NCBI GenBank assembly: GCA_964441635.1
Contig: CAYTUZ010000001.1
Span: 1-34,327 of the forward strand
Direction of reading: 5' to 3'
From: an uncultured Candidatus Saccharibacteria bacterium
GTDB taxonomy: Bacteria; Patescibacteriota; Minisyncoccia; Phycocordibacterales; PALSA-1337
DNA: 34,327 nt
In this document: one piece after another, positions 1-34,327 of the stretch
Position numbering within the stretch: the first letter of the stretch is position 1
Layout of the letters: every line of letters starts with the position of its first letter
Position numbers and translations under genes: made by a program
Notes under the pieces: generated by a model
Told to the model about the DNA's origin: nothing
Database searches by the model: none
Seen by the model: only the letters and a program-made list of their open reading frames with translations

Positions 1-2
1 AC

Positions 3-257
3 AATTTTACGGCTCTTGAATTGGAATACTGCTTTTCTTACAAAGATCCGCGATCGCATCTCGCTGGAATTTTTGCCGCCAAAGAAGCGGTATTCAAGTC
101 CTTGAATAAGACTAATATTCTGTTTTCTTCCATAGAGATTTTAAAGTCAAAAAAAAGCGGTCTCGAGGTTCGGGTCAATGCTAAATTACAAAAAAATATC
201 TTGGTTTCAATAAGCCATACCGAGAAAACGGCCTTCGCTATAGCTATATGCCAATAA
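3..257 (+). CDS. acpS: holo-[acyl-carrier-protein] synthase (4'-phosphopantetheinyl transferase), C-terminal part; 5' end lies outside the window
   Basis: The frame is open from the window edge. The sequence FTALELEYCFSYKDPRSHLAGIFAAKEAVFKSL resembles the AcpS-family core. Its stop overlaps the next start (ATGCCAATAA). Confidence 0.7.
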   Translation, partial: NFTALELEYCFSYKDPRSHLAGIFAAKEAVFKSLNKTNILFSSIEILKSKKSGLEVRVNAKLQKNILVSISHTEKTAFAIAICQ

Positions 258-1309
258 AATACAAAAAATGCGTAGTTCTAGATCTAGACAATACCTTGTG
301 GGGTGGCGTTGTCGGCGAAGAAGGTCTCGAGGGCATCAAACTCGCTCTCACCGAACCCGGTTCATATTTTATTGCTTTTCAACAAGCGCTTTTGGATCTG
401 AGCAATAAAGGAGTAGTTTTGGCGATTAATAGCAAAAATAATCCGAATGATGCTCTGGAAGTTATTCGAAAGCACAAGAATATGATTCTCAAGGAACATC
501 ATTTTTCGGCGATGCGGATCAATTGGCAAGACAAGCCGGTGAATATGCTGGAACTCGCCAAAGAAATCAATATCGGACTCGATACAATGGTTTTCTTGGA
601 CGATGATCCTATGCAAAGAGCGGCCATGAAGTCGTCCTTGCCGGAAGTCGAAGTTCCGACAATGCCGGCTGATCCCGCAGACTACGCCAAATTCCTGCTC
701 TCCTTGCCTTATTTTCCGAAAGACGCGACCACTGATGAAGACAAAATGCGCACAAATATGTATGTGACCGAGAGATTGCGCTCCGAAGCGCAAAAACAAT
801 TTTCCAATATGGAGGATTTTTTTCGCACTCTGCGTTTGGAAATGCGGATCAAGGTGAATGATCGGGCAAGTTTGGCTCGTCTGGCGCAACTTTCCGAAAA
901 AACCAACCAATTCAATGTCTACAAACGGCCCATGGATATTGGCGAACTCGAAAGGCTTATGAATAATCCCGAATATATGGTAGTGTGCGGGAGTGTCATG
1001 GATCGATTTGGCGACTATGGCATAACAAATATGGCAGTTGTCCATGCCCAAAAAACAATTTGGGAAATCGAAAGTTATCTAATGAGTTGTCGAGTGATGG
1101 GTCGCGGCATCGAAACGGCATTTCTCAAATTTATCGACAAACTGGCGGAAAAGAACGATATGCAATCGCTCATGATCCGCTTTGAGAAAACTGAAAAGAA
1201 CAAACCCGCGGAAGATTTTATTAATAAACATTTTCGAGAATTTAATATCAAGCCGGGCGCCATAGTAGCGCCTGACTGGATAACCATAAAACATGAGAAC
1301 ATTCAATGA
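248..1309 (+). CDS. FkbH-like HAD-IIIC phosphatase/acyl-loading protein
   Basis: N-terminal HAD motif VVLDLDNTLWGG. C-terminal LMSCRVMGRGIE cysteine motif, as I recall for FkbH-family glyceryl-ACP loaders. Overlaps both neighbouring genes. Confidence 0.8.
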   Translation: MPIKYKKCVVLDLDNTLWGGVVGEEGLEGIKLALTEPGSYFIAFQQALLDLSNKGVVLAINSKNNPNDALEVIRKHKNMILKEHHFSAMRINWQDKPVNMLELAKEINIGLDTMVFLDDDPMQRAAMKSSLPEVEVPTMPADPADYAKFLLSLPYFPKDATTDEDKMRTNMYVTERLRSEAQKQFSNMEDFFRTLRLEMRIKVNDRASLARLAQLSEKTNQFNVYKRPMDIGELERLMNNPEYMVVCGSVMDRFGDYGITNMAVVHAQKTIWEIESYLMSCRVMGRGIETAFLKFIDKLAEKNDMQSLMIRFEKTEKNKPAEDFINKHFREFNIKPGAIVAPDWITIKHENIQ

Positions 1310-1523
1310 CATTGCGGCCAAAATATTTAGCATCAAGTCAGAGCAGATCCGAGACACTTTCACAGCCAAAGACATACCCGGCTGGGACTCCATGAATTAT
1401 TTGCTTTTTATCGCGGAATTGGAAAAAGAATATAATGTTAGTTTTACTATGGATGAAGTCCTAAATGCTGTTTCACTGGGCTCGATAAGAGCGATGCTCG
1501 TCGCCAAGGGTGCAAAAATATGA
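1293..1523 (+). CDS. acyl carrier protein (stand-alone)
   Basis: 76 aa. GWDSMNYLLFIAELE is a helix-II motif with the Ser phosphopantetheine attachment site. The start lies inside the fkbH-like 3' end. Confidence 0.85.
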   Translation: MRTFNDIAAKIFSIKSEQIRDTFTAKDIPGWDSMNYLLFIAELEKEYNVSFTMDEVLNAVSLGSIRAMLVAKGAKI

Positions 1524-1939
1524 AGAGCCTAGACAAAGAATTTGGAGATATCAAAGTTAGCGATTGTGCATCTTTCGAGCGTACGATTTCTACAGAAGAC
1601 ATGAATGCTTTTGCGCAATTGAGCGGTGATTATAACCCTCTGCACCTTGAAGAGGATTATGCGGCAAAAACCGAACTGAAAGGAACTGTGGTTTACGGAA
1701 TGCTTTTGGCGGCTTTGGTATCTAGGTTGGTCGGTATGGATTTGCCGGGCAAAAGAGCTTTACTGCTTACGGAAAGTTTGGAATTCAAAAAACCGGCACG
1801 AGTAGGAGACTTGATCATTGTAGAAGGAATCGTTCGCCATAAAAGCTTATCAACACGGATTTTGGAGCTAGACATCAGCATAAAAAGATCAGCAGAATTA
1901 TTAGCTATCGGAAGCGTGTCAGTCAAAGTATTGCCATGA
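1520..1939 (+). CDS. MaoC-like (R)-hydratase/dehydratase, hot-dog fold
   Basis: 139 aa. SGDYNPLHLEEDYA is the MaoC-family signature. ATGA overlaps on both sides. Confidence 0.8.
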   Translation: MKSLDKEFGDIKVSDCASFERTISTEDMNAFAQLSGDYNPLHLEEDYAAKTELKGTVVYGMLLAALVSRLVGMDLPGKRALLLTESLEFKKPARVGDLIIVEGIVRHKSLSTRILELDISIKRSAELLAIGSVSVKVLP

Positions 1940-2610
1940 AAAATAAAATTGTTGTAATTTCCGGCGGATCTGGTTATCTTGGTCGTCATATAGTTTCTAA
2001 ACTTCTCAATCGAGGTTTTATCGTTTTTTCTATTAATAGAAAAATGCCTCCAGAAGAGCGGGTTCCAAAAGATAAAAATTTACATTTTTTTTCAGCAGAC
2101 GTCTCCGATGGAAAGGCGCTAAAGAAAATATCCGAAGTGGCGAAAAAGATTGGTAAAATTCGAGCGGTTATTCACGCAGCATCGGCGCCTCTAGTGCGTC
2201 GGCCGATACTCGAAAATACTATGGAGGAATTTCGCAGCCAATTTTTCACAAATGTCTTTGGTTGCTATGAATTGGCCAAATGCTTTTGTCCGCTTATGGA
2301 AGCTGGTAGTGTTGTAATAGCGATAACTTCGGATGTGACGAAAAGTGGAAGGCCGTATTTTGTCGGTGGTTCTTATGTCCCAGCCAAGGTCGCCTTGGAT
2401 TCCTTGATGAAAATTATCTCGCATGAATTGGAGACAAAGCATATCAGAACCTGTATTGTCTCGCCGGCTTTCATGCCGGGCGGTTTGAATAGCGATATGC
2501 CGGAAGCAGTTAGAGAATTTATTATGAGCAAAAGTAAGCCAGAAGAGATATCAGATCCAGAAAAAGTTGCCACCGAAGTCGTGGAGCTTGTTTGCATGAC
2601 CAACCGATAA
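1936..2610 (+). CDS. short-chain dehydrogenase/reductase (putative ketoreductase)
   Basis: VVISGGSGYLGRHI Rossmann glycine motif. SYVPAK is a YxxxK catalytic motif. Confidence 0.8.
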   Translation: MKNKIVVISGGSGYLGRHIVSKLLNRGFIVFSINRKMPPEERVPKDKNLHFFSADVSDGKALKKISEVAKKIGKIRAVIHAASAPLVRRPILENTMEEFRSQFFTNVFGCYELAKCFCPLMEAGSVVIAITSDVTKSGRPYFVGGSYVPAKVALDSLMKIISHELETKHIRTCIVSPAFMPGGLNSDMPEAVREFIMSKSKPEEISDPEKVATEVVELVCMTNR

Positions 2611-2611
2611 T

Positions 2612-4060
2612 ATGCTTTTCAATTCTGTTTCATTCTTACTTTTCTTTCCGATTGTCGTCATTATCTATTACGCGCTGCCGCACAAGATGCGACCGCTTTT
2701 TTTGCTGATTGCCAGCTCCTATTTTTACATGTGCTACGTGCCAAAATACATTTTGATTTTGTTTTTTTTGATCACGCTGGATTATATTCTCGGCCGAGCA
2801 ATTCAAGGAAGTACGGGAAGGAGCAGAAAATGGTTATTGATTGTCAGTATTCTTTCCAACCTAGGTACACTTTTTGTTTTCAAATACTTGAACTTTTTCA
2901 ATGAAAATATTGCCGCATTAGCACATTTGCTAAATTGGCAATATTCCTTTGCGCTTCTTCGGGTGGCATTGCCCTTGGGCCTTTCATTCCATGTCTTTCA
3001 GAGCCTAAGTTATGTGATCGAAGTCTATAAAGGGCGGTACAAAGCCGAAATGAATTATATTCATTACGCGCTCTATGTGATGTTTTTCCCACAGCTGGTA
3101 GCCGGTCCCATAGAACGACCGCAAAACCTTTTGCCGCAAATCAACACCTTGCGAGATTTCGATTTCTCGAGAATGAAAAGAGGCCTAGAAAGAATGCTTT
3201 GGGGCTTTTTCAAAAAACTAGTGATTGCGGATCAGATTTCGGTAATCGTAGACAGATTATTTTCGCATTTGCCCAGCGATTCATTCTCGCTTGTGTTCCT
3301 TTCGGTATTATTTACTTACCAATTGTATTGTGATTTTTCTGGCTATTCGGATATAGCGATCGGCTCAGCCAATGTTCTCGGCTTCGATCTGGTGGAAAAT
3401 TTCAACCGGCCCTTTGCCGCAATAAGTGTCGCGGATTTTTGGCGTCGCTGGCATATTTCGCTATCGAGTTGGTTGCGCGATTACCTTTACTATCCGCTGG
3501 CTTTCTCTTGGGGCAAGGTTTCCAAATATCGGCTTTACGTGAGCCTTTTCATAACCTTCACACTTATCGGCCTTTGGCATGGCGCTCGCATGACATTTGT
3601 AGTCATGGGTGCTTTGCACGGAATGTATTTGGTGGTTGGCTCGATGACAGAACGATTCCGTGACAAATTTGCGGTATTCATACGCCTCAGTGTCTTTCCA
3701 AGAATGAGAAGCGTGCTAAAAATCTTGACGGTGTTTTCTCTGGTGACCATCAGCTTTATTTTCTTCCGAGCAGAAAGTGTCAGTCAAGCTTTATGGATCA
3801 TTGGGCATATATTTACCGGCGGATATATGGGACTCAAATCTCTGCAAGGATTGGGATTGGTGAATGACGGTCGCTTGATGATATTTCCGGCCATCATATT
3901 CATGGAAGTTGTCCAATATGTCATGGTCAAAAAAGGCACATTTTATATTTTTGAAGATAAGCCCAAAATATTCCGCTATGCTTGGCGTTATGCTCTTATA
4001 TTCATCCTGCTTTGGTTCGGATCGGGGGCGGAGCAAGCTTTCATTTATTTTCAATTTTGA
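2612..4060 (+). CDS. MBOAT family membrane-bound O-acyltransferase (DltB/AlgI/PatA-like)
   Basis: Polytopic hydrophobic protein. Carries the FWRRWHISLSSWLRDYLYYPL signature with the invariant His. Starts 1 nt after the SDR stop. Confidence 0.9.
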   Translation: MLFNSVSFLLFFPIVVIIYYALPHKMRPLFLLIASSYFYMCYVPKYILILFFLITLDYILGRAIQGSTGRSRKWLLIVSILSNLGTLFVFKYLNFFNENIAALAHLLNWQYSFALLRVALPLGLSFHVFQSLSYVIEVYKGRYKAEMNYIHYALYVMFFPQLVAGPIERPQNLLPQINTLRDFDFSRMKRGLERMLWGFFKKLVIADQISVIVDRLFSHLPSDSFSLVFLSVLFTYQLYCDFSGYSDIAIGSANVLGFDLVENFNRPFAAISVADFWRRWHISLSSWLRDYLYYPLAFSWGKVSKYRLYVSLFITFTLIGLWHGARMTFVVMGALHGMYLVVGSMTERFRDKFAVFIRLSVFPRMRSVLKILTVFSLVTISFIFFRAESVSQALWIIGHIFTGGYMGLKSLQGLGLVNDGRLMIFPAIIFMEVVQYVMVKKGTFYIFEDKPKIFRYAWRYALIFILLWFGSGAEQAFIYFQF

Positions 4061-4077
4061 TTCTATACCAAAATTTC

Positions 4078-5208
4078 ATGGCAAAATCTCTTCTAAAAAT
4101 ATTCTTTTTTTCTCTGCCGGTAATTCTAGTGCTCTTGTTGCCGGCAGTGATAATCTTTTTCTGTCGAGAATATTATTCCGTGGATGACATACTTTATGCG
4201 CAAAGAAAAGATCCTAGTGTATTGTACAATACTTGTTGTTCAAATCTGCGGGCGCCTTATAAAAAGGCGCTGGTTTTGGAAAAAAATCCAGAAATCATCA
4301 CTTTGGGCACGTCGCGTGTCCTTGAATTTCGCCAAGAATTCTTCCGCGATCCCGCGATTTTCGCGAATGCTGGCCAAGCGATTGTGAATATAAATGATCT
4401 TCCGGAATTCATGGCCAAACTGCCAGAAAAGCGCAAACTAAAAGTGATATTGCTCGGCCTCGATCACCAAATGTTCACGCCGGGATATGCTACGCAAGAT
4501 ACGACTAGTTTTATGCCCGAAAGTGTCGTGGAAAGATTCGGTACTGTTCTTGGTGGCAATTGGAAGCGAATCTATACGTACATGTTTCAAGGCAAAGTAC
4601 CGGCGGATATTATTGTGCGCTCATTTCGAAGTGACAATGTTGGCATGGCCGCTCTCACAAATGGATCTGGTTTTCGCGCTGACGGGAGCTATAACTACGG
4701 TGATTCGCTCGAAGAGCGTGATCAGCACTTCTCATCTTCGACAGATCTCTCGAATATGCTTGCTTCGCTTTCGAGTGATCGCGAAGCTTTTTTGTATGGC
4801 ACTCGGATTTCCGGTGAAGCAGTCAACAATCTGAAGCAGTTTTTGGATATGGCAAAGAAAAGGAATATTGTCGTCATCGGCTTTCTGCCGCCATATCCGC
4901 AAGGCATTTACAGGAAAATGTTAAGCGTGCCTGATGCTTATGCGAAGATGGTTACGCAATTGCCAGCGACACTCACAAATATTTTCGCGGCATACGGTGA
5001 CCAATTTTATGATTATTCTGACGATAGTGTCATAGGCGCAGGTCAAAATGAATACGTCGATCCTTTCCATGGCACCGACAAATTGTCTTTGCGGGTGCTT
5101 ATTGATATTGCCAAAAAGCAAAAGAAGCAAATTGGGCAATATGTCGATATTATTGGTCTCGAAAAACTTCTAGTGGCGAATTCAAAAAATCATTTAACAG
5201 ATTTATGA
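4078..5208 (+). CDS. DltD-like / SGNH-fold membrane-anchored acyl-transfer accessory protein
   Basis: Start chosen at the ATG 17 nt after the MBOAT stop. N-terminal TM helix LLKIFFFSLPVILVLLLPAVIIFF. ITLGTSRV is a Ser block and VDPFHG is DxxH-like. Its position after an MBOAT matches dltB-dltD. Confidence 0.6.
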   Translation: MAKSLLKIFFFSLPVILVLLLPAVIIFFCREYYSVDDILYAQRKDPSVLYNTCCSNLRAPYKKALVLEKNPEIITLGTSRVLEFRQEFFRDPAIFANAGQAIVNINDLPEFMAKLPEKRKLKVILLGLDHQMFTPGYATQDTTSFMPESVVERFGTVLGGNWKRIYTYMFQGKVPADIIVRSFRSDNVGMAALTNGSGFRADGSYNYGDSLEERDQHFSSSTDLSNMLASLSSDREAFLYGTRISGEAVNNLKQFLDMAKKRNIVVIGFLPPYPQGIYRKMLSVPDAYAKMVTQLPATLTNIFAAYGDQFYDYSDDSVIGAGQNEYVDPFHGTDKLSLRVLIDIAKKQKKQIGQYVDIIGLEKLLVANSKNHLTDL

Positions 5209-6266
5209 TGCATGCCCGCCTTCGCGATTTTGGCAAAGTTTCTAACCGCCTTGGCGATTTCATCTTTGATGAATTTTACATTGCTATATTCCGAAGGATA
5301 GCCGACCAATTCCATAAAGCCGACACCGTTTATCTTTTTGCCGCCGAAAGTGCCTTCTGCCCGGATCGGCCCCTCAAAATAGTTGATTGAACCGAAAAGC
5401 ATTTCTTGATCTTCATTTTGGGCTACGATATTCACGTCGATATTCTTGTCTGGAATTTTGATTTGCCAGACCAGAGGGTAAACCGCTTTGCTTTTTGGGC
5501 TTTGCCAGTTTTTGTCCAGAGGAGTGATCTCTACTGCTTCAGTATATTCTTGGCGATTATCAGAATAAGAAATGCTGGCAAAACAAGTTGCAGTTTTACC
5601 GTCGTCATACGCGCAACAAACTATTTCTGTGTCGTTTTCGAATTGCAAGCAAAACCAATCCCACCTATCTCGCGAATATTCCGCATCCGCCCATTGGTGG
5701 TCCATCCATGACTTTCCGGTAATATTGACCCATTCACCGCTTATTTTTATACGGCCTTCGGTTTTGAGATTGGTTAGAGAATAGTAATAAGTCGTTTTGG
5801 GATGGAGATCGAGATAAGCGTTGCCGCCTACAAGCAGAGGTTTCTTGGTGGAGGTCAAATGCAATTCGATATCCTCATTTTTGATCTCATATTCCGACTC
5901 ATTTATTTTGCTGATGACGCAGTTGTTGTAACCGTTTTTAATTTCCGGATTAATATAATTGATATATAGAAGAGGCTTGGAAAAACTATCATCGGAAACG
6001 ATCGAAAAAGGCGCAATCCGGCTCTGCCATTGTTTTTTCTCTAGGTTTGAAACCAGCGAATGAGAAAAATAAGAGGTTTTGAGAGGTATTTTGCTTAGGA
6101 AAGGTATTTTTACTTTTTTTACGTCGACCTTGAATAGGCAGTCCATGAAAGAATATTCCTTGCCGTTTGCATCATGGAGGTGGCCGTTAAAATACCACCA
6201 TTCAACTATGGCATCATGCGTCGATTCATCTTCCGGAAATTTGATGGGCTTAAATTCTGGAGGCAT
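5190..6266 (-). CDS. AttH/CrtC-like lipocalin-fold protein (hydroxyneurosporene-synthase family)
   Basis: N-terminal EDESTHDAIVEWWYFNGHL signature. The 3' end overlaps the convergent DltD-like gene by 19 nt. Confidence 0.65.
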   Translation of the reverse strand: MPPEFKPIKFPEDESTHDAIVEWWYFNGHLHDANGKEYSFMDCLFKVDVKKVKIPFLSKIPLKTSYFSHSLVSNLEKKQWQSRIAPFSIVSDDSFSKPLLYINYINPEIKNGYNNCVISKINESEYEIKNEDIELHLTSTKKPLLVGGNAYLDLHPKTTYYYSLTNLKTEGRIKISGEWVNITGKSWMDHQWADAEYSRDRWDWFCLQFENDTEIVCCAYDDGKTATCFASISYSDNRQEYTEAVEITPLDKNWQSPKSKAVYPLVWQIKIPDKNIDVNIVAQNEDQEMLFGSINYFEGPIRAEGTFGGKKINGVGFMELVGYPSEYSNVKFIKDEIAKAVRNFAKIAKAGMHHKSVK

Positions 6267-6277
6267 ATAATGATATT

Positions 6278-7279
6278 TTAATTCACGCTAGATTCTTGAT
6301 GTCTCAATTTGTAATTTTCATGATAGCTGACGATGACGGGAATGCTGGCTGCGACTGGTAGGGCTAGGAATGCTCCGAGGATGCCAAATAAACTGGCACC
6401 TAGGATAACTGCGAGAAAGCCTAGTGCCGGGTAGAGATTGAGAGCTTTGTTGTAGATCGCGGGACTGATGAAGGCGTTCTCTATTTGTTGGTAGATAAGA
6501 TGCAAAATAAGCACCGAAAAGCCTTGTATAGGTGAAAGGCTAAAGGCTACCAGTAGAGCGGGAATGGCACCCAAGGTCGAACCGACCAATGGTAGAAGGT
6601 CGAAAATGCCAGCAAAAAGAGCTAGAGGCAAAGCAAAAGGAATACCAAAGGCCCAAAGTCCGATAAAGATCACCAGAAAAGTGATGAAAGAAATGATCAC
6701 ATTGCCGCGGATGTATTGACCAGTGACTCGCGATATTTCTTCTAGGAAACCTCTTAATTTGGCTTTTTCTTTGTATGGAAAAATGGAGAGAAAGAGTTTG
6801 AGCAGGCGTTCGTAATCGTAGACAAAATAAAATGTCAGTATGATCGTGGAAATGACAGAGAAAACTGTTAGTATAATATTGCCCGAAGAAGCCAGAATGT
6901 CGCTCGAATGGGATTGCACATACTCTACAATACTAAAATTATTGAAAAGATGTCCGAAGTAAGGCATATTATTTACGGTCGTATCAATACTTGCCAATAA
7001 TTGTGGAAGTTGGGTGTTGATATTGGGTACGATAGTAAAACCAATTATGAGAAAAGGGATGAGAAGTATGATAAAAATTATGAAGGTGCAAAGCAAGACA
7101 GGCAGTTTTGTTCTTGCGTGCAGGGAATGAACGAGTGGGTGCAGTGAGGCAGTGAGAACCATGGCAATGACGATATCGACGACAGCGCCGAGTGATTTCC
7201 AGACAAGGAGTAAAATGACGCCTGTGAGGACGATTCTAGTCAATGCAGCCCAGCTAAATGGGTGTTCGTGTGGTTCCAT
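6278..7279 (-). CDS. AI-2E family transporter (PerM/UPF0118)
   Basis: 333 aa, about 8 hydrophobic segments, with typical family layout and C-terminal GAFLALPVAA region. TATACT lies 6 nt upstream of the ATG. Confidence 0.75.
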   Translation of the reverse strand: MEPHEHPFSWAALTRIVLTGVILLLVWKSLGAVVDIVIAMVLTASLHPLVHSLHARTKLPVLLCTFIIFIILLIPFLIIGFTIVPNINTQLPQLLASIDTTVNNMPYFGHLFNNFSIVEYVQSHSSDILASSGNIILTVFSVISTIILTFYFVYDYERLLKLFLSIFPYKEKAKLRGFLEEISRVTGQYIRGNVIISFITFLVIFIGLWAFGIPFALPLALFAGIFDLLPLVGSTLGAIPALLVAFSLSPIQGFSVLILHLIYQQIENAFISPAIYNKALNLYPALGFLAVILGASLFGILGAFLALPVAASIPVIVSYHENYKLRHQESSVN

Positions 7280-7306
7280 AATCTAAGTATACACCTTATA
7301 AGCAAT

Positions 7307-7355
7307 GAAAAAACCCGCCAATCGAGACAGGTTTTTCCTGTTAATGACGGGTCGG
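7307..7355 (-). terminator. imperfect hairpin followed by a T-run on the minus strand, downstream of the hypothetical 7367-7672 gene
   Basis: The minus strand reads ...ACAGGAAAAACCTGT...GGCGGGTTTTTTC. Confidence 0.45.
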
Positions 7356-7366
7356 CGAATTCCTGA

Positions 7367-7672
7367 TCAAATTTCAATTTCGTACTTTGGAGCGTCCGGA
7401 ATCTCAACTTCTTTCTGAAATTCAGCTCGACGTTTTGCAAACTCTTTAGGTCCGCCATTATTCACGTAATGATCCATCAGCCATTGGGGATTGTAGAACA
7501 ATCCCCAATCGTCACAGCCGTGCTCCACCCTAGTCCCATGGCGGTTGATCGGACAAGTCATAGCTTCGACCATCTGTCTATGCAAATAACTTGTTTGCAT
7601 GAAAATAATTATTCTCATACGAGCCTCTTTCAAAAATTGTTTATGTTCTACACTATGTGCCTCATAAATCAT
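7367..7672 (-). CDS. hypothetical protein, Trp/His/Cys-rich, no recognised domain
   Basis: Clean ORF. The first ATG is at 7672, and a TTG at 7696 would add 8 aa. It lies between two terminator-like hairpins. Confidence 0.5.
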   Translation of the reverse strand: MIYEAHSVEHKQFLKEARMRIIIFMQTSYLHRQMVEAMTCPINRHGTRVEHGCDDWGLFYNPQWLMDHYVNNGGPKEFAKRRAEFQKEVEIPDAPKYEIEI

Positions 7673-7787
7673 ACTCTTTTCATAAGTTATTATCAATCAC
7701 TTTGCTCCGTGTAGTGGACAAGTTCAGAACTGCGAATTGGAAGGAAATTGAAAGGGAAATGGGGTATTTGGCACTAACTTTCCCAGA

Positions 7788-7828
7788 AATAAAAAAAGCC
7801 ACTTCAGAACTTTTGAGCTGAAGTGGCT
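7788..7828 (-). terminator. rho-independent terminator after the 290-aa hypothetical gene
   Basis: The minus strand reads AGCCACTTCAG-N10-CTGAAGTGGCT followed by TTTTTTT. Confidence 0.75.
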
Positions 7829-7917
7829 TGAATCCGCGACTTGTTTCGTAGACTCAATGAAGTGGGTGATATTCCGCTAAAATATCACCCGGGTTATGCG
7901 TTTTGCAAGCGGCGCAG

Positions 7918-8790
7918 CTATTTGTTATTGGGAAGGTACTTCTCGAAGTCCCATGGAAAGATGCCCTCCTTACCCTTCTCGATCAGACCTTGCATGAGCT
8001 TGGCACGGTCGTCTCCTTCGATATCCGCGGCATTAATGAGTACGAACGACGCAGCGGAACCGTATCCGAAAAATAGGTCGAAGAAGAAGGCGTACAGCCG
8101 ATCCGAATGAAGTGTCAGTGAGATCTGTCCCTGCGCAAACTCTTTGAAGTTCGCTCTGGCCCTATATCTGTTCTCCCGCCACTTGCATTGCTCACGGCAC
8201 ATGTGGCTATCCTCGCAGGCCGCGATAAGTTCGCAGAATGCGAGATCCCATCGCTTGGGACTATTCTTCTCGAAGTAGTCTGTCAGCTTGTCGAAGATGA
8301 CGCCGTCGTACTCGACTGCTTCCAGTACCTTGTAGGGGTTTTGGAAGTTGCCATGATAGGCCGCCTTCATGATCGTACTTACGATGACAAAGTCGTATTG
8401 AACCTGTTTGACGATCTCGCGAATGTCCTCTTCAGCCCAAAAGGTTTTGTCACCCTTATAGCCGGGAGGATGTGGCGACAATGTATCATCGTGTAGTTCC
8501 TCACCTGATTCAATTTTGCAGTGGAGATCGATCCACCGAAACAAAAGTTCTTCGGGCTTAGGTTTCTCTACTTCTGGTTGACTTGCCACCTGTTCCTCTT
8601 GCGGAGGTTCAGGTGTTATCTGACGTCGGCGAACCGTACGTTTTTTCGATTTCATACTGATACTTTTAGGCGTATGGTCTGGAACGCCAGGGCTTCCTTT
8701 CAAAAAGCCACTGTCCATCTTATTTAAAGAACTGAAACTCTCAGGGTCACAACTTTTGTTATGAGCCCAGTTGAGTCCGCCTGACTTCAT
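7918..8790 (-). CDS. hypothetical protein (basic, Pro/Glu-rich N-terminal region plus an approximately 200-aa globular C-terminal region)
   Basis: 290-aa ORF with no internal stops. No motif I can assign. Lies 21 nt downstream of the preceding small gene. Confidence 0.6.
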   Translation of the reverse strand: MKSGGLNWAHNKSCDPESFSSLNKMDSGFLKGSPGVPDHTPKSISMKSKKRTVRRRQITPEPPQEEQVASQPEVEKPKPEELLFRWIDLHCKIESGEELHDDTLSPHPPGYKGDKTFWAEEDIREIVKQVQYDFVIVSTIMKAAYHGNFQNPYKVLEAVEYDGVIFDKLTDYFEKNSPKRWDLAFCELIAACEDSHMCREQCKWRENRYRARANFKEFAQGQISLTLHSDRLYAFFFDLFFGYGSAASFVLINAADIEGDDRAKLMQGLIEKGKEGIFPWDFEKYLPNNK

Positions 8791-8811
8791 CTGTCAGGCG
8801 GGGTTAAGGGT

Positions 8812-9114
8812 TTAATCGCCACCACGAAGGTGCCGCAGGATGCGAACACCTTTGCTATTCGGATGCACACCAAATCCTTTGGAGGGATTGGGCATGAGTT
8901 CCTTGTCGTTGTACCAATCGTGGTTCAGTTCATGGCAGGGAAGCCACTCTTCACCATTTTTGCGGTAAAATCCGCGAATATCTTTTTTCCACCGATCAAC
9001 ACCCCAGTACTCTGGAGGCAGATCGATAGTTTGGTTCATGTCGACGAGGTACTCATCCCAGCCACCATTCCAAAGAATGATGTGTTTGACGAGGCTGTTG
9101 GCGACCTCACTCAT
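8812..9114 (-). CDS. hypothetical protein, Trp-rich, 100 aa
   Basis: The ORF is preceded by AAAGGA 5 nt upstream of the ATG (plus-strand 9120-9125) and by a 5' UTR hairpin CTTCTGC-N5-GCAGAAG. Confidence 0.55.
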   Translation of the reverse strand: MSEVANSLVKHIILWNGGWDEYLVDMNQTIDLPPEYWGVDRWKKDIRGFYRKNGEEWLPCHELNHDWYNDKELMPNPSKGFGVHPNSKGVRILRHLRGGD

Positions 9115-9241
9115 AGTATTCCTTTCTGCTTGGGGCAGAAGGATACCAGAGCTTTTATTACAGTATATTTTTTGTATTCTTCTGCTCCGGGTTTAAGGGA
9201 GCTCTGGAGTTATACTAACACATTATATAAAGCTTGTCTAG

Positions 9242-9623
9242 CTCCGGAGACAGGATTCGAACCTGTGACCAATCGCTTACGTTTGCTCCATTATTACTAA
9301 TGGTACGGACTATATCATTCCCGTACTGTTTTGCTTCCGCTTTTCGGCGAATGCTAAACAGGTTAGGGAAGAGGCGCTTCCGCAAAACTTGTAAGTCTTG
9401 AGTACTCCCATAGGGATAGTCTCTACACCTTCAGAGAACTGGATTTAAATTCAATTCAATACAAATAAAATTCAAATTCAGTTCTCCGCTTGGCTCGGTA
9501 TTGCCCTCTGGCTTTTTAAACCCAAGGGTTTCACCGAATTCACCTCTTTTACAACCAGATTTTCACCTGGAAGCTGCTGTATTACGTTCACAGGCGACTG
9601 CTCTACCGCTGAGCTACTCCGGA
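9242..9623 (-). tRNA. tRNA-Asn(GUU) interrupted by a 310-nt intron in the anticodon loop. Exons are 9623-9590 and 9279-9242. CCA is not encoded.
   Basis: The joined exons give a 72-nt cloverleaf. Acceptor is UCCGGAG/CUCCGGA. D arm is GCUC-AGCGGUA-GAGC. Anticodon arm is GUCGC-CUGUUAA-GCGAU. T arm is ACAGG-UUCGAAU-CCUGU. Discriminator is G. Confidence 0.85.
9280..9589 (-). ncRNA. group I intron, IC3-like, without ORF
   Basis: It follows an exon U and ends in G. It contains AAUUCGGUGAAACC, CCGAGCCAAGC, GAAGGUGUAGAGACUA and GAUAUAGUCC core blocks. A GNRA-capped hairpin (CCAUUA-GUAA-UAAUGG) lies near the 3' end. Confidence 0.8.
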
Positions 9624-9669
9624 ATATTTACCTTTCAAAGTTCTGTTCGAATAATGTATCATAAAGTCC

Positions 9670-9885
9670 ATGTATATCAAAGCCCACGTTTTTCCGGATT
9701 CCAAGAATGAAAGTGCCAAAAGAGAAGGTGATAGCTTGCTCGTCATTCATGTCAAAGAGCCCGCCGAAGCCAATCGCGCCAATAAAAGAGTACTGGAAAT
9801 TGTGAGAGGCATGTTTCCGGGCAAGACCGTTCGACTAGTAAGCGGTCACCAAAGTCCGCACAAGATCGTATCTATAGGTGAGTAA
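9670..9885 (+). CDS. DUF167 (YggU-like) family protein
   Basis: 71 aa. The pattern V.EP.E.NRANK..LE.....F......LVSGH.SP.K matches what I recall of DUF167. Confidence 0.55.
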   Translation: MYIKAHVFPDSKNESAKREGDSLLVIHVKEPAEANRANKRVLEIVRGMFPGKTVRLVSGHQSPHKIVSIGE

Positions 9886-9951
9886 CGAGCTTTCGCATCT
9901 CGTGAAGAGCGAGTATAATTACTAGACAGTACCTATAATATTCGAAATACA

Positions 9952-10320
9952 ATGAACATAAATATCAAAACCACCAACATCACGCTTTCGGCGCCGATCT
10001 CCGACTATGTGAACAAGCGTTTGCGCAAGATCGGCAAATTGCTCGACAGTGACCCTTCCATTATTTGTGATCTTGAATTGGCAAAAACCACCGAACATCA
10101 TCAGAAGGGACCTATCTTCAAAGCAGAAATTCATATTGTCGGTTCTAACAAAAATGTCTACGCCACCGCGGAAAGAGAAGATTTGTATACTGCGGTCGAT
10201 GCGGTCCGCGATGAAGTCTTGCGAGAATTGCGAACCAAGAAAGCCAAGAATATTTCTTTTGTGCGTCGTGGCGGCGCGAGGGTAAAAGCCATGGTCAAGG
10301 GTTTGTGGCCGTTTCACTAG
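9952..10320 (+). CDS. hpf: ribosome hibernation promoting factor / RaiA family (short form)
   Basis: MNINIKTTNITLSAPISDYVNKRLRKIGKLL is a typical S30AE N-terminus. 122 aa. Confidence 0.85.
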   Translation: MNINIKTTNITLSAPISDYVNKRLRKIGKLLDSDPSIICDLELAKTTEHHQKGPIFKAEIHIVGSNKNVYATAEREDLYTAVDAVRDEVLRELRTKKAKNISFVRRGGARVKAMVKGLWPFH

Positions 10321-10327
10321 AATTTAG

Positions 10328-10343
10328 TCCGCCAGCTGGCGGA
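10328..10343 (+). terminator. GC-rich perfect palindrome after hpf
   Basis: TCCGCCAGCTGGCGGA lies 8 nt after the stop. There is no clear T-run. Confidence 0.45.
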
Positions 10344-10364
10344 TATAATATAGAATTTAGAATC

Positions 10365-10544
10365 ATGCAAAAAACTTATTTCTTCAGTCTTAGAGAACTT
10401 AAGCAGCCGGTCAATCAGTGGATCTGCATAGCTTTTTTGGGTGTCTGGGTTTTTTGGTTCATGCTTTATTATGTCGTGGGCCAGACACAGGCGCTCGGCG
10501 ACAATTATGTTTCCGTCAGAACTTCAACAGCTCATTTGAAATAA
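10365..10544 (+). CDS. hypothetical small membrane protein (59 aa)
   Basis: ATG-initiated ORF with one hydrophobic helix (WICIAFLGVWVFWFMLYYVV). No homology recognised. Confidence 0.3.
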   Translation: MQKTYFFSLRELKQPVNQWICIAFLGVWVFWFMLYYVVGQTQALGDNYVSVRTSTAHLK

Positions 10545-10553
10545 TTTTTGCAA

Positions 10554-11411
10554 CTAATAGCCTTTCAAGAAATCCGCATAAGGCATTTCTTTGCTGCCTT
10601 CGGGGATTACATGTTCAATTATTAGTTTATCTTTTTCCCATGTCGCGGCGGTTATTTTTACGCGAATCATTCTGCCGCCATGCTCGTGCAAAAAATATGC
10701 TTGTGGCCATTCATGGAAAGCTTGAATTTTGCGGAAGTTCAAATAGGGATTACCAACAAGGTCCAAGAGACCGTCTTCTTTGCTAATTTTCTTGGTGAAA
10801 CTTGCTTCGTCATGATTTTGCGCTTCTTCTTGAATTTTTCCATGAATCCAATCGGGCATTATTCTCGCTAGTAACTCTGCGCCTTTCTTTGCCATCAATT
10901 CTTCAAATTCCTCATAAGTCGGCCATTCACTCACGGTGACTTTTTCTTGGGCGACGATAGGGCCGTGATCCATTTCTTTGTCTATGCTAATAATCGTTAT
11001 GCCGGTATTCTTGTTATCGTCTAGCATGGCGTATTGGAGTGGTGATGCGCCGCGATACTTGGGCAAAAGCGAAGGATGAATATTCAAAGTTTTGTGCAAA
11101 GGCAAAGCAATTACTGCTTCGGGAATGATTTTGCCATAGGAAGCGACGACGAATAATTCGATTTTATTGTCATTAATTACCGCTTTTAATTTTTCACTGA
11201 AACTCTTGTCGAGTTTCTGGGGATCGAAAACCGTGATATTTCTTTTTAATGCCCATTCTTTGACTGGCGTTCCAGTCAATATCAACTTGCGGCCTTTGGG
11301 TTTATCGGGCGTGGTTATGATCAATGTAGGAATAAGGCCGGCTTGTGCCAATTCGTCGAGCACGATCGTGGAAAAACGGGAACTGCCGAAGAAAGCGAAG
11401 TTAATATTCAT
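10554..11411 (-). CDS. fmt: methionyl-tRNA formyltransferase
   Basis: Family-typical N-terminus FFGSSRFS. HPSLLPKYRGASPLQ motif. Located downstream of def. Confidence 0.9.
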   Translation of the reverse strand: MNINFAFFGSSRFSTIVLDELAQAGLIPTLIITTPDKPKGRKLILTGTPVKEWALKRNITVFDPQKLDKSFSEKLKAVINDNKIELFVVASYGKIIPEAVIALPLHKTLNIHPSLLPKYRGASPLQYAMLDDNKNTGITIISIDKEMDHGPIVAQEKVTVSEWPTYEEFEELMAKKGAELLARIMPDWIHGKIQEEAQNHDEASFTKKISKEDGLLDLVGNPYLNFRKIQAFHEWPQAYFLHEHGGRMIRVKITAATWEKDKLIIEHVIPEGSKEMPYADFLKGY

Positions 11412-11426
11412 GTTTAAAATATAGTT

Positions 11427-11960
11427 TTAATTTTTACTCTGTAATTCTGCGATTTCGTCATCGGACATTTCCCAGAGCTCATCCGCTTTGTCGGTAAAGA
11501 TGACGCCATCGAGGTGGTCGCATTCATGCTGGAAGATCTGCGCCAAGAGGCCGGAAGCGCCCCGCTCGATGCTCTCACCTTTTTCATTGTGCGCAACTAG
11601 CGTAACCTTTTTCGAACGTTTGACTTTGCCATAGAGCCAGCGCACTGACAAACAGCCTTCCTCGACGTCTTCTTTGTCTCTGGAATGGCGGGTAATTTTG
11701 GGATTGATAAAGACCAAATCCTTGCTATCGCCTTTGTAGGTTTTGTCGGCTTTTTGGAGGAGCACGCCTGAAATGGCGAAGATCTGCCACGATTCACCGA
11801 TTTGCGGCGCGGCGATCGCAACGCCGTCTTTTTGGGAGTGCATAGCTGCGGTCATTTTTGCGATGACTTCTTTGATCTTTACCGAAGTGATTTCGTGGAT
11901 CGGCACAGGCTTGGCATGCTTCCTCAAGATGGGATTGTCGCGTTGTACGATTTCAGTCAT
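11427..11960 (-). CDS. def: peptide deformylase
   Basis: Carries the GVAIAAPQIG, EGCLSV and QHECDHLDG motifs. Start set at the internal ATG (MTEIVQRDNPILR) rather than the long ORF, which overlaps priA. Confidence 0.9.
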   Translation of the reverse strand: MTEIVQRDNPILRKHAKPVPIHEITSVKIKEVIAKMTAAMHSQKDGVAIAAPQIGESWQIFAISGVLLQKADKTYKGDSKDLVFINPKITRHSRDKEDVEEGCLSVRWLYGKVKRSKKVTLVAHNEKGESIERGASGLLAQIFQHECDHLDGVIFTDKADELWEMSDDEIAELQSKN

Positions 11961-11995
11961 ACCCAAACCATAACAGTTTTTGGCGAGCTTGACAA

Positions 11996-13972
11996 TTAGA
12001 GCAAACTCTCCGGATCGACTCGGACGGCGATCGCTGGCGACAAAGATTTTAGCTTGGCGATGAGTTCGCTGTTCGGCCAATTGGGCGCTTCCACGCGAAT
12101 GAGGCCGTGAATGGCGGAATTGCCGCGCGGTGTGGCTGTAAAAGCCGGAAAGATGTCGATCTGGAAAGGCTCGACCAGCTTGGTAATTGCAGCCATGCTT
12201 TCGGCGATTGCATCCTTCTTGCCTTCGATAGAGATTTTTATCAAATTCGAAAACGGCGGATATCCAAATTGTTTGCGCTCGGACAGAGTCTCGCGATAAA
12301 AGTCGCTCAAGTTGCCCTTGAGGCCAAACTCGAAGACTTTTTCCTGCGATTGGCGAGTTTGGACGAGAAGTGATTTGGTAGAAAGCGTGCGTAGTCGGAC
12401 AATAGTGTACATGATTTTTTCTGGAATTCGGAAATCTGGCAGAGCGAGAAGTGAATCCAAAGAAACGATTGCGGAATGATCGACTTTTTCTCGGAGGTGT
12501 GTGAAAGCGAGGTCAGTGCCGAGCAAGATACTGCCGGGCTTGGCTTTGAATTGTTCCAATGTTTCCTCGACTTGTTTTGGTGTCGGTGTAATATCAGAAT
12601 CGATTTTGTAGAGATCGATATCGTGGAACATCGTGCGTATTTCTTCTTGGACTCGGTCAATGCCGATGCCGAGCGGAGTCAAGCGCCAACCGGTGCAATT
12701 CTTGCAAGTTTCGTTCGCGCTTCGGCGTTCACCGCAGATATGGCACATAAAGAAATTCTTGCCGCTTGCTTCCGAAGTGTGGAGTACCACTGGCCGGGCG
12801 CATTTTTCGCAAACCACCACAGTCTCGCAGTCGTCGCAAACCGTCATACCAGCTGATCCTCGACGTACGGTGTAGAGGAAGAGGTGGGTGCTTTCCTCAT
12901 GATTTCGACGAATCAACTCTTCCAATTCTGGCGAAATTATTCGAAAACGGTTCTTTTCGGTAGTTGGTGGTGTTCTGGTCGGTTCTTGTTGATCCAAAAG
13001 AACCTCTGGCTTTTTCTCGGGACGTAAACTTGTTTTTCGCGTCATATTTACCAAGAGATCTGTCGCCGATGAAATCGAACGCCATTTAAAAGGCGAACCT
13101 TGATTGATTTCATGATTATCCAAGCGCTGTAAAGTTTCTGTACGCAACAAGCTGTCAGCTCGATAGAGTACTTGGCCGCTCGCGTGGGCGATGGTTTCGA
13201 GCGCATGGCGGAGGTCGAGATAGGGCGATTTTTGTGAGATCCAACCGCGGCCATTTTCGCGCTCGATAATCACAGTGTCCACGTCAGAGCGCGGCAATAG
13301 TGAAAAAGTTGCTGTAGCTACGACGACCACCGGATGTGTGCATTTTGCGATTTTTTTCCAGATCTCCAGCATTTTCTTTTTGGGTATGGAGCTGTGTAAG
13401 ATAAAAATATATTCTTCGATTCCTTTCTCTAGCATAGCGGTTATGTTTTCGGCGTCTTCGATCGTCGGCACATAGATCGCCAATGATTTTTTGCGCGCGA
13501 ATTCTTGGCGGATCAAGCTGCGCCAAGAGCTCATGCGGTCTTCGTCGTCGCCTTGGACCGCAAGGGTCGGCGATTCCAGATTTAGCCGCCGGCTGATAGC
13601 CAAGCCTTGCGGTGTCTCTGGTGTTTCGATTTTGCTCACATTTTGGAGGAGGGTGTCTGCCACCAGCGCGTCTATAACCGCGCCCACGTTGCTCGCGTAA
13701 TGGTGCGCGAGTTTCTTCGCGGCTTCGATAAAAGGCGCAGGGAAGAAAGAGGTCGCTTTGACTCGCGCGAGGCGGCGTATCTCATAGGGCGCTCTTTTTA
13801 TTTCGATCTTGAGGTCTTCGGCGATCCGGGTTTCTGCCACTATGGCATGCACAGTTTTTGACCTGATTGGCACAGAGACTATGGCGCCTACCGGCACATC
13901 GGATGCCGTGAAGTATGATAGGGTTTCCGCCAGTTTGGCCCGAGTGAGGGGAATGACGGTAATGATGTTCAT
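11996..13972 (-). CDS. priA: primosomal protein N' (PriA) homologue with degenerate helicase motifs
   Basis: PriA-like N-terminus. Four CxxC pairs (CDDC, CEKC, CHIC, CKNC) form the zinc module. The Walker A and DEEH positions read GDDEDRMSS and IERENG. Confidence 0.75.
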   Translation of the reverse strand: MNIITVIPLTRAKLAETLSYFTASDVPVGAIVSVPIRSKTVHAIVAETRIAEDLKIEIKRAPYEIRRLARVKATSFFPAPFIEAAKKLAHHYASNVGAVIDALVADTLLQNVSKIETPETPQGLAISRRLNLESPTLAVQGDDEDRMSSWRSLIRQEFARKKSLAIYVPTIEDAENITAMLEKGIEEYIFILHSSIPKKKMLEIWKKIAKCTHPVVVVATATFSLLPRSDVDTVIIERENGRGWISQKSPYLDLRHALETIAHASGQVLYRADSLLRTETLQRLDNHEINQGSPFKWRSISSATDLLVNMTRKTSLRPEKKPEVLLDQQEPTRTPPTTEKNRFRIISPELEELIRRNHEESTHLFLYTVRRGSAGMTVCDDCETVVVCEKCARPVVLHTSEASGKNFFMCHICGERRSANETCKNCTGWRLTPLGIGIDRVQEEIRTMFHDIDLYKIDSDITPTPKQVEETLEQFKAKPGSILLGTDLAFTHLREKVDHSAIVSLDSLLALPDFRIPEKIMYTIVRLRTLSTKSLLVQTRQSQEKVFEFGLKGNLSDFYRETLSERKQFGYPPFSNLIKISIEGKKDAIAESMAAITKLVEPFQIDIFPAFTATPRGNSAIHGLIRVEAPNWPNSELIAKLKSLSPAIAVRVDPESLL

Positions 13973-14033
13973 GCACTATTTATACACTATTTGATGGCTT
14001 CATCAAATGATAGAAAATGCGGAACCTGTTTCT

Positions 14034-15356
14034 TTAATCACTAAAAACTTCGATTTTGGCGCCGAGTTTATTTAGCCTCGCCGCCAGATCTTCATAGCCA
14101 CGGTTGATATTGTAAACATTGCGTAAGATCGAAGTCCCCGTCGCGGCCAGCATGCCGAGGAGGATGATGACCGACGGGCGCAAAGCTGGCGGGCAGATGA
14201 TTTCGGCAGCCTTGAAATGAGTTGGACCTTTGACATAAAAACGAAAAGGATCGGCCAGAATGGTTTCGGCGCCGAGCTTGTCCAACTCTTTGTAATAAAT
14301 TGCGCGTTCCTCGTAGCTCCAGTCGTGGATGTATGTCTGGCCTGTCGCAACCGCGCCGATCAGCGCGAAGAAAGGCAAATTGTCCATGTTTATTCCCGGA
14401 AAAGGCATGGCGTGGATTTTTTCTTCGAGTGCTACTAGCTTTGACGGAAAAGTTTTGATGTCAACAAGGTTCGTATAGCCATTCAAAGCTTTGTAGCTTT
14501 TCAAAATCTCATATTTGAAACCCATCTTTTCTAGTTTCAAAAGTTCCAATTCTAGGAAATCGATCGGACAGCGATCTATCGTAACTGAAGAATTGGTGAC
14601 GATTGCCGCGGCGATGAGTGACATGGCTTCGATCGGGTCTTCGCTCAAAAAATATTCCACATCCTTATCAATTTCTTTTTTACCATGAATGGTAAGCGTG
14701 GACTGTCCGATGCCTTCTATCTTGACACCGAGTTTTTCCAAGTAGAAGCAAACATCCTGCACCTGATAATTGGCTGAAGCAAACTTCACCACCGTTGTGC
14801 CCGGAATTCTGGCTGCGGCCATGATCACGGTTTCGGTTACGGTATCGCCAGCTTCATAAAGAACTATATTTTTCGCTTTCAGTCCAGAATGTTTGATTTC
14901 ATAAAAATCCGATTCGGTTTTGATAGTGACACCGAGCTTTTCGAGAGCATAAAAATACGGCTTCACCGTGCGCGAACCGAGTCGGCAACCGCCAGCTTGG
15001 GGGATTTTGAAGTCTTTATATTCGTGAATGATTGCGCCGATGAGCATTATTGCACTAAGAGTTTTTGCATCGGAATCATAGTCGATTTTTTCTATGGCGA
15101 GTTTTTTGGGCGGCGTAATAACGAGATCATTGCCTTGCCAGTTGATCCCGACGCCAATGCTTTCCAGTGCCTCGCTGATCCGGTAAACCTCCTCGATTTT
15201 CGGCGCATTCTTGATCGTGGTTTTGCCTTTGTTGAGTAGTGATGCACACATTACGCCGACCGCGCCATTTTTCGAGGTGCGCACGGTGATTTCGCCGGAA
15301 AGCTTGTGGCCACCTTCAATGCGAAAATTTATAGCAGTCGGTTTTTTGGGTTGCAT
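14034..15356 (-). CDS. murA: UDP-N-acetylglucosamine 1-carboxyvinyltransferase
   Basis: FRIEGGHKLSGEITV N-terminus. Active-site loop GGCRLGSRTV. Start set at the ATG at 15356 (441 aa), because the longer ORF runs antisense into mreB. Confidence 0.9.
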   Translation of the reverse strand: MQPKKPTAINFRIEGGHKLSGEITVRTSKNGAVGVMCASLLNKGKTTIKNAPKIEEVYRISEALESIGVGINWQGNDLVITPPKKLAIEKIDYDSDAKTLSAIMLIGAIIHEYKDFKIPQAGGCRLGSRTVKPYFYALEKLGVTIKTESDFYEIKHSGLKAKNIVLYEAGDTVTETVIMAAARIPGTTVVKFASANYQVQDVCFYLEKLGVKIEGIGQSTLTIHGKKEIDKDVEYFLSEDPIEAMSLIAAAIVTNSSVTIDRCPIDFLELELLKLEKMGFKYEILKSYKALNGYTNLVDIKTFPSKLVALEEKIHAMPFPGINMDNLPFFALIGAVATGQTYIHDWSYEERAIYYKELDKLGAETILADPFRFYVKGPTHFKAAEIICPPALRPSVIILLGMLAATGTSILRNVYNINRGYEDLAARLNKLGAKIEVFSD

Positions 15357-15405
15357 GGGATATTTATAGCATGAATAATAATGGTGTGCTATATTCGCAC
15401 TACTT

Positions 15406-16419
15406 ATGAGCATCTTTTTTCCCAAACTTGGCATCGATCTTGGCACTGCCAACACTTTGGTATTCGTACCCGGCAAAGGCATAGTCTTGAATGAACCGTC
15501 GGTAGTTGCCATTTCCGAAGTTGACCGCAAAGTCATGGCCGTAGGCGTCGACGCCAAAGAAATGGTCGGCCGCACGCCAGATACCATCATTGCTTATCGG
15601 CCGATGAAGGACGGTGTCATTGCTGATTATCGCATCACCGAAGCCATGTTGCGTTATTTCATCGACAAAGCACTTGGCCGGTTCAACCTCTTCAAGCCTG
15701 ATGTCATGGTTTCTGTCCCTGCGGGCATTACTTCGACCGAACGTCGCGCGGTGATCGAAGCCGCGCTCAGAGCTGGCGCGCGCAATGCTTATGTTGTCAA
15801 AGAGCCAATCTTGGCCGCTATCGGCGCCGGCATTCCCATTCATGAAGCTCGTGGACACATGGTCGCCGATATAGGTGGTGGCACGACCGACGTCGCGGTT
15901 ATTTCCTTGGGCGGTATCGTCGCTTCGACTTCGGTCAAGTGCGCTGGCAACAAAATCGATGCCGCCATTGCTGACTACATCAAAAAAACTTTCAATCTCG
16001 GCATTGGCGATCATATGGCCGAGAATATCAAGATCGCCATCGGCTCGGCTATTCCGCTCGAACAGGAACTGGCCATGAATGTCAAAGGCCGCGATTTTAT
16101 TACCGGCTTGCCGCGCTCGACCGAAGTCAAAACCAATGAAATCGTCAAGGCGTTGGCCGGGCCGCTTCGCGACATGGTAAAAGCGATGCGTGATGTCTTA
16201 CAAGAGACACCACCGGAATTGGCCGCGGATATTATCGACCAAGGCATTACTTTGACCGGCGGCTCTTCTTTGCTTCGCAATCTTGCTGAACTTGTATATC
16301 GTCGCACTGGCGTCAAGGCGCAAGTTGCCGAAGAACCATTACTTTGCGTGGCGAAGGGAACAGGCATTGCATTGGAGCACCTCGATACATATAAGAAGAC
16401 GATTATTTCGAAGAGGTAA
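15406..16419 (+). CDS. mreB: rod shape-determining protein MreB (paralogue 1)
   Basis: Actin-fold motifs GIDLGTANT, DIGGGTTDVAV and LTGGSSLLRNL. Confidence 0.9.
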   Translation: MSIFFPKLGIDLGTANTLVFVPGKGIVLNEPSVVAISEVDRKVMAVGVDAKEMVGRTPDTIIAYRPMKDGVIADYRITEAMLRYFIDKALGRFNLFKPDVMVSVPAGITSTERRAVIEAALRAGARNAYVVKEPILAAIGAGIPIHEARGHMVADIGGGTTDVAVISLGGIVASTSVKCAGNKIDAAIADYIKKTFNLGIGDHMAENIKIAIGSAIPLEQELAMNVKGRDFITGLPRSTEVKTNEIVKALAGPLRDMVKAMRDVLQETPPELAADIIDQGITLTGGSSLLRNLAELVYRRTGVKAQVAEEPLLCVAKGTGIALEHLDTYKKTIISKR

Positions 16420-16425
16420 TTTTAT

Positions 16426-16549
16426 GAATTTTCAATTTACAATTTTCAATTTACAATCAATTTTTAATTTTCAAGAAATAGAAAGCTTCTCTTTTATTAT
16501 TGAAAATTGAAAATTCAATGAAAATTGAAAATTATAAATTGAAAATTTC
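16426..16549. repeat. AT-rich imperfect inverted repeat of about 50 nt per arm, built from AATTTTCAATTT words
   Basis: The left arm GAATTTTCAATTTACAATTTTCAATTTACAATCAATTTTTAATTTTCAAG is close to the reverse complement of 16500-16549. Confidence 0.8.
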
Positions 16550-17207
16550 AGTCGATTTGTCCCACCACGCGTACCTTTTGGTTGGCGGAGATTCGCTCGC
16601 AAATGAAATCATCTCCGAATTGGAAAGTCGGCATAAAATTCCTGCCAAAGCTAACCCGGACTTTTTTAACCGGAAATATGACACATTTACGATCGACAAT
16701 GCGCGCGAGATCAAATCTTTCCACGAAACTCGGCCAATAAGCGAATCTGGCAAAAAGATTTTCATCTTGACTATGAATGGCATAACGGTCGAAGCTCAGA
16801 ATGCTCTGCTCAAACTTCTGGAGGAACCGAGTGAATACGCCCATTTCTTTCTGATAATTCCTTCGGCACATTTACTTTTACCAACGGTCAAGTCGAGGAT
16901 GCAAATGGTTGGCGACAATCAAACGGCAGAAAAGAGTGATCTTAGCGAAGCAAAAAAGTTCTTGAAATTATCGCCTGCGAAAAAGCTAGAAGCGGTCAAA
17001 TCGCTGGTTGACGATATTTCCAAGGAAAAGAAAACCAAACAAGATGCGATTGAATTTCTCAATTCCATTGAACAAGCGGTCTATGAAGAAAAAGGCGTCA
17101 AAAGTAGCCGAAAAATACTTGAGGCAATGCAACTCGCTAGGAGATATATAAATGACCGAGCTCCTTCAGTGAAGATGTTGCTTGAATATATGGCGCTTAA
17201 TATATAA
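16518..17207 (+). CDS. holB: DNA polymerase III delta-prime-like clamp-loader subunit
   Basis: HAYLLVGG and NALLKLLEEPSEYAHFFLI motifs. The start is uncertain because the N-terminus lies in the repeat. Confidence 0.7.
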   Translation: MKIENYKLKISVDLSHHAYLLVGGDSLANEIISELESRHKIPAKANPDFFNRKYDTFTIDNAREIKSFHETRPISESGKKIFILTMNGITVEAQNALLKLLEEPSEYAHFFLIIPSAHLLLPTVKSRMQMVGDNQTAEKSDLSEAKKFLKLSPAKKLEAVKSLVDDISKEKKTKQDAIEFLNSIEQAVYEEKGVKSSRKILEAMQLARRYINDRAPSVKMLLEYMALNI

Positions 17208-17235
17208 TTTGTAATTCCTGTGTTACAATGAGACC

Positions 17236-17787
17236 ATGTCATTAGACTTAAAAGCATTCAAGAATCAGCTTGGTGGAGCCGAAGAATGGCTCAAAAAAGA
17301 GTTCCAGCAGATTCGAACCGGTCAAGCGAGTCCAGTCGTGTTGGACAGTGTCCGGGTGGAAATCTACGGCGCGCCTATGGCTGTGAAGGAAATCGCGAGC
17401 GTGACGCTCGAAGGTGCGAGGACTTTACGAATCGCACCTTGGGATAAGGCACAGGTCAAAGATATCGAAAAAGCGATTGGCGCTGCCAATCTGGGACTTT
17501 CGGTTGTGGTTGATGGCGAAGGTTTGCGGATAAATTTTTCCCAGCTGACGGAAGAGAGTCGCTTAGAGGTTGTTAAAATCGCCAAAGACAAGCTCGAAGA
17601 GGCACGAAAACAGGTTCGCTACAGCCGCGACGCTTTTCATAAAGAACTTCAGGTCAAAGAAAAAGAAGGTGGTCTTGGTAAAGACGAAATATTCCGACTG
17701 AAGAATGAAGTCCAAAAGATCGTGGACGAAGCGAATAAAAAGCTGGAAGAGGTGTGTGCGAAGAAAGAAAGAGAGATACTTAGTTAA
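17236..17787 (+). CDS. frr: ribosome recycling factor
   Basis: Full-length RRF pattern (LDSVRVEIYGAPMAVKEIASV, RIAPWD). TACAAT lies 6 nt upstream of the ATG. Confidence 0.92.
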   Translation: MSLDLKAFKNQLGGAEEWLKKEFQQIRTGQASPVVLDSVRVEIYGAPMAVKEIASVTLEGARTLRIAPWDKAQVKDIEKAIGAANLGLSVVVDGEGLRINFSQLTEESRLEVVKIAKDKLEEARKQVRYSRDAFHKELQVKEKEGGLGKDEIFRLKNEVQKIVDEANKKLEEVCAKKEREILS

Positions 17788-17804
17788 TAACCAATAATCA
17801 AGAT

Positions 17805-17880
17805 CCAATAACCAAGGAATAACCAATAACCAACCACGAATATTTGTTAACTTGATTATTGGTTATTCCTTGGTTATTGG
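17805..17880. repeat. 25-bp perfect inverted repeat (CCAATAACCAAGGAATAACCAATAA) with a 26-nt loop, embedded in CCAATAA word repeats
   Basis: 17805-17829 is the exact reverse complement of 17856-17880. Flanking words extend the similarity to about 17785-17900. Confidence 0.85.
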
Positions 17881-17908
17881 TGTTTGGTTATTGATTATTA
17901 AATTATTT

Positions 17909-19048
17909 ATGTCAGGAATTATTACAGCATTAATCTTTATAATAGTTCTCGCGGTCTTGATCTTCGTGCACGAGCTCGGCCATTTTTTGTTCGCCAAAGC
18001 GAGCGGCATCCGTGTTGACGCTTTTGCGATCGGCTTTGGGCCCAAGCTCATCTCTTGGCAGAGGAAGGAAACCAAATATTCCATAAACATCATTCCTTTT
18101 GGCGGCTACGTGAAGATTTTTGGCGAAAATCCTGACGATGAATCCATTTCTGGACCGGGATCGGAGAGAAGTTTTGTGAATAAGCCTAGGTGGCAGCAGG
18201 CACTTGTCTTGGTTGCTGGAGTTTTGTTCAACTTTATTTTTGCTTGGCTACTTTATATTGGAATATTTACTCATGGTGTGACCGCGACCACAGACGGCTT
18301 CGAAAAATACGCCAATGATTTTAGCAATCAAAGAATCATGATTACTGATGTTTTGCCCGGTTCACCGGCGGAGAAAGCAGGAATAAAAACCGGCGATATC
18401 ATAAAGGCAGTCGTTGTCGAAGATGAAAGACCTGCTGCTGTGAATAAAAATGTTTTATTGCCGCAATCTGTTGAAGCTATACAAAATAGTATCAATTCAG
18501 CAAATGGCATGCCAATCTCTTTTGAATACACTCGTGGTTCCGGACAAGCTGTGTCTACGGAAATTACACCCGAAACCGGTTTGGTTTCTGGCAAATACGC
18601 TATCGGCATTGCTATGAATAATGTGGTGGATCTCCGGTTACCATTTTTCTCGGCAGTTTATGAAGGCGGCCACTACACGTGCGTCATGATCAAAGACACA
18701 GCGGTTGGCTTGTACACATTCATAGCAAATATTTTCCAAGGCACGGCTAATTTTTCTGATGTTGCTGGTCCTGTCGGTATTGCTGGCATCGTGGGAAATG
18801 CTGCGGAACTAGGCTTCACATATCTCCTCATGATCACCGCGCTTATTTCCATAAACTTAGGTGTAGTCAACCTGATTCCTTTTCCTGCGCTAGACGGCGG
18901 CCGCGTACTATTCGTGATTATCGAATCAATCACTCGCCGCCGGATTTCGCCAAAGTTTTCCAACACTGTAAATGCCGTAGGATTTGTCCTACTAATGGTG
19001 CTCATGGTCGCGGTGACTTATAAAGATATCGCCAAACTGATCAAATGA
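17909..19048 (+). CDS. rseP: RIP metalloprotease RseP (site-2 protease, M50 with PDZ)
   Basis: HELGHFLFA zinc motif about 20 aa from the chosen ATG. PDZ-like GSPAEKAGIKTGDII. NLIPFPALDGG motif. Confidence 0.88.
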   Translation: MSGIITALIFIIVLAVLIFVHELGHFLFAKASGIRVDAFAIGFGPKLISWQRKETKYSINIIPFGGYVKIFGENPDDESISGPGSERSFVNKPRWQQALVLVAGVLFNFIFAWLLYIGIFTHGVTATTDGFEKYANDFSNQRIMITDVLPGSPAEKAGIKTGDIIKAVVVEDERPAAVNKNVLLPQSVEAIQNSINSANGMPISFEYTRGSGQAVSTEITPETGLVSGKYAIGIAMNNVVDLRLPFFSAVYEGGHYTCVMIKDTAVGLYTFIANIFQGTANFSDVAGPVGIAGIVGNAAELGFTYLLMITALISINLGVVNLIPFPALDGGRVLFVIIESITRRRISPKFSNTVNAVGFVLLMVLMVAVTYKDIAKLIK

Positions 19049-19050
19049 GG

Positions 19051-19149
19051 CTACTTTTTCAGATTATCCTTATCGCTTAGTCGTGCATAATTAAGTAGTA
19101 AAAGAATACACAAAAGTAATATTCCTACCATGATGTAAACTTCTATCAT
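19051..19149 (-). CDS. possible 32-aa hydrophobic peptide
   Basis: MIEVYIMVGILLLCILLLLNYARLSDKDNLKK. Its ATG overlaps the stop of the upstream 67-aa ORF (ATGA). Confidence 0.25.
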   Translation of the reverse strand: MIEVYIMVGILLLCILLLLNYARLSDKDNLKK

Positions 19150-19349
19150 AGTAATTTTATTTTCCTTAAAATTATAATGCTCATCGACCAAAAAAGTATA
19201 GAGAGAGAAATGCCTGAAAATATTGATATTAAACTAATCTTATCTTTGACAAAAGATTCAATAAAAAGAGACGCGAAGCATACTTGAGCAATTTCCTCGC
19301 TAATTCCAGCAAATGTTTTTGTTTCAACAATCGTCTTAATTTTCAGCAT
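19146..19349 (-). CDS. possible 67-aa protein with a hydrophobic C-terminal half
   Basis: ORF in an AT-rich spacer between rseP and proS. No homology recognised. Confidence 0.25.
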   Translation of the reverse strand: MLKIKTIVETKTFAGISEEIAQVCFASLFIESFVKDKISLISIFSGISLSILFWSMSIIILRKIKLL

Positions 19350-19475
19350 TGCTTAATTATACAAAAAACTTTTTGGTTTTGTAAACTTCACAATGCCAAA
19401 AATTTATTTTGTACTGCAAAAAATGCTCACATAACACTCATTGTGCTCGATTATAAAGTTTTGTATTATTGTGAG

Positions 19476-20711
19476 ATGAAACAATCCGAGCTTTTCACCA
19501 AGACTCGCCGCGAAGCGCCCAAGGACGAAGTCGCGAAGAATGCCCATCTCCTTATTCGTGCCGGTTTTATTCACAAAGAAATGGCGGGTGTTTACTCGTA
19601 TTTGCCTTTGGGTTTGCGTGTACTCAATAAGATTGTTGGAATAATCCGCGAGGAGATGAATGCAATTGGTGGCCAAGAATTGTTGCTCTCCGCATTGCAA
19701 AACAAGGAAACTTGGGAAAAAACCAATCGCTGGGATGATAAGATTGTCGACATTTGGTTCAAGACATCTCTCAAAAATGGCGCAGAAGTCGGCCTAGCTT
19801 TCACCCACGAAGAAGCGCTGACCGCCATGATGAAAGACCACATTCGTTCGTTCAGAGATTTGCCTTTTTCGGTTTACCAATTCCAGACCAAATTCCGGAA
19901 TGAACAAAGAGCGAAGTCCGGCATTTTGCGTGGCAGGGAATTCCTGATGAAAGATATGTATTCTTTTTCGAGGAGTGCCGAAGAACAAGCGGCTTTTTAT
20001 GAAAAGGCTAAATCTGCATATGTGAAGATTTTTGATCGGCTGGGAATCGGCGGTGAAACCTATATCACTTTTGCAAGCGGTGGTTCGTTTTCAAAATTCT
20101 CGCACGAATTCCAAACAGTCTGCGAAGCTGGCGAAGATATTATTTATGTAAGCGAAAAAAAGAAGATTGCCGTCAATAAGGAAGTATTGAATGAAGAAGT
20201 CTTAAAAGAACTCGGCGTACAGAGGTCGGACCTCTGTGAGAAAAAAGCTATCGAAGTTGGAAACATTTTCACGCTGGGCACGCGTTTTTCTGAAGCAATT
20301 GGTCTCAATTTCAAAGATGAAGATGGCAAATCACAACCGGTCTTCATGGGCAGTTATGGCATTGGTACCGGACGAGCGATGGGAACTGTTGTCGAGATTC
20401 ATTCTGATGAAAAAGGAATTATATGGCCAGAAGCAGTTGCACCGTTCGCTATTCACCTTATCGGAATATTTAGTGAAGATGGCAAGGTGAAGAAGGCGGC
20501 AGATGAACTCTATCAAAAACTGACCAAAAAAGGCGTTGAAGTTCTCTACGACGACCGCGATACTGGCGCTGGCGAAAAATTCTCGGACTCGGATCTCATC
20601 GGTATTCCAAAGAGAATAATTGTAAGTGAAAAGACTCTTGCTAGCAATTCTGTGGAAGTTAAAGATCGCGCAACAGGGAAGGTAGAGATGAAAGAGATAA
20701 ATAATTTGTGA
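19476..20711 (+). CDS. proS: prolyl-tRNA synthetase, short bacterial type without the large INS editing domain
   Basis: MKQSELFTKTRREAPKDEV...LIRAGFI N-terminus. Motif 2 is FRNEQRAKSGILRGREF. Motif 3 is GSYGIGTGRAMG. 411 aa. Confidence 0.9.
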   Translation: MKQSELFTKTRREAPKDEVAKNAHLLIRAGFIHKEMAGVYSYLPLGLRVLNKIVGIIREEMNAIGGQELLLSALQNKETWEKTNRWDDKIVDIWFKTSLKNGAEVGLAFTHEEALTAMMKDHIRSFRDLPFSVYQFQTKFRNEQRAKSGILRGREFLMKDMYSFSRSAEEQAAFYEKAKSAYVKIFDRLGIGGETYITFASGGSFSKFSHEFQTVCEAGEDIIYVSEKKKIAVNKEVLNEEVLKELGVQRSDLCEKKAIEVGNIFTLGTRFSEAIGLNFKDEDGKSQPVFMGSYGIGTGRAMGTVVEIHSDEKGIIWPEAVAPFAIHLIGIFSEDGKVKKAADELYQKLTKKGVEVLYDDRDTGAGEKFSDSDLIGIPKRIIVSEKTLASNSVEVKDRATGKVEMKEINNL

Positions 20712-20806
20712 AGCAATAATTTCTAGCGGAAACCATCTGCTAAAAAGTAATAGTTGATGTTACTTGTCAATTACTACTATTTTTTCTTTGTGTTAATGTA
20801 TGAGTC

Positions 20807-21862
20807 ATGTTCAGAGAGAAAAAAGAGCAACTACTTTCGCGATTTTCGAACGATATTGGCATTGATCTCGGCACGGCCAACACTCTCGTCTATGTCCGCG
20901 GCAAAGGTATCGTAGTGAACGAGCCGTCGGTCGTTGCTGTGAACCAGAAGACTGGCCAAGTCGTCGCTTTTGGTTCTGCTGCCAAGGAAATGCTCGGCCG
21001 CACGCCCATGCACATAGTAGCTGTCCGCCCTTTGGTCGATGGTGTGATTTCCGACTTTGAAGTGACCGAAGAAATGCTTACTTATCTCATGAAGAAGGCT
21101 AGCGAATTTATGCCCAAAAAACTTTTCGGGCCGCGAGTGGTTGTGGGCGTACCCTCGGGGGTAACCAATGTCGAAGTTCGCGCCGTCCGCGATGCGACCA
21201 AAAACGCCGGCGCTCGCGAGGTTTACGTCATCGAACAACCCATGGCTGGCGCGATCGGTATCCGATTGCCGATCCATGAACCTGTAGGCAGTATGGTCAT
21301 CGATATCGGCGGTGGCACGACTGACATCGCAGTGATTTCATTGGGTGGCATTGTCCGCTCCAAGAATTTGAAAATTGCTGGAGACAAATTTAATAATGAC
21401 ATCATTTCTTATATCAGGAATGAATTCAAAATCCTGATCGGAGAAACTACAGCAGAACAAGTCAAGATAGCAGTTGGCGTGGTTCTTCCGAGCGAGCCGG
21501 TCGAGACCACCATTCGCGGCCGCGATCTCATCACTGGTTTGCCGCGCGAGGTTGTCATAACCGATTCTGATATCCGCGAAGCTATGGCGCAGTCGATCGA
21601 GACTATAGTCGAGTCCACGCGTTTGGTCTTGGAAACAACACCGCCGGAAATTCTGGCCGATATCATGAAGCGTGGTATTTTTCTAGTCGGCGGCGGTGCT
21701 CTCATAAAAGGCTTGGATACGCTCCTTATTGAGACCTTGAATATTCCGGTCGCGGTCGCCGATGATCCGCTGACAGCCATTGCTCGCGGTGCTGGCATCG
21801 TGCTCGAAGATCTAGACAAATACCGGAGCGTGCTCCTAGACAGCGATGATGTACATAGTTAA
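20807..21862 (+). CDS. mreB: rod shape-determining protein MreB (paralogue 2, in the mreBCD-PBP2 operon)
   Basis: GIDLGTANT, DIGGGTTDIAV and LVGGGALIKGL motifs. Confidence 0.92.
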   Translation: MFREKKEQLLSRFSNDIGIDLGTANTLVYVRGKGIVVNEPSVVAVNQKTGQVVAFGSAAKEMLGRTPMHIVAVRPLVDGVISDFEVTEEMLTYLMKKASEFMPKKLFGPRVVVGVPSGVTNVEVRAVRDATKNAGAREVYVIEQPMAGAIGIRLPIHEPVGSMVIDIGGGTTDIAVISLGGIVRSKNLKIAGDKFNNDIISYIRNEFKILIGETTAEQVKIAVGVVLPSEPVETTIRGRDLITGLPREVVITDSDIREAMAQSIETIVESTRLVLETTPPEILADIMKRGIFLVGGGALIKGLDTLLIETLNIPVAVADDPLTAIARGAGIVLEDLDKYRSVLLDSDDVHS

Positions 21863-22688
21863 ATCTCAAAACTCAAGTTTCAAATCTAAAAAAGGAGGCG
21901 TAATTTTTGTAATCATAATTTTTGCAGTAGTTGCTACCCTCGAGGCTTTTTGGCCGCATTTTTTGCCAGCCTTGGCGACAAGCATAGCGAGTCCATTTTG
22001 GCGTGCGGAATTTTCGATTGAAAGCGGATCGCTCGAGTCGCCGCAACAATTACTCGCGGAAAATGAAAGTTTGAAGCGCCAAATTGATCAATTAAAATTA
22101 AATTCAGCAGACATACAAGCGGTGGTCTTGGAAAATACGGAGCTGAAGTCGCTTTTGGGCAGGAATGTTCCGGACGAGATCGCTTCATCGTCGAGTTCGA
22201 CGAATGCTATCACACAAAATTCTATTGCGAAAAATCGCGTCCTCGCTCCAGTCTTGATTCGGCCACCGTTTGCGCCTTATGACGAATACATTATCGACGG
22301 CGGTGCGAACTTGGGCTTTTCTATAGGTGATCGTGTCTTTGCTTCGGAAAATGTTCCGATCGGCTCGATCGCGGCCGTACTTGCCAATACTTCCAGAGTG
22401 ACTTTGTATTCTTCACCCGGCCAGTCGTACCAAGTTTTGGTTGGTCCAGCTAGTATTATTGCTACGGCACTCGGCCGTGGTGGCGGACAATATTCTGCCG
22501 AAGTTCCGCGGTCGGCCAATATCACAAGTGGCGACTTCGTAATCGCACCTTCATTGTACGACCAACCATTTGGCATCGTGAAAGCAGTAATAAGCGATCC
22601 TTCGCAACCTTTTCAGACAGTGCTATTTGCGCCACCGGTGAACCCGTTCCAAGCTCGCTGGGTTTTGGTTGAGAAAACAAAGATCTAA
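21846..22688 (+). CDS. mreC: rod shape-determining protein MreC
   Basis: N-terminal TM helix, a coiled coil (LLAENESLKRQIDQLK), then a beta-rich domain. Positioned after mreB. Confidence 0.8.
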   Translation: MMYIVKSQNSSFKSKKGGVIFVIIIFAVVATLEAFWPHFLPALATSIASPFWRAEFSIESGSLESPQQLLAENESLKRQIDQLKLNSADIQAVVLENTELKSLLGRNVPDEIASSSSSTNAITQNSIAKNRVLAPVLIRPPFAPYDEYIIDGGANLGFSIGDRVFASENVPIGSIAAVLANTSRVTLYSSPGQSYQVLVGPASIIATALGRGGGQYSAEVPRSANITSGDFVIAPSLYDQPFGIVKAVISDPSQPFQTVLFAPPVNPFQARWVLVEKTKI

Positions 22689-22696
22689 TTGATCAA

Positions 22697-22963
22697 ATGA
22701 ATAAATCCATATATTACAGAATCACTTTGGACTTGGCGATTTTCTTTGCAGTTATTCACGGCTTTTGGTTTTTGGCTTTCCCAATCGCATTTGTCGGTGT
22801 TTTTGTATTTCCATACTATTTCGAACTGTTTGTTGCCGGCTTGGCGTACGACGCGCTATTTGGCATGAGCAAATCTCTTGGAATTGTGAGTTATGTCGGC
22901 ACGATCGCATCAGGCGCACTATTTCTAATCGTTCAATTTTTCAAAAACATAGTTAGGCATTGA
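22697..22963 (+). CDS. mreD: short MreD-like membrane protein
   Basis: 88 aa with 3 hydrophobic helices. Called mainly from its position between mreC and PBP2. Confidence 0.5.
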   Translation: MNKSIYYRITLDLAIFFAVIHGFWFLAFPIAFVGVFVFPYYFELFVAGLAYDALFGMSKSLGIVSYVGTIASGALFLIVQFFKNIVRH

Positions 22964-24705
22964 GTGCTGTGATACAATTCCCGCGTATGAATATTCCGTT
23001 TTTCAATATTAAAAAGAAAAAATACATCGAGATTAACCCCGATGAAATCTTGTTGGACTCTCGCAACTTGCCGGAATTCGACACGGCCCAATTTGAAGGC
23101 CGGTTGGAAAAACCGATTTCCATGGCGTCGATTTATTGGATCACTGTAATTTTGACTGTTATTGTCGTGGCATTTACTGTGCAAGTCTGGAAGCTTCAGA
23201 TCGTCGATGGTGCGAATTATCTCGCGCGCAGCGAAAAAAATATGTTGCGGCCAGTGCCGATCTTTGCTGGCAGGGGCGTGATCTATGATCGCAATGGAAT
23301 ACTTTTGGTTTGGAATTCGCCGGGCGAGTTTGCAACTTCGACGGCTAGTTCCACAAATTCCGAAGATACGGTTTCACGCCGCGAATATGCGACGACGACA
23401 GGTCTTGCGCATGTTTTGGGCTATGTTCAATATCCGTCAAAAGATAACAATGGTTTTTATTATCAAGAAGATTTTCAAGGTGTTGATGGTGTGGAGCAAT
23501 ATTACAATCTAGATTTGCAAGGCAAGAATGGTTCTAGACTGGTCGAAGTAGATGCGCAGGGAAAAGCGGTTTCCGAAAATGTTATTCGTCCGCCGGAACA
23601 AGGAGATAGTTTGTCACTTTCCATAGATAGCCGCATCCAATCTTCGCTGTACAATAATATAAAAGATATTGCCGAAAGAGTCGGCTTCTCCGGCGGCGCA
23701 GGTGTCATTATGGACGTGCACACTGGTGAAGTTATCGCCATGACCAGCTATCCAGAATTTAGCTCGCAGGTAATGTCTGACAGGACCGATACAGCTGCAG
23801 TCAAAGCTTCGCTCAATGATCCTGCTTTGCCTTTTCTCGATCGTGCCGCAGACGGCCTCTATACGCCGGGTTCGATCGTAAAACCCTATCTAGCCCTCGG
23901 CGCACTCACCGAAGGCACAATGGATCCGAACAAGATCATTCACACTACTGGTTCGATTTCCATTCCCAATCCTTACGATCCAACCAAGAGTACAGTTTTT
24001 CGCGATTGGAAAAATTTGGGCGATCTCGACTTGCGCCATGCCATAGCGATGTCTTCTGACGCCTATTTTTATACTTTGGGCGGCGGTTATGGCGACCAAA
24101 AGGGTTTGGGCATCGCTAATATCGACAAATATTTGCGCATGTTCGGCTTTGGTTCATCAACTCTACCTTCGTTTGTTGCAGGAAAGGCCGGCACTATTCC
24201 CACGCCGGAATGGAAAAAGAAAACCTTCAATGAAAGCTGGTATTTGGGCGATACTTACCACACTTCGATCGGCCAATATGGCTTCCAAGTGACGCCGGTC
24301 CAAATCGTGCGCGGCGTTGCTGCGATTGCAAACGGCGGAACCTTGCTCACGCCTTCGATCTTGAAAGATGAAATGCTGCCGATCGATCACGTTATCGATA
24401 TTCCAGAGAAAAATTTTGAAATTGTCCGCGAAGGTATGCGACTAGGCGTACAGATCGGCACTAGTGTGGCCTTGAATGTTCCTTATGCCGATTTTGCGGG
24501 GAAGTCGGGAACTGCGGAACTGGGTGTCTCGAAAGAAAAAGTAAATTCTTGGATCACGGGTTTTTGGCCTTACGAGAATCCGAAATACGCTTTTGCAGTG
24601 ACTCTAGAAAAAGGTTCGGTGCACAACCTGATCGGCGCGGCTGCGGCAATGCGGCAGGAGCTAGATTGGATGAGCAAGAATACGCCGGAGTATTTTAGTA
24701 AATAA
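22960..24705 (+). CDS. mrdA: penicillin-binding protein 2 (elongation transpeptidase)
   Basis: SIVK (SxxK), SSD (SxN-like) and KSGTAE (KTG-like) motifs, plus an N-terminal TM anchor. The start is either the TTG at 22960 overlapping the mreD stop, or the ATG at 22987. Confidence 0.88.
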   Translation: MSAVIQFPRMNIPFFNIKKKKYIEINPDEILLDSRNLPEFDTAQFEGRLEKPISMASIYWITVILTVIVVAFTVQVWKLQIVDGANYLARSEKNMLRPVPIFAGRGVIYDRNGILLVWNSPGEFATSTASSTNSEDTVSRREYATTTGLAHVLGYVQYPSKDNNGFYYQEDFQGVDGVEQYYNLDLQGKNGSRLVEVDAQGKAVSENVIRPPEQGDSLSLSIDSRIQSSLYNNIKDIAERVGFSGGAGVIMDVHTGEVIAMTSYPEFSSQVMSDRTDTAAVKASLNDPALPFLDRAADGLYTPGSIVKPYLALGALTEGTMDPNKIIHTTGSISIPNPYDPTKSTVFRDWKNLGDLDLRHAIAMSSDAYFYTLGGGYGDQKGLGIANIDKYLRMFGFGSSTLPSFVAGKAGTIPTPEWKKKTFNESWYLGDTYHTSIGQYGFQVTPVQIVRGVAAIANGGTLLTPSILKDEMLPIDHVIDIPEKNFEIVREGMRLGVQIGTSVALNVPYADFAGKSGTAELGVSKEKVNSWITGFWPYENPKYAFAVTLEKGSVHNLIGAAAAMRQELDWMSKNTPEYFSK

Positions 24706-24724
24706 ATAGTTTTTGAATAAGTGC

Positions 24725-24910
24725 CCCGCCGTGCAAAAAGCAGGCAAGGTCTTTATTTCTGTCCTGCGAGTCGCCAACTCAGAACTACGGGCATTTTCAC
24801 AAAACATGTCCTACAAGGATTCGGACTAGTTTTGGAAAATGCAGCCGTAGTTCTGAGTGCGAGAGTCCTCGGACGGAAATAAAGACCTTGCCTGCTTTTT
24901 GCACGGCGGG
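24725..24910. repeat. 186-nt near-perfect hairpin. The outer 35 bp are perfect (24725-24759 vs 24876-24910), and the inner arms are imperfect.
   Basis: CCCGCCGTGCAAAAAGCAGGCAAGGTCTTTATTTC is the exact reverse complement of 24876-24910. The inner block CTCAGAACTACGG also pairs. Confidence 0.9.
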
Positions 24911-24930
24911 ATAGTTATCCACAGTTTTAT

Positions 24931-24960
24931 TTGACGGGTGAACACTCGTTCACCTATACT
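24931..24960 (+). promoter_or_regulatory. sigma70-like promoter (TTGACG-18-TATACT) with an embedded LexA/Cheo-type SOS box
   Basis: The spacer is the palindrome GGTGAAC-ACTC-GTTCACC, i.e. GAAC-N4-GTTC. The ATG at 24967 lies 6 nt after the -10. Confidence 0.7.
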
Positions 24961-24966
24961 ATACCC

Positions 24967-25170
24967 ATGAGCAAGTATCAGACAATAAAAGAAATGAGGT
25001 CTGAGATCGAACGCCTCAACAAAGTGATTGACTGGAAGATCATCCGCGGCCTTTCCTACACTGTCGAAGCTCGCCGCCACAAATTCCTCACATCTTCCTT
25101 GAACCGCCTTTCTCCGCGCTCTGGCTGGTTCTCTCGCTCTTTGAGCTTTGCCTCGATGTTTTTGTTCTAA
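24967..25170 (+). CDS. hypothetical 67-aa protein, first gene of the putative SOS operon
   Basis: MSKYQTIKEMRSEIERLNKVIDWKII...SGWFSRSLSFASMFLF. The head is predicted helical and the tail hydrophobic. The start was chosen from the promoter geometry. Confidence 0.5.
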   Translation: MSKYQTIKEMRSEIERLNKVIDWKIIRGLSYTVEARRHKFLTSSLNRLSPRSGWFSRSLSFASMFLF

Positions 25171-25196
25171 TCTCTAATCTCTAATCTCTAATCTTA
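25168..25196. repeat. tandem heptamer TAATCTC x3 plus TAATCTT
   Basis: Read directly. It fills the spacer between the 67-aa ORF and lexA. Confidence 0.9.
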
Positions 25197-25202
25197 AAAC
25201 CC

Positions 25203-25772
25203 ATGTTCGAAACTTACAAGAAAAAAATCCTAGATTTCTATAAAGACCACAAGCGCATGCCCGGTTATGCCGAGATCATGAAGCTGGTCGGATTCAAGTC
25301 CAAGAATGCTGTCGCCAAGCTTATAAAGAAACTTGTCGAGCAAGGTTTCGTAAACAAAGATTCCCAAGGCAAACTCATTCCCAACAAATTATTCGGCGAA
25401 GTTCCATTACTCGGTCTGGTCGAAGCGGGTTTTCCTTCTGCGGCAGAGGAGGAATTAGTGGATACCATGAGTCTGGATGATTACCTTATTGAGAATAAAG
25501 AAGCGACCTATTTGCTAGAAGTAAAAGGCGATTCGATGATAGATGCCGGCATCCAAGAAGGTGACTTGGTCATCGCCGAACGCATCGCTCGCGATCCCAA
25601 GGTGGGCGAGATCGTGATTGCCGAGGTCGACGGCGGCTGGACCATGAAGTATTTCCGGAAGCGCGGCAGTCAGGTCTATCTGGAGCCGGCGAATAAGAAT
25701 TACGACCTGATCTATCCCGAAAATGAACTCAAGGTCGCGGCGGTGGTTAAGGGGGTGGTGAGGAAGTATTAA
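25203..25772 (+). CDS. lexA: LexA repressor (S24 peptidase)
   Basis: N-terminal winged-helix region. Cleavage-site region LVEAGFPSAAEE. Catalytic GDSM and a Lys in WTMKYF. Confidence 0.9.
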   Translation: MFETYKKKILDFYKDHKRMPGYAEIMKLVGFKSKNAVAKLIKKLVEQGFVNKDSQGKLIPNKLFGEVPLLGLVEAGFPSAAEEELVDTMSLDDYLIENKEATYLLEVKGDSMIDAGIQEGDLVIAERIARDPKVGEIVIAEVDGGWTMKYFRKRGSQVYLEPANKNYDLIYPENELKVAAVVKGVVRKY

Positions 25773-25803
25773 AATATTAACCCACCACTCTTTCCCTCGC
25801 GCC

Positions 25804-27075
25804 ATACTTCACATAGATGGAGACTCCTTTTTTGCTTCTTGCGAAGTCGCAAAGAATCCCGCACTCAAAGGCAAACCGGTAGTTACGGGCAAAGAAAGAG
25901 GCATTGCTTCATCCATGAGCTATGAAGCCAAAGCACGCGGCGTAAAGCGGGCGATGAGATTGTCGGAGATAAAGAGAATATGTCCGGATGTCATTATTTT
26001 GCCTTCGGACTACGAGACTTACAGCCTGTATTCAAAGAGAATGTACGAGATCGTACGGCGTTATACCGAAGCAGTCGAAGAATATTCCATAGATGAATGC
26101 TTTGCTGACCTTACCGGCATGAGGCGGCCAAATAACATGTCTTATGAAGACATGGCGGTGAAGATCCAGCATGAACTCGTTACGGAGCTCGGCATGACAT
26201 TTTCGGTCGGCCTGTCGGTAAACAAGGTCATTGCCAAACTTGCTTCCAAATGGCGGAAACCTGACGGACTCACCATAATTCCCGGTAAAGATATTCATTT
26301 ATATTTATCGAAGTTGCCGGTAGGGAAAATCTGGGGCATTGGTCCGAATACTTCCGCTTATTTGAATAAGCAAGGAATCCAAAGCGCTCTAGACTTTGCT
26401 GTAAAAGATGTGGAGTGGGTCAAAGGGCATGTTTCAAAACCATTTCAGGAAATTCATGCCGAACTCAATGGTAATTTTGTTTACGAATTAACTCTTGGTG
26501 AAAAACATGACTACGCTTCGGTGAGCAAGACCAGGACTTTTACTCCACCTTCGATGGACAAGGAATTTATCTTCTCCCAGCTTTCAAAGAATATCGAGAA
26601 TGCCTGCATCAAGCTCCGCCGGCACGACTTATTCACCCGGCGCGTGGCATTTTTCCTGAAAACACAGGAGTTCCGCTATCAGGGATTGGAAATAAAACTG
26701 CCCCAAGGCGTCTCTGTGCCGCAAGAAATCATTGCTGCTATTCGAGAAAAATTCCATATCGTTTACCAGCCCAAAGTCTTGTACCGCGCGACCGGCATCG
26801 TGCTTATGGATCTTTCTCATGAGAATGCGGAAACAATCGACTTATTTGGTAATTCTGAGCGCATCGAAAAAGTCCACAAGATATTGAAAGCTATGGATGA
26901 TATCGATATGCGCTATGGCAAGCATACGGTCTTTCTCGGTTCCTCATTAAAGGCTGTGAATGAACCAGCACATCAAAATGGCAGAGGCGAAGAATCTGAA
27001 CGCAGAAAAAATTTGCTAAAAGGTGAGTCGGGGAGAAAAAGGATCGCTTTGCCATTCATGGGAAAGGTCTCTTGA
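25804..27075 (+). CDS. Y-family DNA polymerase (UmuC/Pol IV-like); start codon unresolved
   Basis: The conserved ILHIDGDSFFASCE...GKPVVT...YSIDECFADLTG is in frame from 25762. The first ATG is only at 25915. ATA at 25804 is taken as a provisional start. Confidence 0.75.
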   Translation: MLHIDGDSFFASCEVAKNPALKGKPVVTGKERGIASSMSYEAKARGVKRAMRLSEIKRICPDVIILPSDYETYSLYSKRMYEIVRRYTEAVEEYSIDECFADLTGMRRPNNMSYEDMAVKIQHELVTELGMTFSVGLSVNKVIAKLASKWRKPDGLTIIPGKDIHLYLSKLPVGKIWGIGPNTSAYLNKQGIQSALDFAVKDVEWVKGHVSKPFQEIHAELNGNFVYELTLGEKHDYASVSKTRTFTPPSMDKEFIFSQLSKNIENACIKLRRHDLFTRRVAFFLKTQEFRYQGLEIKLPQGVSVPQEIIAAIREKFHIVYQPKVLYRATGIVLMDLSHENAETIDLFGNSERIEKVHKILKAMDDIDMRYGKHTVFLGSSLKAVNEPAHQNGRGEESERRKNLLKGESGRKRIALPFMGKVS

Positions 27076-27131
27076 ATTCCTGCCAACTTTCTGCTATGAT
27101 TTTGCGCATATTAGCCCTAAAGCATACGTAC

Positions 27132-27599
27132 ATGTCCAACGAAACTCAATACCTCACGAGCGAAAAATTCGCCGAATTAAATAAGGAACTAGATCATTTG
27201 AAAACTGAACGCCGCAAAGAAGTCGCGGAACAGTTGGAATATTCCAAGAAATTGGGCGATTTGTCGGAAAATGCTGAATATCACCAAGCCCGCGAAGAAC
27301 AAGCGGAAGTCGAGGATCGCATCAGCCGCCTCGAGCAGTTGCTAAAGAAAGCAGTCATCGCGGAGAAAACTAGCGGCGAAATCGTGGCTGTCGGCACCAC
27401 TTTGCGTCTTCAAAAGGAAGGTGATAATAAGTCATATCTATACACGATTGTCGGATCAGAAGAAGCAGATATGTCGCAAGGAAAGATTTCCAACTTGTCT
27501 CCTTTGGGTTCAGCACTTCTCGGCAGGAAACAGGGCGATACAGTTAGTGTACAAACACCCAAAGGCACGATTACCTATACGGTTGTGATTATAAAATAA
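27132..27599 (+). CDS. greA: transcription elongation factor GreA
   Basis: LTSEKFAELNKELDHLK...LGDLSENAEYHQAREEQ coiled-coil finger, plus a C-terminal globular domain. Confidence 0.9.
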   Translation: MSNETQYLTSEKFAELNKELDHLKTERRKEVAEQLEYSKKLGDLSENAEYHQAREEQAEVEDRISRLEQLLKKAVIAEKTSGEIVAVGTTLRLQKEGDNKSYLYTIVGSEEADMSQGKISNLSPLGSALLGRKQGDTVSVQTPKGTITYTVVIIK

Positions 27600-27602
27600 T
27601 CT

Positions 27603-29060
27603 ATGGCATCACTCGAAGAACTAAAACAAACTCGGTTTCAAAAATTGGAGCTTTTGAAAAAGGCCGGCATGGAGGCGTATCCGGAAAGCGTGCCGAGAGA
27701 TTGTTCTTTGGCAGAAGCGAGGAATAAATTTGCTGAACTGGAAAAAAGTCAGAAGACTACGAGTCTTGCTGGCCGTATCATGGCTATTCGCGGCCAAGGT
27801 GCTATTTTGTTTATTGTTCTCGATGACGGTACAGCGACATTTCAAGCTGTGGTAAAAAAGGACACTTTGAAGCCAGAACTTTTTTCCTTACTACAAGATG
27901 CTGTTGATATTGGCGATATTATAAGTGTTAGCGGCACATTTTTTACCACGCAAAAAGGCGAACAAAGCGTTCTTCTCACTTCTTGGACAATGGCAGCAAA
28001 ATCACTTTTGCCATTGCCGGAAAAGTGGCATGGCCTCGCCGACCCGGACGAAAAATTCCGGAAAAGGTATTTGGATTTCATCATGGAGCCGAGCATGAAA
28101 GAACTTTTTGTGAAGAAAGCCAAGTTTTGGCAAGTTACTAGGAAGTTTCTGGAAGAAAAAGGTTTTCTTGAAGTGGAAACACCAACTCTAGAAACCACAA
28201 CTGGCGGTGCCGAGGCTACGCCTTTCAAAACTCATCACCAAGATTATGATCTAGACGTATATCTACGTATTTCTGTTGGCGAGCTCTGGCAAAAGAGGCT
28301 CATTGCCGCGGGTTTCCCAAAGACGTTTGAGATTGGGCGCATTTACCGGAATGAAGGTTCGAGTCCAGACCATGTGCAGGAATTTACCAATATGGAATTT
28401 TATTGGGCTTATGCGAACTATGAAGATGGCATGAAGCTTGTCATGGAGCTCTATAGAACTTTGGCCAAAGAAATATTTGGCACAACGAAGTTCAATGTGA
28501 GAGGCCACTCTTTTGACCTTGCATCGGATTGGGCCAAAATCGATTATTCGGAGGAAATAAAAAAGCAGACTAGCGTTGATATCAAAGATGCATCTGATAA
28601 TGAAATAAAGAAGAAGCTTGAGGAATTGAAGGTGACATATGATGGAACAAATCGCGAAAGGTTGATTGATACTATCTGGAAATATTGTCGCAAGAACATT
28701 TCTGGGCCGGCATTTCTGGTAAATCATCCGATAATCGTCGCGCCACTGGCCAAGAATCTGCCTGCCAACAAATCCGTTGTCGAGATGTTCCAGCCGATTA
28801 TTGCTGGCAGTGAAGTCGGCCGAGGCTATTCCGAATTGAATGACCCGCTGGACCAGCGAAAGCGGTTTGAGGAACAACAAAAAATGATCGATGCCGGAGA
28901 CGAGGAGGCTATGATGCCGGACTGGGAATTTGTCGAAATGTTGGAACATGCGATGCCGCCAACTTGCGGCTTTGGCTTCGGCGAACGGCTTTTCGCCATT
29001 CTCGCGGACAAACCCTTGCGCGAAACTCAACTATTTCCGCTAATGAAGCCCAAAAATTAG
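27603..29060 (+). CDS. lysS: lysyl-tRNA synthetase, class II
   Basis: OB-fold N-domain, RKRYLD, FEIGRIYRNEG (motif 2 region) and GFGFGERL (motif 3 region). Confidence 0.92.
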   Translation: MASLEELKQTRFQKLELLKKAGMEAYPESVPRDCSLAEARNKFAELEKSQKTTSLAGRIMAIRGQGAILFIVLDDGTATFQAVVKKDTLKPELFSLLQDAVDIGDIISVSGTFFTTQKGEQSVLLTSWTMAAKSLLPLPEKWHGLADPDEKFRKRYLDFIMEPSMKELFVKKAKFWQVTRKFLEEKGFLEVETPTLETTTGGAEATPFKTHHQDYDLDVYLRISVGELWQKRLIAAGFPKTFEIGRIYRNEGSSPDHVQEFTNMEFYWAYANYEDGMKLVMELYRTLAKEIFGTTKFNVRGHSFDLASDWAKIDYSEEIKKQTSVDIKDASDNEIKKKLEELKVTYDGTNRERLIDTIWKYCRKNISGPAFLVNHPIIVAPLAKNLPANKSVVEMFQPIIAGSEVGRGYSELNDPLDQRKRFEEQQKMIDAGDEEAMMPDWEFVEMLEHAMPPTCGFGFGERLFAILADKPLRETQLFPLMKPKN

Positions 29061-29126
29061 AATATAGAATTTAGAATTTTGAATTTAGAACCAAAAAAGC
29101 AATTTAGCTCGTAAGAATGTTGTCCA

Positions 29127-29247
29127 TTCCAGAAAGAAGGAAGGTGTGCGCATAATTGTACAAACGAATATCATTTTCTGGCTATACAATGCTCACCACC
29201 GTCATTCGGATTGTACAATTATGCGCACACCTTCCTTCTTTCTGGAA
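29127..29247. repeat. 37-bp perfect inverted repeat with a 47-nt spacer
   Basis: TTCCAGAAAGAAGGAAGGTGTGCGCATAATTGTACAA (29127-29163) is the exact reverse complement of 29211-29247. Confidence 0.95.
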
Positions 29248-29290
29248 AGTCTTTTCAAGCCATTGAACCATAAAGAATGTACAGAATAAT

Positions 29291-29319
29291 TTGCCAGCTT
29301 TTAATTATTGTAATATAAT
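29291..29319 (+). promoter_or_regulatory. near-consensus promoter TTGCCA-17-TATAAT, placing the transcription start at or next to the clpB ATG
   Basis: The hexamers were read directly. The ATG at 29326 lies 6 nt after the -10, and no SD is present. Confidence 0.6.
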
Positions 29320-29325
29320 ACGACT

Positions 29326-32052
29326 ATGCCACCACTAGGAAAACTAACCACAAAAGCCCGCGAAGCCTTAAGGAGAGCCCACGAACTCGCCATTGAACGC
29401 GGCCAAAATCACGTCAATCCTGTGCATTTGCTCACAGCTTTGCTTCTGCAAGAGGAAAGTATGGTCAATTCCATTCTGGACAAGCTCGACGTCGATACCC
29501 AAATGCTCACAGATATTGCGCTTGAGCATATCGAATCTCCAGAAGGCTCCAACGTGCTTTCGCCTTCTTACCAGATCTACCTTACGCCTGACCTCGCACA
29601 AATTCTCGATAATTCCGTGCGCGTGGCCGCGGCGATGAAAGATGAATTTATTTCCACCGAACACCTCTTTCTCTCGATGTTCGATATTCCTTGCAGTGCG
29701 CGCGACATTCTGGCTCGTTTCAAGATCGAACGCGAGGCGGTCGGCCGCGTGATCGAGGAATTGAAAAGCAATCCGCCTTCAGAAGACAATCAGCCCAAAA
29801 AATTCCGCACACTCTACAAATATGCGCGCAGCCTAACCAAGCTTGCCCACGAAAACAAGCTCGATCCGGTCATTGGCCGCGATGCGGAGATTATGCGCAT
29901 TATCCAGATCCTTTCGCGAAGGACCAAAAACAATCCCATCCTGATCGGCGAAGCTGGTGTGGGCAAGACCGCCATCGCCGAAGGCTTGGCGCTCCGCATG
30001 GCGCAAGGTGATGTGCCAGAATCTTTGAAAGACAAAGAACTCATATCACTCGACTTGGGCTCGCTCATTGCTGGCACCAAGTATCGCGGCGAATTCGAGG
30101 AAAGGCTAAAAAATATCTTGAAAGAATTGGAACGTTCCGAGGGTAAAATAATTCTTTTTATAGATGAGATTCATACTCTGGTCGGCGCAGGCGCGGCCGA
30201 AGGCTCTATGGATGCGTCCAATATGCTCAAACCCGCTTTGTCGCGCGGCGAACTGCGTGCCATCGGCGCGACCACGATCAAGGAATATCAGAAATACATC
30301 GAGAAGGATCCTGCACTGACGAGGCGTTTCCAGCCGGTGAATGTCGCCGAACCATCGAATGAAGACGCGATAGCCATTCTTCGTGGTCTGAAAGAAAAAT
30401 ATGAGCTTTATCACGGTGTGCGTATAACCGACGACGCCATCGTCGCCGCTGTTACGCTCGCCAGCCGCTATATCACCGATCGTTTTTTGCCGGACAAAGT
30501 CGTGGACCTCATCGACGAAGCGGCATCATCCTTGCGCATTTCGCTCGAAAATATGCCGCCAGAATTGGAAAATACGCGCAGAAAAATAATGCGTTTGGAG
30601 ATCGAACGCGAAGCTTTGAAAAAAGAAACCGATAAAACCGCCAAAGCGCGCATGGCCGCGATCGAAAAAGAAATCGCGGACTTGAAAGAGGGAACATCGG
30701 AGCTCGAGCTCAAATGGAAAAATGAAAAAGAAACTATTACTGACCTGAAAAAGATCAAGAAAGAACAAGAAGCATTGCGCATCGAAGCGGAAATGGCGGA
30801 AGCTCGCGCGGATCTAGCCAAAGCCGCGGAGATCCGCTACGGCAAACTTCCTGCTTTAGAAAAAGATTTGGATACAAAAAACAAGCGCTTGAAGAAGTTG
30901 CAGTCCTCACGCCGAATCTTGAAAGAAGAAATTACCGCCGAGGATATCGCTGGCGTGGTTTCGCGCTGGACCGGTATACCGGTGTCTCGAATGTTGGAGT
31001 CTGAAGCATCGAAATTGGTCAGAATGGAAGATGAATTGACCAAGCGGATCGTCGGCCAAGATGAAGCAGTGCGAAAAATCGCCGATACCATCCGCCGTTC
31101 GCGCGCAGGCATTTCCGACCCGGCTCGACCGATCGGATCGTTCATATTTTTAGGGCCAACCGGTGTGGGCAAGACTGAGCTCACCAAAGCGTTGGCGGAA
31201 TTCCTCTTCAATGACGAAAAATCGCTGATTCGTGTGGATATGTCGGAATTCATGGAAAAGCATTCTGTTTCGCGTATCATCGGCGCGCCGCCGGGCTATG
31301 TCGGCCATGACGAAGGCGGCAACCTCACCGAAACTGTGCGCCATCGGCCTTATTCTGTGATCTTGTTTGACGAGATCGAAAAAGCGCACCCGGAAGTATT
31401 CAACATTCTCTTGCAAGTTCTCGATAACGGTCGCCTGACGGATTCCAAAGGCCGAACTGTTAACTTCCGGAACACGGTCATTATTATGACTTCTAATATT
31501 GGCGCACAGCATATCGAAAAAATGGAGCGTATCGGTTTTGCTAGAGATACCAAAAATAGCGACAGAGATAACTATTCCGCGGCCAAAGAAAAAGTCATGG
31601 CTTCGCTCAAGGATTATTTCCGCCCGGAATTCCTGAACCGTATCGATGATGTGATCCTTTTCGACATTCTTAGTCCGGAAGCAATCAAGAAGATCGTGAC
31701 GATCCAAGTCGAAGAAGTCGTGAAGCGCCTCAAAGAAAAAGAAATCGATCTTATTCTCGCTCCGGAAGTCTTGGAATATCTCGCAAAGGAAGGCTACAAT
31801 CCGCAATACGGCGCGCGGCCCTTGCGCAGATTGATCCAGAGCAAGATCTTGACGCCGGTCGCCAAGCTCCTGATCGGCCAAGAAGTCGGCAAGGGCGGCA
31901 CGATCGCGGTCTCGATGCCGGTCGCCGTGACTCCAAAAAAGGATGAAGCAAAAAAAGAGGGGAGCGAAAACGCAGAATTTGTTTTTGAAGTCAGGAAAAA
32001 AAGGAAAGGCGAGAGCCCGATCATTTTGCCGGAAGTATTCTTGCAGAAATAG
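29326..32052 (+). CDS. clpB: ATP-dependent chaperone ClpB
   Basis: Clp N-domain. NBD1 is GEAGVGKT. Long coiled-coil M-domain. NBD2 is [15 protein letters not shown] sensor motif. 908 aa with a Lys-rich C-terminal tail. Confidence 0.93.
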
Positions 32053-32108
32053 GGCAGCTTGAGATTACCATAGGAACTGCTACACTTTGTAGCGGTTCCG
32101 TCAGGTAT

Positions 32109-32192
32109 GCGCAGGTGGCAGAGCGGTCAATTGCAATGGACTGTAAATCCATCGCCCTATGGGCTACGGGGGTTCAAATCCCTCCCTGCGCA
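32109..32192 (+). tRNA. tRNA-Tyr(GUA), type II with a long variable arm; CCA not encoded
   Basis: Acceptor GCGCAGG/CCTGCGC. Anticodon arm ATGGA-CTGTAAA-TCCAT. Variable stem GCCC/GGGC. T loop TTCAAAT. Discriminator A. Confidence 0.9.
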
Positions 32193-32278
32193 CAAAAAGG
32201 ACGAGCGAAGCGAGTACTTTTGCGCAGGAGGAAGACGCCTACGCGTCTTCCGTGAGGGATTTGAAAAGTCTGAGCATA

Positions 32279-32306
32279 TTTTTGAGGCGGCATTCTGCCT
32301 CAAAAA
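32279..32306. terminator. bidirectional-looking intrinsic terminator
   Basis: TTTTTGAGGC-N8-GCCTCAAAAA is a 10-bp stem including the flanking T and A runs. Confidence 0.6.
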
Positions 32307-32397
32307 TGCGAAGACTATACCGGTCCTGTAAGGACCAAATCCTGTGTCCTGTAAGGACCAAATCTCTGCGCAGATTTTAGATCAGAATCGCGCAAAG

Positions 32398-32426
32398 TTG
32401 ACATAAATCCCGCATCATTTTAATAT
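32398..32426 (+). promoter_or_regulatory. consensus-like promoter TTGACA-17-TAATAT for the 150-aa gene
   Basis: Hexamers read directly. It is followed by a leader of about 30 nt with AAGGAG at 32456-32461. Confidence 0.6.
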
Positions 32427-32465
32427 GAGTGTAAACCCAAACAGAACCTTCAAATAAGGAGTTTT

Positions 32466-32918
32466 ATGAATGATAAAGACACGTCGTGCGGTTACAGGCA
32501 GAAAAAATCTATCGGACTCTTGATGGTCGGACTCGCTATTTTATGCGTCCTTAGCGTATTCTTCGTTCTGGCCAGATCCTTCGACAAAAGTGTCAGTGCG
32601 GCGCAGTATCGCAATTTGAAAACAATGACGTGGGATCTTGAAAGGATCGATCGGGATTACACAGAGTGCAGCATGAAAGTTGCCGAGTTGGTGAAAAAGA
32701 ACCGTGGCAAAGGACTCTCGAACTGGCCTGCAAACGAAAAAAGCGAGCATGAATTCTTCGCGGAAGAGGTGGCTCGACTCAAGGAGGCTCACAATTCTAT
32801 CGCAACGAAGTACAACAATGAGATGGCCAAAACCAACTGGCGCTTCACGAATTTTCATTATATTCCTGAAGGCGTTGAAAATCGACCACTGCCTCGGGCA
32901 TTCAAGCAGCTACCTTGA
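32466..32918 (+). CDS. hypothetical membrane-anchored protein (150 aa)
   Basis: Strong SD and promoter. One N-terminal TM helix (IGLLMVGLAILCVLSVFFVLA). No recognised domain. Confidence 0.6.
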   Translation: MNDKDTSCGYRQKKSIGLLMVGLAILCVLSVFFVLARSFDKSVSAAQYRNLKTMTWDLERIDRDYTECSMKVAELVKKNRGKGLSNWPANEKSEHEFFAEEVARLKEAHNSIATKYNNEMAKTNWRFTNFHYIPEGVENRPLPRAFKQLP

Positions 32919-32978
32919 TGAGTGGCTAAAAGCTTACAGAAAAGACAATTCCTAACGCATTGTTGGTGCCATAGATGC

Positions 32979-33012
32979 AAAGAGTGAAGACCCTGTCTTT
33001 CACTCTTTTTTT
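32979..33012. terminator. intrinsic terminator between convergent genes
   Basis: AAAGAGTGAA-N10-TTCACTCTTT followed by TTTT. Confidence 0.7.
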
Positions 33013-33027
33013 ATAACTATAACCAAT

Positions 33028-34272
33028 TTATTCCACCACAACCCGTTTCAAATGCGCTGGAATTTTGACCGCGCTTTCGTGAGCGATCGTGCCGCAAAGT
33101 GTCGCGATATTTTCTAGGGAGTTTGGGTCGTTCTTGTAGTTACTGATAACGATAACTTCCATGCCAATTTCGGGATTTGCCACATGGGAAATATCGATTG
33201 AGGCGATATTCATGCTCACGCGGCCAATAATGGGACAAGGTATTCGTTCTGGTCCCACCAAAACAGTTCCGCGGTTCGAAAGCCGACGGTCCAGTCCTTC
33301 ATAGTAACCGACAGGTATAGTGGCGACCATCATATTTCTGTCGGCCGCGAATGTATTGCTGTAGCCAACAGTTTCGCCAATCTCTAATTTTTTTGTGCTG
33401 GTCAGGATCGTTTTCATTTCCATAACCGGTTGTAGGTCCAATTCCGGCTGGAATGAACTGCCGTTGATCAAACCGTACATGCCAATGCCGAGCCGCGAAA
33501 CATTGGCGTCGATATCGGTTGTAAATCGGTGACCATCGGTATTACTTAGATGTAAATATTTCAAATGCGGGAATGCTGACCTAAATTGCTTGGTGACTCG
33601 ATTCCAAACCGTGACTTGGCTTTCAGTAAAAGACGAGTCAATATTATCGGCGTCGGAGAGGTGAGAACAGATGCCCTCAAGTTGCAATAGTTCATCTTTT
33701 TGGATGATTTCGATGGCTTGCGTAACTTCGTGGGGCAAAATGCCTTGGCGCCGCATGCCAGTATCGATTTTAATATGAATTTTATGCCGCTTGGGAAAAA
33801 GCGAAGTCAAAAAAGAAACTTTTCCTTGGCAAAAATATTCTGACCAATGCGGCATTTCCAGTTCGGAAAGTTGGCGCAGAGCTTCGAGACTGGTTATGGT
33901 AAAGCTGGTATCTTTTAGCCGAGCGCGCGCGATAGTCGAAGGCGGCGTGTAACCGATAACCAAAATAGGCGTGCGGATCCCATTGCTGCGAAGAGCGATT
34001 GCCTCGAAATAAGAATCAACGACCATGAATGGAATGCTGGCGGCAACACTTGTCATATCACGCTGATTTTTCTCATGTTCCAATATTCTGGCAATCTCGA
34101 TAAGTCCGTGACCGTAAGAGTTACTTTTTAGAACCGGCGCAATCTTGCGGTTCGGCGCTAGTTTTCCAAATTCATTCAAGTTGTGAATGATTCGGCGCCT
34201 CGAGATGTGAACCACGATCAAAGGTTCATAAGGGAAGCGTGCTTTGGAAAGGCGAGTCAAAAAATCTTTCAT
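33028..34272 (-). CDS. alr: alanine racemase
   Basis: PLP-lysine motif APVLKSNSYGHGL. C-terminal beta domain with GYYEG and SMN-type blocks. 414 aa. Confidence 0.88.
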   Translation of the reverse strand: MKDFLTRLSKARFPYEPLIVVHISRRRIIHNLNEFGKLAPNRKIAPVLKSNSYGHGLIEIARILEHEKNQRDMTSVAASIPFMVVDSYFEAIALRSNGIRTPILVIGYTPPSTIARARLKDTSFTITSLEALRQLSELEMPHWSEYFCQGKVSFLTSLFPKRHKIHIKIDTGMRRQGILPHEVTQAIEIIQKDELLQLEGICSHLSDADNIDSSFTESQVTVWNRVTKQFRSAFPHLKYLHLSNTDGHRFTTDIDANVSRLGIGMYGLINGSSFQPELDLQPVMEMKTILTSTKKLEIGETVGYSNTFAADRNMMVATIPVGYYEGLDRRLSNRGTVLVGPERIPCPIIGRVSMNIASIDISHVANPEIGMEVIVISNYKNDPNSLENIATLCGTIAHESAVKIPAHLKRVVVE

Positions 34273-34273
34273 G

Positions 34274-34327
34274 CGGGCGATGAGGGAATCGAACCCCCGA
34301 CAGCGGTTTTGGAGACCGCAGTTATGC
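34274..34327 (-). tRNA. tRNA-Trp(CCA), 3' two-thirds; the 5' end lies outside the window
   Basis: The minus strand reads GCGGT-CTCCAAA-ACCGC, then TGTC, GGGGG-TTCGATT-CCCTC, ATCGCCC and G. Confidence 0.8.

Follow-up and report, generated by a model that had tools for sequence, protein, structure and literature searches.

The first 5208 nucleotides of the 34,327-nucleotide stretch of DNA studied here (the window), which probably comes from a Patescibacteria genome, combine, in seven co-directional genes, an enzyme set that could build an acyl unit on a carrier protein (ACP) with a membrane O-acyltransferase (MBOAT) and its partner, which raises the question of whether the unit built on the ACP is the one that the acyltransferase transfers. 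On balance, we think that it is: the operon probably encodes a self-contained system that relies on a carrier protein to O-acylate an extracytoplasmic polymer of the envelope, and a lactyl unit would pass from the ACP to the MBOAT and then to a DltD-like protein. If true, this would be a second carrier-protein-driven route of envelope acylation besides the D-alanylation of teichoic acids. We found no published description of such a system in the literature, in agreement with the preliminary description of this locus, whose author knew of no characterised system doing this.

Organization of the operon

Reading of the ORF list and of the junction sequences placed the seven genes where they had been described earlier, and every motif quoted at that time (DLDNT, SCRVMGRG, DSM, GGSGYLG, YVPAK, WHISLS, LGTS and DPFHG) was found. 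All genes lie on the forward strand, their junctions overlap or abut, and translational coupling occurs at every one of them. The operon begins with the C-terminal fragment of an AcpS gene cut by the window edge (84 codons at positions 3-257, the feature being given as 1..257). The gene for an FkbH-like loader (248-1309) overlaps this fragment by 10 nt and is itself overlapped by 17 nt by the ACP gene (1293-1523), while ATGA overlaps join the ACP gene to a MaoC dehydratase gene (1520-1939) and the latter to an SDR gene (1936-2610). The MBOAT gene (2612-4060) follows after a 1-nt gap, and the gene for a membrane-anchored DltD-like protein with an SGNH fold (4078-5208) after a gap of 17 nt. For this last gene the mechanical ORF list has a TTG start at position 3982; the ATG at 4078, used in the earlier description, is backed by the gene calls on sister contigs and by homologue alignment.

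Loader, carrier protein and acyl-modifying enzymes

In profile searches, the AcpS fragment matched Pfam ACPS (36.4 bits) and TIGR00556 (45.2 bits). On a sister contig (L001), AcpS is full length (120 aa) and encoded by the first gene, with a divergently transcribed upstream neighbour, and it is predicted to be a holo-ACP synthase dedicated to this operon. The loader is a stand-alone protein of 353 aa in which a HAD-IIIC phosphatase domain (75 bits) precedes a GNAT-like transferase domain. Its score of 305.3 bits against TIGR01686 is about twice the cut-off of 146.65, and D12, D14, T16, S62, K96, D118, D119 and C281, including the HAD aspartates and the cysteine of the SCR motif, are invariant in 87 relatives, which upholds its placement in the FkbH family. 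The DLDNT motif is encoded at nt 281-295 and C281 inside nt 1085-1108; the AF2 model (pLDDT 88) matched HAD folds (3slr, MDP-1, KdsC) and GNAT folds in Foldseek. The ACP (76 aa) scored 22.5 bits against PP-binding, for a cut-off of 20.8, and its phosphopantetheine serine, in WDSM (nt 1386-1394), is kept in 74 of 74 cassette ACPs. In the PDB it most resembles generic or putative ACPs rather than DltC.

The MaoC protein (MaoC_dehydratas, 62 bits) is of the hot-dog (R)-hydratase/dehydratase type and has a complete hydratase-2 motif, FAQLSGDYNPLHLEEDYA, with its core at nt 1622-1645; of 32 cassette homologues, 94% keep the Asp of this motif and 100% its His. The SDR (224 aa; adh_short 77 bits, KR 37 bits) carries the nucleotide-binding motif SGGSGYLG and a catalytic YVPAK at nt 2374-2388, and the YxxxK is kept in 13/13 homologues.

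These two enzymes bear on an alternative that retains the proposed route from ACP through MBOAT and DltD-like protein to the polymer and changes the acyl group, which would be glyceryl, pyruvoyl or another product, made by MaoC and SDR acting in a different order or on a different substrate. We regard this as quite unlikely, although several observations favor it. Of all components of the operon, the SDR is the most poorly conserved (29-40% identity), and it is absent from the versions at L013, L050, L056, L062 and L074, MaoC being present at L013, L050, L062 and L074. At L051 and L083 a methyltransferase or glyoxalase-fold protein adjoins the cassette, and glyceroyl and di-O-methylglyceroyl substituents have been documented on sugars of Tannerella and Campylobacter (PMC5378307, PMC3068675). 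However, the hydratase-2 motif and the YxxxK of the SDR are both intact in the window, where each gene is translationally coupled to its neighbours. To our knowledge, the only characterised route with exactly this enzyme set is that of FR901464 and bryostatin, in which FkbH followed by DH and KR leads to lactyl-ACP. Since several MaoC loci have no SDR, lactyl may not be the universal product; the earlier reading of the operon, with a glyceryl or lactyl product, is supported overall, with the restriction that the product is perhaps not always lactyl.

The MBOAT and its partner

The MBOAT (482 aa; family model 95.8 bits) has its catalytic His in WHISLS (nt 3449-3466) and ends in FIYFQF (nt 4040-4057), a fused form of the FXYXXF tyrosine motif that acts as an acyl shuttle (PMC12148441); F[IF]YF[QKR]F is the C-terminal sequence of every cassette-linked MBOAT. 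Databases name its close homologues AlgI. The best solved-structure matches are DltB (6BUG and 8JEM, 95 bits), and with about 26% identity to 6BUG and 163 bits against the DltB model TIGR04091, whose cut-off is 375, the protein was ruled out as a DltB orthologue. The same values indicate that the MBOAT and its partner are not orthologous to Dlt or to a characterised acetyl-CoA system. Judging from its sequence, the architecture of the MBOAT is PatA/AlgI-like. The label "Dlt-like" given to the operon earlier is therefore apt for its logic and fails for the MBOAT architecture, because the tyrosine motif is fused and there is no DltX.

The partner protein (376 aa) matched none of the Pfam and NCBIfam models, Pfam DltD included. 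Its AF2 model is confident (pLDDT 90.9, pTM 0.90), and the top six Foldseek matches in the PDB are all DltD, five of them with a probability of 0.95-1.00, followed by GDSL/SGNH esterases; the structural match to DltD is weak (TM about 0.4, E = 1.4e-3). Helix 2-29, with lysines on its N-terminal side, forms an N-terminal membrane anchor. The putative triad consists of S79 (LGTSR, nt 4303-4317) with D328 and H331 (DPFHG, nt 5059-5073), of which S79 and H331 are invariant in the homologue alignment. In hhalign, the protein matched other MBOAT partners with 94% probability and with Ser and His aligned, and one such partner passes Pfam DltD. The earlier view of a membrane-anchored SGNH/DltD-like protein is borne out by the model and its best matches.

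The fused motif is evidence against our proposal, since it gives the MBOAT the architecture of the acetyl-CoA-dependent PatA/AlgI class and not that of DltB plus DltX; MBOATs of that class are acyl-CoA users that work without a carrier protein (PMC12148441). The MBOAT and its partner might thus form a conventional O-acetyltransferase pair that depends on acetyl-CoA, as PatA/PatB or AlgI/AlgJ do, and that merely shares a glycan locus with the cassette. The cassette product would in that case go to a different transferase encoded elsewhere, which might, for instance, N-acylate an amino or nonulosonic sugar in the cytoplasm. Close MBOAT paralogues without an adjacent ACP (at L010, and in second pairs at L013, L022 and L099) fit this view. 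L013 has a second MBOAT, whose partner is an AlgX-family protein and which shares 56% identity with the MBOAT of the window; the cassette-adjacent MBOATs form no clade apart from those without an adjacent ACP, and at L010 and L008 the MBOAT and partner occur without a cassette in the available flanks. At L014 and L015, which are nonulosonic-acid loci, the cassette has no MBOAT and is coupled to an adjoining Antibiotic_NAT-type N-acyltransferase. We nevertheless hold the acetyl-CoA explanation to be unlikely: besides the MBOAT pair, the window operon, coupled as its genes are, has no other acyltransferase, and from L014 and L015 it seems that the cassette is always paired with some transferase.

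Conservation and genomic context

The gene order also argues against mere co-residence. As the preliminary description had suggested checking, all seven genes recur in the same order on at least six other contigs (L007, L096, L097, L098, L099 and L100; 30-65% identity), all in surface-glycan neighbourhoods. L013 has this order without the SDR (29-65% protein identity when it is counted with the six), and the order from FkbH to the partner is common to at least seven other contigs. Judged from this recurrence, the arrangement is not due to chance. The association outlasts rearrangement in a second lineage, from marine metagenomes, in which the FkbH protein has about 585 aa and FkbH-ACP-MaoC-AcpS adjoins an MBOAT and a DltD-like gene in varying orders and orientations. 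We compared 27 FkbH loci whose flanks each extend for 3 kb or more; an MBOAT was adjacent (within 3 kb) in six of the eight with MaoC and in 0/19 without it (Fisher p = 9.5e-5, a value to be read in light of the phylogenetic non-independence of the sampled loci). Such a tie between MBOAT and MaoC is not predicted by mere co-residence in a glycan locus.

In relatives, the operon is flanked by Wzm/Wzt-type ABC exporters, GT-C/PMT_2 glycosyltransferases and nonulosonic-acid genes. PKS pathways are the best-known home of FkbH enzymes, and the ACP-bound unit might serve as starter or extender in the synthesis, elsewhere, of a polyketide, tetronate or lipid, with the MBOAT acylating a small molecule or lipid, much as the MBOAT of the suomilide cluster has been proposed to acylate a peptide that is glycosylated (PMC13122637). 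This seems highly improbable to us, as the neighbours are consistently genes of glycan synthesis and export and the partner is modelled as a DltD-like enzyme that is anchored in the membrane and lies outside the cytoplasm. The earlier description had named an upstream PKS or lipid pathway as a finding that would speak against its reading of the operon; KS, PKS and NRPS are absent from the window, from 3.3 kb of sequence preceding AcpS on L001 and from every related locus examined.

Proposed pathway

In the carrier-protein-dependent pathway that we favor, AcpS would prime the ACP, and the FkbH-like enzyme, to judge from its family and conserved residues, would move a glyceryl unit onto it from 1,3-bisphosphoglycerate, a transfer that is established FkbH chemistry. 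Removal of water by MaoC could then give enol-pyruvoyl- or pyruvoyl-S-ACP, and the SDR could reduce pyruvoyl-S-ACP to lactyl-S-ACP, in parallel with the way in which FkbH-DH-KR loading works for FR901464 and bryostatin. It counts against this step that the window dehydratase is MaoC-type and not a PKS-type DH, the type shown to act on glyceryl-ACP. We infer that the acyl passes from the ACP to the MBOAT, whose His would take it over from the pantetheine thioester and deliver it, on the other side of the membrane, to the tyrosine in the protein's own FIYFQF; it would then move to Ser79 of the DltD-like protein, by which a surface glycopolymer would finally be esterified at a hydroxyl group. The literature shows these last transfers for Dlt and PatAB, and by analogy they may apply to the window operon.

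Comparison with known systems

FR901464 and bryostatin have lactyl starter modules of FkbH-DH-KR type, for which synthesis of lactyl-S-ACP out of 1,3-bisphosphoglycerate has been proposed or demonstrated, and FkbH/OzmB makes glyceryl-ACP. The window has the same four activities (FkbH loader, carrier protein, hot-dog dehydratase and SDR/KR), but as four discrete small proteins instead of PKS domains and with a MaoC-type dehydratase. No ketosynthase lies downstream in the window, and the apparent consumer is the membrane O-acyltransferase.

With the Dlt system of teichoic-acid D-alanylation (DltA, DltC, DltB, DltX and DltD), the operon would share a cytoplasmic acyl-S-carrier protein as donor, an MBOAT that moves the acyl across the membrane to an FXYXXF tyrosine (PMC12148441) and a membrane-anchored Ser enzyme of DltD fold that loads the polymer; the best structural matches of the MBOAT and its partner, to DltB and DltD, are in line with this. 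Unlike Dlt, the window has no DltA-type adenylating ligase, the loader being a phosphatase/transferase of the FkbH type fed by glycolysis, and the acyl group would be a C3 hydroxy or oxo acid instead of an amino acid. The DltX microprotein is replaced by a motif fused to the MBOAT, which falls below the DltB cut-off, and the partner fails Pfam DltD.

PatA/PatB, for peptidoglycan O-acetylation, and AlgI/AlgJ/AlgX, for alginate O-acetylation, also have an MBOAT of about 480 aa in which a catalytic His is combined with FIYxxF fused at the C-terminus, and an SGNH-type partner gene directly downstream. These systems use acetyl-CoA and no carrier protein (PMC12148441), whereas the window pair is translationally coupled to, and conserved with, AcpS, ACP and an acyl-building cassette.

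Glycerate-derived acyl groups also decorate surface glycans as N-acyl substituents of nonulosonic acids, in Pse5Am7Gra of Tannerella and in the di-O-methylglyceroyl-Pse of Campylobacter, which has been linked to Cj1295 (PMC5378307, PMC3068675). There, a sugar precursor is N-acylated in the cytoplasm, whereas the window would follow an extracytoplasmic MBOAT/DltD-like route and has no Antibiotic_NAT-type transferase. It is L014 and L015 that resemble Cj1295 with Cj1296/7, combining AcpS-FkbH-ACP, Antibiotic_NAT and a DUF4910/DUF2172 aminopeptidase-like protein in NeuB/DegT loci.

Organization of the operon

Seven genes on the forward strand, ending at position 5208, follow one another almost without intergenic DNA. 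A preliminary description had read them as a Dlt-like envelope esterification operon supplied by an FkbH loader, and the open reading frames, the reading of the junctions and profile searches confirmed all seven genes and, for the first six, the families assigned to them. The window begins inside a gene, so that the AcpS fragment (3-257) is truncated by its edge. The FkbH-like gene (248-1309) overlaps AcpS by 10 nt and the ACP gene (1293-1523) overlaps the FkbH-like gene by 17 nt, while ATGA overlaps join the ACP gene to that of a MaoC dehydratase (1520-1939) and the latter to an SDR gene (1936-2610). The MBOAT gene (2612-4060) starts after a 1-nt gap, and the gene of a 376-aa DltD-like protein (4078-5208), hereafter the partner protein, lies 17 nt downstream of it. 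A convergent reverse-strand gene (5190-6266), encoding a 358-aa CrtC/AttH-type double-lipocalin, overlaps the final 19 nt and terminates the operon unit.

An exact-sequence look-up found the identical operon on six further metagenome contigs. On the related contig L001 the operon opens with a complete AcpS gene (120 aa), a divergently transcribed gene being located upstream. Scanning the operon on L001 for promoters and terminators gave no useful information.

The putative acyl-loading cassette

The FkbH-like protein scored 305.3 bits against TIGR01686 (cut-off 146.65), covering model positions 3-319 of 323, and 74.8 bits against the HAD-IIIC model TIGR01681 (cut-off 35.75). Its membership in the FkbH family is thus upheld, given a full-length score above the curated cut-off and the retention of the catalytic residues: neither the HAD residues (D12, D14, T16, S62, K96, D118, D119) nor the cysteine C281 varies among 24 sequences, and the DxD and SCR motifs are conserved in 100% of 87 relatives. 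By the family criterion C281 is the putative acyl-S-enzyme cysteine of the C-terminal domain and would correspond to the experimentally mapped cysteine of OzmB. In the AlphaFold (AF2) model (pLDDT 88.2) a HAD phosphatase domain precedes a GNAT-like one. Foldseek matched the N-terminal half to 3slr, MDP-1 and KdsC, with BF1531 (3slr) as the best PDB match of the HAD domain, and the C-terminal half to GNAT folds (PaiA, GCN5).

The other members of the cassette were also recognized by their profiles. The AcpS fragment matched Pfam ACPS with 36 bits, the ACP matched PP-binding with 22.5 bits (cut-off 20.8) and carries WDSM, the MaoC protein matched MaoC_dehydratas with 62 bits and has a perfect hydratase-2 motif (FAQLSGDYNPLHLEEDYA), and the SDR matched adh_short with 77 bits and KR with 37 bits and harbors the motifs SGGSGYLG and YVPAK. 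The motif residues of the MaoC, SDR, ACP and MBOAT proteins are conserved across the cassette homologues. To our knowledge Patescibacteria largely lack fatty-acid synthesis, and would therefore otherwise have no need for an ACP.

The loader, carrier, dehydratase and ketoreductase are encoded consecutively with intact catalytic motifs, and they represent the same four activities as the lactyl starter modules of the FR901464 and bryostatin pathways. In those modules, however, the domains form part of a modular PKS and a ketosynthase follows downstream, whereas the proteins encoded in the window are discrete and the dehydratase is of the MaoC type. The preliminary description had seen no PKS or NRPS partner, and this observation holds more widely: no ketosynthase, PKS or NRPS was found in the window, in the 3.3 kb upstream of the operon on L001 or in any other locus examined. 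We therefore rejected the reading of the cassette as a PKS/NRPS starter-unit system, and with no ketosynthase in any of these loci we consider it very unlikely that the operon serves a PKS or lipid pathway.

A fused-motif MBOAT and its partner protein

MBOAT-SGNH pairs are the general bacterial route to esters on envelope polymers, and such esters govern resistance to lysozyme, cationic peptides and phage. In these systems the tyrosine of an FXYXXF motif accepts the acyl group from the MBOAT histidine, and the serine of the SGNH partner receives it in turn (PMC12148441). The same study, the most recent mechanistic paper, distinguishes two groups: in Dlt, the sole carrier-protein-dependent MBOAT-SGNH pathway, the motif is located on a separate microprotein, DltX, while in PatA, AlgI and all others it is fused to the MBOAT, there is no carrier protein and the donor is evidently acyl-CoA (PMC12148441).

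The MBOAT encoded in the window (MBOAT family, 96 bits) has a WHISLS histidine that is 100% conserved, and its own final six residues are FIYFQF; all of the 20 or more related MBOATs terminate in F[IF]YF[QKR]F. It thus belongs to the fused-motif group but is nevertheless translationally coupled to an ACP. Orthology with Dlt was rejected, since the score against the DltB model TIGR04091 (163.4 bits) falls under the cut-off of 375 and both DltA and DltX are absent. Identity to a segment of the DltB structure 6BUG is about 26%, and DltB forms the outgroup in our tree. No AMP-binding enzyme that could stand for a DltA-type adenylating ligase was found in the operon or its conserved relatives, and no small ORF intervenes that could encode a separate DltX, the genes either overlapping or being separated by 17 nt at most. 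The catalytic histidine, the fused C-terminal motif and an adjacent partner with an N-terminal transmembrane helix and SGNH/GDSL-type fold matches all resemble the PatAB/AlgIJ class. That class, however, uses acyl-CoA and no carrier, whereas a dedicated AcpS and ACP are conserved here.

The partner protein matched no Pfam model, DltD included, and no NCBIfam model. Its predicted structure is confident (pLDDT 90.9, pTM 0.90), with an N-terminal transmembrane helix, and its best six PDB fold matches are DltD structures (6o93, 3bma, 6pfx), at a modest level (TM about 0.4, E = 1.4e-3), followed by GDSL/SGNH esterases. The link to DltD comes from the fold search, a PDB sequence search with the partner profile having returned nothing meaningful. 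S79 (LGTSR) and H331 are invariant in the family, and D328 of the DxxH block (DPFH) is nearly so. Profile-profile alignment (hhalign) with the MBOAT-adjacent proteins of a second lineage of loci, described below, gave a probability of 94% with the serine and histidine aligned, and one of these neighbors passes the Pfam DltD threshold. From the 27 matches obtained at first the family had seemed rare, an impression that we withdraw: an exhaustive profile search returned 5,425 cluster representatives at E <= 1e-3 and 1,634 at E <= 1e-30, a large family with no model. Two further invariant features were seen in the partner family, E31 directly after the membrane helix and D202-G203 in the RxDGSY block (RADGSY), and a possible role for these is contact with the acceptor or with the tyrosine motif of the MBOAT.

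Conservation and association of the cassette

The named close homologues of the FkbH-like, MBOAT and partner proteins all belong to Patescibacteria (Paceibacterota, Parcubacteria, Falkowbacteria, Sungbacteria), and a single-protein scan of genome contigs gave one short Falkowbacteria contig, L012. From these homologues, the organism that carries the window is probably itself a patescibacterium. The order AcpS-FkbH-ACP-MaoC-SDR-MBOAT-partner recurs identically on five related contigs (L007, L097, L098, L099 and L100); L096 has the same order with AcpS relocated downstream, and L013 the same order without the SDR. Identities to the proteins of the window are 54-60% for FkbH, 52-65% for ACP, 42-60% for MaoC, 29-40% for SDR, 55-61% for MBOAT and 30-39% for the partner. 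The flanks of these relatives are made up of surface-glycan genes, with GT-C/PMT_2 and GT2 glycosyltransferases, Wzm/Wzt-type ABC exporters, NeuB/CMP-transferase, Wzy_C and Polysacc_synt genes.

As the partner alignment was too divergent, a metagenome scan meant as an unbiased sample was seeded with the FkbH alignment, and the resulting 80 FkbH loci were annotated with our own profiles. The scan revealed a second lineage, many of its members from marine samples, with a longer FkbH of about 585 aa, in which FkbH-ACP-MaoC-AcpS lies beside a DltD-like gene and the gene of an MBOAT with FIYF[QKR]F at its C-terminus, their order and orientation varying between loci. Among the 27 FkbH loci with at least 3 kb on each flank, an MBOAT was found within 3 kb in 6 of the 8 with MaoC and in 0 of the 19 without it (Fisher p = 9.5e-5, a value that is merely indicative because the loci are not independent). 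When all 84 loci were considered (L012-L095, the 80 from the scan and four fetched earlier), MaoC was present in 13 of the 14 that bear an MBOAT.

These distributions bear on the main rival explanation, that the MBOAT and its partner are an ordinary acetyl-CoA-dependent O-acetyltransferase whose only connection with the cassette is a common glycan locus. The MBOATs adjacent to an ACP do not group as a separate clade, as a switch of donor might have left behind, the tree following lineage instead; a second MBOAT on L013, paired with an AlgX-family partner, is 56% identical to that of the window; and L008 and L010 carry MBOAT and partner pairs with no cassette in the available flanks. Against this, the cassette is translationally coupled to the MBOAT and partner genes, no other transferase is present within the operon, the linkage has been kept across two lineages despite rearrangement, and MaoC and MBOAT are associated. 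We consider the acetyl-CoA explanation unlikely.

Several loci depart from the common arrangement. On L008 (21-3672) and L009 (71-4721), an MBOAT is followed in turn by a partner-family fragment of 127 aa, a 616-aa protein that matches no Pfam model and an intact partner gene; this stretch shows no FkbH cassette and is a rearranged or decayed variant. A second MBOAT and partner pair is found beside the cassette-linked one on L099 (6596-11743, a tandem MBOAT and 379-aa protein), L013 (13690-16233, the MBOAT with the AlgX-family protein) and L022 (1254-5867), and may reflect one acyl-ACP supply serving two acceptors or an acetyl system beside a C3 system. A SAM methyltransferase gene occurs in or beside marine-type cassettes (in the regions of L051:1916-2851 and L083:3394-4329), together on L051 with a gene for a glyoxalase-fold protein (region of 7691-8101), which hints that the C3 unit may be modified further while bound to the carrier, e.g. 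by O-methylation.

Two Patescibacteria loci (L014:7645-12483 and L015:5535-10405) have an AcpS-FkbH-ACP cassette, with or without MaoC and SDR, and no MBOAT. These cassettes lie inside NeuB/DegT nonulosonic-acid loci, where their neighbors are an acyltransferase of the Antibiotic_NAT type and an aminopeptidase-like DUF4910/DUF2172 protein, an arrangement resembling that of Campylobacter Cj1295 with Cj1296/7, the former having been linked to di-O-methylglyceroyl-pseudaminic acid (PMC3068675). The analogy suggests an N-acylating sister system. Since in these two loci the Antibiotic_NAT-type enzyme is paired with the cassette and the MBOAT is absent, the cassette appears to be a portable unit that provides different transferases with a glycerate-derived acyl group, and in the window the MBOAT/DltD-like pair is the only transferase present.

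Proposed mechanism and significance

From family membership, conserved catalytic residues, folds, conserved synteny and the statistical association, we infer a six-step route that we regard as the probable function of the operon. AcpS would prime the ACP, onto which the FkbH-like enzyme would load a glyceryl unit from 1,3-bisphosphoglycerate. The MaoC protein would dehydrate glyceryl-S-ACP to the enol of pyruvoyl-S-ACP, and reduction by the SDR would give lactyl-S-ACP. The MBOAT, accepting acyl-ACP, would then transfer the acyl group to its Tyr479, on the outer face, and the DltD-like protein would take it up on Ser79 and esterify a glycopolymer, the presumed acceptor. That the group transferred is lactyl is a tentative assignment, weakened by the existence of MaoC-bearing loci with no SDR (L013, L050, L062 and L074).

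More broadly, we lean slightly towards the view that the operon represents a second, widespread carrier-protein-dependent class of MBOAT-SGNH acylation, in Patescibacteria and uncultured marine bacteria, which by way of FkbH, a dedicated ACP, a dehydratase and, in some cases, a reductase would convert 1,3-bisphosphoglycerate into lactyl, pyruvoyl or glyceryl esters of surface glycopolymers. By combining a fused-motif MBOAT with a carrier protein, a priming enzyme and acyl-building enzymes of its own, the operon breaks the two-group division. If the reading is correct, fused-motif MBOATs, thought to use only acyl-CoA, can accept acyl-ACP donors, and an ester type so far undescribed in the cell envelope, neither acetyl nor aminoacyl and perhaps lactyl, would join the known modifications; it would also provide a first functional point of entry into patescibacterial surface chemistry, in a compact seven-protein system that could be directly reconstituted. 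Full-text searches of the literature brought up no account of an MBOAT system fed by FkbH and an ACP, and FkbH and MBOAT were mentioned together only for unrelated cyanobacterial peptide clusters. The parts are all of known kinds; their combination is new, recurrent and directly testable.

Surroundings of the operon

The lipocalin gene that closes the operon is followed by that of an AI-2E family transporter (the two together at 5190-7279, reverse strand). This neighborhood is specific to the organism of the window, because the flanks of the relatives hold glycan genes instead. The remainder of the window encodes Fmt, Def, a PriA-like protein, MurA, two MreB, MreC, PBP2, RRF, RseP, ProRS, LexA, DinB, GreA, a class II aaRS, ClpB, Alr and tRNA-Tyr, housekeeping genes that therefore place the operon in a chromosomal locus of a peptidoglycan-bearing bacterium. 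The two MreB paralogues (15406-16419 and within 20807-24705) score about 447 bits each, the second being followed by MreC and a PBP2-type transpeptidase; together with MurA and Alr, these genes indicate that peptidoglycan is made and that a rod-shape system is present. The MurA-like ORF (14034-15590, reverse strand) is 518 aa long and its EPSP_synthase domain begins only at residue 92, which is due either to an N-terminal extension or to a start codon placed too far upstream by the mechanical ORF caller. A putative 290-aa ORF (7918-8790, reverse strand) with no Pfam match has a G+C content of 0.49, compared with about 0.42 in the flanking stretches. Finally, a LexA repressor gene and, about 140 nt downstream of it, the gene of a DinB/IMS-family polymerase (25203-27075) form a compact SOS module.

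Follow-up and report, generated by a model that had tools for sequence, protein, structure and literature searches.

A 310-nt insert with the features of an endonuclease-free group I intron interrupts a tRNA-Asn(GUU) gene of Patescibacteria

Introduction

In a stretch of 34,327 nucleotides from an uncultured Candidatus Saccharibacteria bacterium (contig CAYTUZ010000001.1), hereafter the window, the two halves of a tRNA-Asn(GUU) gene lie 310 nt apart. The question raised by this locus is whether the insert is a complete group I intron, to which kind of intron it belongs and whether its host and insertion site are new. In genomes of the candidate phyla radiation (CPR), the tRNA set is complete only when intron-bearing tRNAs are counted (PMC8172020). 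The original prediction, made from the sequence alone, read the insert as an IC3-like group I intron and knew of no precedent either for tRNA-Asn as a host or for an insertion between positions 35 and 36.

The best explanation, in which we place high confidence, is that a 310-nt group I intron devoid of an endonuclease separates U35 from U36 in a tRNA-Asn(GUU) gene of Patescibacteria (CPR). The basis at hand consists of sequence, fold, covariation, distribution and a presence/absence polymorphism. Novelty of host and site, on the other hand, does not hold. Specifically, the survey of about 80,000 genomes by Williams 2020 (bioRxiv 10.1101/2020.01.27.920355) recognizes 21 intron-split tRNA types where four (Leu.3Ug, Arg.5Ug, fMet.2Ug and Ile2.5Ug) had been known before, and its seed alignment holds Pam37.Asn.4Ug, Mba143.Tyr.4Ug, Wba81.Asp.4Ug and Mpe6.Lys.4Ug, the figure 4 in its naming scheme meaning after the fourth loop nucleotide, that is 35/36. 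As far as this seed alignment and naming scheme go, the host is anticipated by Asn.4Ug (CUGU/UAA), to which at least 87 further split tRNA-Asn genes are added below, and the loop position by the Asn, Tyr, Asp and Lys members alike. The window intron has the features of the Asn.4Ug class so defined, namely a tRNA-Asn host, splicing after the fourth loop nucleotide, U at -1 and G at omega. A first literature search on group I introns in tRNA-Asn had returned organelle papers only, the bacterial Asn.4Ug class being found in Williams 2020. In other words, the window intron is a further case of an already catalogued host and site, and one that occurs in many uncultivated bacteria.

The interrupted tRNA-Asn gene

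The gene is read from the minus strand of the window. Its 5′ exon (9590..9623, 34 nt), delimited by ARAGORN both on the joined exons and in intron mode, comprises the acceptor 5′ strand, the D arm, the anticodon-stem 5′ strand and C32-U33-G34-U35. The 3′ exon (9242..9279, 38 nt), delimited by sequence and ARAGORN, comprises U36-A37-A38, the anticodon-stem 3′ strand, the variable loop, the T arm, the acceptor 3′ strand and G73, with no encoded CCA. A script run on the minus strand retrieved the exon and intron sequences, as well as all five sequence blocks quoted in the original prediction, at the positions assigned to them. When joined, the 72 nt of exon sequence are identified by ARAGORN as tRNA-Asn(gtt) and form a clean cloverleaf with a GUU anticodon, the expected U1-A72 pair and the discriminator G73 of bacterial tRNA-Asn; the spliced junction reads ...GTCGCCTGT|TAAGCGAT....

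A search with intron detection had been proposed as a check on the split gene and it bears the split out: applied to the genomic stretch in intron mode, ARAGORN reports a tRNA-Asn(gtt) with a 310-nt intron at the claimed junction, cctgt|...|taagc. The choice of the splice site is equally sound, given that of the eight possible splits of the anticodon loop, compared by hand, CUGU|UAA alone places a U at -1 and a G at the end of the intron.

With default settings ARAGORN misses the tRNA-Asn in the 34-kb window and calls a tRNA-Tyr as the only tRNA, and Rfam at gathering thresholds lists two tRNAs in the whole window and not the intron. The same default ARAGORN run finds no second, uninterrupted tRNA-Asn within the 34 kb. 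As to the other tRNA genes of the window, a tRNA-Tyr(GTA) with a long variable arm lies at 32109-32193 on the plus strand and a further tRNA, truncated at the end of the window, at 34274-34327 on the minus strand, both of them uninterrupted. An assembly artefact is excluded, since two independent ENA assemblies carry the 382-nt locus at 100% identity; a Logan contig covers 261 nt of it, also at 100%. Upstream of the gene, about 30 nt from the tRNA 5′ end, a consensus scan picks out a promoter-like site with a TG element, TTGATA-16-TACATT (9653..9680, minus strand). The scan gave 8 sites in the region against 1.7 expected, and this candidate is a match to the consensus and nothing beyond that.

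Identification of the insert as a group I intron

The insert extends over 9280..9589 on the minus strand (310 nt), with the G at 9589 as its first base and the omega-G at 9280 as its last. The Rfam group I model (Intron_gpI, RF00028), proposed from the start as a way of checking the assignment, matches the minus strand from 9606 to 9287 over model positions 1-253 with 48.9 bits and an E value of 1.9e-11 in a local search of 571 nt. This is a significant, full-length match, even if it falls 1.1 bits under the Rfam gathering score of 50. Together with the covariation described below, it upholds the reading of the insert as a group I intron that splits tRNA-Asn(GUU) between 35 and 36. On the evidence of its sequence, the 310-nt insert is a complete group I intron whose core helices are all intact and which would be expected to splice.

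Relatives of the intron score between 47 and 104 bits overall with the same model; those of the window's structural type that are reported lie at 70-104 bits, and those of other types at 47-56. The closest relative among the matches listed, L055, is not reported by Rfam at E ≤ 0.001. The long hairpins at the periphery of the window copy, in P6 and P8, are the probable cause of its lower score. On the plus strand, the P6 extension hairpin (9432-9488) also gives weak matches to miRNA-precursor models, with E values of 0.07-4.5 and scores far below the gathering scores; these were rejected as chance-level artefacts of a long hairpin.

Secondary structure and covariation

A P1-P9 model was drawn by hand in window coordinates and its pairs were then counted on a MAFFT alignment (A1) of 45 sequences, that is the window and 44 short relatives of its type. 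Standard pairs fill 89.6% of the cells, compared with 38-47% (maximum 46.7%) in controls whose 3′ partners were slid 1-3 columns along, and the covariation score is 0.423 compared with at most 0.162 in the slid controls. Compensatory change on both sides is seen in 41 of the 62 pairs, in particular in P2, P3, P4, P5, P6a, P7.1 and P8, and none of 500 shuffles reaches any of the observed pairing or covariation measures. The fold that had been suggested as a check is thus backed by covariation. In the window itself, standard pairs run through P1-P7.1, P9.0 and P9, and P8 has them at 4 of 5 positions.

P1 (9574..9593, minus strand, as are all the helices that follow) is formed by the exon CUGU (9593-9590) and the internal guide GCAG (9577-9574), with a U35.G wobble at the splice site. 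The pairing proposed in the original prediction between the exon and intron nt 13-16 thus proves correct, and all four pairs are invariant in the 45 sequences. A fifth pair, in which intron nt 1 faces the base preceding GCAG, is present in 59 of 76 relatives as against 20 of 76 in an offset control and occurs across the family as GC, CG, AU or GU; since it covaries in the family, it supports the 5′ splice site. In the window this position is G.A. The P2 hairpin (CCAGG/UCUGG, 9555..9570) is 96.4% paired, with compensatory changes in all five of its pairs.

The group I core is built around the pseudoknot of P3 and P7. The P3 5′ strand (AGAGGUG, 9541..9547) pairs with 9376-9370, the 3′ strand (CGCCUCU, 9370..9376) having been placed by the A1 pair counts; P3 is 98.1% paired and four of its seven pairs are compensatory. 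The P4-P5 domain (9495..9537; P4 UCGGUG/UACCGA, P5 CCCUU/GAGGG) includes the AAUUCGGUGAAACC block and part of the CCGAGCCAAGC block, and P4 is 97-98% paired with swaps of GC to and from CG and UA. At the position closing P5 (window ~9529 and ~9503) G...U and A...C seem, by eye, to alternate across A1 as isosteric wobbles. P6 (GCC/GGU) continues into a long A/U-rich P6a/b hairpin extension (9427..9494 in all) that is specific to the window copy. P6 is 100% paired and the P6a base 91% paired in the family; the 57-nt extension folds at -24.6 kcal/mol (z = -6.2), and L055 has at the same position a hairpin of 19 nt only. This extension and the long P8 account for the extra length of the window intron. 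The P7 5′ strand (GACUA, 9417..9421), in the R element GUAGAGACUA, pairs with 9312-9308 and is invariant in 45 of 45 sequences; its 3′ strand (UAGUC, 9308..9312), in the S element GAUAUAGUCC, is likewise invariant and agrees with the Rfam consensus. P7 as a whole is 100% paired.

Between P7 and the P3 3′ strand lies a further module of two helices, P7.1-GUA-P7.2 (9380..9416). P7.1 (9416-9406, UCCC-UAU-GGGA) is 98.8% paired with three of four pairs compensatory, and the GUA linker (9405-9403) is nearly invariant. P7.2 (9402-9380) and P9 vary in length and were for this reason misaligned by MAFFT, where they appear 51% and 72% paired, respectively. When P7.2 was retested sequence by sequence on 67 distinct sequences, it had on average 4.4 terminal pairs compared with 0.64 after shuffling; that of the window carries a mismatch. 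P8 (9319..9369) is a long extended hairpin on a UCCC/GGGA base that is 95.1% paired, with four of five pairs compensatory.

At the 3′ end, P9.0 and P9 occupy 9281..9306. P9.0 pairs GU (9306-9305) with AC (9282-9281), directly before the omega-G, and encloses the P9 hairpin, which is the GUAA-capped hairpin foreseen at 9303-9288. P9.0 is 100% paired with AU-to-GC and CG-to-UA changes, and because these two pairs directly before the omega-G covary, the 3′ splice site is fixed. Inspection of the window by eye gave no convincing P10, at most a single pair.

Subgroup assignment

The label of IC3-like is only half right. As regards the sequence blocks from P3 to P7 it is valid. Three of the four core blocks said to be shared with Azoarcus match its tRNA-Ile seed (Ile2.5Ug) at 17/17, 11/11 and 13/14 positions in a comparison that covered Azoarcus alone, the 11/11 and 13/14 being those of P4-P5. 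The fourth, GAUAUAGUCC, shares with Azoarcus only a 7-nt word and follows the Rfam consensus instead. These block matches are what speaks for the alternative that the window intron is a classical IC3 tRNA intron of the Azoarcus/Anabaena type that moved to a new tRNA. The architecture, however, argues against it. In the IC3 seeds Leu.3Ug, Arg.5Ug, fMet.2Ug and Ile2.5Ug the GAGACUA motif runs straight into P3′, without P7.1 or P7.2, whereas in the window 37 nt (9416-9380) intervene and form two GUA-joined helices upheld by covariation and by the per-sequence tests. In addition, P7.1 and P7.2 linked by G-U-A have been used to assign introns to subgroup IA2 (PMC3428280), and by this one subgroup criterion the window intron is IA2-like; the S element and the short P9 also resemble the general consensus rather than Azoarcus. 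A transferred classical IC3 intron is, in our judgement, quite unlikely, and the preferred reading is that of an intron with IC3-like blocks whose P7.1-GUA-P7.2 module is a hallmark of subgroup IA.

Relatives, intron-less alleles and mobility

Relatives were sought by scanning GTDB species genomes with a pattern made of the S element, the omega-G, U36-A37-A38 and the T arm, which gave at least 120 loci; the metagenome scan for the spliced junction likewise stands at 120 loci or more. The GTDB loci belong mostly to Patescibacteria and Saccharibacteria; a few carry the labels Omnitrophota, Gammaproteobacteria, Planctomycetes, Elusimicrobia or Oligoflexia. Locating and joining the exons identified at least 87 other tRNA-Asn(gtt) genes split as CTGT|...G|TAA, all 87 with a 5′ exon ending in CTGT. 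Of the remaining loci, the majority share the ...GGAG end of tRNA-Asn and yield no 5′ exon by a strict stem test. ARAGORN in intron mode had been tried on the relatives and was set aside in favour of exon joining, having returned inconsistent 'Thr(tgt)' calls from a different intron placement. Among the matches listed, the introns fall into two length classes (about 194-352 nt and 450-723 nt), with two longer ones in addition.

The neighbourhood of the gene is conserved as well. In the window it is flanked on one side by a DUF167-like gene, hpf, fmt, def, priA and a MurA/EPSP-synthase-family gene, and on the other by two hypothetical genes, an AI-2E transporter and a CrtC-like lipocalin. L055, a Patescibacteria metagenome-assembled genome (MAG) (JBBTRB010000004.1), has exons identical to those of the window, an intron of 237 nt and the same gene order, tRNA-Asn-DUF167-hpf-fmt-def-priA, at about 60% amino-acid identity, and several Saccharibacteria MAGs share parts of this neighbourhood. 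It is by this synteny that the window, whose own record is not among the loci listed, is assigned to a Patescibacteria (CPR) chromosome. Beside DUF167, hpf, fmt, def and priA, four further genomes from the spliced-junction scan (L183, L200, L149 and L145), with proteins 45-80% identical to those of the window, carry an uninterrupted tRNA-Asn, that of L183 scoring 74.7 bits with the Rfam tRNA model. The survey for intron-less alleles recommended at the outset has hence found them at the same syntenic position. Presence and absence of the intron at one conserved locus in comparably related genomes is what one would expect if the element were mobile or could be lost.

A second alternative is that the locus is a decayed relic, in which an old intron no longer splices and has turned the tRNA-Asn gene into a pseudogene. 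Some signs of decay could be seen in the lack of an endonuclease ORF, in a Rfam score just under the gathering score, in the G.A at the fifth P1 pair and in the P7.2 mismatch. Against this, the window copy has all its core helices intact and lacks neither the invariant R and S elements nor the GCAG guide or the omega-G, the exons give a perfect cloverleaf, and the extra length is confined to peripheral P6 and P8 hairpins that fold well. Moreover, syntenic relatives have preserved the arrangement, their proteins being about 60% identical to those of the window. All this makes a relic very improbable, and an intact intron remains the preferred reading.

As originally predicted, no homing-endonuclease ORF is present in the 310 nt of the window intron, whose P1 loop measures 12 nt. 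It is in this loop that the 450-723-nt relatives carry ORFs of about 100-135 aa, starting about 6-60 nt into the intron and marked by the motif CxxC...HH...CANCHxE. Their scores against Pfam HNH (17-20 bits) are weak and lie below the cutoff of 21.4; the ORFs are here termed HNH-like. Presumably the ORF of the longer members drives homing at the DNA level; the window copy would either have lost it or never had one.

A second ribozyme is found at the identical CUGU|UAA site of tRNA-Asn in at least 12 genomes (L014, L021, L035, L044, L046, L051, L096, L098, L099, L101, L111 and L119). This type B (GGGAUAACGGUGAA...GCGCCGUAGAGACUAGAUACC, without P7.1 and P7.2) closely resembles the published Tyr.4Ug seed, the window intron being of type A, and four loci (L007, L016, L058 and L114) fit neither type. 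Introns of both types carry the same HNH-like ORF family (L015, L107, L096, L046, L098 and others), with a mean identity of 61.6% between types versus 59-63% within types. The C-terminal ...TQLP of these ORFs is encoded by the conserved guide/P2 sequence GCAGCUUCC. Such ORF sequences suggest that one endonuclease is shared between two ribozyme scaffolds at one target site. Two other RNA matches were noted in genomes of the collection: a group II intron domain (48.9 bits, L091 6742-6818) a few kb from the intron-bearing tRNA-Asn of an Elusimicrobia MAG, and a LOOT RNA (78.2 bits, L014 1-120) in a MAG labelled Gammaproteobacteria.

Viral sequence collections were considered too. A 2014 review knew phage introns only in protein-coding genes (PMC3984707). 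In IMG/VR, 7 of 15 viral-collection matches (L247, L248, L250, L251, L256, L259 and L260) are tRNA-Asn-like genes split as CTGT|...G|TAA. Three of these (L247, L256 and L260) have a G1-C72 acceptor pair, unlike CPR tRNA-Asn genes, and some of the contigs may be misclassified CPR DNA. The search of a phage database gave a single 62-nt core match, to Rhizobium phage RHph_N3_13 (L261, MN988507.1, ~37533-38229), which was dismissed as an unrelated intron in a split ribonucleotide reductase gene. Its group I intron core, unannotated and 82% identical to P3-P5 of the window over the 62 nt, separates the N-terminal half of that gene from its C-terminal half, and an ORF annotated as an Srd-like sigma decoy is located in the gap.

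Proposed splicing pathway

By analogy with characterized group I introns, we infer that catalysis and exon ligation in vivo follow the standard pathway. The precursor tRNA-Asn would be transcribed from the minus strand and its intron would fold into P1-P9, allowing C32-U33-G34-U35 to pair with the GCAG guide and to present the U.G wobble at the 5′ splice site. Cleavage after U35 would then be brought about by a free guanosine docked in P7. Subsequently, the terminal G (9280), positioned by P9.0, would take the place of the guanosine in the P7 pocket, and U35 would attack the bond before U36, thereby ligating the exons into the mature tRNA-Asn. The anticodon stem on either side of the intron (GUCGC/GCGAU) probably contributes to keeping the exons aligned; a requirement of this kind is attributed to Zaug et al. 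1993 for the Anabaena intron (cited in PMC3984707).

A genuine group I intron might nonetheless be an inefficient self-splicer that needs a host protein cofactor or chaperone. The weak P10 could be read in this sense, as could the long A/U-rich peripheral hairpins, which might promote misfolding. We regard such a dependence as unlikely, in that nothing in the sequence specifically favours it and small bacterial tRNA introns, for example those of Azoarcus and Anabaena, self-splice in vitro (see the titles cited in PMC3984707). The preferred reading is still that of an intron splicing by the pathway outlined above.

Implications

The gene is missed by default tRNA finders and by the Rfam gathering threshold, with the consequence that the genome would wrongly appear to be without tRNA-Asn, and a tRNA-Asn missed in this way affects the inferences drawn on completeness and codon usage of CPR genomes. 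As an intron, it adds a well-supported, endonuclease-free example to a widespread family and in this respect opens no new question, while the presence/absence polymorphism at a conserved locus could serve studies of intron gain and loss. Three aspects of the family possibly have not been described before, a suggestion that we make tentatively and with considerable doubt: an IA-type ribozyme in a tRNA anticodon loop, an endonuclease exchanged with the type B scaffold, and an interrupted gene that may be the sole tRNA-Asn in many CPR genomes. If the interrupted gene were indeed the only tRNA-Asn, all decoding of Asn would depend on RNA self-splicing; and if types A and B do share an HNH-like family at one site, one endonuclease would have been exchanged between two scaffolds.

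Comparison with known systems

The Azoarcus tRNA-Ile(CAU) and cyanobacterial tRNA-Leu(UAA) introns (IC3) are, like that of the window, small group I introns of the anticodon loop without an ORF, and the P4, P6 and R-element blocks of Azoarcus are near-identical to those of the window. Their sites differ, being 36/37 and 34/35 (the 5Ug and 3Ug of Williams), respectively, and in addition to the missing P7.1 and P7.2 their J8/7-P7 3′ sequence and P9 region are unlike those of the window. The P7.1-GUA-P7.2 module is instead shared with the IA2 introns of phages and Bacillus, such as T4 td and the Pf-WMP3 DNA polymerase intron (PMC3428280), which reside in protein-coding genes and whose ORFs are usually found in P6a or P7-P9, not in P1.

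The closest published counterpart in host and site is the Pam37.Asn.4Ug seed of Williams 2020. In that seed sequence, as in the window, tRNA-Asn is split at CUGU/UAA (35/36) with U at -1 and G at omega, and the two introns share the GCAGC guide motif, an extra helix after GAGACUA, the AGCGCC P3′ strand and the CAC...GUG of P9.0. The seed, however, has one long helix between P7 and P3′, as do L058 and L083, where the window has P7.1-GUA-P7.2, and direct sequence similarity between the two is limited to short core words. Finally, the Tyr.4Ug and Asp.4Ug seeds of the same alignment share with the window the loop position and the 5′ exon CUGU and differ in the host tRNA. The same GCAG guide can serve Tyr, Asp and Asn, because all tRNAs with a GUN anticodon share CUGU.
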